From Candidatus Woesearchaeota archaeon (GTDB lineage Archaea; Nanobdellota; Nanobdellia; Woesearchaeales; JAZDKJ01), in the NCBI GenBank assembly GCA_043803105.1, contig JAZDKJ010000012.1, positions 64,001-128,000 of the forward strand: a stretch of DNA of 64,000 nucleotides, written 5' to 3'. This document shows, one piece after another, positions 1 to 64,000 of the stretch (position 1 is its first letter; each line of letters opens with the position of its first letter). Under the pieces are notes generated by a model. That model saw only the letters and a list, made by a program, of their open reading frames with translations, searched no databases and had not been told where the DNA came from. The position numbers and the translations under genes are program-made.

Positions 1-87
1 ATAGGTTTAAAAAGTTTGTGTCGATGAATCATTGTTTTCTGACGCTGTTTCGATACATTTTTAAATTATGTAAAATCTTGTCTGTCC

Positions 88-666
88 ATGGCTAAAGTTA
101 ATGATAACCCAGGCCAGGTTCTGGCTAGGTTGATTGTCGAAATGATCGGTACTCCCAAGGATCACCTGGAGCATACTCTTACAGATTTTATTAAGATGCT
201 CAAGGATGATTCTGAACTTAAGGTTGTTGCCGAGGATTATGCAGAGCCGGTAGAGAAAGGTAAGATGTTCAGCACTTTTGTTGAGTTGGAAATCTGGTTT
301 AAGAACGTACCGCGTTTGCTCAATTTCTGTTTTGAGGCAATGCCCTCAAGCGTCGAGATACTTGAGCCTGTTTCTTTAGGGTTGAACGCAGGCGAGTTTT
401 CTGGTTACCTGAATGACTTGCAGGCAAGGCTTCATACTGTTGATATGGCGATAAAAGAGCTTGAAGCCAAGAAGATGATTCTTGAGCGCAATGCTGAGGC
501 TTTGTTAAAGAACCTCATCACCTTGTCTGTGAAGGATTCTCCCAAGGAGTTGAGTGTTCTTTCTGATGATGTTGGGATTAACACCGAGGATCTTAAGCCC
601 TTGGTGGATCATCTTGTTGATAAGGGTTATCTCAAAAATTCCGATGGTGTTTATAGCCGAGCGTGA
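88..666 (+). CDS. Hypothetical protein (ferredoxin-like N-terminus, coiled coil, C-terminal wHTH-like)
   Basis: 192-aa ORF directly upstream of scpB; fold guess from residue pattern only. Confidence 0.6.
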   Translation: MAKVNDNPGQVLARLIVEMIGTPKDHLEHTLTDFIKMLKDDSELKVVAEDYAEPVEKGKMFSTFVELEIWFKNVPRLLNFCFEAMPSSVEILEPVSLGLNAGEFSGYLNDLQARLHTVDMAIKELEAKKMILERNAEALLKNLITLSVKDSPKELSVLSDDVGINTEDLKPLVDHLVDKGYLKNSDGVYSRA

Positions 667-668
667 CG

Positions 669-1694
669 ATGTCTGAAGAGCTTATATCAAAGGTTGAAAG
701 CGTCCTGTTCTCCTCTGGAAGGAGCATGCAGGTGGATGAGCTTGCTAAGCTTTGCAGTTCTTCGCACGAGCAAGTGCGCAAAGCACTCGTGGAATTGAAA
801 AAACATTATGATGAGAAGAATGGATCTCTCATGTGTGTAGATGAAGGCAATTCTTGGAAGCTTGCCGTTCGTGAGAGGTTCCTTCCTATAGTCCAGAAGA
901 TTGTAACCAATACTGAGCTTCCCAAGAGTGTCATTGAGACACTTGCAGTTATAGCCTTCAAGCATCCTATACTCCAGTCCGAAGTGGTCAAGATTAGGAC
1001 CAACAAGGCTTATGAACATTTGGAAACCCTTGAGGCCTCTGGCTATATCACAAGAGAGAAGCATGGTAGGACAAGAAAGGTCAAGCTTGCCCAGAAGTTT
1101 TTCGATTATTTTGATCTCCCGCCTGGAAGGGAAAAGGAGGCCTTTGCTGGTTTTGATAAGGTTGAAAGGGCGATAAGAGAGCACGAGCTTGCTGTTGAAA
1201 AGCTGCAGCCCAAGCATGCAAAGACTGCGGTCTTGGAGGTATACGAGACCTCTGAGGAAAATGTGAATTCTGAAGAAAAAAATCCTGACGAAAACACTGA
1301 TAGCAACCTTGATAGCAACCTTGATAGCAACCTTGATGACAGTCTTGCCCGTGAGGAAATCCAACTTCCCGCTACTGATTCTGAACCTAAAGACAGAGAG
1401 CCAGAACCAGAAATCTTGTACGCAGATGAGGTTAATGATTCCAAGATTAGCATTTTTCTTGGTAATAAGGAGACTGAGTCTGAACCTGAAGAGTTGCCTG
1501 GTGAGTCAGTTCACGAAGATTCTGATGATGATTCTCCTGAAGGCCGTATTTCGAGGATTATTGAGAGGAAGGCCGACGCTATATTTCATCCTAAGGATGA
1601 GAAAAAAAAGGAAGACTCCAAGGGCTCGCTCAATGATATCTATGAAGAGATAGAAAAGGATAAGAAAGAGCTGGAAAAGAAGGATGACCTCTAA
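669..1694 (+). CDS. scpB: SMC-Scp complex subunit ScpB with long acidic C-terminal tail
   Basis: VESVLFSS, ETLAVIAFKHPILQSEVVKIR and KFFDYF motifs typical of ScpB. Confidence 0.92.
   Translation: MSEELISKVESVLFSSGRSMQVDELAKLCSSSHEQVRKALVELKKHYDEKNGSLMCVDEGNSWKLAVRERFLPIVQKIVTNTELPKSVIETLAVIAFKHPILQSEVVKIRTNKAYEHLETLEASGYITREKHGRTRKVKLAQKFFDYFDLPPGREKEAFAGFDKVERAIREHELAVEKLQPKHAKTAVLEVYETSEENVNSEEKNPDENTDSNLDSNLDSNLDDSLAREEIQLPATDSEPKDREPEPEILYADEVNDSKISIFLGNKETESEPEELPGESVHEDSDDDSPEGRISRIIERKADAIFHPKDEKKKEDSKGSLNDIYEEIEKDKKELEKKDDL
1298..1337 (+). repeat. 12-bp tandem repeat (TGATAGCAACCT x3.3) encoding DSNL repeats in the ScpB tail
   Basis: Directly visible. Confidence 0.9.
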
Positions 1695-1836
1695 GTTCTA
1701 TCTTTTGCGCTGCCCATTCTGTAAGAACTGCATGAAGTATCATTCAGACAATATAAGCAAAAAAAGGAAAGCCTGTGTCTATTGCGGCAAGTCTTTTGCA
1801 GTATTGCCTTCAATTATTAAGAAGATAGATAGTTGA
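1684..1836 (+). CDS. Small Zn-ribbon protein (50 aa)
   Basis: Manual translation MTSKFYLLRCPFCKNC...ACVYCGKSF; two CxxC pairs; overlaps scpB stop; absent from ORF track. Confidence 0.7.
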   Translation: MTSKFYLLRCPFCKNCMKYHSDNISKKRKACVYCGKSFAVLPSIIKKIDS

Positions 1837-1965
1837 ATGTCACATTATTTTCTATATAGAAAATAATCATGCGATAATTCGTAGATTTTTCGCATATCTG
1901 TGCTTTTTTACCGACGACAAAACACCACCAAAAGGCTTATAAAAGGACAAAAATTCTGTCTTACC

Positions 1966-4401
1966 ATGGAAGACGTTGTAAATCCAGAGCGTATAGTGCA
2001 AAAGGAAATAGAAGATGAGATGAGGCAGAGCTATCTGGATTATTCTATGTCTGTTATTGTGGGAAGGGCGCTTCCAGATGTTCGCGACGGCTTAAAGCCC
2101 GTGCATCGGAGGATTCTTTTTGCCATGTATGACCTTGGCATGCTCCACAACAAGCCTTTCAAGAAGTGTGCAAGGATTGTTGGTGAGGTTCTTGGTAAAT
2201 ATCATCCCCACGGAGATATTGCAGTTTATGATGCCTTGGTGAGGATGGTCCAGGATTTCTCGCTAAGGTATCCCCTGATTATTGGCCAGGGCAACTTTGG
2301 CAGTATTGACGGTGACAATGCTGCTGCTAGGAGATATACCGAGGCCAAGCTTCATGAACTGTCTGAGGAACTTTTGAAGGACATTGAAAAGGATACAGTT
2401 CTCTTCAATCCTAATTTTGACAATACCTTAAAAGAGCCTGTTGTGCTTCCGTCAAGGCTTCCAAATCTTCTGGTTAACGGCAGTTCTGGGATTGCTGTTG
2501 GCATGGCAACCAATATCCCGCCGCATAACCTGCGTGAAGTCTGCTTGGCAGTCAATGCTTTTGTCGATGATCCAACAATCAGCTCTGCGAAACTGCAGGA
2601 GCATCTGTTGGGTCCTGATTTTCCTACTGGTGGGATTATCTGCGGCACTTCCGGGATAAGGGAAGCTTATCATACTGGCAAGGGAAAGGTTACTGTGCGC
2701 TCAAAGACCTCAATTGAGAGGAAGGGCAATCATGACAACATTATAGTTAACGAAATCCCTTACATGGTGAACAAGGCGATGCTAATCGAGCAGATTGCAG
2801 AACTTGTCAAGGAGAAGACCATAAGTGGCATTGACGATTTGAGGGATGAGTCTGACAGGGAGGGTATTAGGGTCGTCATCGAATTGAAGCCAGGAGCTAA
2901 CTCAGAGGTTGTCTTAAACCAATTATTTGTTCACTCTCGTCTTGAGTCCACATTTGGCATCATCATGCTTGCACTTGTCGATAACCAGCCTAAGGTCCTC
3001 AACCTTGCAGAACTTATTCAGTACTTTGTTTCCCACAGGCAGTCTGTTGTTAGGAGAAGGACTACATTTGACCTCGAAAAGGCAAAGGAAAAAGCGCATC
3101 TGCTTGAGGGAATAATCATTGCCTTGAACAATATCGATGAGATCATCCAGAAGATTAAGCGGTCCAAGGATACGGTTTCTGCAATGGCTATCCTTTCGCG
3201 TGACTATAATTTATCAGAAAAGCAGTCTAAGGCTATACTTGAGATGCGCCTGCAGAGGCTCTCCTCACTTGAGCAGCAGAAGGTCAGAGACGAGCATTCT
3301 TCTTTGATCAAACTCATTGCTGAGCTTGCAGCCATCCTTGCTGACGAATCAAGGATCCTTGCCATAATACGGCAGGAAACCTCTGACCTCCTGCAAAAAT
3401 ATTCTGATGCGCGGCGCACCCAGATTTTGGAGATTGAGACAGACACAGGGCTTGAAGACCTCATAAAGCCCGAAGAGGTTATTGTGACCATGACTCACTT
3501 AGGTTATGTCAAGCGGCAGCCAATTGATGTCTACAGGCAGCAGCGTCGTGGCGGCCGCGGCATCATCGCAGCCTCTGCTCATGAGGAAGACTTTATTGAG
3601 GAAATTTTTACAGCAAATACCCACGATTATATCCTGCTTTTCACAAACCATGGCCAGGTACACTGGCTTAAGGTCTATTCACTGCCTGACGCATCAAGGA
3701 TTGCAAAAGGCACTGCTGTGGCCAATCTCTTGAGCCTGGGCACGGATGAGAAGGTCACAGCATTTGTTCCTGTGCATACCTTTGATAGTGGTTTTCTTTT
3801 CATGTGCACAAAGAAAGGTATTGTCAAAAAGACTGCTCTTGAGTTGTTCTCCAGACCCAGGCGGGGAGGAATTATTGCTCTCACACTTGACGATAATGAT
3901 GAGCTCATTGGTGTTCGCTTGACTGATGGCAATAAGCAGATAATCCTTGCAACGCGTAATGGGCTTGCAGCAAGATTCTTAGAAAATGATGTAAGGGACA
4001 TTGGAAGGACTGGCAGGGGCGTTCGCGGAATTAGGTTAAAGAATGATGATTGTGTTGTAAGTCTTGTTGTTGCTGATGATTCATTGTCTTTGCTCTCAAT
4101 TACCGAGAACGGTTATGGCAAGCGTACAACGGTGCCCGAATACCGTCTTATTGGTCGTGGTGGAAGTGGTGTGATAAACATCCAGTGTTCAGATCGGAAT
4201 GGAAAGGTTGTCTCAGTTATCCCGGTTTCAGACAACGAGGAACTGATGCTCATTAGCGAAAAGGGCATTGCCATCAGGATGCCTGTTGGGACCATTTCTA
4301 AAATTGGTAGGAACACTCAAGGTGTGCGCTTGATGAAACTCGAACAAGACGACCTCGTAGTTTCTGCGACAAAGACTCTTCCGGAAAACAACAGCGTTTA
4401 A
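1966..4401 (+). CDS. gyrA: DNA gyrase subunit A
   Basis: RALPDVRDGLKPVHRR, YHPHGD, RYTE catalytic Tyr, GyrA-box QRRGGRG, beta-pinwheel repeats. Confidence 0.98.
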   Translation: MEDVVNPERIVQKEIEDEMRQSYLDYSMSVIVGRALPDVRDGLKPVHRRILFAMYDLGMLHNKPFKKCARIVGEVLGKYHPHGDIAVYDALVRMVQDFSLRYPLIIGQGNFGSIDGDNAAARRYTEAKLHELSEELLKDIEKDTVLFNPNFDNTLKEPVVLPSRLPNLLVNGSSGIAVGMATNIPPHNLREVCLAVNAFVDDPTISSAKLQEHLLGPDFPTGGIICGTSGIREAYHTGKGKVTVRSKTSIERKGNHDNIIVNEIPYMVNKAMLIEQIAELVKEKTISGIDDLRDESDREGIRVVIELKPGANSEVVLNQLFVHSRLESTFGIIMLALVDNQPKVLNLAELIQYFVSHRQSVVRRRTTFDLEKAKEKAHLLEGIIIALNNIDEIIQKIKRSKDTVSAMAILSRDYNLSEKQSKAILEMRLQRLSSLEQQKVRDEHSSLIKLIAELAAILADESRILAIIRQETSDLLQKYSDARRTQILEIETDTGLEDLIKPEEVIVTMTHLGYVKRQPIDVYRQQRRGGRGIIAASAHEEDFIEEIFTANTHDYILLFTNHGQVHWLKVYSLPDASRIAKGTAVANLLSLGTDEKVTAFVPVHTFDSGFLFMCTKKGIVKKTALELFSRPRRGGIIALTLDDNDELIGVRLTDGNKQIILATRNGLAARFLENDVRDIGRTGRGVRGIRLKNDDCVVSLVVADDSLSLLSITENGYGKRTTVPEYRLIGRGGSGVINIQCSDRNGKVVSVIPVSDNEELMLISEKGIAIRMPVGTISKIGRNTQGVRLMKLEQDDLVVSATKTLPENNSV

Positions 4402-4426
4402 ATACTGATTCTCCTTTGTTATTTTT

Positions 4427-5515
4427 ATGAAAGCCTTGGCCTGGACTAATAAGGGAATCGAATTCTTGGCTGCGCAAGAGCTGAAACTCTTGAAGATTAA
4501 CCAGATTGAGACCAAAGGTCAATTGCTTTTGTTTGACATTCCCTCTTATGATAACCTTGCAATGCTCTGCTATTGTGCCCGTTCTATTCGTGGTGTCATT
4601 CTTCTTCTGGGCTCGGCAAATAATGATGACCTGCTTACAGCAATAAATAAGGCTTCATTTCCCGTTTGGTTCAACAGTAAAACAAGCTTTGCTGCCCGCT
4701 GCCATGGCCTCGATTCATCCCCTGCCTTATCTGAAGCTGAGGTAGGTAATCTAGTTAACGAGAAAACAGGCTCCAAAGTGGACTTGACTAATCCACAAGT
4801 GACTTTCCTTGTGATTTCCCAGGATAACCTTTGTTATTTTGGTGTTGATTTTGCAGGCACTGACCTTGGCAAGCGCGATTACAAGGTTTTTTCCACCAGG
4901 CAGTCACTCAAGGGTAATGTTGCGTTCTCCATGCTTCTCTTAGCTGGTTTTAAGCCATCCCAGGTCCTGCTCGACCCATTTGGTCGTGACGGGATTATTG
5001 GCATTGAGGCAGCCCTTTTTTCTTTGGCCAAAAGTCCGCATTTCTTCAACAGGGAGAAATTTGCTTTTGTTAAGCTGTCTCTTGGCTTGGACAAATTCTC
5101 TGCGTGGGACAAGTCTATTTCAAAGCCTTCTGACATACGTATTTATGACTCGCTCTTCCACAATGTTGCGGCAATAAAGAAGAATGCAAGGATTGCCGGG
5201 GTGGACAAGACGATCGCTGTTTCACGTATTGATGTGGATTGGCTCGATGTCAAGATGGGCAGGGAGTCTGTTGATGCTATTGTATCTTATCCGCCACAGC
5301 TTACTTTGAGGAGTGATGCCAAGGCAATCGCAAAACTTTATGGTGAGCTCTTTCATCAGGCAGAGTTTGTGTTAAAGAAGAACTGCAGGATGGTGTTGGC
5401 AATGCACTCCATTGATGTCTTGAATGGGATAAAGACATCCCTTAAGCAGGAAAAGCCGATTGCTGCCTATCAGGGTGATGCTGTTCTCTTCTTGGTTGTT
5501 CTACAAAAGCTTTAA
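4427..5515 (+). CDS. THUMP-domain RNA methyltransferase (Trm14/RlmL-like)
   Basis: THUMP VDLTNP, KRDYKV, LLDPFG motif I, SYPP motif IV. Confidence 0.8.
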   Translation: MKALAWTNKGIEFLAAQELKLLKINQIETKGQLLLFDIPSYDNLAMLCYCARSIRGVILLLGSANNDDLLTAINKASFPVWFNSKTSFAARCHGLDSSPALSEAEVGNLVNEKTGSKVDLTNPQVTFLVISQDNLCYFGVDFAGTDLGKRDYKVFSTRQSLKGNVAFSMLLLAGFKPSQVLLDPFGRDGIIGIEAALFSLAKSPHFFNREKFAFVKLSLGLDKFSAWDKSISKPSDIRIYDSLFHNVAAIKKNARIAGVDKTIAVSRIDVDWLDVKMGRESVDAIVSYPPQLTLRSDAKAIAKLYGELFHQAEFVLKKNCRMVLAMHSIDVLNGIKTSLKQEKPIAAYQGDAVLFLVVLQKL

Positions 5516-5542
5516 AAACTAGCCAATCCTTCTCTGTTTTGT

Positions 5543-5887
5543 GGTAGGATAGGAGCTTAGCTCTCGCAAAATTGTGAGGAAAGTCCGCCCACACATAGCA
5601 AAGGTTGCGGATTTCGTGACCCTCGCTAGGAACTGGCCACTCTTCGGAGGTCCCGAAAGGGGCGGCTACTGAACAGAAACGAAACGGCCCATTGCACTGG
5701 AATGAGGCAGAAAACGTCCTGGTGACAGGATCGAGCTAACCTGCCGACGACGCTTTGGGATTCGGTGGAACGGCAAGCCCTGGCTTGTGCAAGTCGAAAA
5801 GACGCTTAGTTGAATGCTAAGACAGACCATCGCTTTGTTTTTCGCAAAGTTTGGGTCTGACAGAAGGCGGCTTATTTCTATCCTACC
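5543..5887 (+). ncRNA. rnpB: RNase P RNA
   Basis: Conserved GAGGAAAGTCC and ACAGAAGGCGGCTTAT; terminal helix GGTAGGATAG/CTATCCTACC. Confidence 0.95.
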
Positions 5888-5925
5888 CAAAATTTTTTAA
5901 GCAAGTTAGTATTTTATGATAGAAA

Positions 5926-6102
5926 ATGGCGCAAGACAAGATAACAATGCCGACGAGTACAGCCGGTATTACAAGGTATTTTGACGACTATAAGAGCAAG
6001 ATTGAGTTTAAGCCAGGCCACATCATCATCCTCTGTATCATAGTGATTATTCTCTCGTTGGCTCTGCAGGCTTATGGTTCCTCTCTTCTTAGCATCCCAT
6101 GA
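5926..6102 (+). CDS. secG: Preprotein translocase subunit Sec61beta
   Basis: Manual translation MAQDKITMPTSTAGITRYFDDYKSKIEFKP plus one TM helix; absent from ORF track. Confidence 0.9.
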   Translation: MAQDKITMPTSTAGITRYFDDYKSKIEFKPGHIIILCIIVIILSLALQAYGSSLLSIP

Positions 6103-6431
6103 ACCTAAACAACAGGCAGATTCAGCACGCAATGAAGCGTATGGGCATTGCCCAAGTTGATATTCCGGCAACCGAGGTTATTATTAGGACCGCTGATTCT
6201 GAGATTGTAATTTCGGATCCTCAGGTTGCAAAGGTAAACATGATGGGCCAGACGACCTTCCAGGTTTCAGGAAATATCTCAGAAAGGCCGATTTCTTCAG
6301 AGCCAGAAATCAATGAGGAAGACATTGCCACAGTAATGGACCAGACTGGCGCAACAAAAGAGAAAGCCCTCTCAGCAATCAAGGCTGCAAAAGGCGACCT
6401 TGCCCAGGCGATTCTTGACCTTAAATCTTGA
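6099..6431 (+). CDS. nac: Nascent polypeptide-associated complex protein
   Basis: MKRMGI, NAC barrel, C-terminal UBA (GDLAQAI). Confidence 0.95.
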   Translation: MNLNNRQIQHAMKRMGIAQVDIPATEVIIRTADSEIVISDPQVAKVNMMGQTTFQVSGNISERPISSEPEINEEDIATVMDQTGATKEKALSAIKAAKGDLAQAILDLKS

Positions 6432-7143
6432 TAAGAGTAAGAAACAAGCCATCTTCGTCTTTTTTTGGGAGTCTAAAGCCAGCGCTCTTATAAAGTTCGT
6501 TGATATCTTTTTCTTGAAACCTGACCTTTTCGCTGCTTTCGCTTGCGATAACCTTGTCTGCAAGTTGTACATGTAGCACATAGTAATTCTTAGTAAAACT
6601 GTCCTCCCCCAACCAAACTAATGATTGCCTGTAAAATAGTCCATCTCCAATTGGGAGCACTAACTCCTGATCATGTTCTTGATGTATATTTACTGCAAAC
6701 ACCCCGTTATCTCTCAGATGCATGTTTACTCTTTTTAGTGCTTTCGCCACTTCCCAAATGTCCTCCAGGTATGTTTCCACCAGAGGCTTGTCTTTTATAT
6801 GCCATATGAAGCCCCCATGCGAGATGATTGCATCGTAGGTTTTTCCAGTGTCCATCTCCATAATATTTTGCTCATAGATTGGCAGGTTTAAGTTCTGCTC
6901 AATAATCTTCTTTCTGGCAATCTCTATCATTGCTCTTGAGCAGTCTACTCCCTCCACTCTGTAGCCTAGTTTCGCAAGTTCTATTCCAATAATTGCTGTT
7001 CCGATTGAAACCTCAAGTACATCCTTTTTGTCTCCAAGAATTTTCTCCAGACTGCTGATTGCCTTTTTATAGTCGCAATACCCGCCTAATGCGATTCTGT
7101 CATAGAACTCAGCGATTCCATCATAGAAGTTGTTCCTTTGCAT
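6421..7143 (-). CDS. Class I SAM-dependent methyltransferase
   Basis: VLEVSIGTA motif I, GVDCSRAM, HLRDNGVF. Confidence 0.85.
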   Translation of the reverse strand: MQRNNFYDGIAEFYDRIALGGYCDYKKAISSLEKILGDKKDVLEVSIGTAIIGIELAKLGYRVEGVDCSRAMIEIARKKIIEQNLNLPIYEQNIMEMDTGKTYDAIISHGGFIWHIKDKPLVETYLEDIWEVAKALKRVNMHLRDNGVFAVNIHQEHDQELVLPIGDGLFYRQSLVWLGEDSFTKNYYVLHVQLADKVIASESSEKVRFQEKDINELYKSAGFRLPKKDEDGLFLTLIKI

Positions 7144-7187
7144 AAAGAAGAAATGTTATGATATTTCTTAAAGCTTTACTTCAGAAA

Positions 7188-7979
7188 TTAAGCAGCAAAA
7201 GCTTGTTCACAGGGTTGGTACTCAACCTTGCTTCCATATTTCTGTACCAGCATCTCGTTTAAGGCTTGGATCTTTTGGTTCTTCACTTCCACCATCTTGC
7301 CATCTACCCGTTGCCTGTAAATTCCTTGCAGTGCATTGTATTGTTTGTTGTACACAAAATGCAGGTCTTCCACTAGGCCATCCTTATCAAAATGTGATAG
7401 TCTGCCGATTCCAGCACCTACAGGTGTTTCCTGCAATAGGATTGTGTCCACATCTCCTCCTAAGTTCAGTTTATTCACTAGCGCTGGTGTGAGCACAGCA
7501 GCCCATGTTTTTGTTCCTGCATATTGTACGGGGATGTGCCCGTCAAGTGACAGGAAATCCTTTGAGAGCCTTCTTTCGAGGTTCTCATCTACAGGAAAAT
7601 CAGGGTGCCAGTTCTTGAATTCTCCTCTCATTGAATACATTAGTTCACCCTGTGAATTGTAAAGAAGCTTAATGTCCCTTTTGTCGTTCGCGACTAGGTA
7701 TTGCTTAAATCCTTCTTTTCCATCTACTTTCACTGGCTCGCCAATTGCGTTCGGCCTGCCCATAACCTCAGATGCCTTCGCTAGAATCTTTTCCCCATCA
7801 AAAGCCATGATGAGCCCGTTATAATAAGGGTTCTCAAAGTCAGGGCCTTCTCCCAGGATTTTTCCATCAAGGCCAATCACCCTTCCTTCTTTGTGGTCTA
7901 GATGTGGAATAACCTTAGGCAGGATTCTTTCATAAACATATTCGGTCATCCATTCAAATGGTTTGCTCAGCATACGCAT
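7188..7979 (-). CDS. Hypothetical protein
   Basis: Long ORF divergent from an Lrp-like regulator; start uncertain. Confidence 0.7.
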   Translation of the reverse strand: MRMLSKPFEWMTEYVYERILPKVIPHLDHKEGRVIGLDGKILGEGPDFENPYYNGLIMAFDGEKILAKASEVMGRPNAIGEPVKVDGKEGFKQYLVANDKRDIKLLYNSQGELMYSMRGEFKNWHPDFPVDENLERRLSKDFLSLDGHIPVQYAGTKTWAAVLTPALVNKLNLGGDVDTILLQETPVGAGIGRLSHFDKDGLVEDLHFVYNKQYNALQGIYRQRVDGKMVEVKNQKIQALNEMLVQKYGSKVEYQPCEQAFAA

Positions 7980-8081
7980 AATATACTTTTTACTATATTT
8001 ATACCTTATTACCACATATTTTTTATTTTTGTATAAAACAAAGGCAAGATTTATAAATTAATAAAGAACAAGTTACATAAA

Positions 8082-9062
8082 ATGCAAAATATTGACCGAG
8101 ACCTGATATTTCTTTACTCTGAGAACCTGAGGCAAAGGCTGACAGACCTTTCCTCTTTGCTAAAAAAAAGCCCTCAGAGGCTGAGGTATTCCTTGAAAAC
8201 ATTTGAGGATGAGCGTTTTCTGCACAACCCGCATTGTATTTTTGACTATTCTTATTTTGGCCTTATCCTCTTCAGGGTCTACTTTAAGGGAGGTTACATA
8301 AGCGAAAAAGACAAGACGGGCATCATCAAGGAGCTCACCCTTAGCCCTTATGTTGTTTCTGTTTACGAGCTCAGCGGTGAGTTTGATTTGTCTATCGAGT
8401 TAATAGCCCCCAATCCCTCCAAGTTCAACAAGGAATTTAAGAAATTGACTTATCTTATTCCCACACTAAATAATTACAAGGTCCTGCTCAATGTCGTCAC
8501 TCACATCTATCCTAGGTTCTACCTGACAAAGAATAATCTCATAAGGCAGAGGGTCCAGCACGAAATAATTGTTGGCGGTGATAGGACTGTTGTCTCTTTC
8601 AAAGAGTCAGAATTAGAGTTGATAAAACATATCCTCTTTAATCCAAAGGCAAGGATGACCTCGCTTGCTAAGGATGCATCTCTCAACAGGACTACCGCCC
8701 TTTCTGTTTTCAAGAAATTGATAAGAAAGCGAATAATCAAGGGTTTTAAGTATTTTGTAAATACCAATGCTCTGGGTATCTTTCGTTTTCGGCTTTTTCT
8801 CAAGCTGCACAATCTTAGCCAGGAGCGTGAGACAGAGTTTATGGCTTATCTTTCTAAGGTAGATGAGGTGGTGCAGGTAAATAAGACAGTTGGGGATTGG
8901 GACATTGAGATTGACATCGAAAGCTTTAGCAAGGCCACAGTGCGTTCGATTATCATCGGGCTTCGTGAGCAATTTAGCGACTTGATCGAGACTTTCAACA
9001 GCATTGAATTCTATCAATCATACAAGAAAGCATTTCTTCCCACCTATTTGTTTGAATCATGA
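8082..9062 (+). CDS. Duplicated Lrp/AsnC-type wHTH transcriptional regulator
   Basis: Two HTH+RAM modules (GEFDL, GDWDIEID). Confidence 0.85.
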   Translation: MQNIDRDLIFLYSENLRQRLTDLSSLLKKSPQRLRYSLKTFEDERFLHNPHCIFDYSYFGLILFRVYFKGGYISEKDKTGIIKELTLSPYVVSVYELSGEFDLSIELIAPNPSKFNKEFKKLTYLIPTLNNYKVLLNVVTHIYPRFYLTKNNLIRQRVQHEIIVGGDRTVVSFKESELELIKHILFNPKARMTSLAKDASLNRTTALSVFKKLIRKRIIKGFKYFVNTNALGIFRFRLFLKLHNLSQERETEFMAYLSKVDEVVQVNKTVGDWDIEIDIESFSKATVRSIIIGLREQFSDLIETFNSIEFYQSYKKAFLPTYLFES

Positions 9063-9097
9063 CAACATTTTTAAACTCTTTTTGCCTTATAGTGCCC

Positions 9098-9565
9098 ATG
9101 GAAAAGTTTGAGGATTCTTTTCTTAAGGCAAAGCGTCACCTGCAGATCGCTGACCACATGGTTTACGTGACCTATGGCTTGGTGAAAGACCCCAGGCTTT
9201 TGCTCTCAGTTCTTGACAATGTTTTTCTCGCCTTCACCAATTCCATGTCCTCCATTCTGCACTATGAAAACTTATTTAAACGAGTGCCTCCTTTTCCTGA
9301 TAACTTTGAGGCAAAGTTTGCCTTGTTTAGGGAATCCTGCCTCTCAAGGTACAACATACATAAGGACTATCTTCCCTTGATGCGCGAGCTTAAGGGATTG
9401 ATTGTTGCGCACAAGAAAAGCCCTGTCGAGTTCGCGAGAAATGATCGCTTTGTCATCTGTTCGGATGATTACCGGATGCAGGTCATTTCTGTCGAGCAAA
9501 TCAAGTGTTATGTTGCCCAGGCAAAATTGTTTATCCAGGATATAAGCGTGATTATCAAAAGATGA
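9098..9565 (+). CDS. Hypothetical helical protein, paralog 1
   Basis: ADHMVYVT motif shared with the next ORF. Confidence 0.75.
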   Translation: MEKFEDSFLKAKRHLQIADHMVYVTYGLVKDPRLLLSVLDNVFLAFTNSMSSILHYENLFKRVPPFPDNFEAKFALFRESCLSRYNIHKDYLPLMRELKGLIVAHKKSPVEFARNDRFVICSDDYRMQVISVEQIKCYVAQAKLFIQDISVIIKR

Positions 9566-10014
9566 GAGAAGTTTTGGGCGAAGCTAACGAGGAGTTGAAG
9601 CGGGCTGACCATCTTATTTATGTTAGCCTAAAGTATACGAGAAGTGTTGATGTAATTAAGAGTGTGTTTGAGCGTCTTATCAATGCATATAGCATAGTCT
9701 TTCGAGGTCTTCTTGTCAAAGCCAAGGAGAAAAAACTTCTTGCACAGATTCCTACCTCTCCCGGTAGCCAATGTGACTTGGTAAGGGAAATTTACAGGGA
9801 TGATCTGGAGCTGCTTGATTATATCAAGTTTTATCTTCTCCTGCGCAAGATGGATCAAGGAAAATTCACTCGGGCGCATGAGTTTCGGCGAAATGTGACT
9901 ATGACAGTCACTGTGGACAATAAGCAGATGGAAGTCAACATAGACATTGTCACTGAATATTATAAGCGTTCACTGAAATTTTTGGAATATGCAAAGGAGC
10001 GTTTCCTCAGGTAG
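9562..10014 (+). CDS. Hypothetical helical protein, paralog 2
   Basis: ADHLIYVS motif; ATGA overlap with the previous gene. Confidence 0.75.
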   Translation: MREVLGEANEELKRADHLIYVSLKYTRSVDVIKSVFERLINAYSIVFRGLLVKAKEKKLLAQIPTSPGSQCDLVREIYRDDLELLDYIKFYLLLRKMDQGKFTRAHEFRRNVTMTVTVDNKQMEVNIDIVTEYYKRSLKFLEYAKERFLR

Positions 10015-10017
10015 ACA

Positions 10018-10464
10018 ATGCAAAATCGTCTGCGGCGAAAGGGTTGGTCATCAACTGATCTTGCCAAATTGGATAAATATTCTGTCAAGCGCCTGCATTT
10101 GTTTTGGATTGTAATTATTTCTGCAGTTCTGGTTAACATGGTTTTGGCCTTTGTTTTTATCCCTGTGTTTCTGGGTCTAAAGAATGTCCCAATGTTTGCT
10201 CTGGTTATTGCAACTGGTGTCTGCTTTGGCCTTTTGTTCTTCAACCTCTTGAGGAATGTCGATGTGTTTACTTATCGTCATCATCTCGCTGTCGCGATTG
10301 TGCCAGCATTTGCTGCAGTCTCAATTTTCTTCTCGAGCGAGATCGCCAATTCAGTTGCGCCACTTCTGCATAGCATCCGCCATTCATCTGTTATGCTCGG
10401 TTTGTTGTACGCCTTTAGCTTTGAGCTGCCCATTTTCATTGGCTTTCTTTACATCAAGGATTGA
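10018..10464 (+). CDS. Membrane protein (about 4 TM)
   Basis: Hydrophobic segments; N-terminal RLRRKGWS. Confidence 0.7.
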   Translation: MQNRLRRKGWSSTDLAKLDKYSVKRLHLFWIVIISAVLVNMVLAFVFIPVFLGLKNVPMFALVIATGVCFGLLFFNLLRNVDVFTYRHHLAVAIVPAFAAVSIFFSSEIANSVAPLLHSIRHSSVMLGLLYAFSFELPIFIGFLYIKD

Positions 10465-10505
10465 GCGCAATCTTTATAATCTGTTTTGTTTCTCGAGTCC
10501 TTTGT

Positions 10506-10684
10506 GGCGGCCATGGTGTATCCCGGCAGCATAAGGGACTGTGGCGCTTTGCATAGACATCCCTTGGAGCGGGTTCAAAGGAGCTGAAAAGTCAGCTCGC
10601 ACCTTCGTTCCACCTTCGGTGGAGTTGCCTGTTAGGCAACAGAGGTTGCAGAGCTTTTCAGATGTGAAAATCCCGCTGGCCGCC
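10506..10684 (+). tRNA. tRNA-His(GUG) with encoded G-1 and two introns: 37/38 (10545-10558) and 59/60 (10580-10670)
   Basis: Acceptor GCGGCCA/TGGCCGC, anticodon stem AGGGA/TCCCT, T-stem GCGGG/CCCGC; BHB-type pairing at both junctions. Confidence 0.9.
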
Positions 10685-10799
10685 CTCTTTACCACAACCT
10701 TTTTAAAGGACTGCCAGTTTTTTCAGGTTATAAGCCCGAGTGCAGTTGTCTGTGCGTCCTTAGGGCAAGCGTGATAGCTTGTTCTCGGCACTTTTGATA

Positions 10800-11285
10800 A
10801 TGGAACCCAACTTCAAGCACATTGTCCGTATCATCAATACTGACCTTAATGGCAACAAGCAGATTTTGTATGCCTTAAGGAAAATCAAGGGTGTTAATAC
10901 TGTCATGGCCAACGCAATTCTTTTTGCCGCAGGTATTGCCAAAGACAAGCGCACTGGTTTGTTAAGCGATATGGAGATTCGTACTATTGATGACGTCTTG
11001 AAAAATCCGGCAAAGCACAATCTTCCAAGCTGGCTCTACAATCGAAGAAAGGACCCTGAGACTGGTAATGACCGGTATCTTGTTGGTACTGATGTTGCTT
11101 TTGTCAAGGATAATGATATAAAGAAGATGAAGATGATTCGCTGTTACAAGGGCTTCCGCCATATGGCTGGTTTGCCTGCAAGGGGTCAGCGCACCAAGGC
11201 CAATTTCAGAAGGACTAAAAGCAGGGGCAAGGGCGGTAGTCTTGGTGTTGTGAAGCGCGCTGGCGCAAAGCAAGGTCGTGGTTGA
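10800..11285 (+). CDS. rps13: 30S ribosomal protein S13
   Basis: VRIINTDLNG, WLYNRRKD, GLPARGQRTK. Confidence 0.97.
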   Translation: MEPNFKHIVRIINTDLNGNKQILYALRKIKGVNTVMANAILFAAGIAKDKRTGLLSDMEIRTIDDVLKNPAKHNLPSWLYNRRKDPETGNDRYLVGTDVAFVKDNDIKKMKMIRCYKGFRHMAGLPARGQRTKANFRRTKSRGKGGSLGVVKRAGAKQGRG

Positions 11286-11287
11286 AA

Positions 11288-11872
11288 ATGGGAGACATAA
11301 AAAAGCAAAGGAAGAAGTTTGACAAGCCATTTCATCCCTGGCAGAAAGCCCGCCTTGATACTGAATCTGTTGTTGTCAAGGAGTATGCCTTGAAGAACAA
11401 GAAGGAGTTGTGGAAGATGCAGTCTAGGCTCAAGCATTTCACAAGTCAGGCAAAGAAGCTTACCCCTGGTTTGAGGGGGGAGACTGAAAGGAATCTTCTC
11501 TTGTCAAGCTTAAGAAACCTTGGTGTGGTCAGCGACTCCGCAACCATAGATGATGTCCTGAACCTTACGCTCAAGGATATTTTGGAAAAGAGGTTGCAGA
11601 CATTTGTCTTTCGTAAGGGCTTTTCTCGTTCGATGAAACAAGCACGCCAATTCATTGTGCACAAGCATGTAATGGTTGGCTCAAAGGTTGTTGGCGTGCC
11701 TTCCTATCTGGTCTTGAAATCAGAAGAGTCTGCGATTAGCTTCAGGGAATCCTCTGCACTCGCTTCAGTTGACCATCCAGAGCGCGTCGCAAAGACCGAG
11801 CCTAAAGAGAAAAAGGTCCAGCCTAAAAAGGAGCCTGTAAAGAGAAAGCCGAGGCAGGAGAAGAAACAATGA
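11288..11872 (+). CDS. rps4: 30S ribosomal protein S4
   Basis: [28 protein letters not shown]. Confidence 0.97.
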
Positions 11873-12267
11873 GAACAGACAGTACTCGATGGGGTGTAGC
11901 TCACATTTATTCATCTTTCAATAATACTATTATCCATATTACTGATATTACAGGTACAGAAACCATAGCCAAGGCATCTGGCGGCATGATGGTTAAGGCT
12001 GACAGGATGGAATCAAGCCCTACCGCTGCAATGATGGCTGCAAAAAAGGCTGCTGAGGCTGCTCTTGAGAAAGGAATCAACGGAATTCATGTGAAGATTC
12101 GCGCTCCAGGAGGCCATAACGGCCCAAGCAGCCCAGGACCTGGTGCTCAAGCTGCGATCAGGGCGCTGTCTCGAATGGGTCTTCGCATTGGCACTATTGA
12201 GGATGTAACCACAATTCCTCATGATGGCTGTCGCAAGAAAGGGGGAAAAAGGGGGAGGAGAGTATGA
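11869..12267 (+). CDS. rps11: 30S ribosomal protein S11
   Basis: [30 protein letters not shown]. Confidence 0.98.
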
Positions 12268-13064
12268 TTGACATCTCTTTGCTTGATTATGACAAGAAGA
12301 ATGAGAAATGCTCTTTTTTGATTAAGGGAGCTGATTTTTCATTTGTTAACTCCATTAGGCGCTGCATTGTTGATTTTGTTCCCACCATGGCAATAGAGGA
12401 CGTTGAGTTTCACAAGAATAGTTCTGTGCTGTATGATGAGATTATTGCGCACAGGCTTGGGCTAATTCCCTTGGAGACTGATCTTAAGACTTATAATCTG
12501 CCAAGCAAGTGCAAGTGCAACGGCGCAGGATGTGCCAGGTGTACTCTAAAGCTTTCGCTTAAGGCAAAAGGCCCGGGTATCGCTGATGCCTCTCTATTGA
12601 AGTCCAAGGACCCTAAGGTCAAGCCTGTCTTTTCCGCCACCCCAATTGTCAAGCTGCTCAAAGGCCAGGAGCTTGAGTTTGAAGCAACTGCAGTCCTTGG
12701 TTTTGGAAAAGAGCATGCCAAGTGGTCTCCAGGTTTGGCTTACTACAAGAACAAGCCTGTCATCGAGATGTTGAAGAAGTGCGATAAGTGCGATATCTGT
12801 GTCAAGGATTGCCCGCAAAAGATTTTCGAGGTGAAGGGCAATAGCGTTGAATTGAACAAGGATAATGTTAACAAGTGTGACCTTTGTGGTGCGTGTTTTG
12901 AGCACTGCCCGAAGGGTGTCATACGCATTGGTGAAAAAGAGGATGAGTACATTTTTAACATCGAGTCTTGGGGTCAGCTCTCCTGCAAGGAGATTGTCAA
13001 GGAAGCTGCCGACTGTTTTGACAGCCTGCTCGATGATTTGCTTGATAAACTAAAAGAGATGTAG
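12264..13064 (+). CDS. rpoD: RNA polymerase subunit D (Rpo3) with 4Fe-4S ferredoxin-like domain
   Basis: [20 protein letters not shown], two CxxCxxCxxxCP motifs. Confidence 0.96.
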
Positions 13065-13067
13065 TTT

Positions 13068-13165
13068 GCGAGGGTGCCGGAGTGGCCAAACGGGCTAGGT
13101 TGAGGTTTGGTTAGCAAAAGCCTAGTGGCTTAGTGCCTGCGCGAGTTCGAACCTCGTCCCTCGCA
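13068..13165 (+). tRNA. tRNA-Leu(GAG) with 14-nt intron at 37/38 (13106-13119)
   Basis: Acceptor GCGAGGG/CCCTCGC, anticodon stem CTAGG/CCTAG, long variable arm, TTCGAAC loop. Confidence 0.92.
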
Positions 13166-13261
13166 TAATGGGTGTTTCGCCTGGGGCGAAGCGGCCACTG
13201 AAAGTGGCCTGAAGGTGTCAACGGACTTGGCCGTTGGTTCCCGAACCTCGTCCCTCGCATA
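13148..13261 (+). repeat. 20-bp direct repeat of the tRNA-Leu 3' end (13148-13167, 13242-13261) flanking a 74-bp triple-hairpin element
   Basis: CGAACCTCGTCCCTCGCATA twice; hairpins TTCGCC/GGCGAA, GGCCAC/GTGGCC, CAACGG/CCGTTG. Confidence 0.9.
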
Positions 13262-13266
13262 GCAAG

Positions 13267-13809
13267 ATGGAAATCGTTTTGAAACCGAATGTCACGAAAA
13301 TATTGGTGTGGAGTATAATGAAAACCTTGAGCGGAACAATTGTGATTGTTGGTCTGGTTGCCTTAGTTGTCTACATGGGAGGCTTTGGTTTCCCTGCAGC
13401 AATAGAATACCTAAGCTCCAGCATTGGACTCTCAAAGCTAGTTCAAGGTCTAGTGCTTGCATTCTCATTGGTTACCATTTTGATTATTGCGCTTACCTTT
13501 CTTGGTCTTCCAACCAGGAAGGTTATTGCTTCTGATGTTAAGCTCAAGGCTGACAATCGTGACGTGCCTTACGATAATGTGGCAAGGATCAACTTTGACA
13601 GGACGAATCTTCTTGATCAGCTTCTTGGCACAGGACGCGTGGTTTTTGAATTGACAGGCTTTGACAGGCAGAAGATTGAGGTTGGTTTTGTTGACAATCC
13701 AAAGGACCTTACCATAAAGATTCAGCAGTTGTTGAACATTTTCAAGATGAGAAAGTTTGCCCAGTTTGCAGACCAGCAAAGGATTGAGAGGATAGTGCAA
13801 GACTTTTAA
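13267..13809 (+). CDS. Membrane protein with bacterial PH-like domain
   Basis: Two TM helices followed by LLDQLLGTGRV (bPH-like pattern). Confidence 0.65.
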   Translation: MEIVLKPNVTKILVWSIMKTLSGTIVIVGLVALVVYMGGFGFPAAIEYLSSSIGLSKLVQGLVLAFSLVTILIIALTFLGLPTRKVIASDVKLKADNRDVPYDNVARINFDRTNLLDQLLGTGRVVFELTGFDRQKIEVGFVDNPKDLTIKIQQLLNIFKMRKFAQFADQQRIERIVQDF

Positions 13810-13810
13810 C

Positions 13811-14173
13811 ATGAAACGTACCGGACCTTCAAACCCTGAACTGCAGAAGCTTATCATAGACTTGAGAAGGATTTCCCACAAGGAGAATTCTGATATATGG
13901 ACTAGGATTGCCTCTGACCTTCAGAAGTCCACAAGGTCAAGGCGTGTTGTAAATCTCTCCCGTATTAACCGCTATTCATCTGACAATGATACTGTCATTG
14001 TTCCTGGCAAGGTGCTTTCTTCAGGCAGCTTAAGCCACAAAGTGCATGTTGCAGCCTTTTCTTTTTCAGCCGCAGCCCGCGAGTCCATATTGTCTAGCAA
14101 GGGCTCTGCCTTGTCTATCCAGGAACTGATCAAGCAGAATCCCAAGGGCAAGAATGTGAGGATTATAGGATGA
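13811..14173 (+). CDS. rpl18e: 50S ribosomal protein L18e
   Basis: VNLSRINR, VIVPGKVLSSG, NPKGKNVRII. Confidence 0.96.
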   Translation: MKRTGPSNPELQKLIIDLRRISHKENSDIWTRIASDLQKSTRSRRVVNLSRINRYSSDNDTVIVPGKVLSSGSLSHKVHVAAFSFSAAARESILSSKGSALSIQELIKQNPKGKNVRIIG

Positions 14174-14583
14174 AGATCGACGCAGAAAATCTCTTGCTGG
14201 GAAGGTTTGCCGCACGTGCTGCAAAGTCTGCCTTGCTCGGAGAGGATGTGCAGATAATTAACTGCGACAAGGCAGTGGTGAGCGGCCGCAGGCTTTACGT
14301 GTTCCAGCAATACTTGAGGAGAAAAAGGATGGGAACTCACAGGAAAGGCCCATTTTACTTCACAGCTCCTGACCGGTTTGTCAAGAGGACCATTAGGGGA
14401 ATGCTACCTCATCGTCAGGAAAAAGGCAGGCTTGCCTTAAAGCGAATAATGTGCTATTCAGGCGTTCCAGTCTCTATGAAGAAGGAAGATTTTCATGCTG
14501 TTAAATCTGCCCACGTGGCTAAGCTTAACAGCACTAAGTTTGTGTCTGTCAGGCAGATATGCTCTGCCATGGGTGGAAAATGA
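14170..14583 (+). CDS. rpl13: 50S ribosomal protein L13
   Basis: IDAENLLLGR, KRTIRGMLP. Confidence 0.96.
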   Translation: MKIDAENLLLGRFAARAAKSALLGEDVQIINCDKAVVSGRRLYVFQQYLRRKRMGTHRKGPFYFTAPDRFVKRTIRGMLPHRQEKGRLALKRIMCYSGVPVSMKKEDFHAVKSAHVAKLNSTKFVSVRQICSAMGGK

Positions 14584-14975
14584 AGACTATTCATGTTTCA
14601 GGCAAAAGGAAGAGCGCAATCGCGCGCGCAACATTGAACGAAGGCAATGGCTCTGTCAGGGTCAACCACCTGATGGTTGATGTGTTCGAGCCTGAAGTCT
14701 GCAGGATGAAGCTCTTTGAGCCCTTGCTGCTTGCCGGCGACACTGTAAAGAAGGTCAATATTGATGTTGTTGTCTTTGGTGGAGGCATGACAAGTCAGGC
14801 TGAGGCAGCGCGCCTTGCCATTGCCCGTGCACTGTCAGCTTATGACAAGAAGTTAGAGGATGTGTTCTCGAAATATGACAGGCATCTTCTGGTTGCTGAT
14901 GTCAGGAGAAAGGAGACCCACAAGCCTAATCGTCATGGCAAGGCTCGTGCAAAGACCCAGAAGTCTTACCGTTAA
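14580..14975 (+). CDS. rps9: 30S ribosomal protein S9
   Basis: SGKRKSAIARA, GGGMTSQAEA, ARAKTQKSYR. Confidence 0.97.
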   Translation: MKTIHVSGKRKSAIARATLNEGNGSVRVNHLMVDVFEPEVCRMKLFEPLLLAGDTVKKVNIDVVVFGGGMTSQAEAARLAIARALSAYDKKLEDVFSKYDRHLLVADVRRKETHKPNRHGKARAKTQKSYR

Positions 14976-14996
14976 TCAATAACTATAAAAACACAG

Positions 14997-16355
14997 ATGC
15001 CTCTTGTGCCTCTGATGAAGGTAAGCGATTTAACAACTAATCCTAGGAAGGCCCTGTTGATTCTTAGCTGGCCAATTGTTGTCAGTATGCTTATCCAGGT
15101 TATGTACAACATTGTTGATACTGCTTTTGTTGGCCGCCTTGGTTCTGATGCAATCGCTGCCTTGACATTTGCCTTTCCTCTTTTCATACTGATGGTTGCC
15201 ATTACCTCAGGTCTTGGTGCTGGCTACAATGCATTGATTTCTCGCTTTGTAGGCTCAAAGAAAGTCAAGAGCGCTCAGAATGCTGCTTTGCATGCATTGC
15301 TTATTTCTATTGTAGCTTCCATCATTTTCGCTTTCTTAGGCCTTATTTTTTTGCGGCCGTTGTTCATGTTTTTTGGTGCAAAGGGTAATGTTCTCGAGCT
15401 AGGTATTGCCTTTATGAGCATCATATTTGCTTTTAGCCCGCTGATGTTTGTTTCCTACGCGATTACATCTTTTTTCACTGCTGTCGGTGATACAAAGACC
15501 TCCATGAAGATTCAGGTCACCTCCCTTGTTGTAAATATTATCCTTGACCCAATTCTTATCTTTGGCCTTCACCTTGGTGTCAGGGGTGCAGCCCTTGCCA
15601 CAGCTGCAGCTTACCTGGTGTCTCTGGGCCTTGGGATCTATTTTTCCTACTGCAAGTCCTGCAAGGAAAAGAATCTTGTGAGGCTACGCGTTGCCAGCTG
15701 GAGTTTCTCCCCATCAATTCTGAAAAGTATTTTTATTGTCGGCTTTCCCGCCACGCTGATGAACTTTATCCTTTCTGTCTATGTTGTCATTATCAACATG
15801 TTCATGTCGCATTTTGGCACTGATTATGTTGCAGCCTTTGGTCTTGGCTCAAGGCTTGAGAGTCTTGCTGTTCTTCCATTTGTTGGTGTCAGTTTTTCCA
15901 TGCTTACACTTGTTGCAATGTTTATTGGTGCTAAGAAGCATAAGGAGCTCAAGAATTTTGTGTGGTATGGGATTCGCATCTCAGTGATTCTTTCTTCTGC
16001 GATAGGTGTTGTCTTCTTTTTTTTATCTGGCTTCTTTTTCAGGATTTTTACCTCTGATCCAGTGCTTATCTCCCTCTCCACTGCTTACATGCGAATTGAC
16101 GTCCTGACCTTTCCACTCATGGCCATTGGCTTCACAGTTGCTAGGATTATTCAGGCTATGGGTGACGGTTTTGCAGGCTTGGTTGTAACCTTGACCCGGG
16201 TCTTGTTTGTTTTTGTGCCCGTTTCCTACTTTTTTGTTTTTGTGCTAGGTTATGGGTTCTTGAGCGTAGCCTTCTCTATGGTGATAGGAGGTATTGTCTC
16301 AAATATTGTTGGTCTTATTTGGTTAAGGAAGAAGATGAAGGGTTTTGACCATTAG
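14997..16355 (+). CDS. MATE family efflux transporter
   Basis: [29 protein letters not shown]; about 12 TM. Confidence 0.93.
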
Positions 16356-17106
16356 CCTTGTAAGCTATGAGGAACCAGTCCCACATCTTGTTCTCTCCTG
16401 GAAAGTCGTCGTGGCTGCTTATCTCCTGTCCCCATGGGTAAAGCACCTTTCGAAATTTTATTTTCGAGAATCCTGCTTTTTTCAATAGATAAATCAATTC
16501 GAACTTGTAGAAGTATTTTTGCTCTTGGTTTGGCTCTTCAGCGTAGATGCCTCTTATGAAGTCATATTTTTGCTCCTCAAATATCTCTCCAGTTTTTTTT
16601 CGTGCAGCCTTCTCCCCCATGCTTCCTAGTTCCCTGTTCATTATGAGCATTGACAGGTATATGAGTGACTCCATTGACGGGAATATTGCCACAAGGTAGC
16701 CTCCTTTTTTTAGTGAGTTGTACACCTGTGCAAGCATTTGTCTTACGTCGCTCACTGATGGCCCGAGTATTGAGTTGATTGCAACAACCACATCAAACTG
16801 TTCCTCACACCCTGACAGGTTTTTCATATCCTTGCTTGCAAACACTATGTTCTCCTGCTGGTTGTTTTTCCTTGCTATCTCAAGCATCTTGCTCGAGAAA
16901 TCTATTGCGTGCACCTGTTTGAAATTCTCTGACAAAAAGCCCAGTTGTTCTCCTGTCCCGCATCCAAGGTCTGCTATCACCTTGTTTTTTGTCTCAGGTA
17001 TGCTGAGAAGAATGCCCTTTATCGGGTTCTTTACCCCTTCCTGGAATGGGCTTATGATCTCTTCATGGTATTTTGAAGCCACCTTGTCCCATTCTCTGCG
17101 AAGCAT
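16315..17106 (-). CDS. Class I SAM-dependent methyltransferase
   Basis: [23 protein letters not shown]. Confidence 0.88.
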
Positions 17107-17211
17107 TATTGCAACTGAAACGGCATCATATAAATCTCTTTCCTTTAATTACTGTTGTTTTGTTGTGGACTCGTAACCTTTATAAACCCGCCACCAATCC
17201 TGTGCTCTGTA

Positions 17212-17409
17212 ATGATTATACCCATTAGATGCTGGAGTTGCGGTAAGCCTGTAGCACATCTTTGGGAGATCTACAAGGAGCGTGTCGCAAAGGGTGAGGA
17301 AAGAAAGAAGGTTCTTGATGATCTTGGCCTTGAGCGTTATTGCTGCAGGGCAACCTTCCTTGGCCAGATTGACTTGATTGATACTGCAGCCCAGTTCAAG
17401 AAGTTTTGA
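17212..17409 (+). CDS. rpoN: RNA polymerase subunit N (Rpo10)
   Basis: MIIPIRCWSCGK, LERYCCR. Confidence 0.97.
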   Translation: MIIPIRCWSCGKPVAHLWEIYKERVAKGEERKKVLDDLGLERYCCRATFLGQIDLIDTAAQFKKF

Positions 17410-17411
17410 AA

Positions 17412-17618
17412 ATGAGCAATCACGTTTTTATCAGGGATTTTCAGAGGGGTGGCTCAAGAAGCGAGCACACTCCAAGAGGAAGGGCATCCAGGCCAAAGAC
17501 TTTCAAGACTGAGGATGCAGCAAATAAGTGGGCAGAGCAAAAAGGCTTGAAGAATTTTACACTTGTTAACCTAAAGAATGAGGAATCCTCAACCAAGGAG
17601 ATCAAGGTTGTTTCCTGA
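17412..17618 (+). CDS. Small basic hypothetical protein
   Basis: 68-aa ORF immediately after rpoN. Confidence 0.6.
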   Translation: MSNHVFIRDFQRGGSRSEHTPRGRASRPKTFKTEDAANKWAEQKGLKNFTLVNLKNEESSTKEIKVVS

Positions 17619-17688
17619 TCATCTCTTTCTTCTCTATAAATACTTTTGTAAGACAACTTTTAAAAATCCTTGTCAATTATCCTCTCTT

Positions 17689-20325
17689 ATGCCTGACTTT
17701 AACTCTATTGCCGCAAAGTGGCAGAGGAAATGGGAAGAATCAAAGGTCTTTCAGGTAAAGGAGGATCCAAAGAAAAAAAAGTACTATGTCTTGGAGATGT
17801 ATCCTTATCCGAGCGCTTCAGGCCTTCATCTAGGCCATTCACGGAACTACGTTATTGGTGATGTCTTTGCCCGTTTTAAGCGGATGAATGGTTTCAATGT
17901 TCTTTATCCGATGGGTTATGATAGTTTTGGCCTCCCTGCAGAGAATGCTGCAATAAATGCGAGGTCTCATCCAAAGGTCTTCACTGATACTGCCATAAAG
18001 AATTATATTCGCCAGCAGCACGAGCTCGGCTGTAGCTATGATTGGTCAAGGGTGCTTATGTCCCATGATCCTAATTATTATAAGTGGGACCAATGGATTT
18101 TTCTCAAGATGTTTGAGAAAGGTCTTGTCTACAAGAAAAAGTCTGCTGTGAACTGGTGCCCCAAGTGTAAGACTGTTTTGGCAAATGAGCAGGTTCATTC
18201 TGGAAAGTGTTGGCGCCATACTGATACTGATGTTGAGCTTAAGGACCTTGAGCAGTGGTTCATCAAGATAACCAATTATGCTGAGGAGCTCTTGAATGAT
18301 ATTGACAAACTTACTGAATGGCCCGAGGATGTCAAGATCATGCAGCGAAACTGGATAGGAAAGAGCATGGGCACTCTGATTGATTTCAAGATTGAAAGTT
18401 CTGACAAAGTGCTCACTGTTTTTACCACCCGGCCAGATACCCTATTTGGTATCACCTATCTTGTCTATGCCCCAGAGCATCCTGATGTTTTGGATCTTGT
18501 CAAGGGAACCAAGCTTGAAGAGCCTGTCAAAAAATTCATCAAGAAGGTTGTTCAGGAAGACAGATTTACTCGTACTGCTGAGGACAAGGAAAAGGAAGGA
18601 CTATTCATCGGAAGATACGCAATCCATCCTGTCACAAATGATAAGATTCCCATATACATTGCAAACTTTGTGCTTTATGAATATGGCACTGGAGCGATTA
18701 TCGCAGTTCCCGCTCATGACCAACGCGACTTTGATTTTGCCAAGAAGTTCAAGATTCCAATAAAAGTTGTGATAAATCCTCCTGATTTTGATTTATCTGT
18801 AGATAAGATGTCTCGTGCATATGTTAGCGATGGTACAATGGTCAATTCTGGTGATTTCAACGGTACGAATAACCGTGATGCGATCGGGGAAATTACCCTT
18901 TTCCTGGAAAAGATTGGTCATGGCAGAAAGACTGTCCAGTATAAATTGCGTGACTGGCTCATTTCAAGGCAACGGTTCTGGGGTTGTCCTATACCTCTCA
19001 TTTATTGCGACAAGCATGGTGTTGTGCCTGTGCCTGAAAAGGACTTGCCTGTGATTTTACCTGAGGATTTCAAATTTACCATTGGTGAAGGAAATCCCCT
19101 TGAGCACTGCGAGGAGTTCGTGCACACAAAATGCCCGAAGTGCGGTTCTCCTGCCCAGCGCGAAACAGATACCATGGACACTTTCATGGACTCTTCCTGG
19201 TATTTCCTTCGCTTTTGTGACCCTCATAGTGATAAGTTGCCATTTGACCCAAAAAAGTCTGCCTACTGGATGCCTATTGATGCCTATATTGGCGGTAGGG
19301 AGCATGCCACTATGCACCTAATCTACTTTAGGTTTGTTACAAAGTTCTTGCGTGATATAGGCTTGTGTAGCTTTGACGAGCCTGCCAAGAGGCTTTTCAA
19401 TCAGGGCATGCTCCATAAGGGAGGCTCTGTCATGAGCAAGAGTAAGGGCAATGTTGTGACTCAGGAGGAGATTGCCAAGAGGTTTGGCATCGATACTGCA
19501 AGGTTTTTCATGATGTTTGTTGCCTCGCCAGATAAGGACATGGAGTGGGACGACAAGGGTGTTGAAGGCTCCTTCCGCTTTTTGAACAAGCTTTATTTCC
19601 TTGTTGCAGAAAAAGCTTCCGTGCCTGATGCTTTTAAAAACCAGGAAAGCACGCTTCACAAGACCATAAAGGACGTGACTTATTGTATCGAAAATTTCAG
19701 GTACAACCAAGCTCTCATCGCACTGATGCAATTGACTAATTATCTTGCGTCGCAAGAAAAGGTAAGTAAGAATGCCTTAGAAAAGCTTATCATAATGCTG
19801 TCTCCATTTGTGCCGCATATTTGCGAAGAGCTCTGGGAGCATTTGGGCAATAAGCCTTTTGTCTCGCTCGAAAAGTGGCCTTCCTATGATGAGTCCAAGA
19901 TTGACCTTGAATTAGAGGCTCAAGAGTCCATGGTTGAGCAGACTGTCAAGGATGTGTTGGCTGTTCTTGAGCTTGCAAAGATTTCTGAGCCGAAAAGCAT
20001 CACTCTTTTTGTTGCAGAGAAGTGGAAGTTCGATTTTTTCAAGAGGTTAAAGTCCGAGCTGGAAAAGACCCATGATGTAAGTGCCTTGATAAAGGCAGTC
20101 ATGGACAAGTCTCATTCCAAGGAGATAAGTCAGCTTGTTCCTCGCATTGTCAAGGATTTGGGCAAGATGCCTGCCTTGGTCCTTGATCAGAAAACTGAGA
20201 TTTATGCGCTCGCAGGATTAGAATCCAGGTTTAAGGCTCCTGTACAGGTTGTTGCAGCAGACAACTCAACAGAGAATAAGGCGCGTCAGGCATTGCCTGG
20301 AAAGCCCGCAATTATTGTTCATTAG
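17689..20325 (+). CDS. leuS: Leucine--tRNA ligase (bacterial-type core)
   Basis: MYPYPS...HLGH, FTTRPDTLFG, DWLISRQRFWG, MSKSKGN. Confidence 0.97.
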   Translation: MPDFNSIAAKWQRKWEESKVFQVKEDPKKKKYYVLEMYPYPSASGLHLGHSRNYVIGDVFARFKRMNGFNVLYPMGYDSFGLPAENAAINARSHPKVFTDTAIKNYIRQQHELGCSYDWSRVLMSHDPNYYKWDQWIFLKMFEKGLVYKKKSAVNWCPKCKTVLANEQVHSGKCWRHTDTDVELKDLEQWFIKITNYAEELLNDIDKLTEWPEDVKIMQRNWIGKSMGTLIDFKIESSDKVLTVFTTRPDTLFGITYLVYAPEHPDVLDLVKGTKLEEPVKKFIKKVVQEDRFTRTAEDKEKEGLFIGRYAIHPVTNDKIPIYIANFVLYEYGTGAIIAVPAHDQRDFDFAKKFKIPIKVVINPPDFDLSVDKMSRAYVSDGTMVNSGDFNGTNNRDAIGEITLFLEKIGHGRKTVQYKLRDWLISRQRFWGCPIPLIYCDKHGVVPVPEKDLPVILPEDFKFTIGEGNPLEHCEEFVHTKCPKCGSPAQRETDTMDTFMDSSWYFLRFCDPHSDKLPFDPKKSAYWMPIDAYIGGREHATMHLIYFRFVTKFLRDIGLCSFDEPAKRLFNQGMLHKGGSVMSKSKGNVVTQEEIAKRFGIDTARFFMMFVASPDKDMEWDDKGVEGSFRFLNKLYFLVAEKASVPDAFKNQESTLHKTIKDVTYCIENFRYNQALIALMQLTNYLASQEKVSKNALEKLIIMLSPFVPHICEELWEHLGNKPFVSLEKWPSYDESKIDLELEAQESMVEQTVKDVLAVLELAKISEPKSITLFVAEKWKFDFFKRLKSELEKTHDVSALIKAVMDKSHSKEISQLVPRIVKDLGKMPALVLDQKTEIYALAGLESRFKAPVQVVAADNSTENKARQALPGKPAIIVH

Positions 20326-20716
20326 TTGAGTGTTCTTTGTTGCTCTTTTCTACTACCACCACTTTTCCCTTGTAGTCCACGAATATTATGTTGTCCCCTT
20401 CTGTTATCTGTTCCAAGAGCATTGGTTCGCACTCAGCATCCAGCATCTCATACGTATGTGAGTCCATTATCTGCACTCTGTCCTGCAATTTTGCTATCAC
20501 TGATGCAACTTTTTTTCTTGCCTCGACTATCTCTACCTTGTCGTTATGAGCTAACGTTATGATTTTTTCTCCTCCGCCAAAGAGAGGTTTCACAAAGAAT
20601 TTCATTTTTGTGTGCGAGTGCGTGCCTACAGCAACTAATTCTTTTCTTACCACTTTGAGTGTCTCTCCCTTGTACTCGAATGTGCTTCCCCTATCAAGGT
20701 CTGATGCTGATGCCAT
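20312..20716 (-). CDS. aIF5A/EF-P family homologue with atypical hypusine loop
   Basis: ASDLDRG, GTHSHTK loop, VQIMDSHTYE (cf. aIF5A VQxMDxETYE). Confidence 0.8.
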   Translation of the reverse strand: MASASDLDRGSTFEYKGETLKVVRKELVAVGTHSHTKMKFFVKPLFGGGEKIITLAHNDKVEIVEARKKVASVIAKLQDRVQIMDSHTYEMLDAECEPMLLEQITEGDNIIFVDYKGKVVVVEKSNKEHSTNEQ

Positions 20717-20793
20717 GCCTTTTGCCTTTTCTGGTCTGTATAAAAAGGTTTCTACATGGAATCTGTTATGCTCCAGAAATTGCGACCAGATGA

Positions 20794-21195
20794 TTAATCA
20801 TACCTTTCAGGCCTGTACACATCGCTTCCCGGTTGGAATGGTATGAAGGACTTTGGACTGTTGTCCATGCAGGAAATCTGTTTCTTAATTATTTCTTTGA
20901 TGTCATACATGATTGCCCTTGTTGCCTTATTAGCGTGTTCTCCTTTGGCTGCCACATAAATTTCACTCCTGCCATCGACTGCAAACATCATTCTGGTTGA
21001 AAGCTCTTCGTCGTGGACATGGGCGAGAAACCATGGACCTACATACTCATAATCCCTTTTCTTGAAATTACCAGTTATCTCAGCAATAACGCACTTCAGC
21101 GCATCCTTCGGTAAATCAGTTACTAGCCAGCATATTGAAGATGGCTTACTTCCAACCTTTTGTATAAAAGCATTTTCGACTTCTGGTTCAAGCAT
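20794..21195 (-). CDS. Hypothetical protein
   Basis: 133-aa ORF filling the gap. Confidence 0.55.
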   Translation of the reverse strand: MLEPEVENAFIQKVGSKPSSICWLVTDLPKDALKCVIAEITGNFKKRDYEYVGPWFLAHVHDEELSTRMMFAVDGRSEIYVAAKGEHANKATRAIMYDIKEIIKKQISCMDNSPKSFIPFQPGSDVYRPERYD

Positions 21196-21287
21196 TTCAT
21201 GTCCCTCCGGTTTTTACAAAAATATTATATAGTTGATATTAATACCTATTGTTATAAAAATAACAAACTGTTATTGAATCTGTTACC

Positions 21288-21935
21288 ATGGTTAACATCA
21301 GTCATCTTGTCCGGGAATTTGTTGACCGCCAGCCCCTCCTGCAGGAGGCAATTATTGAGGGCATAGTCAATTTTGGTGCTCTTGCAGACCAGCTCAAGCC
21401 CAGGATTGAGAAGGAACTTTCCAGGAAGGTTAAGCATTCTGCTGTTGTAATGGCCCTGCACAGGTATTCTGAAACATTGAAAAAGCCCTTTCCCAAAAAG
21501 TTTGACTATCGCTCCGAGATTATCATCAAGACCGGAATATGCGACCTAATCCTTGTGAAGAGCCCTGAGCTTTTTGAGCGCCTGAAAAAGGCTTATGACC
21601 TTGTTGACTATAACAAGGGTGATACCCTGAACATTGTCCTTGGCAATTATGAGGTCTCCCTTGTTGTGAGCGAGCGTATTCTGGCCAGCCTGACTTCTTT
21701 GTTGCGTGATGTCAAGGTTATAAGTATAGAGCATGACCTTGTTTCCATTGCCTTGCGTTTCAACGAAAAGTTTGTTACAACCCCTGGTGTTATTGCCAAC
21801 ATCACAAGAAAACTTAGTTGGAACAATGTGAATATTGTTGAGATTGTCTCTACGATGACTGAGCTAAGCGTAATAATTCATGAGAGAAATCTTACCCGCG
21901 CCTATAAAGTCCTCCAGGAATTAATAAGTGGGTAG
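21288..21935 (+). CDS. ACT-domain protein (aspartokinase regulatory-like)
   Basis: VNFGALA N-terminus; TPGVIA...VNIVEIVSTMTELS ACT motif. Confidence 0.85.
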   Translation: MVNISHLVREFVDRQPLLQEAIIEGIVNFGALADQLKPRIEKELSRKVKHSAVVMALHRYSETLKKPFPKKFDYRSEIIIKTGICDLILVKSPELFERLKKAYDLVDYNKGDTLNIVLGNYEVSLVVSERILASLTSLLRDVKVISIEHDLVSIALRFNEKFVTTPGVIANITRKLSWNNVNIVEIVSTMTELSVIIHERNLTRAYKVLQELISG

Positions 21936-22203
21936 GCATGCCCAAGAGTGGTTAGTTGCCTTATGCAAAAGTTTCCTTGATGCCTCCTCTGTTCCGCTAC
22001 CCTTCAAGCACCAGTGTTAAAGGTTAAGGCTGCTATGTTCCCATCCTGACCTAGTTCCCTAGATCACCAGCCCTGCAGGACAGAACATCACTGTCCGCGC
22101 CAAGACTCCTGCATATGACAGCTATCGCTTCCAAGGCTTCGGCCCCGCCATGAAGCCCGTGTGCGGTGACAGGAAAGGGCTAACTTCCCAGCCTAGCCTA
22201 CCC
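21930..22203 (-). ncRNA. ffs: Signal recognition particle (7S) RNA
   Basis: Minus strand has helix-8 motif GTCAGGATGGGAACATAGCAGC and terminal helix GGGTAGGC/GCCTACCC. Confidence 0.92.
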
Positions 22204-22238
22204 ATGGCAAAAGATGCTACTTTTGCTTTTAAAAGTTA

Positions 22239-22802
22239 CTATTCAACCTGCTTTAGAAGTGAGTTTATCTGTTCTAGTGGCAGCCCCATGATATTTGTGT
22301 AAGAGCCTTCTACTGACTCAACAAAGCTTGAAAAGTTTGGGTCAGAGATATTGTACGCTCCAGCCTTTCCTTCGTAACTTCCTGCACTGATATATTCCGT
22401 TAATATTTCTTTGCTTACCCTGTTAAGTTTGACTCTGGAGACTTCATAAGACTTTGCTGTCTTGCCAGACTTTGTGTTGATAAGGTATAGTCCTGTGTGC
22501 ACTTCATGCACCTCTCCAAGCAGGCTTTTTATCATCTTTTCTGCTTCCTCTGCATCTTTTGGCTGCCCTATTATCTTTTCTTTGAAGTATACTGCAGTGT
22601 CTGCAGCGATTATTACACTGTCTTTATGCTTTGCCGCTGCTTTCTCTGCCTTTCCCCTAGCTATTTGCATCACAAGCCTCTTGACATCGTGCTCTCTAAT
22701 CTCGCTCTCCTCAAAATTGCTTGCATCAACAATGAACTCGTATCCAAGTCTCTCAAGTATCTCTTTCCTTCTCGGTGATTTTGATGCTAAAACAAGTTTC
22801 AT
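22239..22802 (-). CDS. maf: Maf family nucleotide pyrophosphatase
   Basis: LVLASKSPRR, IAADT, GKAGAY, NIMGLP. Confidence 0.95.
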   Translation of the reverse strand: MKLVLASKSPRRKEILERLGYEFIVDASNFEESEIREHDVKRLVMQIARGKAEKAAAKHKDSVIIAADTAVYFKEKIIGQPKDAEEAEKMIKSLLGEVHEVHTGLYLINTKSGKTAKSYEVSRVKLNRVSKEILTEYISAGSYEGKAGAYNISDPNFSSFVESVEGSYTNIMGLPLEQINSLLKQVE

Positions 22803-22889
22803 GAAGCATTTGTGGCTTGCTTGGCATTTAATAGGTTTTCTGTTAATCGCATCGAAACCTTTATTAAATCAGTAGTCTATTGGTCCATT

Positions 22890-23699
22890 GTGGCTGAGCC
22901 GGCAATCATCTTTCTCGGTACAGGTGGGGATTCTGTTGTAGTTGGTAAGCAGTTAAGGGGCTCTGGCGGCATTATCCTGCACGTTAATGATTATCAATTT
23001 CACATTGATCCTGGCCCTGGAGCTCTTGTTAGGGCCTTGCAGTTTGGTGTTAATGTCCGGGAAAACACTGCAGTCCTTGTCTCTCATGCCCATACAAATC
23101 ATTGCAATGACGTTAATGCAGTCCTTTCAGCAATGACTTATAACGGCCTTGATATCAAGGGTGTTCTTGTTGCAAACGACACTCTTGTTAATGGCCTAGA
23201 GAACGAGCCTCCATTCCTCACAAAATTTCACAGGGAAATGGTGGAGAGGATTATTAACATTAAGCACGGACAGAAGATTGGCATTGAGGACATTGAGATT
23301 CATGCCTTGAAGGCACGCCACACTGACCCAAACTCCTTGGGTTTTTGCTTTCTAACCCCTAATTTCTCTATGTGCTACAGCTCTGATACAGGTCCTTCTC
23401 CTGAGGTCATAGAGCAATACGAAAAGTTTGACATCCTAATCTTGAATTCTGTCTATCCCTCTGGCCAAAGCTCAAAGGACAATCTAAGTTGTGATGATGT
23501 GCTCTCAATAATTAGCAAGGTCAAGCCAAAGCTTGCGGTAATTACTCATTTTGGCAGTAAGATGCTACAGGCAGATCCTCTATACGAAGCGCGAGAACTC
23601 CAGAAGAAGTCTGGTTGCCAGGTTGTTGCTGCAAAGGATGGCCTGAGCATTAATCCCCTATCTTATGCCACCAGGCAAAGGACTCTCAATTCATATTAG
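22890..23699 (+). CDS. Metallo-beta-lactamase fold hydrolase
   Basis: FLGTGG, IDPGPG, SHAHTNH, SDT, ITHFG. Confidence 0.9.
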   Translation: MAEPAIIFLGTGGDSVVVGKQLRGSGGIILHVNDYQFHIDPGPGALVRALQFGVNVRENTAVLVSHAHTNHCNDVNAVLSAMTYNGLDIKGVLVANDTLVNGLENEPPFLTKFHREMVERIINIKHGQKIGIEDIEIHALKARHTDPNSLGFCFLTPNFSMCYSSDTGPSPEVIEQYEKFDILILNSVYPSGQSSKDNLSCDDVLSIISKVKPKLAVITHFGSKMLQADPLYEARELQKKSGCQVVAAKDGLSINPLSYATRQRTLNSY

Positions 23700-24596
23700 C
23701 ATCACTATTGCATATCCCACAAAGCATCCAGCGCTTATGAATGGCATCGCAGGATAGAACCTGTCTTTCTTTGCTTTTAATAACAAGAGCAACAAAGCTA
23801 TTGCTGCAAATAAAGGTATTATTAGCGCCTTAAGGAATGCTATTCCAAATCCGTTCTGCAGCATGAATCCTTTCATTACAACCCCTGCAAAGAGCAACGG
23901 GAACCCTATGTCTCCTCCTCCTAGCACAGCGTTTCTTGGCTCTTCTGCTGCTTGTTTTTGTTCTATTTTTTTCCCTATCTTGGGCATTCCTGTTTTTTCT
24001 GCCTTGTATCTGATGAGTAGACCTGCAAAAACCTTTGACTCTGTCTGGAATTTTGCTAGTTTTATCATATGCCCTGATTTCCATACTGCGATAACGTCGT
24101 AAATTGATATTAGGATAAGCAGCATTACTGAGGCAAACACATTCATTATTGGCACAAATATTGCAGCCAAACCACCGTATATGAGCACTTCTGATAAGTT
24201 GTGTATGTATATATTCGGCCTAAAAATCTTGAACACTGCAAGTATTACCGCTATTGCCAACGCAACATATTTGTTGACGAATGCGCCAATGGATATTGTC
24301 AGGCACAGTATGACTGCAAGAAAGAACCACACCTTCCAAAGCCATGGCGTTCTGAATTTTATGAGCAAAAACATAATTATTGTTGCCAGGAGCACTGCGA
24401 TGATTATGTATACAAATGAGCTGCTTTGCTCCACCGGAGGTCTTTCTATGTTGTAAGGCAGCTGGGTGAATGTTATGTTTCCTGTTGCAATGCTTGTCTG
24501 GTGGTCTATATACTGGTTTGTGACAAGTAGCCCCACTATCTGCGCAGCCATGAATATTCCGACTAAAAGCAATGTTATTTTCAGTGTGTGTTTCAT
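23691..24596 (-). CDS. Presenilin-like GxGD intramembrane aspartyl protease
   Basis: YD, LGGGD and PAMP motifs; multiple TM. Confidence 0.92.
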   Translation of the reverse strand: MKHTLKITLLLVGIFMAAQIVGLLVTNQYIDHQTSIATGNITFTQLPYNIERPPVEQSSSFVYIIIAVLLATIIMFLLIKFRTPWLWKVWFFLAVILCLTISIGAFVNKYVALAIAVILAVFKIFRPNIYIHNLSEVLIYGGLAAIFVPIMNVFASVMLLILISIYDVIAVWKSGHMIKLAKFQTESKVFAGLLIRYKAEKTGMPKIGKKIEQKQAAEEPRNAVLGGGDIGFPLLFAGVVMKGFMLQNGFGIAFLKALIIPLFAAIALLLLLLKAKKDRFYPAMPFISAGCFVGYAIVMLI

Positions 24597-24690
24597 TGCT
24601 TCACAGCTGAGCCCTTCCTGTTTAAAAATGTTGTTTTTATTCTGCCCTAAACATTTAAATAATCATTCCCTCTTGCACTGGAGAAGGTGA

Positions 24691-25818
24691 TTGATTCTGG
24701 CAAAAAAATATATTGTCACACCGTGGGAAGTCAAGGGAGAGATTGACTATGAGAAGCTCATAAAGGAGTTTGGCACTGAGAAGATTACTCCCCATCTCCT
24801 TGAAAGGATCAAGAAGCATACTGGCGAGCTTCATTACATGCTTCGGCGCAATATCTTTTTTTCCCATCGCGATATGAATTGGATTCTTGACGAGTATGAG
24901 AAGGGCAACAAGTTCTTTCTTTACACAGGAAGGGGCCCCTCTGGAACAACGCATATGGGTCATCTTGTCCCCTGGATATTTACAAAATGGCTCCAGGACA
25001 AGTTTGATGTTGAGCTATGGTTCCAGATGACTGATGACGAAAAATACCTTTTCAAGAAGGACCTTGACCTTGATGAGGCTAACCGCCTAACCTACGATAA
25101 TGCCCTCGATATCATTGCCCTTGGGTTTGACCAGAAAAAGACCCATATCTTTTCTGACATAGATTATGCCAAGACCCTTTACAAGCAGTCTCTAAAGGTT
25201 GCAAAAAAGCTTACCTTCTCCACTGTAAAGGCTGTCTTCGGCTTTGACAATGACAGCAATGTTGGGCAGATCTTTTTCACTTCTGTTCAGAGCGTGCCAG
25301 CCTTCTTGCCCAGTGTGCTCGCAGGAAAAAATATTCCCTGCCTTATCCCTTATGCTATTGATCAGGATCCCCATTTCAGGATCTGTCGTGACATCATGCC
25401 AAAGCTTGGTTACTACAAGCCTGCTGCCATCCATTCAAGGTTCTTGCCACCGCTTACAGGCACAGAGGGAAAGATGTCCTCATCAGAGGCCTCAGGCACT
25501 ATTTTGACAACCGATACTGCCGATGTAGTAAGGACCAAGGTGATGAAATATGCATTCTCTGGCGGCAGGGAAACGATTAAGGAGCACCGCGAAAAAGGTG
25601 GAAATCCTGATGTTGATGTTTCCTATCAATGGCTTAGGCATTTCGAGCCAGATGACTTGAAGCTTGAGAAAATTTACAATGATTACAAGTCAGGTGCGCT
25701 TTTGACTGGTGAATTAAAGCAGATTCTTGTTGACACGCTTAACTCCTTCTTAAAAGAGCACCAAAGGAAGCGCGAGTCAGCAAGGAAGGTTCTTGACAAG
25801 TTTATTCTTAAGGATTAG
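24691..25818 (+). CDS. trpS: Tryptophan--tRNA ligase
   Basis: VTPW, YTGRGPS...HMGH, AIDQDPHFR, KMSSS. Confidence 0.97.
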   Translation: MILAKKYIVTPWEVKGEIDYEKLIKEFGTEKITPHLLERIKKHTGELHYMLRRNIFFSHRDMNWILDEYEKGNKFFLYTGRGPSGTTHMGHLVPWIFTKWLQDKFDVELWFQMTDDEKYLFKKDLDLDEANRLTYDNALDIIALGFDQKKTHIFSDIDYAKTLYKQSLKVAKKLTFSTVKAVFGFDNDSNVGQIFFTSVQSVPAFLPSVLAGKNIPCLIPYAIDQDPHFRICRDIMPKLGYYKPAAIHSRFLPPLTGTEGKMSSSEASGTILTTDTADVVRTKVMKYAFSGGRETIKEHREKGGNPDVDVSYQWLRHFEPDDLKLEKIYNDYKSGALLTGELKQILVDTLNSFLKEHQRKRESARKVLDKFILKD

Positions 25819-25853
25819 AAAAATATATAAAGTGTCAATTCTTTGGATAATCC

Positions 25854-26036
25854 ATGATACCGATAGCTCCGCTCAAAGGCTCTTTTATGATTGCCAGCAT
25901 GCTTGGCTTTTTCATTTCAGCTATTTGGGTTTATGAGATTAATCCTAAGTTTGGCTTTGCCTTCTCTCTGGTTTTCACCCTAATGTTTGTCGCATCTCTT
26001 ATTTCAATGACTTATGCGCCGGTTCCTGATAAGTAG
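25854..26036 (+). CDS. Small two-TM membrane protein
   Basis: 60-aa hydrophobic ORF. Confidence 0.7.
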   Translation: MIPIAPLKGSFMIASMLGFFISAIWVYEINPKFGFAFSLVFTLMFVASLISMTYAPVPDK

Positions 26037-26037
26037 T

Positions 26038-26412
26038 CTACTTACTCTCGTATTCTTTTATTGCGTTCTGTAGGGCAGTTGCAGCTAATACCGAGCAGTG
26101 TTTCTTCTGTACAGGAACCTCTCCAAGCCTTTCAAGAACATCCTTGTTTGTTATCTTTTTAGCGTCTTCTAATCTCATTCCCTTTACTATGTCACATAAT
26201 ACATCTGATGAGCTTATTGCCGCAACGCAGCCAAAAGTCTTGACCTTTATGTCCTCTATTATCTTTTCCCCTTTTCTCTCCCCTATCTTTATTGTTATTT
26301 CCATTATATCTCCGCAGCGAGGGTTGCCCACTCTCCCTCGGCCATCAGGCTTCTCTATCTCTCCCATATGCCTTGGGTTCCTGAAGTGTTCAAGCACTTT
26401 CTCAGAGTACAT
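26038..26412 (-). CDS. iscU: Fe-S cluster scaffold IscU/NifU
   Basis: YSEKVLEHFRNPR, GNPRCGD, TFGC, KKHCS. Confidence 0.95.
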   Translation of the reverse strand: MYSEKVLEHFRNPRHMGEIEKPDGRGRVGNPRCGDIMEITIKIGERKGEKIIEDIKVKTFGCVAAISSSDVLCDIVKGMRLEDAKKITNKDVLERLGEVPVQKKHCSVLAATALQNAIKEYESK

Positions 26413-27563
26413 TAGCTCACCTGCAGCGGGCTTATCCGCCTTAATTTTGTTACAGCCTCTTTGACTTTCTCTATTGTGTAATCGATTTCTTGTTCTGTTG
26501 TGTATTTGCTAAGTGTGAATCTTATGGAACCGTGCGCCACCTCATGCCTTAGCCCTATTGCCAAGAGCACATGGCTTGGTGCCAATGATTTTGATGAGCA
26601 CGCAGAGCCTGTTGAGACCTCTATTCCCATGTCATTTAGCATGTAAAGTAATCCTTCTCCTTCTATGAAATTGAATGATATGTTTGCATTGTTGCACAAC
26701 CTCTCTCTCGGCCCGTTAAGTTTTGTGTTTTCTATTGCCAATAATCCGTTGATTAGCTTGTCCCTTAATTTTGCCATCCTTTGGCAGTCTGCTTCGTTTG
26801 CAAGTTCTACAGCCTTTGCGAACCCTACCGCACCCGCAATGTTTTCAGTCCCTGCCCTTAGCCTGAATTCCTGCTCTCCGCCATCAGCCATTCTCTGTAT
26901 TTGTGTTCCTTTTCGTACATACAGCATTCCTATTCCCTTTGGGCCATGTATTTTGTGGCTGCTTGCTGACAAAAGGTCAATGTTCATTTTCTTTACGTCT
27001 ATTGGTACCTTGCAGAATGATTGTACAGCGTCTGTATGAAATATTATCTTGTGCTTTTTGCATATCTTTCCTATTTCCTCTATTGGTTCTATTGTCCCGA
27101 TCTCGTTGTTCGCGTACATTATACTTACTAAGATTGTCCCTTCCTTAATGTTCTTCTCGAGCTCCTTCAGGTCAACAAAACCCTCAGCATCCACATTTAG
27201 GTATGTTACCTCAAATCCTTCCCTTTCTAGTTGCTTGCATGTGTACAAAACCGCATGGTGCTCTATTTTTGTTGTGATTATGTGCCTTCCCTTTTCCTTG
27301 TTTGCGTACGCTACACCCTTTATTGCCAGGTTGTCTGATTCTGTTCCACCGCTTGTGAATATTATCTCCTCAGGCATTGCGTTTATTTTCTGTGCTATTG
27401 TTTTTCTTACATTCTGGAGTGCCTTGCTTGCCTCTTCTCCTATTGAATGCAGTGATGACGCATTGCCATATACCTCTGTGAAGTATGGCATCATTGCCTT
27501 GACCACTTCATGGTCTGTCTTTGTTGTTGCTCCGTTGTCAAGATATACTCTCATTTTAGGCAA
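26412..27563 (-). CDS. iscS: Cysteine desulfurase IscS/NifS
   Basis: YLDNGATT, FTSGGTESDN, HKIHGPKG, STGSACSS. Confidence 0.97.
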   Translation of the reverse strand: MPKMRVYLDNGATTKTDHEVVKAMMPYFTEVYGNASSLHSIGEEASKALQNVRKTIAQKINAMPEEIIFTSGGTESDNLAIKGVAYANKEKGRHIITTKIEHHAVLYTCKQLEREGFEVTYLNVDAEGFVDLKELEKNIKEGTILVSIMYANNEIGTIEPIEEIGKICKKHKIIFHTDAVQSFCKVPIDVKKMNIDLLSASSHKIHGPKGIGMLYVRKGTQIQRMADGGEQEFRLRAGTENIAGAVGFAKAVELANEADCQRMAKLRDKLINGLLAIENTKLNGPRERLCNNANISFNFIEGEGLLYMLNDMGIEVSTGSACSSKSLAPSHVLLAIGLRHEVAHGSIRFTLSKYTTEQEIDYTIEKVKEAVTKLRRISPLQVS

Positions 27564-27913
27564 ATGCAGCAGTCCTTTGGTACCTGCCCGCTTTTCATGT
27601 GTATCCCGCAGACCATCATTTTCACTTCAGTTAGCTTGCATATCCTCTGTGTCTCCTCAAGCACCCCTTTTTTCTCTTCTATGATGTTGCCTGCAGATTT
27701 TTCCACTTCTTTTAGCACTTTTCTGCTGAATACAAGTTGTTTTGCCCTCTTGGACTTTAGGTATTGTGACACTGCCGGCTCTGTTATATGGAGCAATGTA
27801 GCTATCTTCTTCTGGCTGAGCTTGTAATCCTTTAGCATTATCTTTGCAAACTCCCTTCTTATGGCTGGAAGTATGTCCCAGACCTCTATCTCCTGCGGCA
27901 TCTGTTCTTTCAT
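27551..27913 (-). CDS. Archaeal HTH transcriptional regulator with Cys/His-rich C-terminus
   Basis: PQEIEVW.ILPAIR, SQKKIA...AVSQYLKSKR, CGIH...CCIC. Confidence 0.85.
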   Translation of the reverse strand: MKEQMPQEIEVWDILPAIRREFAKIMLKDYKLSQKKIATLLHITEPAVSQYLKSKRAKQLVFSRKVLKEVEKSAGNIIEEKKGVLEETQRICKLTEVKMMVCGIHMKSGQVPKDCCICLK

Positions 27914-27946
27914 TAGAATTAACGATTGTTAATTAATATTTAAATC

Positions 27947-28501
27947 TTATCTTTTTTCTGCTTGCGATTCAGAATATAGTGTTGTCCTGTACGGACAATT
28001 GTGGCATTTCTCCTTGAACTCTTTCTTGTCCCTGATGCTCTGCTCGCACAGGTTTACAGGAAATACAAAGTCCTTTACTGGGTTTATCACTATTTCCATC
28101 TTAACTCCAGTCACATTCGGATGCGCCCTTAGGTGATAATTTATCACTCCCTCGAGCGTTACCAAGTCAGGGCTCATGAAGAACAAGCAAAGATTCTCTG
28201 TACCGCTCACGATTAACCCATTAAGGAAGAACGCGCACTTGTCAAAGCTTTTTATCACCTTTTCTGTATCAGTTGTTGTGACATCAACCTTCGCAAGGAA
28301 CAGGTTTACTTTCCTGAAGTTCATTCCTATTATCGTTGATATTATTCCCTTCTGTTTGAGTTTGTGTATCCTCATTCCCACTGATGGTTGTGACAATCCT
28401 ACCGTCTCTGCTATCTCGCTCTGCGAGCTGTTTGAGTCAGCCTCAAGCATCGAAATGATCTTTTGGTCTTTGTCGTCTATTCCAAGTTTCTCGTTTAGCA
28501 T
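27947..28501 (-). CDS. Lrp/AsnC family transcriptional regulator
   Basis: IDDKDQKII, SQSEIAETVGLSQPSV..RI..L, C-terminal CHNC. Confidence 0.9.
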   Translation of the reverse strand: MLNEKLGIDDKDQKIISMLEADSNSSQSEIAETVGLSQPSVGMRIHKLKQKGIISTIIGMNFRKVNLFLAKVDVTTTDTEKVIKSFDKCAFFLNGLIVSGTENLCLFFMSPDLVTLEGVINYHLRAHPNVTGVKMEIVINPVKDFVFPVNLCEQSIRDKKEFKEKCHNCPYRTTLYSESQAEKR

Positions 28502-28632
28502 ATTAATTATAAGATTTAGGGTTAAGTATAAAAACTTTTCTTATATTAAAGAGACTTTAAGCAATGAATATTTATGAATTATAGTAAATACTCTTATATA
28601 AAAGCCTGATTATTATGACCTATAGTGAGGTG

Positions 28633-28773
28633 ATGAAAATGGTAGAAACAGAAAGACATTGCCAGATAAGCAGGCAAGATTTCAATAGGGTTACAAGTCA
28701 CCTTAGCCATGATGACCCTGTTGATGCAATTGAGCGCGACTTCATGGAAGACGGCCTAAATGTCTGCCGGTGA
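28633..28773 (+). CDS. Small hypothetical protein (46 aa)
   Basis: GAGGTGA SD-like site; MKMVETERHCQISRQDF...DAIERDFMEDGLNVCR; absent from ORF track. Confidence 0.55.
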   Translation: MKMVETERHCQISRQDFNRVTSHLSHDDPVDAIERDFMEDGLNVCR

Positions 28774-28839
28774 AAAAGTATAAATATGAGTGATGAGAAA
28801 AGTTCCACTTCGAGTGGATGCAAAAAGAGGTTGATAGCT

Positions 28840-29091
28840 ATGACAGAAACATGTTGTGTTTGTAACAAGGAGTTAGACAAAAAAGAGGGGATTATTTCCT
28901 CTACTGGTGTTCTTGTATGTTCAGATGACTGTAAGGAAAAGTTCATGAGTGCTTTGCCCAATCATGGTGAAAGCCAGCTTACAGTGTACAGCAGGGTAAC
29001 TGGTTATTACACCCCTGTTTCTTCATGGAACAAAGGCAAAAGACAGGAGTTCCTTGACAGGAGGACTTACTCCTTGAAGGGGGTTGTCTGA
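28840..29091 (+). CDS. Stand-alone NrdD C-terminal glycyl-radical motif protein with TRASH-like Cys domain, copy 1
   Basis: CCVC...VCSDDC and YSRVTGYYTPVSSWNKGKRQEFLDR; SD GAGGTTGA favours start 28840 (alternative 28786). Confidence 0.85.
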   Translation: MTETCCVCNKELDKKEGIISSTGVLVCSDDCKEKFMSALPNHGESQLTVYSRVTGYYTPVSSWNKGKRQEFLDRRTYSLKGVV

Positions 29092-29372
29092 TGAAATGTG
29101 CTGTTTGTGCTAAACCCCTTGCACCCAAAGAAGGTCTTGTTAGCAATGTCAACCTAGAAGGAAAAGAGCCTGCTGAAGGTGAACAGCCTGTTGTTGTTTG
29201 TTCTGATTCGTGCAGGTCTGGTTTCGAAAAGTCCCTTAAGATGAAAGGTAAACCAATTGTGCATATGTCTCGCATTACAGGCTACATGCAGATTGTTGAG
29301 AATTGGAACAAGGGCAAGCAGCAGGAGTTCTTTGACAGGAAGCGTTATTCCCTTGCTGAGCTTAAAGAATAA
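29091..29372 (+). CDS. Stand-alone NrdD C-terminal glycyl-radical motif protein with TRASH-like Cys domain, copy 2
   Basis: CAVC...VCSDSC and MSRITGYMQIVENWNKGKQQEFFDR; TGATG coupling. Confidence 0.85.
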   Translation: MKCAVCAKPLAPKEGLVSNVNLEGKEPAEGEQPVVVCSDSCRSGFEKSLKMKGKPIVHMSRITGYMQIVENWNKGKQQEFFDRKRYSLAELKE

Positions 29373-29399
29373 TTTTTTTTATGTTTTTAAAATGGGTCA

Positions 29400-30725
29400 T
29401 CAGAATTCAAGTGTTTTTTTTGCTTTCTCGAACGCTGTTGGCGCTCCGCCTCCGTGCCATGATATTCTGGGTCTGACTCTCATTGGATAGATCCTTTCGT
29501 TGGAGTCATCCAGTATTACCGCAGCTCCAGCCACCCTTGGAAGTTCGTTCAAGAATTTGTCAAGCCCTTCTCTCATATAGCTTTGCATTAGCATTCCTAA
29601 TGCGTCTGTATCTATCTTTGCAGTAACTCTATGGCTCATTATCACGTCTGATTGTGTCATAACGTCCGTATGTATCTTTCCAGGTTGTTGTGACGCCAGT
29701 ATTAGTGATATTCCAGGCTGTCTTCCTTCCCTAAGAATTGTTACCAGTGCGTCAGTTGCTGCTGTTTTTCCATCTTTCGGCAGGAATTCGTGCGCCTCGT
29801 CAACCACCAGCCACACCAAGGGCTCCCTTTTTTTTTCTTCTCTTGCCTCATCTCCAAAATAGTGCATCTGGTGGTGTATCTCGTTGAACTCTTCTGTTCT
29901 TCTCGCTGTCATCCTCTGGTTGAACAGTTTTTTTGCCACTAGGCCAATAGCCAAGGCCTTTATCTGCCAGCCCCTGGCCATTGTTGCATAGCAGCTCAGG
30001 TCAAGGACTACTATCTGCCCTCCCTTTATCAGCTCTTCAAGTGGTGTTCCCTTCTCTGAGAATATTCCCCATTCCTGTGCTGACCAGAACCTGTTTTCTG
30101 CTGCGTCGCGTGTCGCCTTGTCAGCCCTCATATCTCCCTTTATTTCATCGATGATCTCTTTTATCGAGAAGTCTCCCCTTGTCTCCTTCATTTCCAGTAT
30201 AATCCTTTCTATCAATATTCCGATTGGTTCGTTCGCAGTTACATCAAATGTCATGAACCAATCTTCAGGGTCCAGCTCGCTTGGCTTTATCGAGAAAGGG
30301 AAATCTGTTGGTATATCTTTTTCCTTGAACTGCAGGTGGTATTTTGTTGGAGTGTAAATTTGCACATCTATTCCCTCTGCTTTAAGGTCCCACTCCCTTA
30401 GCAATGATTCATCCTTTGCGTTGGCATACTTCATTGTCCAATATATGCCCATGGTGTCCAGGATTATGATGCTCAGGTTTTTCTTTATCTCTTGTGGTAG
30501 CATTGCTATTCCCTCTGCCACAATCCCCATGCTGTACGACTTTCCGCCCCCTCGTTTGCCGCATACGAATATCACATGCGACTTTACTACATCAAGATAT
30601 ATCGGGTTTGATAATGATGTTGTCTGCCCCATTGTTACATAGTGTTTTCCTAGAAGTATTGTTCCTTCTGTGCCAAGCTTCTTTCTGTCCGCCTCATCCC
30701 TTCCGACTATTATGTCATATACCAC
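29400..30725 (-). CDS. HerA/FtsK-like P-loop ATPase (DUF87)
   Basis: GKRGGGKS, LDTMG, LVVDEAH, LREGRQPG, ASQQP. Confidence 0.9.
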   Translation of the reverse strand: MVYDIIVGRDEADRKKLGTEGTILLGKHYVTMGQTTSLSNPIYLDVVKSHVIFVCGKRGGGKSYSMGIVAEGIAMLPQEIKKNLSIIILDTMGIYWTMKYANAKDESLLREWDLKAEGIDVQIYTPTKYHLQFKEKDIPTDFPFSIKPSELDPEDWFMTFDVTANEPIGILIERIILEMKETRGDFSIKEIIDEIKGDMRADKATRDAAENRFWSAQEWGIFSEKGTPLEELIKGGQIVVLDLSCYATMARGWQIKALAIGLVAKKLFNQRMTARRTEEFNEIHHQMHYFGDEAREEKKREPLVWLVVDEAHEFLPKDGKTAATDALVTILREGRQPGISLILASQQPGKIHTDVMTQSDVIMSHRVTAKIDTDALGMLMQSYMREGLDKFLNELPRVAGAAVILDDSNERIYPMRVRPRISWHGGGAPTAFEKAKKTLEF

Positions 30726-30820
30726 AATCCTGCCTGCTCTAGGTTACTATTTATATTTTTCCCTTGTTCCAAAACATTTAAATAACAATCACTTTTGATG
30801 CTTGGTGGGGTGATATTTAA

Positions 30821-31762
30821 ATGAAAAAACAGCAGCATAAAAGAGTAGTTTATCATACTCACAAGCAAAAAAAACTTAGCCCATTGGTTATTGGCGTCTC
30901 TGTTCTTGTTATTGCACTTATTCTCTTCTTGGCGATAAAATATATCCCTCGTGTTTCAGATAGTAGTGTTCTTGCCACTGTTAATGGCGACAAGGTCTAT
31001 GCAAAAGAGATTGATGACCTTTACGATAGGCTTCCTGCTCAATATCAGCAGACTATGACAAAGCAGGACCTCCTGAATCAGACTATTGCCCGCAACCTCT
31101 TGCTACAACAGGCAAAGGCACAAAACATTGTTGTTGATGATAAAGAGGTCTATAAAGTGATTGATACCTTGCTCTTGCAGAATAAGATGACCCGTGAACA
31201 GCTGCAAGCCCAGCTTGATATGCAGAATCTCACCTTGAATGACATGGTCGAGGAGTATAGGAAGCAGCTGCAGGTTAACATCTTGCTTAACCGCACTGTC
31301 TATAACAATATCCAATTGTCTGAAGATGAGATTTCCACATTCTATTCCAACAACAAGCAGCTCTTTGACCAGGCCCAGGCAAGCCATATTCTTGTCAACT
31401 CTAGCGCCCTGGCTAATTCCCTGCTTGACCAGATAAAGAACGGTGCAGATTTTGCCCTCCTTGCCAAGACTTATTCACTTGACACCTATTCTGCACAAAA
31501 TGGCGGTGACCTGGGTTTTTTCGTGAGAACCCAGATGGTTCCAGAGTTTGCTGACCCTGTCTTCAATGCAAAGGTTGGTGATCTTTTTGTCGTTCAGACG
31601 CAATTTGGCTATCATGTCGTGAAAGTAACCACAAGACGCATCGCTACACTTGCTGAGGCCTCTGCCCAAATCAAGCAAGCCTTGTTGTCCCAAAGGCAGT
31701 CTGCAGCCTTGCAAGACTATATTAGCACGCTTTGGTCAAAAGCTTCAATAAAAAAATATTAA
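30821..31762 (+). CDS. Membrane-anchored SurA/PrsA-like parvulin peptidyl-prolyl isomerase
   Basis: N-terminal TM, ATVNG, ASHILV, GGDLGFF, MVPEF, TQFGYHVV. Confidence 0.92.
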   Translation: MKKQQHKRVVYHTHKQKKLSPLVIGVSVLVIALILFLAIKYIPRVSDSSVLATVNGDKVYAKEIDDLYDRLPAQYQQTMTKQDLLNQTIARNLLLQQAKAQNIVVDDKEVYKVIDTLLLQNKMTREQLQAQLDMQNLTLNDMVEEYRKQLQVNILLNRTVYNNIQLSEDEISTFYSNNKQLFDQAQASHILVNSSALANSLLDQIKNGADFALLAKTYSLDTYSAQNGGDLGFFVRTQMVPEFADPVFNAKVGDLFVVQTQFGYHVVKVTTRRIATLAEASAQIKQALLSQRQSAALQDYISTLWSKASIKKY

Positions 31763-31768
31763 AAAAAA

Positions 31769-33031
31769 TTAGAAGTCGTTTGCGGTCAGTATCCCTATCC
31801 GCGTCTCTTGTTGCTTCACCTTTGTATCCATTGCTACAATGAATGATATGTTGTTCTTGTCAGCTATCGACACAAGTTCTCTTTCTATTACGCCGTCAAA
31901 GACTATAGCATACACTCCAGAGTTTAGGCTTTTGAGTGTGCTTACAAGCTCTGTTAGTGGCACCTTGCCAAGTATGCTTAGCTTGTTGTCAAGTACATAG
32001 GCTCCTCTTGTTCCCACAAGGTCATCTAGCATTTCCTTGAACTTCTTTTTCTCTTCAGGGTTTGCCTGGGTTGATCTTCTTGGGACAAACTGTGGTCTCT
32101 GCTGCATCGGTGGCCTTGGTCTGCGGTCGTCGTATTCTCTTGGTTGTTCTCTTTGTGGTTGGGCTCCCTGCTGCTCTCTTGGGCCCTGATCTCTTGGCCC
32201 GCCTATTTCAAGCTTTGCCTGCTCTGCACTCACTCTTCCTCTTAGAGCTTTGTGTATCTCTTTCTTTGTTATTTCTTCCACTTCTTTTCCGTCTGGCGCT
32301 TTTGTGACATAGTCTATGTCTGCCACGCTTGTGAGCTCCTTTATTATCAGGTTTCCGCCTCGATCACCGTCAACAAATGCTGTTATTACCTTTTTCTTGG
32401 AAAGTTCAATGATTGTCTCAGGTACCGAGGTTCCGTTTAATGCTATTGCGTTCTTGATTCCGTGCTTGAGAAGGTTGAGCACATCTGCCCTTCCTTCAAC
32501 CACTATAATTTCGTCTGATTCGTCTATTGCTGGTCCTGCCGGTAGCCTGTCTCTTCCATATTCTTGGATTTCCATTACCCTTACAGAATATGCAACTTCA
32601 TCAGCCAATTCCTGGCTGTCAGGCATAACATTCTCCATCATTTTTTTGAGAAGCTCTTTTGCTCTCTCTATGACGAATGCCCTTTTGGACACCCTTACAT
32701 CCTCGATGTCTTCTACCTTGATCTTTGCGTTGCATGGCCCTATTCTTTGGATTATCTCGAGCGCTGCACCGACAATTGATGTTTCTGCCTTGTCAAGTGA
32801 AGAAGGAATTATTATCTTTCCGTTTGTTTTTCCTGACCTTATGTCAACATTTACTTCAATTCTTCCAATTCGTCCACTTCTCTGGAGCTCTCTTAATTCA
32901 AGGTCTGCTCCAAGAAGTCCTTCTGTCTGTCCGAATATTGCGCCTATGACATCAGGCCTGTCTACCACACCGTCTATTTCTATTGTTGCATGAACTATAT
33001 ATTTTGATGACACTGGGCTTATCTTACCCAT
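31769..33031 (-). CDS. dnaG: Archaeal DnaG (TOPRIM, exosome-associated)
   Basis: [29 protein letters not shown]. Confidence 0.96.
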
Positions 33032-33196
33032 TTCAAATCCCCTCCTTGTGCTTGAGGACAGTGCCTTGAGTGATAGCACTTACAATAGAACAATTCCCAT
33101 CCAACAGTTAATATGGTTGGTGATGATCAAATGAATCATGAAACTGCCCTATCTGTCCTTATTTTGGTTTTTTTCAACCGTAAACATTAATTTGTT

Positions 33197-33320
33197 GCCC
33201 GAAACACTAACCCCCAAGCTCATTGCTTGACTCGCTCAAGAGTGTTCCTGAGCCCAAAAAAACGTAGCGAAGGTTTTTTCGGATTTGTCGTTAGCTCCGT
33301 TGGGTACTCTCGTGCCGGGC
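33197..33320 (-). ncRNA. Candidate structured RNA in the long region upstream of dnaG
   Basis: Nested inverted repeats GCCCG/CGGGC, GCTCA/TGAGC, CTTGA/TCAAG, CCCAA/TTGGG in an ORF-free gap of about 500 bp. Confidence 0.4.
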
Positions 33321-33534
33321 AGCGATTATGCAAAATATGGCTGATTTAAGCCCAATTTAACTGTATCAGGCAAAAATAAGCCTTATTTGGATAAATTCAC
33401 CCTAGATTATAAGCTAGTATGAGATTATTTAAATCTATCTTTTCAAAAGCCTTTTTTAATCATTGTTTAGGGACAATAATACCTGTTCAGTTCCCTGCAA
33501 AACCTTTTTAAGTGAGCCTTCCTAGTCAGGAACC

Positions 33535-34236
33535 ATGAAGACTGCTAGGGAGAAGTTTAAGACTTTGCACGGTGTTTTTGATGAATTTACAAATAGGAAC
33601 ATAATGAAGCTGATTTCTGAAGACCATATCAAGGGTTTGCTTGGTCCAGTCTCTGTCGGCAAGGAATCCAATGTTTTTGCTGCGCTCTCTCCTTACAACC
33701 AGAAGCTGATCTTAAAGATCTACAGGCTTGAGACAAGCGACTTTAACAGGATGTATGATTATCTGAAGTATGATCCTCGTTATCTTTCCATAAAGCGTAA
33801 CCGTAGGCAGATTGTCTTTTCCTGGGCTCAGCGTGAGTACAGAAATCTCCTTATTGCGCGTGACTCCTCTGTTCGCGTGCCTACTCCCCTTGCGTTAAAA
33901 TACAATATTCTTGTTATGGAATTTATTGGAGACTCTGTTGTTGCTCCAATGCTTAAGGACAAATCGCCTAAGGACCCTGCCAAGTTCCTTTCAGAAGTTG
34001 TCGTGTTTGTCAGGAATCTCTACAAGGCAGGCTTTGTTCATTCTGATCTGTCTTCCTTCAACATCCTGAACTGGAATGATCATCCTGTCCTTATCGATTT
34101 TTCAACATGCACTCCACTGAAGAACCCCAGAGCAATCGAATTTCTCAAGCGTGATGTCTTGAACCTTGTTACTTTTTTCCAAAAGCTTGGTTTGAAGCCT
34201 TCTTTTGATTTGATTCTAAAAAAGATTACTGGATGA
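33535..34236 (+). CDS. rio1: RIO1 family atypical kinase
   Basis: SVGKESNVF, WAQREYRNL, VHSDLSSFNIL, IDFS. Confidence 0.93.
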   Translation: MKTAREKFKTLHGVFDEFTNRNIMKLISEDHIKGLLGPVSVGKESNVFAALSPYNQKLILKIYRLETSDFNRMYDYLKYDPRYLSIKRNRRQIVFSWAQREYRNLLIARDSSVRVPTPLALKYNILVMEFIGDSVVAPMLKDKSPKDPAKFLSEVVVFVRNLYKAGFVHSDLSSFNILNWNDHPVLIDFSTCTPLKNPRAIEFLKRDVLNLVTFFQKLGLKPSFDLILKKITG

Positions 34237-34458
34237 TTTGCTGATTCTGTACAAACCCATTTTTACAGAAAAATTTATATACCCGCATCCCAAAAGCTTA
34301 TTCTGAATATCCGAACTAATAGCAACAAATAAGATAATAAATACAATAAACAGACGATAAATAAAATAATAAGAACTAAAATAGAAAAAACAGAAATAAC
34401 ATCAATTAAATAGAAAAAAAATACAGAAAACAAACAAATATTCAGTAAATCAGAAAAT

Positions 34459-34749
34459 ATGAAGAAGTATCCCAAGCTGTTGCAGTGTGATAAGAGAGGA
34501 CAAATAGTTATTCCTAAGGATATCCGCTCTGAACTGAAGATCACCGAAGGCACTGGTTTCTGGGTATATTCGATTGATCAAGAGGGTTTGTTCTTCAAGA
34601 AGGTTGACACTCCAACTCTGGAAGACCACAAGGATCTGCTCAAAGAATTAGAGGAAAAGGCTGACAAGATAAAGCTTGACAAGAAGAATATCCAGAAAGC
34701 AGTCCAGAAATACAAGAAAACCAAGGAGGGCAATCTCGACGTCATATGA
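34459..34749 (+). CDS. AbrB/MazE/SpoVT family DNA-binding protein
   Basis: DKRGQIVIPKDIRSELKI.EG. Confidence 0.88.
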   Translation: MKKYPKLLQCDKRGQIVIPKDIRSELKITEGTGFWVYSIDQEGLFFKKVDTPTLEDHKDLLKELEEKADKIKLDKKNIQKAVQKYKKTKEGNLDVI

Positions 34750-37700
34750 GCTTCAATCTTAAAGCTGTGCTCGCCCTGCTCACGTTGCTCTGCTCTCTCT
34801 TTATTGTTTATGCAATTGCCACAAGCCCCAACGGTAATGTTGCCCCTACTTTGGTTAACGTCAGCGGTAATCTCACTTTCAATATTGGCTGGACTGGCTC
34901 AAATGGTGATGCATCGCAGAGAGTTTACATCTGCAGGAATCCTGGCTGTGCTGGCTGCGGTCCAGGCATTTGCTCAAGCCAATACTGCTATGCCTGGAAC
35001 GAGACACTTGCAGCGTCGCCGCGCTCCTTGCAATATCAGGCTCTTCAATCAGATGCCTCTGCCTCTACCACTTGGTACTTTTTCCTCGTAAACACAACAG
35101 GCTCTCAAACATCTTGCACCACCGGTACAGGTTCATTCCAGGTTAATCACAAACCTGTCTTTTCAATAAACTCAATTCTTCCTGCTTCACCACTTACAAC
35201 TAATGATATTACATGCACCGCTACTGTCTCTGACTCTGATTCTGACACCCTCACCAATGTATGTTCTTGGAATGGTTGCACCGGCCCTTGCCCCGCGTGC
35301 TCAATCAGCTGTAACAGCGGCACCTGTACTGCCACTTTGTCGCATACCTCAACACATGCTGGCAACCAGATTTACTGCAATTTCACTTCAAAAGATGCCC
35401 ATGGTCTCGCAAGTGATATTGCAAGCTCCTCGACTGTAACTGTTGCATACAGTGGTGCGCTAACCATTGTTCCTGATAGTGCCTTGCCCAGCGGCAACCT
35501 TGAAATGGGTTCATCCCAAATCTTTAACGCGACCAACGGTGCGGCCCCATACAGTTGGCATATCCATAATGGCTCTGCCTATTGCTCGATTCCTTCAGGC
35601 GTGACCGCCTCCTATATTACGCTTACAGGTAATGCTGTCGGTAACTGCACCCTGAATGTCACAGATGCTGATTCCAGGTCTGACCTTTCTGGTAGGATTC
35701 ATGTTGTTGATACAGTTGCTCCTGCCGCAGTAACAAACCTTCAGGCCTCTGATGTTCTCGGTGATCAGGGCGGTGTGGTCATGGTCTCATGGGTTGTCTC
35801 GACAAACGATAACGAGGTCAACAGGTATTGGATCATGCGCTCAACCCTGCCTGCAAGCGGCTTCGCAAACATCGTGAATGTTTCTCACGGTGTTTCCTCT
35901 TATCAGGATAGTGCAGTAAATGATTTGACTAGATATTATTACCATGTCTGGGCGTGTGACTCTTTGGGCAATTGCGGTAAGACAACCTCGGCTGTGTCAG
36001 CAATTCCAAACGCCCAGCCAAAGATGAAAAGTGTCAACATCACTCCTTCAGTCCTTACCGCATCTACAGATGTGGAGTGTTTGGCTCTGGCATATGATAC
36101 TGATAACGAGTCCTTGTCCATGACCTATCGCTTTGATATAATGGCCTTTCCGCCAGGAGGCTACACTCATAATGTGACTGGCAATGCTGATTGCATTTAT
36201 TTCGGCAGGAACAGTACAGATCAGTACGGTGTGAAACACGCTAACGCCACTACAGAATGCAGGGCCTTGCTCAACCATACGCATATCACTAAGGCCGATA
36301 AGGTAGTGTGTACAATGGTTGCCTCAGACGGTAAGGAAAGCAGTGCCTCGATGAGGATTTCAAAGTCTTATGTTCTGGTGAACAACACTGCGCCTTATGC
36401 CACCAATGTGCGTATTGTTCCTCAAAGCCCGAATGGATCTTCAGTTCTCTCCTGCAATTACACATTTAATGATGTTGACGGGGACTCCGAGGATCTCTCT
36501 GCAGTTAGGTTCAAGTGGTATATCAACAACGAAGGATTAAACCAGTTTGTTGAGGTGCAGAACCAGATATCCAAGACCTTGTCAGGTTTCTTTGACAAGG
36601 ATGACTTGGTGAAGTGTGCTGTTCTGGTCAAAGACCTTGACCTTAGCTGGCTGCATGATGCTGATTATGCTGCCGGTTACTCTAACTCTTCTGTTGTCAA
36701 TATCGTTGACAATGCATTGCCTCAAATCATTGCCTATTCTGTGAACTCTAACAGCACAAAGCCAATTGCTGTGGGACAAAACGTGGTGTTTAATGTTTCC
36801 TGGGTTGATTACGAAGACCCGGCAGATACTGCGCGTCTGCTGGTGTGTGATGCGCGCTCAGGCTCTGAATCCCAGTTCAGCGGTGCCAACACATCTATCA
36901 GCTTTGGTGACACCAATGCAAATTCTCCAAAGTATGTCTGGTTTTACACAAACCAGACCGGCCAATATGTTCAGACCATTGCTGTGAAGCCTTTCAAGTA
37001 TGTGCAGAATAATGAGTGGACTTATGCCCCGGACACCTTGGTGCAGCAGGGAGACAAGTTTATTAGTACCATATTGAGGAATTTCACCTTAGAGGCTTTC
37101 TATGATTCTGACGGCTCAGGCACTTATGATTATGGTGAGCCACTGATCCGGGAAAACAGGACCGGAGCTCAGAGGCTTGTTTTTAACGCAAATCTCGACA
37201 CTATAATCTCTGGTACAACCCCAACTGACGGCTCTGTCTTGATTAACCTTTCTGCCATCGGTTACAGGTATCATGACAGGGATAGCACAAACAACTTTAC
37301 AGCAGTAGATGATATCTATTGGGATCGTGACAACAGCCGCACTATTTCATTGAATGATTACAGGAAGACTATCGTAACCCAAAGCTCTGAGCGAAGGCTC
37401 TCCACCCAGTTCCTTTATGATATTTATGTATATGAGGTTGCCGCTGTGGGAGACACAGAAGTAAATCAAACCTCTGTCCTTATTGCAGAAGACCACAACG
37501 ATCCCTTTACCCTTGGTGTTTACAATTACTTTGTTCCTCAGTACAATGCCCAGCCACTTGCGGGAAAGCATCTTGCCTTCAAGTTCTGTATTGACTCAAA
37601 TGATGATGCTGTCTGTGACAGCGATTCTGATTTCATGAATGACTCTGTTTACGTGCATGCATCCAACAACACTGTCGGCGAGTACAAGGTAACAACATCG

Positions 37701-40700
37701 CAGGGAATTGTCTTTTACAACCCAGATATCAAGCTGAATTACCATGCCTCTTCTGCCTATGGTTGTTCTAATGTTCAGTACTGCAATACTTCCTTGTCTT
37801 CAAATCATGTCCTGAGCTGCAGTTATCAGGCTAAGGATTCTGATCCCTCTAACAACACCTTTGTCTTAAAGGTCTGCGACCAGAAGAATGGCTGCTCTGT
37901 TGAGAGGTCAGGCATTTTCTACGTCAATCACCTTAGTTCTGTTGCCAATGTTAACATAAGTTCATCAAGGGTCAACTACACAGATAGTGCAAACCTCAAC
38001 TGCACTGCTTACGGCCAATATGACCCTGACGGAAACACTGTAGCTCTTTCATACAGGTGGTATCTGTCACGCGGTTCTGGCTACACGCTTTATGACATTC
38101 CGAGCAACAGGATATTGTCTAACGGTAACACCCTAGTAGGGGACCTTTGGAAATGCGAGGTTATTCCAGGTGATGGCTTTGCCCCTGGCTATACCCGCAA
38201 CTCCAGCCCTGTTCTTATCTCAAATGTGAGCTACTCTGAGTCTAGATTGTACATAACGAGTGTTACAGATGATTCCAACAAAACCTCTCCAACTAATGTC
38301 GGCTCAAAGGTCAGTTTCCGTGTTGGTTGGTCCGGATTGCCGAGCCAGGTTAGGGCTTTTGTCTGCAACTCCTCGCAGATAATGGATAATGGTTGCCTTG
38401 ATTTCACTTTCAATAGTACTTCCCTCACTTCGCAAAATCCGCTTCTGTTGACTTACACCGCTCGCCAGGCTGATACTGAAGAAAATTACTGGGTGAAGGT
38501 TTGTGACAATTTTGGAAACTGCTCCAACAATTATCCTGGTGGTTCCACAAAACTGAACTTTTCTGTAAATCACCTTCCCACGATTGCAATAGTCAATATC
38601 AGTGCAAGCCCTGCCAACTATACTGACAATTCTAACCTTAACTGCACTGCTTTCCAGGTTTCAGACGCTGACGCCAACAATGTTCTCCTTACCTACAAAT
38701 GGTTTGTCAAGCGAGGCTCAACCTTTGAGCAGTTCCTTGCTCCAAGCAGCCAGGTGCTGTCAAACTCCAACACTTTTATTGGGGACGTTTGGAAGTGCGA
38801 GGTTCTTCCTTTTGATGGTTATGTCTTTGGTCGTGCAGTAAACTCCTCGCTGGTCACAATACGGAATCTGTCTGCAGAGTCAGCGCTTGCCATCCTTAGC
38901 GTGACTGATGCCTCAAATAGTAGTTTGCCCACAAATGTTGGTGATAAAGTGGCCTTTGAGGTTGCCTGGTCAGGTAGAGCTTCAATAGTCAGGATGTTTG
39001 TCTGCAATTCTTCTGTGATTTATTCTACAGGGTGTGCTGGCTTTACCTTCAACAGTACTGCATTCACCTCAGCTAACCCGATTACCACTACTTACACAGT
39101 CCGCAGCACTGATTTTCAGGAGAATTATTGGGTAAGGCTTTGTGATGTGTACGGCAATTGTTCGCAGGTTTTCCCAAGTGCAGGAAAGACAAACTTCACT
39201 GTAAATCATGGGCCTAACGCCTCTGGCATAAAGGTGTTGACTTTAAGCTCATGGTACGGTTCTGTTATTGTCTGTAATTATACATACAGGGATATTGACC
39301 TTGATGCTGAGTCTGGCTCAGAATACAGATGGTACTTTGATTATGGTAGCGGATTTGAGGAAAATATTGGCGAGACTGAAAAGAACATTACTGACTTCTT
39401 CAGCTTTAGTACCCCTGTCAAGTGTGCTGTGCGAGTTAAGGATTCTCATGGCCTGTCTGATTCAATTTTCAGGAACTCTTCAGCCGTAACCCTGGCATCA
39501 AGCCCTGGTGTGCCCACACTATGGCCTTTCCCTTCAGTGGTTAAGAGCAACAATCTCATAATCATCGGTCATATAGACCAAGTTCCAGCCAACCTTACTG
39601 CATTTGCCAATCAGGGTGTCCTCACCCCAACTCAACAATCCAGTTATGTCACTTCCAATTCCACCCTGTATGGTCAGGCCTACACCGTCTCTGATGTTGC
39701 GAGCGGAAGAAATTATGTTCTTGTTAGCGCTGGTGACAGTAATTTGTTTTCTGCCGGAAGGTTCATACAATTCAATAACCATGATAGGCCTTATTTCCTT
39801 CGTTACGCAATCCTTGGCAAGGCAGACCTGCTTGACCGCACCTTCAGGATCGACTTGGCAGAGAATCTTTCCTCAGATGTCCCAGCCTACACATTCATGT
39901 CAGTGTACAATTCATCTAAGCCCACTGGCTGGTTCAATATTTCGCTCAACTTGTTTAATGGTACCAATACAGTGCGGGTCAAGGCCAGGACCTCTGTGAG
40001 CGACTGGTTCTCCACAGAGAATAGTGTATTTGTTGACTTGTTCCCTCCAGAGCTTATCTTGGGCTCCCTGCCAAGTGTTAGCACGCTAGCAAGAATTACC
40101 CTGTCATTCAACCTCTCAGAAAATTACTACGCTCAACAAGCCTCTAAATTCCTGCTTCTCAAGATTACCAACAAGACAGGGGTCACTAGTTTCCATCCGC
40201 TGAATTTTTCAACCAACGGGTCAGTGTATGCTAATGCAATTCCAAATATAAGTTGCAGTATGGTTAACTTTTCTTACTCTGCATGTTCCGTGATACTCTC
40301 CCTAAAGAACGGCACTTACAATCTCTCCTTCACTCTCAATGATACTGCCGGCCATAGAATCAACGCATCCCGCATATTGGTAGTGAACACCTCTGCGATA
40401 ATCACCACAACTGTCCTTAACGGGTATATTGATGTTCATCACAACTATCTGCCCAGTGACTTTGCCACAACAAACAACCTTACCACAAATTGGACTGTCC
40501 TGACCGGTGTAAGCGCTTACGAATATCGGTTGGATAGATATAATGATTCCTTGTTTGACCGGACCATCATTCCTTGGAAGTCAAATGGTTTGGCAAGGGC
40601 GGTAAACATCACCAACAATGTGAATATTACCAATGGTTATGTCTACAAGTTTGTTGTTAGAGGTAAGCTCTCCTCTGGTGGTTATACTCAGGAGTCTTCA

Positions 40701-43700
40701 AGCAGCGGAATCTTGTACCTTGACAGCACAGCCCCCACTTGCATGAATTGTGTTCACAGCGACGGTGACTACACAAGCTCTAATGACAGCCTCCACTTCT
40801 ATTGGAGTTTTACTGAGCACGAATCAAGGATTGTCCAATACCAGTACGCGATAGGCACAAAGTGTTATCCATTCACAGGCTATACAAGCATAGTTCCAAA
40901 GACTAACACCACCCTGGCATCCGTTACCAGGACAGGCCTCCAACTTATTGACAGTCAGTCATATTGCTTGAGCGTAAAGGCCAGGAATGAGAACCAGATC
41001 TGGAGTCCCTGGAGGTTTGCCAATATTACTGTTGACATTTCGAAGCCCGTTAATGGCAGCATCAGCTACCCTGAAGGTTTTGTTTTCTCGGATGCGATTA
41101 CGGTTTCCTTCCGCGAGGGTAAAGATAATGTTAGTGGCATCAATAGGACTCAGCTTATGGTTGCTTCCCTGCCCCTGGTCGCAAATGATTGCGGTGGGAT
41201 ATACAACTACAACAACTACTTCAATTACACCTCGAATGTGTTGGGCCAGACTTATAGGACTGTTCCACTTGATCAAGGTAGGTGCTACAAGTTCCTCTTC
41301 AAGGTCATCGATAACGCTGGTAATGCTCAGGTATATCCTAAAGGTACTGTAAAGGTGGTGAAGGTTGACAAAACACCCCCGTCAACCTTCACTGTCACCT
41401 TGAACAACAATGCCTTCTACACCCAATCCAATACTCTTAACGTGAGGTGGACACAAAGCCAGGATCCTGAATCTGCGATTACCAAATATGCTTATGCATT
41501 GTTCATGCTTAACGGTAGCCAAGTTACTTCATACAGGAATACATCCTATACATCCTCAACTGCAAGCATAACAGCAGCACTCTTGCACGAAGAGAGTTAT
41601 TATGTCAAGGTAATTGCATTTAACGGCGGCAATGCCTCCACTGCAGTCAATAGCAATTCTGTTCTTTTCCTGGATTTCAATCCTCCCTCGCCCGTTGCAG
41701 TGAGGAAGGTTGACAATGATGTCAACGGCTCTAATGGCTGGCTTGACACTGATGCAGACAATTCCACGAGCATTACTGCTGAGGGTGAACTTGGCATTGA
41801 TTGCATAATCTCAAGGTATAATATTGATTATACTGACTCGCCCCTGCCTTATGTGAGCCAGTGTCTAATTCAAGGGGGAGGTCCAAATATTACGTGCTCC
41901 CTTAACATCACTGACGGAAACTATACCTATTATATCGTGTGCAGAGACACTAACGGCAACTCCCAGGACGCCTCGCTTAGCACGCCAGTGAATTTCATTG
42001 TGGACAAGTATGGCCCCAACATTACTATCATGAAGCCTGCAAGGAACCAGACTGTCGGCGGCAAAGTTGACCTTGATGCAGAAATTCGCGATTATGTGGG
42101 TGTTGATGAGGCAATCTACAGGATAATCAAGATTGATAACACGATAATGGCCAACGGCACCTTGCACTCGCCTTTATGGAATGCCACCTGGAACACCATA
42201 AACAAGAATTACAGCGGTCTGTTCTACTTTTTTGTTTGGGCAAATGATACCCTTGGAAGAAGGTCCAATGCATCGGTCAACTTCTCAATCAATAACAGGG
42301 TTCCCATAGTGGACATTGTCAGCCCTGCTTATGTCAACAATAATTTTACCTTGATAATAAATGCGCAGTTGTTTGTTAATGTGAGTTTCAACATTACAAA
42401 CCGCACCAAGTCGCTGCTTGTCTACAAGAAGAACAACTGGACCTCTATGAGGACCTATTTATCTTGGTCCAATTTAATCAACATAATGAGTCCTGCCTGG
42501 GCAGAGGGCAATTACACCATTAACGCGTGGGCAGTAAACCTTAACAAGAACAAGACGCTTAAGAGTTCTGTTTTCACTGTTGACCTCCATGCTCCAAAGT
42601 ATTCAAACATCTTAAACACATCAGCCAAGACTTATTACAGGACCGGAACCATTAATCTTACCGTTTCTTGGTCTGACAACTTCAAGCTTGGAGCTGTAAA
42701 GTTCCGCCATAATGTCACAGGAAACTGGACTAACGAAACCGCAGTTTTGGCTGGCACTGTTTACCGGGTCCAGATCCCATCTTCAGCCTTGTCGACAGGC
42801 CAAAGCATAGGCTGGTTCTCTTTTGCTAAAGATATGGCCAACAACTCCAATACCTCGATGCCGGTGCGCTCATTCACTTTGGGCAATCGGGCCCCTGTGC
42901 TTGCCGCCTTGCCAAATCAGACAATCAACGCAACCGATACTGTCACAATCATAGCTTCTGCTACTGACCCAGACCAGGACAATCGTACTTACTACATCAA
43001 TGACTCAAGGTTTAATCACGCCTCTCTCTATTCCAATATGTTTAATTGGACTACAGACATTAATGATTCAGGTCTTCATGTTGTTAACCTTACTGCCAGT
43101 GATGGCCGCATCAACGTTTCCAGAAAGGTTTGGATCACGGTCCTGGCTGTAGATGACACTGATGGTGACGGAATTCCAGATTATAAGGAGACAGATTCTG
43201 ACAATGATGGCTTTAACAACACAATAGATTTCCTTAATGGCTATCCAAGCAATGTGAAGACCAACATTGCCAATTTCAATTGTTCCATTGCAGTCAACTC
43301 CACTGCCAAGACTTTCAATTTTGGGCAGCTCTTTACCGGCACCAGGATAATCAATTGCACCAACACATCCTCGCCAATCTTGACCTTCTCCTACAACTTC
43401 AGTAAGCAGGTGACCCTGCACATGATTCGCATCAATGTTACAAGGCAACCCGCAGGCAGTGAGTACGGTTGGATTATTGTTCGAGGACTAAGCCTATTGC
43501 CTGGAACAACCAAGACAGTCTTTGTTAATCATATAAACTCTACCTCTAGTGGTGTCTGCATAAAGGATGCAACCAATGTAACTTCTGTTAGTCAATTTAC
43601 CTCTTCCTGCACTGGCACAAATGAGTTTTTGATTGCTTGCGATGGTCATGAATACTATAGCAAGTATACGTGCACGCTAGCAAATTCTTCCTACAAAGTT

Positions 43701-44627
43701 GATGGCTTAAGATACTCTGCAGTAAAGGAACAGCGTGTTGGCTCATCTCAAGTTCAACAAATAGTCCCTCCTTCAACCGGAGGTGGCGGTGGTGGTGGAG
43801 GTGGCTTGGCCAAGGCAAAACCTCAATGCAGCAATAACCTTGATGATGACCATGATGGCTTAATCGACCTTGCAGACCCAGGTTGCACAGACAAGCTTGA
43901 CAACAGTGAGGCCGAACCTATAGAATCTTGGGTATGTACTGACTGGAGTGAGTGCTCAGCACAAGGTATTCAGAAGCGCAGCTGTGTCGACAAGAACAAC
44001 TGTGGTACCTACAAGTTTGTGCCTGAGGAGCAAAGGGCCTGTAAGCCGGTCTTTCAGGCTGGACTTGAAATTAGTCCCACTTGTTTTGATGGATTGCAGA
44101 ATGACGGGGAGACAGGTCTTGATTGCGGTGGCGTCTGCCCCGCATGCCCGACGTGCGTTGATAACATAAGGAATCAGGGCGAGCTCGGAGTGGATTGCAG
44201 TGGTCCTTGTCCTGCATGTACCCGGCCTCCTGTGGCTGAACAGCCGAAGAAGACTTTCCCATATTCGTTGTTGTTGCTTTCAAGCTTGGTTATATTGATT
44301 GTTGCCGCTGCGGTGTTGTATCCTCAGTTGACAAAGCAGAAAAGAAAGGTCTTTTCTCCCTTGAAGCAGCAGCGCCTCCTGGAGGCTCAAGAATACGTGC
44401 TTTCCAGCCTTCACAATGGCTTGCCCAGGAGTGAGATTGAGGCAGCTCTCCTTGCAAAAGGCTGGCCTGTTGACATGATAAATAAGCTCATCAAGCTGGA
44501 GAACTATGTGCGCGTCGCTTGTTCCAGAGGCCATTCCGGTGAGATGATTTCCTCTTCACTTCAGAAGGTTGGCTGGCAGCCCGAGTTGATTGATGAGATA
44601 CTTGATTATTGCCGTAAAGGCACATAA
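34746..44627 (+). CDS. Giant (3293 aa) membrane-anchored cell-surface protein
   Basis: Signal peptide, repeated Ig/FnIII-like beta-rich modules, many N-x-S/T sequons, DxDxDG Ca-binding motifs, Cys-rich CxDGxxNxGExGxDC repeats, C-terminal TM. Confidence 0.9.
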   Translation: MSFNLKAVLALLTLLCSLFIVYAIATSPNGNVAPTLVNVSGNLTFNIGWTGSNGDASQRVYICRNPGCAGCGPGICSSQYCYAWNETLAASPRSLQYQALQSDASASTTWYFFLVNTTGSQTSCTTGTGSFQVNHKPVFSINSILPASPLTTNDITCTATVSDSDSDTLTNVCSWNGCTGPCPACSISCNSGTCTATLSHTSTHAGNQIYCNFTSKDAHGLASDIASSSTVTVAYSGALTIVPDSALPSGNLEMGSSQIFNATNGAAPYSWHIHNGSAYCSIPSGVTASYITLTGNAVGNCTLNVTDADSRSDLSGRIHVVDTVAPAAVTNLQASDVLGDQGGVVMVSWVVSTNDNEVNRYWIMRSTLPASGFANIVNVSHGVSSYQDSAVNDLTRYYYHVWACDSLGNCGKTTSAVSAIPNAQPKMKSVNITPSVLTASTDVECLALAYDTDNESLSMTYRFDIMAFPPGGYTHNVTGNADCIYFGRNSTDQYGVKHANATTECRALLNHTHITKADKVVCTMVASDGKESSASMRISKSYVLVNNTAPYATNVRIVPQSPNGSSVLSCNYTFNDVDGDSEDLSAVRFKWYINNEGLNQFVEVQNQISKTLSGFFDKDDLVKCAVLVKDLDLSWLHDADYAAGYSNSSVVNIVDNALPQIIAYSVNSNSTKPIAVGQNVVFNVSWVDYEDPADTARLLVCDARSGSESQFSGANTSISFGDTNANSPKYVWFYTNQTGQYVQTIAVKPFKYVQNNEWTYAPDTLVQQGDKFISTILRNFTLEAFYDSDGSGTYDYGEPLIRENRTGAQRLVFNANLDTIISGTTPTDGSVLINLSAIGYRYHDRDSTNNFTAVDDIYWDRDNSRTISLNDYRKTIVTQSSERRLSTQFLYDIYVYEVAAVGDTEVNQTSVLIAEDHNDPFTLGVYNYFVPQYNAQPLAGKHLAFKFCIDSNDDAVCDSDSDFMNDSVYVHASNNTVGEYKVTTSQGIVFYNPDIKLNYHASSAYGCSNVQYCNTSLSSNHVLSCSYQAKDSDPSNNTFVLKVCDQKNGCSVERSGIFYVNHLSSVANVNISSSRVNYTDSANLNCTAYGQYDPDGNTVALSYRWYLSRGSGYTLYDIPSNRILSNGNTLVGDLWKCEVIPGDGFAPGYTRNSSPVLISNVSYSESRLYITSVTDDSNKTSPTNVGSKVSFRVGWSGLPSQVRAFVCNSSQIMDNGCLDFTFNSTSLTSQNPLLLTYTARQADTEENYWVKVCDNFGNCSNNYPGGSTKLNFSVNHLPTIAIVNISASPANYTDNSNLNCTAFQVSDADANNVLLTYKWFVKRGSTFEQFLAPSSQVLSNSNTFIGDVWKCEVLPFDGYVFGRAVNSSLVTIRNLSAESALAILSVTDASNSSLPTNVGDKVAFEVAWSGRASIVRMFVCNSSVIYSTGCAGFTFNSTAFTSANPITTTYTVRSTDFQENYWVRLCDVYGNCSQVFPSAGKTNFTVNHGPNASGIKVLTLSSWYGSVIVCNYTYRDIDLDAESGSEYRWYFDYGSGFEENIGETEKNITDFFSFSTPVKCAVRVKDSHGLSDSIFRNSSAVTLASSPGVPTLWPFPSVVKSNNLIIIGHIDQVPANLTAFANQGVLTPTQQSSYVTSNSTLYGQAYTVSDVASGRNYVLVSAGDSNLFSAGRFIQFNNHDRPYFLRYAILGKADLLDRTFRIDLAENLSSDVPAYTFMSVYNSSKPTGWFNISLNLFNGTNTVRVKARTSVSDWFSTENSVFVDLFPPELILGSLPSVSTLARITLSFNLSENYYAQQASKFLLLKITNKTGVTSFHPLNFSTNGSVYANAIPNISCSMVNFSYSACSVILSLKNGTYNLSFTLNDTAGHRINASRILVVNTSAIITTTVLNGYIDVHHNYLPSDFATTNNLTTNWTVLTGVSAYEYRLDRYNDSLFDRTIIPWKSNGLARAVNITNNVNITNGYVYKFVVRGKLSSGGYTQESSSSGILYLDSTAPTCMNCVHSDGDYTSSNDSLHFYWSFTEHESRIVQYQYAIGTKCYPFTGYTSIVPKTNTTLASVTRTGLQLIDSQSYCLSVKARNENQIWSPWRFANITVDISKPVNGSISYPEGFVFSDAITVSFREGKDNVSGINRTQLMVASLPLVANDCGGIYNYNNYFNYTSNVLGQTYRTVPLDQGRCYKFLFKVIDNAGNAQVYPKGTVKVVKVDKTPPSTFTVTLNNNAFYTQSNTLNVRWTQSQDPESAITKYAYALFMLNGSQVTSYRNTSYTSSTASITAALLHEESYYVKVIAFNGGNASTAVNSNSVLFLDFNPPSPVAVRKVDNDVNGSNGWLDTDADNSTSITAEGELGIDCIISRYNIDYTDSPLPYVSQCLIQGGGPNITCSLNITDGNYTYYIVCRDTNGNSQDASLSTPVNFIVDKYGPNITIMKPARNQTVGGKVDLDAEIRDYVGVDEAIYRIIKIDNTIMANGTLHSPLWNATWNTINKNYSGLFYFFVWANDTLGRRSNASVNFSINNRVPIVDIVSPAYVNNNFTLIINAQLFVNVSFNITNRTKSLLVYKKNNWTSMRTYLSWSNLINIMSPAWAEGNYTINAWAVNLNKNKTLKSSVFTVDLHAPKYSNILNTSAKTYYRTGTINLTVSWSDNFKLGAVKFRHNVTGNWTNETAVLAGTVYRVQIPSSALSTGQSIGWFSFAKDMANNSNTSMPVRSFTLGNRAPVLAALPNQTINATDTVTIIASATDPDQDNRTYYINDSRFNHASLYSNMFNWTTDINDSGLHVVNLTASDGRINVSRKVWITVLAVDDTDGDGIPDYKETDSDNDGFNNTIDFLNGYPSNVKTNIANFNCSIAVNSTAKTFNFGQLFTGTRIINCTNTSSPILTFSYNFSKQVTLHMIRINVTRQPAGSEYGWIIVRGLSLLPGTTKTVFVNHINSTSSGVCIKDATNVTSVSQFTSSCTGTNEFLIACDGHEYYSKYTCTLANSSYKVDGLRYSAVKEQRVGSSQVQQIVPPSTGGGGGGGGGLAKAKPQCSNNLDDDHDGLIDLADPGCTDKLDNSEAEPIESWVCTDWSECSAQGIQKRSCVDKNNCGTYKFVPEEQRACKPVFQAGLEISPTCFDGLQNDGETGLDCGGVCPACPTCVDNIRNQGELGVDCSGPCPACTRPPVAEQPKKTFPYSLLLLSSLVILIVAAAVLYPQLTKQKRKVFSPLKQQRLLEAQEYVLSSLHNGLPRSEIEAALLAKGWPVDMINKLIKLENYVRVACSRGHSGEMISSSLQKVGWQPELIDEILDYCRKGT

Positions 44628-44659
44628 GCTTTAAAAACACTGTTCCTGTTCTGCCAAAT

Positions 44660-45190
44660 ATGGTCAGCTACACGTACGAGCTAAAAATCCCTCATGAGAG
44701 GATTGCCGTTCTCATAGGGACTGACGGAAAGGTGAAGAAAGAACTAGAGGATCTTACAAAGACCTCTATAAGGATTGACTCTTCTGAGGGGGATATTTTT
44801 GTTTCTGGAGCAGATCCTATCGGCTTATACAACGCTCGCGAGATTATTCAGGCTGTCGGCCGTGGCTTCAACCCTGACTTGGCAAAGCTCTTGTTAAAGC
44901 CTGACTACTCATTTGAAGTGCTTGACCTTGCTGATTACTGCAAGACCAAGAATGATATGGTCAGGCTCAAAGGGCGTGTTATAGGTTTTGACGGCAAGTC
45001 CAGGCGCTTGATAGAATTTTTGACTGATGTTAATATTTCAGTTTACGGCAAGACCATCGGAATTATTGGCGAGGTTGCAAAGGTGATCCTTGCCAGACGC
45101 GCTGTTGATGCATTGCTTCGCGGTTCAACACATTCAAAAGTATATCATTGGCTTGAAGCCCAGAGAAGAGACTTGAAATCTGCATTATGA
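44660..45190 (+). CDS. KH-domain rRNA processing protein Dim2/Pno1
   Basis: RIAVLIG.DG, AVGRGF, RLKGRVIG, VYGKT. Confidence 0.93.
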   Translation: MVSYTYELKIPHERIAVLIGTDGKVKKELEDLTKTSIRIDSSEGDIFVSGADPIGLYNAREIIQAVGRGFNPDLAKLLLKPDYSFEVLDLADYCKTKNDMVRLKGRVIGFDGKSRRLIEFLTDVNISVYGKTIGIIGEVAKVILARRAVDALLRGSTHSKVYHWLEAQRRDLKSAL

Positions 45191-46827
45191 CTCAAGACGA
45201 AAAAAACGGGATCATCGCCTATGAATTGGCAAAGCAGCAGCGTGACATAGGCGTGGCAGAGTTCTTCTCAAGGAATCGTCACCTTTTGGGCTTTGATAAC
45301 AAGAGGAAGGCCCTTCTCACAACCATCAAAGAGGCTGTTGACAACGCCCTTGATGCCTGCGAAGAGGCTCGCATCATGCCTGAGGTCATCATTGAGGTTG
45401 TTGACATGCAGGACGACCGTTTCAAGGTCATTGTTGAGGACAACGGTCCGGGAATCGTGAAAAAGCAGATCCCTAACATTTTTGCTAAGCTCTTGTACGG
45501 CAGCAAGTTTCATACCCTGAAGCAGTCCAGGGGCCAGCAAGGTATTGGTATTAGCGCTGCAGTCATGTACGGCCAGCTCACTACAGGCAAGCCCGCAAAA
45601 ATTACCTCAAGGATTGATCCTGCAGAACCTTCCCATTATTTTGAGCTTAGGATTAACACCCAGCAGAACAAGCCTGAGATTATCAAGGAGGAGGTTGTTG
45701 ATTGGAAGAAAGACCATGGCACAAAGATTGAGATTGATCTGGAGGCATCTTACATTGCAGGAGGCCAGTCAATTGATGAATACCTGAAACAGACTGCTAT
45801 CGTAAATCCTCACGTCACGATTATTTACACAAATCCAAAGGCAGAGCAGACTGTTTTTGCGCGTGCAGTTGACCGTCTGCCAATAGAGCCAAAGTCCATA
45901 AAGCCCCATCCCTATGGTGTTGAATTGGGCAACCTCATTTCAATGCTTAGGTATACTGAAGCAAAGACTCTCCAGAGTTTTCTTGTTAATGAGTTCAGTA
46001 GAGTGGGCAGCGGCACTGCAAAGCAGATTTGCGAAAACGCTGCGCTCTTGCCTAACACAAAGCCTCAAACAATGTCCAGGGAGATGACTGAGCAACTAAT
46101 GAAGGGTATCTCTCAAACAAAGCTTGTTAATCCTCCAACCGAGTGCATTTCTCCAATTACGGGTGAGGACCTTGAGAAGGGTCTAAGAAAAGAGGTCAAT
46201 GCAGAGTTTTATTTTGCTATCTCCAGGCCACCTTCTGTCTATAGGGGTAATCCATTTCTGATTGAGGCAGGTCTTGCTTACGGTGGTAACCAGCCTGCAG
46301 ATGATACTGTGCGGCTAATTCGTTTTGCAAACCGTGTTCCTTTGTTGTACCAGCAGAGCGCCTGCGCAATTACAAGATCAGTTATCAACACAGCCTGGAA
46401 AAGTTATGGTCTAAACCAAAGTAGGGGTGCCTTGCCTAGTGGCCCTATAACAATTGTTGTTCACATTGCTTCTGTCTGGGTACCCTTTACTTCAGAGAGC
46501 AAAGAAGCAATTGCCCATTATCCGGAAATTATTAAGGAGATTAAGCTCTGCCTGCAAGAGCTTGGCAGAAAGCTTCAGCTTCACGTGCATAAAAAAAAGC
46601 AGGTGCAGCACCAGCTCGAGCGCGCCAATCTTTTTGAGAAATACATTCCTGAGGTTGCTGATTCGCTTGCAAGGCTCACCGGATTAACTAAAGAGCCTTT
46701 ATTGAGAAAGCTCCAGGAGATGATTAAGAAGTCAGAAATCCAAAGAGAGATTATGCAGATGGAAGAACTCAAGGGAGACTCTGAATCGGCATCAAAAACC
46801 TCCAAAAGGTCGGAGGAGGACGACTGA
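45187..46827 (+). CDS. top6B: DNA topoisomerase VI subunit B
   Basis: EAVDNALDACE, DNGPG, QSRGQQGIG, RFANRVPL. Confidence 0.97.
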   Translation: MTQDEKNGIIAYELAKQQRDIGVAEFFSRNRHLLGFDNKRKALLTTIKEAVDNALDACEEARIMPEVIIEVVDMQDDRFKVIVEDNGPGIVKKQIPNIFAKLLYGSKFHTLKQSRGQQGIGISAAVMYGQLTTGKPAKITSRIDPAEPSHYFELRINTQQNKPEIIKEEVVDWKKDHGTKIEIDLEASYIAGGQSIDEYLKQTAIVNPHVTIIYTNPKAEQTVFARAVDRLPIEPKSIKPHPYGVELGNLISMLRYTEAKTLQSFLVNEFSRVGSGTAKQICENAALLPNTKPQTMSREMTEQLMKGISQTKLVNPPTECISPITGEDLEKGLRKEVNAEFYFAISRPPSVYRGNPFLIEAGLAYGGNQPADDTVRLIRFANRVPLLYQQSACAITRSVINTAWKSYGLNQSRGALPSGPITIVVHIASVWVPFTSESKEAIAHYPEIIKEIKLCLQELGRKLQLHVHKKKQVQHQLERANLFEKYIPEVADSLARLTGLTKEPLLRKLQEMIKKSEIQREIMQMEELKGDSESASKTSKRSEEDD

Positions 46828-46828
46828 G

Positions 46829-47914
46829 ATGGACCAATCAGGCAAAGCAAAAAATGAGCTTGTAAAGCTTGGAAAAAGCATTGTTGAAGACATCAATAAA
46901 GGCAGGAATCCGAAGATTGAGCTATCAGTTCGTGGTTTAAGTAATGTTGTTTACGACAAAGAATCTAAGACCCTTGGCCTTGGTGATAAAACTGCACAAC
47001 GCTATTTCTTTAACATTGGGCAGTCAAAGAAATTCCTGCAGACTATTGAGATTGCTTCTATTTGCAAGAATCTCCTTGATGTTGCAAAGCATGCAAGCTT
47101 AAGGGATGTCTTTTACATGGCAAAAAGGACTATTCCTAGCACAAATATTAATCTTGTGGATGAGCAGAAAGAATCAGACAAAGCTATCGAAGACCTTGAG
47201 CTTATCACCGGTTATTCGAGGGAGTGCCTGAATGTTAACGCCAACAAGATGGGTTCTGTTGCAGGCAACGTTGTAGTTGAAGACAGGGGAGATATAATTG
47301 ACTGGTCCAAACTAGGGTCTGGCGGCTGGTCCATTCCAAGCAATGTTGAAGACATCAAGTTCAAGAAAGTGGTTGCGAACTACGTCATCTATATGGAAAA
47401 GGCTGCTGTCTGGGAGCGCCTTCATGAGGACCGCTTCTGGCAAAAGCAGAACTGTATTATAGTATCTTCACAAGGCCAGACCACTCGTGGCATTAGGCGT
47501 CTTTTGCAAAGGTTGAATACTGAGCACAAATTGCCCATTTATGTCCTCGCTGATAATGATCCATGGGGGTGGTACATTTACTCAGTTTTGAAGTTTGGCT
47601 CGATAAGCCTTGCGCATATGGCTGAAGAGATGGCTATTCCCAGCGTGAAGTTCATTGGAATTACCTGTGATGACGTGACGAATTATGACCTAAAACGCCA
47701 TTTCATCAAATTGACCGATCAAGATCTTCAAAGGCTAACGCAGATGCAGAATTATGATTGGTTTGTTAAGCACAAGGAGTGGCAGAAGCAGTTCAAGATG
47801 ATGAAGGATTTCGGCGCTAAAGTTGAGATTCAGTCACTTTCAAGCAAGGGCATCTCTTTTATTTCTGAGAAATATCTTCCTGAGAAGATCAAGAACCAGG
47901 ATTGGCTTGATTAG
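46829..47914 (+). CDS. top6A: DNA topoisomerase VI subunit A
   Basis: LRDVFY, EKAAVWERL, DNDPWGWYI. Confidence 0.96.
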   Translation: MDQSGKAKNELVKLGKSIVEDINKGRNPKIELSVRGLSNVVYDKESKTLGLGDKTAQRYFFNIGQSKKFLQTIEIASICKNLLDVAKHASLRDVFYMAKRTIPSTNINLVDEQKESDKAIEDLELITGYSRECLNVNANKMGSVAGNVVVEDRGDIIDWSKLGSGGWSIPSNVEDIKFKKVVANYVIYMEKAAVWERLHEDRFWQKQNCIIVSSQGQTTRGIRRLLQRLNTEHKLPIYVLADNDPWGWYIYSVLKFGSISLAHMAEEMAIPSVKFIGITCDDVTNYDLKRHFIKLTDQDLQRLTQMQNYDWFVKHKEWQKQFKMMKDFGAKVEIQSLSSKGISFISEKYLPEKIKNQDWLD

Positions 47915-48672
47915 GTGCATAGCTTCCCCGATTCTCTTGCTTTCTTTATTGAGTAAGACAAGAACCATAATGCAAAGCAAAGCCATGCTAGGCTTACAAT
48001 AATCATTCCAAAATAATTTGCGCTGCCCAGGCCTATCATTGATTTCAATAGCTCAAACCCATAGAAAGTCGGTAATATGTGCACAAACATTACAATAATT
48101 TTCGGGAATACTGATATTGGATAGTACACCCCTGATAATAGCACGAACAGGTCTGGAAGCATGAATGCGAATGTTATTGCCTTCTCAGTGTATCTTATCA
48201 CAAAACCAAATGTAATCATTCCGAGTATAAGCCCTGTGAAGCAGAGATATCCGATTCCGATTACAAACTTGAACATGTCAACAATATGGAAAGAGAACAG
48301 GCTGTATGCAAAAATTAGGTATATACTTAAGACTATAAGGAATTTTATCAGCCCAGATACTGCCCCTGCTATTACTATGTCTCGCATTCTGAGCGGTGTA
48401 ACAAGCTGCTGTGCAGTGTTCTTTGCCCAATAGTCATCCATGTATGAGATGTTTGATTCTATCTGGAAATGATACACTGCCCTCCAGCCCATAAGCCCCA
48501 TGATTGCCATCGCAAGTATCTGCGCTGTGGGGCTGATATATTTCAGGAAGAGCGTTATCGCAAAAAAAAGTATTATCGGCCATACCGTTATGTCAAACAG
48601 CCTGAAATGGTTCCTTCTCACCAAAATCAGGTTCTTGTATAGCTCTGCCCGCACTGTTGACATTCTATTCAC
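47911..48672 (-). CDS. ABC-2 type transporter permease
   Basis: About 6 TM, LSGVYYPIS. Confidence 0.88.
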   Translation of the reverse strand: MNRMSTVRAELYKNLILVRRNHFRLFDITVWPIILFFAITLFLKYISPTAQILAMAIMGLMGWRAVYHFQIESNISYMDDYWAKNTAQQLVTPLRMRDIVIAGAVSGLIKFLIVLSIYLIFAYSLFSFHIVDMFKFVIGIGYLCFTGLILGMITFGFVIRYTEKAITFAFMLPDLFVLLSGVYYPISVFPKIIVMFVHILPTFYGFELLKSMIGLGSANYFGMIIVSLAWLCFALWFLSYSIKKARESGKLCT

Positions 48673-49579
48673 CCGTTATTTCAAGGAACGCTTCCTCAAG
48701 GTTTGGCCCTATTTGTCTTATTGAGATGATTTCATGGTCCAATGCAACTATCTTCCTTATCAGCATGCCTGCATCTTTTTGCTCTTTTGTTTCAATGATG
48801 ATTTTCTCTCCCACCTGTTTGATTTTGCTGATTTCCTTGTAGCCTTTGATTTCTTGTGTGAGCTGCTTTGCCTCTCTTGTTACCACTTCTATTGCTTTCT
48901 TGTTCTTTGTCTTGCCCTTTATCTCAGCTACTGTGCCTATATGCCTTATCTTGCCGCCAGAGATAAGTACTATCCTGTCGCAAAGCTGCTCCACTTCGTT
49001 TAGGTTGTGTGATGTGAAGAGTATTGTCGTTCCTTTTTCTTTCAGCTTTTCTATTATGATTCTTATTTTTCTTGCCATCCCAACATCAAGCCCTACTGTG
49101 GGCTCGTCCATAAACATGATTTCCGGGTCGTTTACCAATGATTTTGCCAATAGCACCCTCTGCTTGTAGCCTGATGACAGGTCCCTTATTACTGTATCCG
49201 CATGGCTGCCAAGGCCGAACTTATCTATCAGTCCGTTGATATCCTTTCTTGATGAATAGAGCATTGCAAAATAAGTAAGGTATTCTTTCACTGTTAGGTT
49301 TATTGCAACCATTGTGAATCCTGAGACTATGTTGATCCTTGGTTTTATTTTCTCGAGGTTGGTGTCAAGGTCCATTCCAGCTATTTTGACAATGCCCTTG
49401 TCCTTTGTGAGAAGTCCGCATAGTATGCTGATTAGTGTGGTCTTTCCTGCGCCGTTTGCCCCCAGGAGCCCAACTATCTCTCCCTTCTTGACAGTAAAAG
49501 ACACCTTGTCTAGTGCCTTGGTCTTTCTTTCTCCTTCCATGAATGTCTTGGTTACATCCTTTATTTCTATTGCATCCAT
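48665..49579 (-). CDS. ABC transporter ATP-binding protein
   Basis: GANGAGKTT, LSSG, MDEPTVGLD, H-loop. Confidence 0.95.
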   Translation of the reverse strand: MDAIEIKDVTKTFMEGERKTKALDKVSFTVKKGEIVGLLGANGAGKTTLISILCGLLTKDKGIVKIAGMDLDTNLEKIKPRINIVSGFTMVAINLTVKEYLTYFAMLYSSRKDINGLIDKFGLGSHADTVIRDLSSGYKQRVLLAKSLVNDPEIMFMDEPTVGLDVGMARKIRIIIEKLKEKGTTILFTSHNLNEVEQLCDRIVLISGGKIRHIGTVAEIKGKTKNKKAIEVVTREAKQLTQEIKGYKEISKIKQVGEKIIIETKEQKDAGMLIRKIVALDHEIISIRQIGPNLEEAFLEITGE

Positions 49580-49621
49580 TGTTTTTTTTGGGAGGTTTAT
49601 CTGTTTATTAAACTAACTCAA

Positions 49622-50260
49622 TTAAGAAATGATGTACTTCAAAAAAATATCAACAACAGAAGGATCAAACCATGTTCCGCTCTTTAATGGTATGTCTTTG
49701 AGAACCTGCTCTTTAGTCATCAGTTTTGTCCTATCCGCCATTGCGTCATAGTAGTCAGGCACTGCTACGATTCTTGCTAAGAGAGGAATATTTTCTCCAG
49801 ATACTCCGCGAGGACACCCACACTCTGCGTCGTATTTTGCATGGTGGAAACGAATAATATCCTTCACCACTCGATAAGTAACTTTGCTATATGGTATTAT
49901 ATCCTTTAGACTTGCCAGAAGTACATCAGTCCCCAGTTCAGTGTGGTTTTCAATGATGAACCTCTCGCGTGTGGTTAAATCTACTTTGTCTGCCAATATT
50001 GAAGCATCGTTGCCAATAATCAGGCTTTTGCCAATGTCATGCAGCACTGCTCCATCTTCCAAACCACGTTGATAGTCTGGAGTCATCAATTCTGTGTATT
50101 TTTCTACTATGAAGGGCATCATGCCAGAGACATGCCTACCTACATGAATAGAGTGCAGCATATGTCTTTGAGCTTCACTTGCCCGCTGTTCATCTTCAAG
50201 GCAGTACAAAACAAAGGCTCTTACCATTATCTGTTTTGCAGTCAAGACTTTATTGAGCAT
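49622..50260 (-). CDS. HD-GYP-like phosphohydrolase
   Basis: HS, LHDIGK, HH, GCP in place of GYP, IPLLARIVAVPDYYDAM. Confidence 0.88.
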   Translation of the reverse strand: MLNKVLTAKQIMVRAFVLYCLEDEQRASEAQRHMLHSIHVGRHVSGMMPFIVEKYTELMTPDYQRGLEDGAVLHDIGKSLIIGNDASILADKVDLTTRERFIIENHTELGTDVLLASLKDIIPYSKVTYRVVKDIIRFHHAKYDAECGCPRGVSGENIPLLARIVAVPDYYDAMADRTKLMTKEQVLKDIPLKSGTWFDPSVVDIFLKYIIS

Positions 50261-50354
50261 GCAAGGAACATTTTGATTATTTGCTTAAAAAGCTTGCGCA
50301 CAGACAAGGCACTCAGCAACTTTTATAAACAGAATAACACTTCAATTGACCAAT

Positions 50355-50476
50355 GGACCCGTAGCCTAGCCTGGATAAGGCGACATGAAATGCAGCAAAG
50401 CCTGTGTTTCTCGCATGCCTTCTAAGCTGTAGATCGGGGGTTCGAACAAAATGTCTCGAAAGTCCCCCCGGGCCCA
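50355..50476 (+). tRNA. tRNA-Arg(UCU) with two non-canonical introns: 29/30 (50386-50416) and 59/60 (50447-50462)
   Basis: Acceptor GGACCCG/CGGGCCC (one mismatch); anticodon stem ACAGC/GCTGT restored on splicing; BHB pairings GCGA/TCGC and TTCG/CGAA. Confidence 0.88.
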
Positions 50477-50477
50477 T

Positions 50478-50822
50478 CTAATTCCTGCATTCGCTTAGTT
50501 TCTTTAATCCAAGAAGTATTTCATCAACAGTCTGCGTGAGCAGGGAGTAATCTGTTTCAGGAAAGCCTTGCCTTATCCTAAGCAAAGAGTTTCTTGCCTT
50601 ATCAGTTATGTTGTAATTGTCGATTATGTAGGTCAGCCCGTTATGTATTTTTCTGACCACCTCCCGATGCTTATATTGCTGGTATCTGTCAAGCCAGAAT
50701 TTGAGTATTCCAAGTTCCATTTGGTCAGCGAGAAGCTTGTCGGGATGTGTTAGGTAGTATTTTACAAAGCTCGGTTTGTCAATGATTTTTGGTTCATAAC
50801 CTTCTAGTCTTGATTCAAGCAT
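50478..50822 (-). CDS. Hypothetical protein
   Basis: 114-aa ORF between two tRNA genes. Confidence 0.55.
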   Translation of the reverse strand: MLESRLEGYEPKIIDKPSFVKYYLTHPDKLLADQMELGILKFWLDRYQQYKHREVVRKIHNGLTYIIDNYNITDKARNSLLRIRQGFPETDYSLLTQTVDEILLGLKKLSECRN

Positions 50823-50922
50823 GCTTAAAGGATTCCTCTCATTGTTAAAAACCTAATCAAAACCTTTTTAAAGCAGTTTTCGTTCTTTTTTCTAAGCGGA
50901 GGCACAAGCCTTTTAGCATTGT

Positions 50923-51116
50923 GCGGAGGTACTTTCAAATGAAGATCGCTTCATTTCGAAAGCTCCAGACCCAAGCGGCTAAGGGGATCGCCTGCAGAAG
51001 GTGTAATCGCTACGCTGAGCCTAGTGTGCTATGACCTAACTGATAGCGTTTATTCATGGGTTCAAGTCAGATTTTTTGACTGCGTCAGAAAACCTGGGAA
51101 AATCCCATCCTCCGCT
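50923..51116 (+). tRNA. tRNA-Cys(GCA) with three introns: 8/9 (50931-50968), 37/38 (about 50998-51044), 59/60 (51067-51102)
   Basis: Acceptor GCGGAGG/CCTCCGC with U73 discriminator, D-stem CCC/GGG, CTGCAG loop, T-stem ATGGG/CCCAT. Confidence 0.8.
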
Positions 51117-51142
51117 TTTTATTTTTCTTTAGAATGTTGCTA

Positions 51143-51214
51143 GGGGACTAAAGTTGCTTTGCAACTTTATGTCGCCTGAAGGTGCGAGCTGACTTTTCAG
51201 CTCAGTCGCATCCT
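51143..51214. repeat. Free-standing palindromic element downstream of tRNA-Cys
   Basis: Hairpins TAAAGTTGC/GCAACTTTA and GAGCTGA/TCAGCTC; 51178-51203 is the exact reverse complement of 10581-10606. Confidence 0.8.
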
Positions 51215-51220
51215 CTGCTT

Positions 51221-51640
51221 TTATTTACTCAAAGAACTTCTGAAATATTTTTTGTAAATCTCTAGGTCCTTGCGGTAAAAAGGTGTTATCATAGAAAAAG
51301 CTTTCTCAATGTCTGCCCAAATATATTGGTCATGCTCTTCGCTCAACCTGACCTTGCTGGTTTTTGCCCTGCAGATGAATGTTATCTTTGTTATTTTCTG
51401 TTTGTCATCTCTTGTGAAATGATGAACCCTTAGAGGGTGCAGAATCTCTATCTCTAATCCAGTCTCTTCTCTAGTTTCTCTTTTAAGTCCCAAGAATGGG
51501 TCTTCCCCTAGCTCTATCCTTCCGCCCGGAATCTCCCAGCTTCCTGGATCATGCAGGTCATCCTTAACCCTCTTTATCAGCAGAAGCTCTCCTTTCTTGT
51601 TTATCACAAATGACTTGACTGCGATTCTGGATTTATTCAT
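51221..51640 (-). CDS. NUDIX hydrolase
   Basis: PGGRIELGE...LKRETREETGL Nudix box. Confidence 0.93.
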   Translation of the reverse strand: MNKSRIAVKSFVINKKGELLLIKRVKDDLHDPGSWEIPGGRIELGEDPFLGLKRETREETGLEIEILHPLRVHHFTRDDKQKITKITFICRAKTSKVRLSEEHDQYIWADIEKAFSMITPFYRKDLEIYKKYFRSSLSK

Positions 51641-51676
51641 AAAATTTCTCACAACGGCTCAATTATAAAAAACTTG

Positions 51677-52384
51677 CTAAGAAAGAAACTTGTTTATTTC
51701 TTGAGGCCTGAGTATCGGCCAGTCATGGTTTCCATGCACGATTATTGTTCTTGAATTCTTTATTTTGAATCCTTGCTGATATTTCTTGTCAAAGACCTCT
51801 TCATGGTCAGCCCATATTATTGTTGTCTTGCACCTTATACCTCTTGGAATATTGTTTCTATACAGATTATCATTGAATAGTCTCCAATAGTTTGGATGGA
51901 AAATGTTTCTTGTACAATTCCAGATTCCGTTTATGCCTAATGCAATTGCCCTGATTGGATTATGTATTATGTCATATGCTGCCTTTCTTATTACAAAACT
52001 ATAGAAGAATTCAAACATTGAGCCATTGTATTTTTGTCCTGCAGGCTCTAATAGTATGAGCTCTTTTGCTTTCTTACTTAATTCAAGCGCAATTAATGCC
52101 CCTCCCGAATGCGCGCAGATTATTGGATTAATGATACCTAGCTTCCCCGCAAGCGTGTCAATTGTAGCAGCTAAATCTTTACCAGAAAAGTACCTCGGCG
52201 GCGTTCCTGAAAATCCATGCATTGGCAGGTCAACTGCATATACTTTGTACCTTGTGCTAAGTATCCTGATTATACGATGGTAAGCCCTGCAGTCAGAAAG
52301 CATGCCGTGGACAAATATGAGTGGTTTGCCTTTTCCTGTTTTGTTATAATAAACTCGAATGCCCTGTATTATTTCCTCTGCCAT
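51677..52384 (-). CDS. Alpha/beta hydrolase
   Basis: FVHG, DLPMHGFS, AHSGG nucleophile elbow; start at MAEEII. Confidence 0.88.
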   Translation of the reverse strand: MAEEIIQGIRVYYNKTGKGKPLIFVHGMLSDCRAYHRIIRILSTRYKVYAVDLPMHGFSGTPPRYFSGKDLAATIDTLAGKLGIINPIICAHSGGALIALELSKKAKELILLEPAGQKYNGSMFEFFYSFVIRKAAYDIIHNPIRAIALGINGIWNCTRNIFHPNYWRLFNDNLYRNNIPRGIRCKTTIIWADHEEVFDKKYQQGFKIKNSRTIIVHGNHDWPILRPQEINKFLS

Positions 52385-52445
52385 GTTCTTTCTTTCATCT
52401 GTGATTATATAAATCCTGCCAAAAAGAATAACCTTTTTATATGTC

Positions 52446-52730
52446 ATGCCTAGTCGGCCCGATATGTTGTGCAGCAACTGCCAAAAAGAGTATTCTTGGA
52501 TGGAAATCATTGGCTCTGATTTTGTCTGCCAGAAGTGCGTTCAGAAGCATCCTATTATGCGCCTCATCTACAACAGGCACCTTGACACTTTTCGTTCTGT
52601 TATTAAGAGGCTTGCCATTAAGAACTACGCTGAATTCATGGCAATAAAGAGGGAGCAGCTGGAAAAATCAGTGAATTTTGACAAGATTGGAATAAAGCTG
52701 AAGACTACCAATATCATTAGCATTGATTGA
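52446..52730 (+). CDS. Small Zn-finger hypothetical protein
   Basis: CSNC...CQKC. Confidence 0.55.
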   Translation: MPSRPDMLCSNCQKEYSWMEIIGSDFVCQKCVQKHPIMRLIYNRHLDTFRSVIKRLAIKNYAEFMAIKREQLEKSVNFDKIGIKLKTTNIISID

Positions 52731-52768
52731 AACAATCTTTTATATACCTCCAGTTCTTCTTTTTCAAT

Positions 52769-53551
52769 ATGGTCAAGAGAATCCTTGTTAAGCGTGCCAA
52801 AAAGGAGTTTGTTAAAGAGCTGGATCGTGAGTTCACAGTCTCCAAGCAAAAGATATACAGTGTTGATGACATATCAAGAGATTTCCATACAGAGTATGGC
52901 TCAATCTCAAAAAAGGACCTTCAGAAAAAGGATGGCTCAAAACTAAAGTCAAGCACTAAGAAGGAATTTATCATTTTCAGCCCTTCATTTATCGACAAGT
53001 ACTTTCGCATCAACCGTTCAGCGCAGATTATCCCTTTAAAGGATATTGGCTTCATTGTTACAGAAACCGGAATTGGTAAGGAAAGTCTTGTTGTTGATGC
53101 TGGTGCAGGCAGCGGTGCCTTGGCTTGTTTTTTGGCTCATTTGGTTAAGCAGGTTGTCACTTATGAGATTCGTGATGACTTTTACGATATTGTCAGGCAG
53201 AACAAGCAAATGCTCGAGCTTGATAATTTAATTGTCAAACATCAGGATGTATACAAAAAAATCGATGAAAAGAATGTTGACCTCTGCACTCTTGACCTGC
53301 CCGAACCTTGGAAGGCTATTCCCTCGGTTCGTAAGGCCCTCAAGGTTGGCGGCTTTCTTGTTGTTTATAATCCTTCTGTCAGCCAGATTGCCGACTTCGT
53401 CAATTCCATAAACAAAGATGAAAGGTTTTTATACCTGAAGACTATCGAGGTTTTTGAGCGTCACTGGGAAGTTGACGGCAGGAAGGTCCGCCCCAAGTCA
53501 CAGCCCATAGGCCATAGTGGCTTTTTGGTGTTCGTTAGAAAAGTGAGGTGA
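52769..53551 (+). CDS. trmI: tRNA (adenine57/58-N1) methyltransferase
   Basis: AQIIPLKD, DAGAGSGAL, LDLPEPW, HSGFL. Confidence 0.93.
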   Translation: MVKRILVKRAKKEFVKELDREFTVSKQKIYSVDDISRDFHTEYGSISKKDLQKKDGSKLKSSTKKEFIIFSPSFIDKYFRINRSAQIIPLKDIGFIVTETGIGKESLVVDAGAGSGALACFLAHLVKQVVTYEIRDDFYDIVRQNKQMLELDNLIVKHQDVYKKIDEKNVDLCTLDLPEPWKAIPSVRKALKVGGFLVVYNPSVSQIADFVNSINKDERFLYLKTIEVFERHWEVDGRKVRPKSQPIGHSGFLVFVRKVR

Positions 53552-53555
53552 AAAA

Positions 53556-53783
53556 ATGCTTGCATACGTGTTGATTTCATTGAAGAAGCAGGCAGAGGCT
53601 GAGGTATTTGACAGGCTTAAGGATATGAAGGAGATTAAGGTTGTCCATATGCTCTACGGAGAGTGGGATTTCATTGTGAAGATTGACGCGCCTAACATTG
53701 AATCCATAACAACCTTTACTATAGAGAAGCTCCGATCCATGCCTGAAGTCGAAATGACCTCTACTTTGATTGTTGCTAAATGA
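53556..53783 (+). CDS. Stand-alone Lrp/AsnC ligand-binding (RAM) domain protein
   Basis: LAYVLI, LYGEWDFIVKI, TSTLI. Confidence 0.88.
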   Translation: MLAYVLISLKKQAEAEVFDRLKDMKEIKVVHMLYGEWDFIVKIDAPNIESITTFTIEKLRSMPEVEMTSTLIVAK

Positions 53784-54340
53784 AGAAGGAGACACGAGTT
53801 ATTGGCATAGACGATGCTCCCTTCAATAAAAAGAGCAAAAAAGATGTTCTTGTTATAGGTGCAATTTTTCGTGGAGGCAGCTGGTTTGATGGTCTTCTTT
53901 CCACAAAGGTGAAGGTTGACGGCACCGATTCCACAAGAAAGCTCATTTCTATGATAAACAGCTCCAAGTTTAGGCCTCAGCTTCAGTGCATTTTTCTCGA
54001 TGGTATTGCTGTCGCAGGATTTAATGTTATTGACACCCAGAAGCTCCACAAGGCTACAAAGCTCCCTGTTATTGTTGTTATAAGGCGTTTTCCTGATTAT
54101 ACAAGTATAAGACGTGCCCTTGCCATCATCAGGAAGCCTTCAAGGTTCAAACTCATGGAACAGGCCGGTCCAGTCCAGAAGATTGGCAAGGTTTACTGTC
54201 AGTTGATTGGCATTGATTTGAAAAAAGCAAGAGAACTTCTGAAACTCACTTGTACAAGAAGCCACATTCCCGAGCCCGTCCGTGTTGCTCACATGATTGC
54301 CTCAGGAATCACAGAGGGTCAAAGCAGGGGCAGGGCCTAA
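53780..54340 (+). CDS. DUF99 family protein (endonuclease V-like)
   Basis: RVIGIDDAPF, VDGTDST, LDGIAVAGFNVID, PEPVRVAH. Confidence 0.92.
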   Translation: MKKETRVIGIDDAPFNKKSKKDVLVIGAIFRGGSWFDGLLSTKVKVDGTDSTRKLISMINSSKFRPQLQCIFLDGIAVAGFNVIDTQKLHKATKLPVIVVIRRFPDYTSIRRALAIIRKPSRFKLMEQAGPVQKIGKVYCQLIGIDLKKARELLKLTCTRSHIPEPVRVAHMIASGITEGQSRGRA

Positions 54341-54362
54341 CGGGTATTGAATGTGATTTAAC

Positions 54363-54752
54363 TCACTTCTCTTTTGTGTACTTTAACACAAGTCCATCTG
54401 CATTAAATGTCTTGTTCGGACATTGCACGTTCGTTGTTAAATTTGGGTACAGATGGTCCCATATGCTTTTTGCGCTTATCTCCTTTGCTGCGATGTATTC
54501 AAGGTGTACCTTGTCTCCGTCGTGCAGTTCATTTGTGCCTGCCAATACAAATTTGGGCCGTCCAGGTATTGAGTCTATGGCAATCAGTGCTACATCCACC
54601 TGCCTGCTCTGGCCAGAACTGTCATTGCAGCTAAATTTTTGAAATTCTTGTATGTACACTGTTCCGGTTACGGTCTTTGTGTAGTCCTTTTGCTCGCAGC
54701 CAATAACGGCAAAATAGGCACCCACTATGATTGTCATTAGAGTCTTTTTCAT
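54363..54752 (-). CDS. Putative lipoprotein
   Basis: Signal peptide with lipobox-like VIGC. Confidence 0.6.
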   Translation of the reverse strand: MKKTLMTIIVGAYFAVIGCEQKDYTKTVTGTVYIQEFQKFSCNDSSGQSRQVDVALIAIDSIPGRPKFVLAGTNELHDGDKVHLEYIAAKEISAKSIWDHLYPNLTTNVQCPNKTFNADGLVLKYTKEK

Positions 54753-54831
54753 TTACCAGGTAAGAAATCAACCCACCCTAAAATAGTTTGCCCCGCAACC
54801 TTTTTATAAGGTGATTTGACTGCCTCCGGGA

Positions 54832-55458
54832 ATGCAAGACTGTGTTTTTTGTGGCCCAAGGCCAGACCTTGAAATGTATCTCGCTAAAGGTAATTTATTT
54901 TACACCATTCCCAAAGGCCAGATATGTGCAGGCCATACTTTGATGGTGACAACAGAACATCTGAAGTGTTATGCCAGCCTTGATGTTTCAGCAGAAAATG
55001 AATACTATGAACGCAAGCAAAACCTTAGCGATATTCTCACAAGGCATTTTGGGAATCTTTTTATGATAGAGTATGGGGTTTGGGGCCAGACTGTGAAGCA
55101 TGCGCACAAACATTTTATTCCCCTTGAAGGCCCTAAACACAAGGTTGAGAGCGTTTTTGAGGAAATGGTTTCACCGGGAAACATCCTGGCAGAAGTGGCT
55201 GACCGTGCCAGGTTGCGTCATGTCTTTGGGCAGGAAAAAGGTTATGTCTGGCTTGAAGAGCATGGTGTATCCCGTATTATTCACACTCTGGGTATTCCTG
55301 ATGACCGCACCTGCAAGCACTTGCTTTACCGCCATTTTTTCGCAGTTGTTAAGGGGGTCGGAGTCCTTACCTGGGGCAAGATGACTGAAGAACAGAAACG
55401 GGAGGACGAAAACAATCGTGAAGAAACCAGGAAAGTTTTAATGTCTGTAAAACTCTAA
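54832..55458 (+). CDS. HIT-like protein
   Basis: DCVFC, GHTL, QTVKHAHKH triad. Confidence 0.8.
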   Translation: MQDCVFCGPRPDLEMYLAKGNLFYTIPKGQICAGHTLMVTTEHLKCYASLDVSAENEYYERKQNLSDILTRHFGNLFMIEYGVWGQTVKHAHKHFIPLEGPKHKVESVFEEMVSPGNILAEVADRARLRHVFGQEKGYVWLEEHGVSRIIHTLGIPDDRTCKHLLYRHFFAVVKGVGVLTWGKMTEEQKREDENNREETRKVLMSVKL

Positions 55459-55481
55459 TTCTCGTTTGTGCTTGGCTAAAC

Positions 55482-57239
55482 TCAACTATAATACAATTTA
55501 CCTTCTCTCTTTTGTTCCTGGTCTTTCTGCGAGCCTAGCTTGTTTACCCTCGGCCTGCGGCTTTCCATGTCTCGCCTCATGCTTATTCCCAAGCTGGTAA
55601 GAAATTGGTTCATTCCCTCTTCCATCCTGAAAGGTCCTTCTACCCTTCCTTGTATTGCCGGAATTCCGTCAAATACCAGCAGATTCTCTGACAGGTAATC
55701 AATGAACAACAGGTCATGGTCAACAACCAAGGCTGATTTGCCTTTTTGCTCAACCATTGCTTGTATTACCCTTGCCACAATAAGCCTTTGCTCCACGTCC
55801 AGGTATGCTGATGGCTCATCCAGAAGATACAGGTCCGCTTCCTGTGATAGGCATAGTGCTATTGATACCCTCTGCAGTTCTCCGCCTGATAGGTCCTTTA
55901 CTCTTGAGAGCATCAGGTACTTTAGCTCTAGCGGCCTTATCAACTGTATTTCATATTTTTCTGCAGCCTCACCCAAAACTGTTGCTACCAATTCTTTGCT
56001 ATCATTGCTGAGATACTGAGGTTTGTACGCAACCTTAACGCCCTCTTCTATTTTGCCGCTTTCAGGCTCACTCAATTTTGCCAGCATTTTGACAAACGAT
56101 GTTTTTCCTATCCCGTTTGCTCCGAGCACCCCTGTTACCTCATGCTTGTGCAGTTCTCCCTTCTCTGCCTCAAGTAGGAAGCTTCCCAGTTTCTGTCTTA
56201 CGCCTTCCCATCTTGTGAGCACCTCTTTTTTTGTGGATTTTGTTGGTGGCTTTTCGTCAAATTTTATTGCCCCGTCCCTGAACCTTACATTTTCATCTCT
56301 AAGGTAACCTTCCAGGTATGTGTTTATTCCCGCCTTAGTAGTCTTTGGCATTGAGACTATTCCATATGCCCCTGGTTTTCCGTACATCAAGTGCACAAGG
56401 TCAGTCATGTAATCAAGTATTATAAGGTCGTGCTCAACAACCATTACAGCTGTGTTCTCGTCAGCAAGCTTTCTTATGAATGATGAAACCTTTATCCTTT
56501 GCTTTATATCAAGGTATGATGTTGGCTCATCAAAGAAATACACATTGGCTTTCTTTAATACAGCTGCAGCGATTGCCAGCCTTTGCAATTCTCCCCCGGA
56601 AATGTCCTTTACATTATGGTCAAGTACTTTGTCTATCTCAAGCTCTTTTGCAACCTCAAGCATTTTTTGCTTCTCATCTGCCTTTGCAAGAAGTTCTCTC
56701 ACTGTTCCAGTTTGTGTTTTTGCTATTAAGTCAACCTGCTGCAGTTTGTAGCTTATCCTTACCTCTTTGTCTCTTACCTTTTCAAAGAAGTTGTGTGCCT
56801 CGCTGCCCTTAAAATATTCTATTAGCTCTTTGTGCTCTGCCTCTTTGTTTATCTTCCCCAGGTTTGGCTTGATTAATCCGGAAAGTATCTTCAGGCATGT
56901 TGATTTTCCTATCCCGTTTCTTCCGACTATTCCTACCACTTTGCCGAAGATGGGTATTGGCAGGTTGAATAGGTGAAATCCATTCTCTCCATATTTGTAT
57001 ATTGGCGGCTTGTCAAGCTCTTGAGGCAGGTTGATTATCGATATTGCATCGTACGGGCATCTGTTTGCGCATATCCCGCATCCTGTGCATAGCGCTTCGT
57101 CTATCCTTGCCTTTTCTTCCACCTTTGTTATGCATTCCTTTCCTGTCCTGTTTACTGGGCAGAGCTTTATGCAAAGGTCCCCGCACCCCAATGGGTTGCA
57201 TCTGCTCTTCTGGATTACGGCTATGCGTGTCATGCTCAT
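55482..57239 (-). CDS. rli1: Ribosome recycling ATPase ABCE1/Rli1
   Basis: N-terminal Fe-S Cys motifs, two ABC domains (NGIGKS, SGGELQR, DEP). Confidence 0.97.
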   Translation of the reverse strand: MSMTRIAVIQKSRCNPLGCGDLCIKLCPVNRTGKECITKVEEKARIDEALCTGCGICANRCPYDAISIINLPQELDKPPIYKYGENGFHLFNLPIPIFGKVVGIVGRNGIGKSTCLKILSGLIKPNLGKINKEAEHKELIEYFKGSEAHNFFEKVRDKEVRISYKLQQVDLIAKTQTGTVRELLAKADEKQKMLEVAKELEIDKVLDHNVKDISGGELQRLAIAAAVLKKANVYFFDEPTSYLDIKQRIKVSSFIRKLADENTAVMVVEHDLIILDYMTDLVHLMYGKPGAYGIVSMPKTTKAGINTYLEGYLRDENVRFRDGAIKFDEKPPTKSTKKEVLTRWEGVRQKLGSFLLEAEKGELHKHEVTGVLGANGIGKTSFVKMLAKLSEPESGKIEEGVKVAYKPQYLSNDSKELVATVLGEAAEKYEIQLIRPLELKYLMLSRVKDLSGGELQRVSIALCLSQEADLYLLDEPSAYLDVEQRLIVARVIQAMVEQKGKSALVVDHDLLFIDYLSENLLVFDGIPAIQGRVEGPFRMEEGMNQFLTSLGISMRRDMESRRPRVNKLGSQKDQEQKREGKLYYS

Positions 57240-57270
57240 TAGAAGGATAAGAGTCTATAAAAAGCTTGTT

Positions 57271-58266
57271 TTAATGCATTGCAAGAAGGTGCATTGCATG
57301 TGCCCAACCCAAAGGGCAGTTGTCATTGTAAAGGTTTGAGTTGCCATAGTAGAGTTCTGGAAGCTCTCCCTTTGCGTTCATGGCCTCTGTGGTTTTTCTC
57401 ATGTAGAAAGCGTATTTGTTTGGCATGTTTAGCTTTTTGTATATTGATGCCAGCCAAGGGAACCCGAAAGTCCATTCTGCTTCACCCTTTGCATTGTAGT
57501 AAAGGTCTCCATGGTATCTTATTACCCCCTTGTTTCTCACAAGCTGTTCTTCCACATTTTTGAGTATCTGCTCTGCCTGTTCTTTGGTTACGACGTTATA
57601 AGGGAAGATAAGCGATAGTTGCGCAAGGTCAACTGATTTTGTTGGTGATTCTCTTGGCAGCAATTGATTCATTGCCTCTCTTCCTTTGTCTATAAGCTCT
57701 TGAGGCACTGCAACAATGAACTTGATTTTTTCTAGTCCTGCAACGCACGCTCCTATGCTTGATGCATGCAGTTCAGGTCCCTCTTCCCACATTCCGTGGT
57801 CTGGGTCATGCCAGTATTCTATGCTTTGCAGGTAATCAACAAGTTTCTTCAAAACTAGTTTGTCGTGCTCGTCTCGAATTACAGCAATTCCTCTTTGCTC
57901 CAGTTCTCCTACCTTGAACAGGAATGCTCCTATTGCGTCGTTTTGCTTGTTTCCCCATTCATCATAGAATTCATCAAATGTAATCGGGTGGTATCTTGCG
58001 TGTATATACTGGTAAGCGAACCTTGGTTTGTCTTTTATTGCCCAGTCTATCTTGTATTCATGCCTTCTAAATATATCGAGCAGAGCCTGGAATGTCTTCA
58101 CAGCTTTCTTTATAGAAAATGTCTCCATTCCCATCGCTGTGTAGACATTGTCCCTTATCCATGCTACATTGTAGCCTGTTGTGCAGTCCTTTCGTGACGC
58201 TGAAAAGAGCCCTGTCGGGTACTGCAGTGACTCAATGACCTTGACTGAATTCTCTCGATAAGATAG
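57271..58266 (-). CDS. Glycoside hydrolase family 15 (glucoamylase-like)
   Basis: Frame stays open upstream of the track's Met through GLFSAS...WIRD; GMWEE, PLGWAHA; start codon unresolved. Confidence 0.85.
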   Translation of the reverse strand, partial: LSYRENSVKVIESLQYPTGLFSASRKDCTTGYNVAWIRDNVYTAMGMETFSIKKAVKTFQALLDIFRRHEYKIDWAIKDKPRFAYQYIHARYHPITFDEFYDEWGNKQNDAIGAFLFKVGELEQRGIAVIRDEHDKLVLKKLVDYLQSIEYWHDPDHGMWEEGPELHASSIGACVAGLEKIKFIVAVPQELIDKGREAMNQLLPRESPTKSVDLAQLSLIFPYNVVTKEQAEQILKNVEEQLVRNKGVIRYHGDLYYNAKGEAEWTFGFPWLASIYKKLNMPNKYAFYMRKTTEAMNAKGELPELYYGNSNLYNDNCPLGWAHAMHLLAMH

Positions 58267-58423
58267 GATTATTCCACCCCCAAATTTATCGATTTATGTT
58301 GCTATTTAACAGTAATAACTAATATATAAACCTTCCGCTTTTGTTATGCCTAATAAGTGGTGATAAATCAAGCAACAACCTCTTTGACAAGTTTTTTATT
58401 CTCGCTCATATGATAAACCATTT

Positions 58424-58672
58424 ATGAACTACTTATCCGTCCTGGCGCTTTGCGCACTTGCGCTTGGTGGTGTTTTTCTTCTCGGCAAGGGCTTGACCGG
58501 CATGACTGTCTCAGAAACCTGCTGCTTTCCCCCTAATTGTGCAGAGCAAAACCTCTGTGACTCTGCCAAACTTAACTTAGAAAATCCTTCTACTGTCGAT
58601 TCTTCAGGAGTATACCTGGGCCTTATTCTAATCTTGCTGTCAATTCTATTTTATAGGTTGTTCAAGAATTGA
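58424..58672 (+). CDS. Small two-TM protein with Cys-rich loop
   Basis: LTGM motif, CCFPPNC...C. Confidence 0.65.
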   Translation: MNYLSVLALCALALGGVFLLGKGLTGMTVSETCCFPPNCAEQNLCDSAKLNLENPSTVDSSGVYLGLILILLSILFYRLFKN

Positions 58673-59579
58673 AGACTAAGGCAGCTGCTCCAAGCATTCC
58701 TGCTGAGTCAGAAATCTCATGCCTGACAATCTTCAGGTTCCGAGTGAGCATTGGTAACGCATATTTCTTTGTTTCCCTTTCAAGCCTCTTATAAACAGGA
58801 TCAGGAAGCTTGCTCACTCCTCCGCCGAGGACTATGATCTCCGGGTTTAATACCATAACAAGCGTTGATAATCCAATTCCAAGGTAGTGTATTGCATCAT
58901 TAATCGCCTGTTTTGCAGCCTTTTCCTTTGATGCATATATTTCCTTTACGCCTGCATTCCTAATTTTTCCGCCCAGCTGAAAGTACCTTCTGGTTATGTT
59001 CTTGCCTGATGCTAGCATTTCAAGGCATCCACGCTGCCCGCATCCACAGACAACCCCCTTCGTTATTGTTGGGTCTATAACCATATGTCCAAACTCCCCT
59101 GCTCCTCCTATTGCGCCAGAGTATACTCTTCTGTTGATTATTATTCCTCCGCCTATTCCAGTCCCCCATATGACTCCTATTGATATTTTCTTTTTCCTTG
59201 CTGCTCCAAATGTTGCCTCAGCCAATGCAAAGCATTTTGCGTCATTCATAGCATCAGCCTTTAGCCCTGCTGCTTTCTCCAATTCTTTGCTGAGGTGCAA
59301 TCCATTCAGGCAAGTTAGTGTTCCGCCTCCCCAGATAATTAAGCCAGTATCATCGATTAGCCCTGGCAAAGAGACACCAACTCCATCAACCTGTGTTCCT
59401 TGAAGTTTTGCCTCGTCCTTAAGGTCTCTTATGACTGAGACAAGATTAGAAATTACCTGTTTTTTCCCTTTTTGTGGTTCTGTTGCAGTCCTTCTTGAGG
59501 TGATGAACTTGCCGTTCGCGTCTATGATGGCACCCTCAATCTTGGTGCCTCCCATATCTATTCCGATTGCATACTTCAT
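58662..59579 (-). CDS. ROK family sugar kinase (glucokinase-like)
   Basis: GIDMGGTK, GTGIGGG, GEFGH, CGCGQRGCLE. Confidence 0.95.
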   Translation of the reverse strand: MKYAIGIDMGGTKIEGAIIDANGKFITSRRTATEPQKGKKQVISNLVSVIRDLKDEAKLQGTQVDGVGVSLPGLIDDTGLIIWGGGTLTCLNGLHLSKELEKAAGLKADAMNDAKCFALAEATFGAARKKKISIGVIWGTGIGGGIIINRRVYSGAIGGAGEFGHMVIDPTITKGVVCGCGQRGCLEMLASGKNITRRYFQLGGKIRNAGVKEIYASKEKAAKQAINDAIHYLGIGLSTLVMVLNPEIIVLGGGVSKLPDPVYKRLERETKKYALPMLTRNLKIVRHEISDSAGMLGAAALVFNS

Positions 59580-59652
59580 ACCTGCTCCTCAACAAAAGCT
59601 GTTTATTAATCTTTTGAAAATGTTTAAATATCAAGACAGAACATTGCTTGTT

Positions 59653-59808
59653 ATGAAATGCGAAATCTGCAAGAAAACCATCGAGGAAACCTTTCTGAAG
59701 AAGGTCGTAGGTAGTTATCTCAAGGATAAGAAAGGAAAGAAGCACCTGATCTGCCCTGACTGCCAGAAGAAATATCCGAAGAAGGAAGACATTCTTACGC
59801 GGCTCTAG
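59653..59808 (+). CDS. Small Zn-binding protein (51 aa)
   Basis: MKCEIC...ICPDCQ. Confidence 0.75.
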   Translation: MKCEICKKTIEETFLKKVVGSYLKDKKGKKHLICPDCQKKYPKKEDILTRL

Positions 59809-59848
59809 CCGCATATTATAAATACCAAAATCAATTAACCCTTCTAAT

Positions 59849-59921
59849 GCCTCTGTAGCACAGTAGCTACTGCGTCTGCCTCGTAAGCAGAAGATCGGGA
59901 GTGCAACTCTCCCCAGAGGCT
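59849..59921 (+). tRNA. tRNA-Thr(CGU), intron-less
   Basis: Acceptor GCCTCTG/CAGAGGC, anticodon stem TCTGC/GCAGA, T-stem GGGAG/CTCCC. Confidence 0.88.
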
Positions 59922-60120
59922 TTTCAGGTTTTGTTTGGATGTTTTTCCCAGGTTTTTGCATATTGCAAAAAGCTGGTTGGGAGCGCACATCTCCCCAAGG
60001 GCTTTGTTTCGATGTACTCTCATTTTAGTTCAATTTTTTCCCTATCCGCAATATGTTGTATCTGTATAGTGATAACAAAGGAAACATTTATATACTTGTT
60101 CTGCTTGGATTTATCATAGG

Positions 60121-60636
60121 ATGAAAGTCAAAAAATCAATTGAAAATGGCCTTGAAAAGGCCTCCGAATGGCAAATAGCAACTGCAGGTATCCTTGCTTT
60201 GCGGGGCAGGTCTTTTGCGAACAGAGTCAAGAGAAACTTGGTAAAGAATGACAAACTTGATTACTGGACTGAGGTTGCCTTGAACAGGTGGTATGTGCCT
60301 ATTGACAAGATTCCCAGGGAAGACAGGATTTTCTACCACCCACCTACAATAAATCGAATCATACAAGGAAATCTCCTCCCTTCCATGAGACATGGCTCTG
60401 GCATGGGTGAATACAAGCACATTGCGTTGATTCTTAAAGGTTTTAAGGATGTTCCTTTGGAGGAAATCGCCAGCACCAGAACGTACTTCGAGGATGGCTG
60501 TAGCGATTACTCAAGTACAATGGTTAGCGCAGATTTCCTTTTCTATCTTGTGCGCTCAAAAGAAGAAGAAAACATCCTTATGAACGCAAAAAAACCAGTG
60601 TACTTCTTGGGGCCAGAGATTAAATACAAAAGTTAG
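60121..60636 (+). CDS. Hypothetical protein
   Basis: 171-aa ORF preceded by TATA-like TTTATATA. Confidence 0.55.
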   Translation: MKVKKSIENGLEKASEWQIATAGILALRGRSFANRVKRNLVKNDKLDYWTEVALNRWYVPIDKIPREDRIFYHPPTINRIIQGNLLPSMRHGSGMGEYKHIALILKGFKDVPLEEIASTRTYFEDGCSDYSSTMVSADFLFYLVRSKEEENILMNAKKPVYFLGPEIKYKS

Positions 60637-60720
60637 TCAATCGTAAATAAGATTTTCTTCTCCATATGCCAATCATTTCACCACACAAATCTTTATATTT
60701 GCCGAGGATACTTCATCTTC

Positions 60721-61566
60721 ATGGACCTTGAATTGCACATGCATCCCTTTAACAATCTGCTTGAGGATATAGTGCATGCCATGGACTCAAGGAAGATTGG
60801 TATATTGGCTGTTGAATCACTCGATGCTTCGATTTTTCCAAGGGTTCGGGCTGCAGCAAAAAGCCTTTATTCCAATTTAATAATTGATGATGCCGGGGTA
60901 AAGCTTCCCTCAGGAAAGACTATCTGGAATGGAAGAGAATACAGTACCAGTGAAGGATTTCACTTGCTTACCATTGGATATTCGCTTGATACCAGACCTT
61001 ATACTGAGATAAGGAGGATTATAGATATTAGCTTGAAGCACAATGCACAGGTAATCCTCGACCACGGTTTTGTCGACAATAATCTTACAAGGACTGCAGG
61101 TCACATTTCCAGAGAGTCTGAATTTGAGTTGAACGATCTCTGCAAAGAATATCGCAAAGAAATAGCGTTGGAATGGAATGCTTATTGCAAGCCATGGATG
61201 AGGGCCAGCCTCTTGCTCATTTTGAATGCGCTCGGCCACAAGACACGATATTATGATGTGAACAAGAAGGTTGTAGAATTATCTAAGAGCATAAACAATT
61301 TTTATGGCCCGACACAAACTAAGCTTCTTCCCATCCTTACCGGAACAGACTTACATGCTATACAAAGAAAAATGCTTGAACTCATGGGAACTGCTAGGGT
61401 TAAGGCTGATGTGCAGGGAGAAAGCCCTTCAGAAATTTTGGCCTCTTTTAAGGAGCTGGTGCGTGCAGGTAAATACGAAAATACTTATGACTATGTTGGT
61501 TTTGTTCACCTTTTGGAAGCCTTTTGCCTACCGAAATTGTTCTTTAAGGACTATCAAGGTTTATAA
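60721..61566 (+). CDS. PHP-domain-like metallohydrolase
   Basis: LHMH, HLL, LEWNA, GTDLH pattern. Confidence 0.7.
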   Translation: MDLELHMHPFNNLLEDIVHAMDSRKIGILAVESLDASIFPRVRAAAKSLYSNLIIDDAGVKLPSGKTIWNGREYSTSEGFHLLTIGYSLDTRPYTEIRRIIDISLKHNAQVILDHGFVDNNLTRTAGHISRESEFELNDLCKEYRKEIALEWNAYCKPWMRASLLLILNALGHKTRYYDVNKKVVELSKSINNFYGPTQTKLLPILTGTDLHAIQRKMLELMGTARVKADVQGESPSEILASFKELVRAGKYENTYDYVGFVHLLEAFCLPKLFFKDYQGL

Positions 61567-61609
61567 AGAATACATACCCTTTTTAAATCCCAATAGCTTA
61601 CTGCCGCTC

Positions 61610-64000
61610 ATGCAACGAGAGTTCAAGTACTATCCAGAGGATTTCAAGCCCTTGCCAGTCAAGGTCCTGCACATGGATCTAGTGTTTCATGTTTTTGATG
61701 ATCATACTAATGTCTCTTCTGACTTAAAGTTGTTTTCCTTAAAGGATTTGAGGGAACTTAGGCTTGATGCCTCAGACCTGAAAATTCTTAGGGTGTCCTG
61801 CGACAAGGCAGATCTGACTTTTGAAGTCAAGCCTAAGGACAATAAGCTTCTATTGAATTTCAAAAATGTTCTTAAGAAAGGTAAAGAATTTGTTATTCAT
61901 ATCGAATCAGTCTGCAGGCCAACCAAAAACATTCTGGAAGGCCTCTATTACGATGTCACACCGCAAGGTGCGCCTCCGACAATGATAACCCAATGCCAGC
62001 AGTGGGGTTTCCAAAGAATTGTTCCTTGCTTTGATGACAACACAGCAAAATGCACTTACATTACCAAGATTATCGCAGACAAGCGCTACACCCACTTGAT
62101 AAGCAACGGTGATATATTAGTCCCGAGAAAGACCATTGGTAACCGGTCCGAGATAGTATATGCGAATACAAGGACTCCTATGGCACCTTACCTGTTTTTT
62201 CTCGGTGTCGGCACTTATGATGCATTTTCTCGTGAATTTGAGTACCCTGACAGCTCAAGGTTCATGCTTGAGTTGCTGGTTTTTCCTGGTTCAAGCAAAG
62301 CCTCTGCCAATCAAGCCCTTGACATTCTAGTTCACAGCATTAACTGGATTCATGTCTACACAGGTCCAGAATGCTGGAAGGATTTGGAGCAAAGAGATAA
62401 ATTGTTCAAGCTTATCATGGAAAGAGAACAGTTGAAAACCAAAGGTACTGACCTGACTAAGATTAGGGAAGAGATTAAGGTTATGGCTTCGAAGTTATCA
62501 TTGGGCTACAAATACACTGTTACAGTATATCGTGAAATTGCGATGCAGAACACCAATTTTGGTGGCATGGAGAACGTGGGCAACACCACAATTACTGGTA
62601 ACAGGATAATGCCTTCTGAGCACGCTACAGATCCTGCACTGGAGTACATGATACGTGTCAAGGTCCATGAGTTTTATCATAATATCAATGGTTCTGAGGT
62701 CACATCAAAGACCCCTTTTGAGTTCTGGCTCAACGAAGCTGTCACTGTATTTGTTGACCAGGCATATCACGAATTCGTTATGGGCAAGGATTACGCAAGA
62801 TTGTATGATGTCCTAAGGCTTATTGATCCGACAGCAGGTACTTTCGAAGAGGATTCTGGCACCCTGTCCATGCCTATAAAAGCCTCAGCCTTCAACAGCC
62901 CCAACGAACTTGTCTCTAATGTTGTGTACAGCAAAGCACCTGAGTTTGTTAGGATGATTAAGCTGATAGTGGGAGAAAAAAACTTCTACGCAGGCCTTGA
63001 CCTTTACCATAAGCGCTTTATGCACTCCAACGCAACTAGCGACGATTGGATTGCTGCCATGGAAGAAGCATCCGGTTTCAAGCTAAAGCAGATGGCTGAC
63101 TCTTGGCTCACTCAGATTGGTTATCCTAAGGTCTTTGCCAGTCTGAAAAGCAAAGCTGATACTCTGCAAATTAGCCTTCGCCAGGAAGGTTATTCTAAGA
63201 TGCCTTGGCAGTTCCCCTTTGATGTTGCAGTCCTTGATGACAAAGGCAATACTTGTTGTTCACAAGTCAGATGGGTCAAGAATAAAACTGATAATCTTGT
63301 CTTAAAGGGTGTTCCCAAAAACCCTATCGTTTCTATGCATCGAGGCTTCTCCTTTTACGGCAAGCTTTTTGCAGATCTGCCAATCCAGGACCTCTATATC
63401 CAGGCAAGGCTTGATTCAGATATCCTGGCAAAATACATGGCCTTCTACAAGCTTGCCGACATGCAGAAAATGAGATTGCTAAAAGGTATGGATCTGGACC
63501 AGGACTTTGTGGACTTGTATTTCTCATTGTTGGTTTCTGCTGTTGAAAAAAATGAAGGCAGCCTTTCCCTCAGTATTTCCCCTTCTGTTGATGATGATTC
63601 AATGTCTTGCATGTATGAAGAACTTTATAAGGCAAGGCAAAAGATTCTCTTTGCAGTTGCCAAAAAGAACCAAAAAAAGCTCCTGCATTTTTACGTCGCT
63701 CTTGCCAAAAAGAGTTTTGAGGGTGATTTTGTCGAAAAGAACTCTCAATATATGAGATGTCGCCAGTTGAAAAACCTCTGCCTTATGCTTCTCTCAAAGC
63801 TTGACACCCAGAAAACTCAGGAGCTTGCAAAGAAGCAGTTTGAGGCCGCGAAAAACGCCACAGACCGCTATGCGGCATTTGCCTTGTACCTGAACTCTTC
63901 TGTTCAAGGCAAACTTTCATTTCTAAGAAGTTTTGAGACGCTCGCTGTCAAGCACCCAGTCTCTTACGAGATCTTCCTCTCCATAGTCGGTGGTCTCGAA
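61610..64000 (+). CDS. pepN: Aminopeptidase N (M1 family), runs off the window end
   Basis: Manual translation: TQCQQWGFQR, GGMENVGNTT, HEFYH...WLNEA, VYSKAPE; absent from ORF track because there is no stop in the window. Confidence 0.93.
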   Translation, partial: MQREFKYYPEDFKPLPVKVLHMDLVFHVFDDHTNVSSDLKLFSLKDLRELRLDASDLKILRVSCDKADLTFEVKPKDNKLLLNFKNVLKKGKEFVIHIESVCRPTKNILEGLYYDVTPQGAPPTMITQCQQWGFQRIVPCFDDNTAKCTYITKIIADKRYTHLISNGDILVPRKTIGNRSEIVYANTRTPMAPYLFFLGVGTYDAFSREFEYPDSSRFMLELLVFPGSSKASANQALDILVHSINWIHVYTGPECWKDLEQRDKLFKLIMEREQLKTKGTDLTKIREEIKVMASKLSLGYKYTVTVYREIAMQNTNFGGMENVGNTTITGNRIMPSEHATDPALEYMIRVKVHEFYHNINGSEVTSKTPFEFWLNEAVTVFVDQAYHEFVMGKDYARLYDVLRLIDPTAGTFEEDSGTLSMPIKASAFNSPNELVSNVVYSKAPEFVRMIKLIVGEKNFYAGLDLYHKRFMHSNATSDDWIAAMEEASGFKLKQMADSWLTQIGYPKVFASLKSKADTLQISLRQEGYSKMPWQFPFDVAVLDDKGNTCCSQVRWVKNKTDNLVLKGVPKNPIVSMHRGFSFYGKLFADLPIQDLYIQARLDSDILAKYMAFYKLADMQKMRLLKGMDLDQDFVDLYFSLLVSAVEKNEGSLSLSISPSVDDDSMSCMYEELYKARQKILFAVAKKNQKKLLHFYVALAKKSFEGDFVEKNSQYMRCRQLKNLCLMLLSKLDTQKTQELAKKQFEAAKNATDRYAAFALYLNSSVQGKLSFLRSFETLAVKHPVSYEIFLSIVGGLE

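Follow-up and report, generated by a model that had tools for sequence, protein, structure and literature searches.

Two small genes overlap on the forward strand of the window, which is the whole stretch of 64,000 nucleotides analysed here. The first, mini-1 (28840..29091, +), encodes a predicted stand-alone glycyl-radical domain of NrdD type (class III ribonucleotide reductase, RNR) of 83 aa, with a loop of "SRVTGY-TPV" type, and the second, mini-2 (29091..29372, +), encodes its 93-aa paralog of "SRITGY-Q" type. They share 46% identity in alignment, and the mini-1 stop shares letters with the mini-2 start (TGATG, in GTCTGATGAAA), so that the tandem overlapping paralogs of the preliminary description were confirmed as ORFs.

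An alternative ATG at 28786 would extend mini-1 to 101 aa. The relatives of mini-1 start at a Met equivalent to the ATG at 28840, and GAGGT was read by eye 8 nt upstream of that ATG. A TATA-like TATAAATA (28779..28786, +), also found by eye and taken as a candidate for the pair's archaeal promoter, overlaps the upstream ATG itself. The 101-aa start is disfavoured by the starts of the relatives and by these promoter-like signals, and the 83-aa start appears the likelier one. Immediately 3' of the mini-2 stop, T-runs (29373..29388, +; by eye) form a candidate archaeal terminator. Besides, a small ORF lies upstream of the pair (28615..28773, +); it is 52 aa as listed, while a start at the ATG at 28636, behind a GAGGTGAT, and hence a length of about 45 aa, seems likelier. 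It has no match in Pfam. Among the related loci discussed below, L017 has it at the same place (tblastn, 38% over 47 aa, E 5.6e-9), and L018 contains an ORF of about 46 aa at the equivalent position with the same SD-like motif upstream, a likeness judged by eye only. Together with the minis, this ORF may form a three-gene operon, in which it would come first.

Divergent from the pair there is a gene for an AsnC/Lrp-type HTH regulator whose C-terminal part bears a Cys pair (27947..28501, -; Pfam HTH_AsnC-type, E 2e-11). Farther downstream on the same strand are genes for a 120-aa protein that no Pfam model matches (27551-27913, -), for a cysteine desulfurase like NifS (26412-27563, -) and for a scaffold of NifU/IscU type (26038-26412, -), the last two assigned by Pfam. 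We regard these minus-strand genes (26038..27913) only as context of the candidate system.

Both minis contain the C-x2-C ... C-S-D-x-C motif followed by SR(V/I)TGY, 6 residues and WNKGKxQEFxDR, as had been described from the sequence. The cysteines are Cys5, Cys8, Cys27 and Cys31 in mini-1, and Cys3, Cys6, Cys37 and Cys41 in mini-2, which has a 12-residue insert within the finger. Against Pfam NRDD (PF13597), mini-1 scored 39.0 bits (E 5.2e-10) and mini-2 32.3 bits (E 5.8e-8), both above the gathering cut-off of 26.2 bits, and the NCBIfam NrdD models concur, so that the profile search proposed earlier came out positive. The NRDD matches are confined to the last 30-50 profile positions. For example, residues 27-77 of mini-1 correspond to positions 511-562 of 562, and the ten-stranded barrel with the finger-loop cysteines is absent from proteins of this size (83 and 93 aa). 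The Gly_radical profile (PF01228), another search proposed, matched neither mini at E up to 1. In turn, the profile of the mini family matches the C-terminal radical domains of the solved NrdDs 4COI/4U3E and 8P23.

Mini-1 has 12 relatives (83-98 aa, 58-70% identity), and mini-2 has orthologs at loci L017, L018, L115 and L116. The residues S51, R52, T54, G55 and Y56 of the loop are invariant in all 14 mini sequences compared, and so are W63, N64, G66, K67, E70 and R74, while K65 is at least 90% conserved. The post-loop tail WNKGK..E..R is conserved as strictly as the loop. In an alignment of 13 NrdDs (A3), the invariant positions are S664, R665, T667, G668 and Y669 in the loop and W676, N677, K678, G679, K680, E683 and R687 in the tail; these 12 positions correspond to S51...R74 of the minis, where 11 of the 12 are invariant and K65 is the remaining one. 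Gly55 of mini-1 (codon GGT, 29002..29004, +), which aligns with the invariant G668, and Gly64 of mini-2 (codon GGC, 29280..29282, +) are the predicted radical sites. AF2 models of moderate confidence (pLDDT 72 and 75.5) give both minis the same layout, in which the glycine (Gly55 in mini-1) sits at the tip of a hairpin that a helix follows. The minis differ less at nonsynonymous sites (pN 0.23-0.36) than at synonymous ones (pS 0.69-0.86), and dN/dS, where it could be computed, is about 0.14, for mini-2 against a same-genus ortholog. Judged from these comparisons, both minis are under purifying selection, and by their predicted anatomy they are autonomous NrdD-type glycyl-radical domains which are intact, diverged and conserved. 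The earlier view that two intact and diverged copies speak against decay was borne out by this conservation and selection.

For the N-terminal half, the preliminary description had proposed a TRASH/YHS-like domain in place of the usual Zn ribbon. The four cysteines are invariant in the minis, with the spacing Cx2C-x18-Cx3C in mini-1 and x30 in mini-2, while treble-clef fingers of TRASH/YHS type follow Cx2C-x(19-22)-Cx3C. The Zn site of NrdD is reportedly needed for radical formation. In two independent alignments, C27...C31 of mini-1 falls on the first CxxC knuckle of NrdD and the conserved LPN(R/H)G of the minis on its second, CPxCG knuckle. On account of this correspondence, the finger looks like the NrdD ribbon remodelled, with the second knuckle lost and an N-terminal CxxC gained. 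Acquisition of a TRASH domain was rejected as the origin of the finger, since the relic knuckle points to the ribbon. The Pfam scores for the finger all stay below their cut-offs, such as zf-FLZ (18.9 bits, cut-off 23.4), DUF2116 (17.1 bits, cut-off 26.8) and TRASH_HVO_1752_C (11.4 bits, cut-off 27, E 0.39). Fold comparison gave weak likenesses, with all Z below 5 and all on residues 1-44 in VIA-align, the loop/tail half being barely covered as a fold. They were to small chains of the 60S ribosome (Z 4.0-4.6, with an rmsd of 2.2 A over 40 residues), to 2DAS, "TRASH domain of ZMYM5" (Z 4.0), and to the FCS finger 2W0T (Z 3.0). Foldseek against PDB returned no match of the mini model at E <= 0.001, and one weaker match is a chain labelled L24E. 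Fingers of the TRASH, FCS and ribosomal L24e treble-clef type thus resemble the minis in their Cx2C...Cx3C spacing, but no Pfam model of the TRASH/YHS clan exceeds its cut-off on the minis and the alignments point to the NrdD ribbon. Of the earlier proposal, the changed Cys site stands, while the likeness to TRASH is weak. The finger also differs from the native NrdD ribbon, which bears on how the minis would dock and which we counted against the spare-part reading.

The window itself contains no NrdD barrel and no NrdG, as noted before. We searched the source genome (G000), a Woesearchaeota-type MAG that is 96% complete, and found two nrdD genes on another contig (C5), each covering the whole NRDD profile (1-562 of 562) and each with its own ribbon and its own radical glycine (G668 and its equivalent). 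The same contig carries a thioredoxin-like gene and an nrdG gene (168 bits, cut-off 131), whose product is the only NrdG-grade activase of the genome. Neither a large subunit of class I/II RNR nor a PFL-like barrel or PF01228 domain was found in this 96%-complete genome. The organism appears to depend entirely on the oxygen-sensitive class III RNR for dNTPs. Another glycyl radical enzyme (GRE) as client of the minis was rejected, as there is no PFL-like barrel. The preliminary description had offered two readings, namely that the minis are GrcA-like spare parts for NrdD or that they are the radical subunit of a split NrdD. The second was dropped for this genome, since neither barrel lacks its tail and the minis lie on a different contig. 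The first is favoured by the anatomy and conservation of the minis and by the intact nrdD and nrdG genes; with these genes present and the RxxGY tails kept in both nrdD genes, the spare-part reading came through the in-silico tests proposed for it.

The two NrdD isoenzymes can be matched with the two minis by their loops. The NrdD of about 700 aa, without ATP-cone, has the loop SRVTGY-TPV like mini-1, while the NrdD of about 770 aa, with ATP-cone, has SRITGYYQ like mini-2. Complete tandem pairs were found at five loci in different assemblies (the window, L017, L018, L115 and L116), and all five combine one SRVTGY-TP type with one SRITGY-Q type. In the tree of tails, a branch with support 99/96 unites all 15 mini-1-type tails with 9 TPV-type NrdD tails, leaving 3 mixed-signature NrdD tails outside this clade of 24 rows; the tree has only 29 columns, its bootstrap is unsettled and the complementary group reaches only 88/95. 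Copy numbers agree with the matching: the source genome and genome G042 each contain 2 NrdDs and 2 minis, while a Saccharibacteria genome (G043) has 1 NrdD and 1 mini, which lies between intact nrdD and nrdG and whose loop copies that of its own NrdD. Such matching could also come from descent or gene conversion rather than functional coupling.

Generally, the pairs share their surroundings. Gene order, regulator and flanks including HerA and PpiC are conserved among the five complete pairs. Orthologs of the AsnC-type regulator are found in L017 (72% identity) and L018 (52%), and L114 and L115 each carry the regulator too, again divergent; in total, the same regulator is divergent at 5 of the 7 loci whose upstream side is visible. 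These features bear on the idea that the minis are leftover fragments of a broken nrdD, or cargo of mobile elements or viruses without a role in the host. That idea draws on viral contigs, where at 56 of 80 loci the tail falls within a frame that is open for at most 130 aa, on a singleton finger-mini (L117) located between DUF559 and RRXRR genes, and on orphan tail ORFs of Lentisphaeria which sit among prophage-like genes. It is opposed by the five conserved pairs, by the invariant functional residues and purifying selection, by a GC content of the minis (0.430) equal to that of the window (0.436), and by the newly gained N-terminal knuckle of the finger, whose first knuckle is covered by none of the 80 viral loci. 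We consider it largely refuted and very improbable; the conserved pairs under purifying selection also do not look like recent fragments of one broken nrdD, the outcome which the preliminary description had named as fatal to its proposal. Among three matches in phage records, only the one from Methanobacterium virus PhiF1 reaches the finger; it was rejected as a phage mini, being a full-length NrdD CDS. Likewise, two odd rows in our survey of 301 genomes of the phylum (G092 and G181) proved to hold normal NrdDs of full length.

In the same survey, the finger-type pair occurs in 2 of 301 sampled genomes, and it was found separately in 2 of 41 relatives of the same order; with such rarity it is not a general solution. 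A separate small tail protein is met in another form, the naturally split nrdD, which is common. We examined 17 junctions, and 16 of them show a split nrdD, i.e. a loop-less barrel followed by a tail ORF, after which nrdG comes in 15 of 16. In all five near-complete genomes of the phylum with a short tail frame, the sole barrel ends at profile position 525-528 of 562, and class I/II RNR was not found in three of these five (the closed G017, G011 and G175). Since a split nrdD is the sole RNR found in some near-complete genomes, it is plausible that a detached NrdD tail works in trans.

This observation leads to a different view of the minis as routine trans-acting subunits or modulators of NrdD, which swap with or cap the resident radical domain without damage as the trigger. 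They could tune activity, let one activated mini serve several barrels or form a pool of pre-formed radicals. Judged from the split nrdD, a tail on its own can serve as the normal working subunit, and the pair is not consistently found beside oxygen-defence genes, which adjoin only 1 of the 5 complete pairs: in L018 it is directly followed by three rubrerythrins, a glutaredoxin and a flavoprotein-desulfoferrodoxin fusion. A GILT-like thiol reductase lies 3' of a second pair (L116), and the source genome has a single rubrerythrin, on a contig other than that of the minis, and no desulfoferrodoxin was found in it. GrcA is reported to restore the activity of inactive full-length PFL in vivo, which we also count for this view. 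The radical domain of NrdD is moreover described in PMC11226230 as dynamic and under allosteric control. On the other hand, both NrdDs have kept a radical domain of their own, fully conserved, next to which a routine second subunit would seem superfluous, and the pair is rare among relatives with the same NrdDs, as suits an accessory more than it suits a core subunit. Taken together, we think a routine subunit unlikely, although it is the likeliest of the alternatives.

The oxygen-defence and Fe-S context is suggestive for the spare-part role. The Fe-S assembly genes near the minis, in the window and in L114, where a cysteine desulfurase again lies beyond the regulator, can however be read otherwise, with NrdG as the partner. 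The minis would then be decoy or buffer substrates that bind NrdG, for example protecting its 4Fe-4S cluster or limiting SAM cleavage, or Zn-finger regulators in which the tail is reused as an NrdG-binding tag. In favour of this, the loop they retain is precisely the one needed for recognition by the activase. A decoy, however, needs no two versions that track two NrdD paralogs, which would be pointless where there is one NrdG-grade activase only, and the tail WNKGK..E..R is conserved as well, which lies beyond the loop on the barrel surface in the solved NrdDs according to PMC11226230. An action on NrdG is accordingly judged quite improbable.

We therefore come back to the minis as paralog-specific, GrcA-like spare radical domains for class III RNR, a reading to which we give roughly even odds (about 0.5). 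What makes it a strong candidate is the combination of an archaeon with class III RNR only and two tail-only genes matched to its two reductases. O2 destroys every glycyl radical enzyme by cutting its backbone at the radical glycine. Mini-1 would be dedicated to the cone-less NrdD of about 700 aa and mini-2 to the ATP-cone NrdD of about 770 aa. The single NrdG, a radical SAM enzyme, would take hydrogen from Gly55 or Gly64 of the free mini, whose Cys4 finger may keep the small domain folded and recognisable. Once O2 has cleaved the backbone of NrdD at the radical glycine, or where its resident domain is free of radical, the beta-hairpin of the mini would enter the barrel and set its glycyl radical beside the finger-loop cysteines, and nucleotide reduction could restart without remaking a 700-aa enzyme. 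Expression is probably governed by the divergent AsnC-type regulator. We infer all of these steps, from activation and insertion to resumed reduction and AsnC-set expression. Further points weigh against the spare-part reading: the cleaved NrdD's own Zn ribbon and half loop would have to move aside for the mini, and the pair is unlinked to nrdD or nrdG at the Woesearchaeota loci.

According to a June 2026 review by specialists (PMC13450708), formate lyases are the only enzymes with known spare-part proteins, and whether other GREs have any is "yet to be determined". Our search of the main texts of open papers found no detached or split NrdD radical domain, no NrdD spare part and nothing that treats NrdD together with Woesearchaeota. 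The locus may tentatively, and with somewhat more doubt than belief, be taken as the first GRE repair system outside PFL, with no archaeal precedent: an operon under regulation for two replaceable radical cartridges, one per isoenzyme, which would be one tip of a large and undescribed population of detached NrdD domains. If so, the cartridges would keep the organism's only RNRs working after oxygen exposure and decide whether DNA synthesis outlasts transient oxygen, which bears on DPANN life at oxic-anoxic boundaries. Detached NrdD domains would then be widespread in DPANN, CPR bacteria, several bacterial phyla and many viruses, and the radical domain of class III RNR would be an exchangeable subunit rather than a fixed part. 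The split nrdD genes and viral tail-only ORFs would also alter the annotation of class III RNR, since short "fragments" labelled anaerobic RNR may be real subunits, and viruses may be supplying radical domains to host enzymes. With two small and readily expressed minis, two NrdDs and one NrdG, the locus makes the question of spare parts beyond PFL testable, and it has a built-in prediction of specificity, namely that mini-1 should serve the NrdD that has no cone and mini-2 the one that has the ATP-cone.

One of the closest known systems is the C-terminal domain of NrdD itself (T. maritima 4COI/4U3E, P. copri 8P23, phage T4), which like the minis has the loop and tail with a Cys site before the loop. 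The minis differ from it in having no barrel attached, in the change of the CPxCG knuckle to LPNxG and in the extra N-terminal CxxC. PMC11226230 and PMC4493059 present this domain as a mobile module that must exit the barrel for activation. The split nrdD resembles the minis in having the radical loop and tail on a small protein of their own (an ORF of 45-100 aa). It was seen in Margulisiibacteriota, Anaerolineae, Thermodesulfobacterium, Brevinema, Thermoplasmatota, Moraniibacteriota and many genomes of the minis' own phylum. In these cases the tail ORF, between the barrel and nrdG, is the only radical domain of the enzyme, whereas the minis are extra copies in addition to two intact barrels, are encoded elsewhere and have a full Cys4 finger. 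According to PMC9669993, the split RNR in print is the class II NrdJa/NrdJb. In the proposed function, the likeness is to GrcA/YfiD of E. coli and Y06I of phage T4, which are also small stand-alone copies of a radical-bearing C-terminal GRE domain. PMC13450708 and PMC8683613 have GrcA/YfiD, like the minis, encoded in addition to an intact cognate enzyme and its activase, and their logic, in which the enzyme's own activase activates the small protein and the damaged domain is replaced, is the one proposed here for the minis. The two are not homologous at the family level: the minis copy NrdD and lack PF01228, and their Cys4 finger takes the place of the disordered N-terminal half of YfiD. They also come as two paralog-matched copies in a DPANN host, and their role is a predicted one.

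The window encodes two small overlapping ORFs on the forward strand, mini-1 (28840-29091, +; 83 aa) and mini-2 (29091-29372, +; 93 aa), which share one base in TGATG and whose products are 46% identical. Both products carry an N-terminal C-x2-C, followed after 18 (mini-1) or 30 (mini-2) residues by C-S-D-x-C, about 20 residues later by SR(V/I)TGY and, six residues further, by WNKGKxQEFxDR. It turned out that Pfam NRDD matched both above the gathering score (E 5.2e-10 and 5.8e-8), limited to the last 30-50 profile positions; the NCBIfam NrdD models concurred, and a family profile matched T. maritima NrdD (E 5e-5) and P. copri NrdD, both of solved structure, in their C-terminal radical domains. 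ORFs, motifs and matches thus bear out the preliminary description of two tandem stand-alone NrdD-type glycyl-radical proteins. Moderate-confidence AlphaFold2 models (pLDDT 71.9 and 75.5) predict the same layout for both, in which a pair of Cys knuckles plus a helix precedes a beta-hairpin that carries Gly55 (mini-1) or Gly64 (mini-2) at its tip, and a C-terminal helix comes last.

The N-terminal finger had been proposed to be a TRASH/YHS-like domain replacing the NrdD ribbon. What remains of this proposal is a likeness to the TRASH, FCS and L24e treble clefs in Cys spacing and in weak fold matches, all with Z < 5 (small 60S ribosomal chains 4.0-4.6, "TRASH domain" 2DAS 4.0, FCS finger 3.0; a chain labelled L24E was also among the weak matches), while no Pfam model reached its cut-off for the finger in the search of the minis. 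HMMER alignment to T. maritima NrdD and tblastn alignment to another NrdD of the phylum both placed C27...C31 of the minis on the first CxxC of NrdD and their conserved LPN(R/H)G on its second CPxCG. We therefore favour the view that the finger is an NrdD ribbon remodelled by loss of the second knuckle and gain of a new N-terminal CxxC.

Twelve stand-alone relatives (83-98 aa, 58-70% identity), one labelled Woesearchaeota, came from a word-indexed search, and an exhaustive profile search with the family gave 3477 proteins at E <= 1e-3. About 17 of the best 150 of these cover both finger and tail; the rest of the 150 are mostly tail-only proteins of 42-110 aa, some perhaps contig-edge fragments. 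Among 14 aligned minis, the four Cys, S51, R52, T54, G55, Y56, W63, N64, G66, K67, E70 and R74 are invariant and K65 is at least 90% conserved, and this loop and tail set, K65 included, is exactly the 12 invariant loop/tail positions of 13 full-length NrdDs. Comparison with a same-genus relative (a Candidatus Woesearchaeota MAG by its label) showed nearly saturated synonymous sites (pS 0.69-0.86) at a pN of 0.23-0.24, with a dN/dS of 0.14 for mini-2. Judged from these sequences, the mini genes are maintained and not debris, and we consider it very improbable that they are functionless fragments or mobile cargo.

To this genome (G000; 1.56 Mb, 13 contigs, 96.5% complete, the window lying on contig C12) also belongs a dNTP cluster on contig C5. 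It comprises NrdD-a (L002 934-3246; 770 aa, ATP-cone, NRDD profile 1-562), a thymidylate-synthase-like gene (L001 12-1208), NrdD-b (1174-3264; 696 aa, NRDD 1-562, no cone), a thioredoxin-like gene (3265-3513; 82 aa) and the activase NrdG (3615-4370; TIGR02495, 168 bits vs cut-off 131). The thymidylate-synthase-like protein is fused to a pterin-binding DUF4346 domain, the cone-less NrdD has a double-Cys finger loop, and related Woesearchaeota have three tandem full-length nrdD genes (L023, L027). Neither NrdD has lost its CxxC...CxxC ribbon or its radical glycine, a point raised by the preliminary description; in NrdD-b these are C636/C639/C650/C653 and G668. The same description had regarded a genome without nrdD or nrdG, or minis that are fragments of one broken gene, as fatal to its claim; instead, two intact NrdDs and NrdG are present. 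No PFL-like barrel, PFL-type radical domain or class I/II RNR large subunit was found in the 96%-complete genome, and as far as it shows, the two NrdDs are its sole glycyl-radical barrels and sole RNRs.

Two minis and two NrdDs occur in this genome, as also in G042. All five complete pairs consist of one member with SRVTGY-TP(V/I) and one with SRITGY-Q; SRVTGY(I/Y)TPV occurs in the ~700-aa NrdDs of G000, G042 and other Woesearchaeota, and SRITGYYQ(R/K)V in the ~770-aa NrdDs of G000, G041 and G042. For the 29-residue loop and tail, we computed a maximum-likelihood tree on 45 rows (28 minis and 17 NrdDs, all archaeal); left out were the CPR-type minis P0081, P0115, P0137 and P0159, further P0005, P0025, P0038, P0040 and P0136, and all bacterial-type NrdDs. 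All 15 mini-1-type tails fell with nine TPV-type NrdD tails on one branch (support 99/96), and the remaining 13 minis with five NrdD-a-type tails behind a weaker one (88/95); three mixed-signature NrdD tails lay outside the 24-row clade. Because the alignment is short and the bootstrap not settled, the tree is an indication and not proof. By eye, the relic of the second knuckle follows the paralog too (LPNHG vs CPNC; LKMKG vs CPKCK). Besides, a 0.5-Mb Saccharibacteria genome has one NrdD and one mini, which lies between intact nrdD and nrdG and repeats the loop of its own NrdD almost letter for letter. In these comparisons each mini matches one NrdD paralog.

Detached tails are widespread elsewhere. 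In 16 of the 17 genome-locus junctions examined, the barrel ORF stops before the loop, and a tail ORF of 42-100 aa comes next behind a Shine-Dalgarno-like motif, with nrdG following in 15 of the 16 (Margulisiibacteriota, Anaerolineae, Moraniibacteriota, Thermodesulfobacterium, Thermoplasmatota, Brevinema); the 17th is the Saccharibacteria locus, with intact nrdD and an extra mini. Where nrdD is split (L024-L094, L111, L112), a stretch resembling ...C-P-x-H-G-Y...C-P-Y-E-H precedes the end of the barrel ORF; at L084 a patatin-like gene separates barrel and tail. Of 301 sampled genomes of at least 90% completeness from the window's phylum, 67 gave NrdD-tail matches. By our count these matches number 77: four are finger-minis (G000 and G231, the L018 genome), 35, from 33 genomes, fall in open frames of 39-101 aa, and 38 have frames of 599 aa or more, one of the 38 coming from the unpublished genome G267. 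About half of the sampled NrdD-bearing genomes of the phylum have a split nrdD. In all five short-tail genomes checked, the only barrel ends at position 525-528 of the 562 of the NRDD profile and a neighbouring short ORF supplies the remainder; no class I/II RNR was found in three of the five, one of them closed and single-contig. We infer that in those organisms the detached tail is the working radical subunit. Tail-only frames (open frame <= 130 aa) also occur at 56 of 80 viral loci (L193-L272), a few with their own CxxC pairs (L232, L242), and orphan tail-only ORFs of 42-60 aa in Lentisphaeria, Victivallis and a spirochaete (L043, L047, L064, L069) sit amid Laminin_G_3, DUF1353 and SLT genes that resemble prophage tail and lysis modules. 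As a lead only, clusters with NRDD alone (83-88 aa) are listed in a protein atlas for archaea, viruses and Moraniibacteriota. Next to such tails, intact barrels with extra minis might also be explained if the minis were a routine trans-acting modulator or radical pool, which we regard as possible yet rather doubtful.

Complete tandem pairs were found at five loci (the window, L017, L018, L115 and L116); a contig end truncates the locus at L114 and at L118, and a lone mini occurs at L117 and L123. A divergent upstream AsnC/Lrp-type regulator, orthologous between loci (72% and 52% identity), is present at five of the seven loci with that side visible. In the window (27947-28501, -) it has a conserved C-terminal Cys pair (C-x2-C) and two more conserved Cys, and the next gene (27551-27913, -) encodes a 120-aa product with a C-terminal Cys cluster and no Pfam match. 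A NifS-like cysteine desulfurase lies beyond the regulator in the window and L114, with NifU too in the window; the regulator or its 120-aa neighbour might serve, ahead of these genes, as a redox or Fe-S sensor. Directly upstream of mini-1, a small ORF of about 45 aa (28615-28773, +), preceded by a GAGGTGAT-like ribosome-binding motif, is conserved in L017 (3125-3259; E 5.6e-9), and L018 has a counterpart at the same position (about 5830-5970). Pfam gave no match for it; in the window and in L017 it has a Cys near each end, and it may be a third operon member. Downstream, in the window and at L017, L115 and L118, a HerA-like ATPase gene is convergent with the mini genes; a very long ORF (34746-44627, +; 3293 aa) also lies downstream in the window. 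At L018 the pair is directly followed by three rubrerythrins, a glutaredoxin and a flavoprotein-desulfoferrodoxin fusion, a single ORF (8886-10193) joining a thioredoxin-reductase-like flavoprotein (Pyr_redox_2) to desulfoferrodoxin (N-terminal and SOR domains), and at L116 by a GILT-like thiol reductase gene. G000 has one rubrerythrin gene, on a contig other than that of the pair, and no desulfoferrodoxin turned up in this genome. The redox and Fe-S context is suggestive, not consistent.

Intact barrels, together with minis that are additional, conserved, paralog-matched and probably under separate regulation, best support one reading, to which we give a probability of about 0.5: the pair would supply each NrdD isoenzyme with a GrcA-like spare part. 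By analogy with YfiD and PFL, NrdG would install the radical on a mini, the mini would insert into an O2-cleaved or radical-less NrdD barrel, and NrdD activity would be restored. These steps draw on the YfiD/PFL precedent (PMC13450708, PMC8683613) and on published accounts in which the radical domain of NrdD is a mobile module (PMC11226230, PMC4493059). Against the spare-part reading, few genomes have the pair (2 of 301 sampled in the phylum, 2 of 41 same-order relatives), its oxygen-defence context is inconsistent among loci, and the ribbon and half-loop of a cleaved NrdD would have to make way. The pair is also unlinked to nrdD or nrdG in Woesearchaeota. A mini directed at NrdG as decoy or regulator seems unlikely to us.

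In the literature searched, which took in neither subscription-only papers nor supplements, no account of an NrdD radical domain that is detached or split came to light. According to a June 2026 review (PMC13450708), proteins acting as spare parts are known only for formate lyases among glycyl-radical enzyme classes, the question being open for the others. The spare-part principle is so far known for pyruvate formate-lyase only, and what is new at the window locus is a form in which finger-bearing minis, matched to the NrdD paralogs, occur in tandem next to a dedicated regulator.
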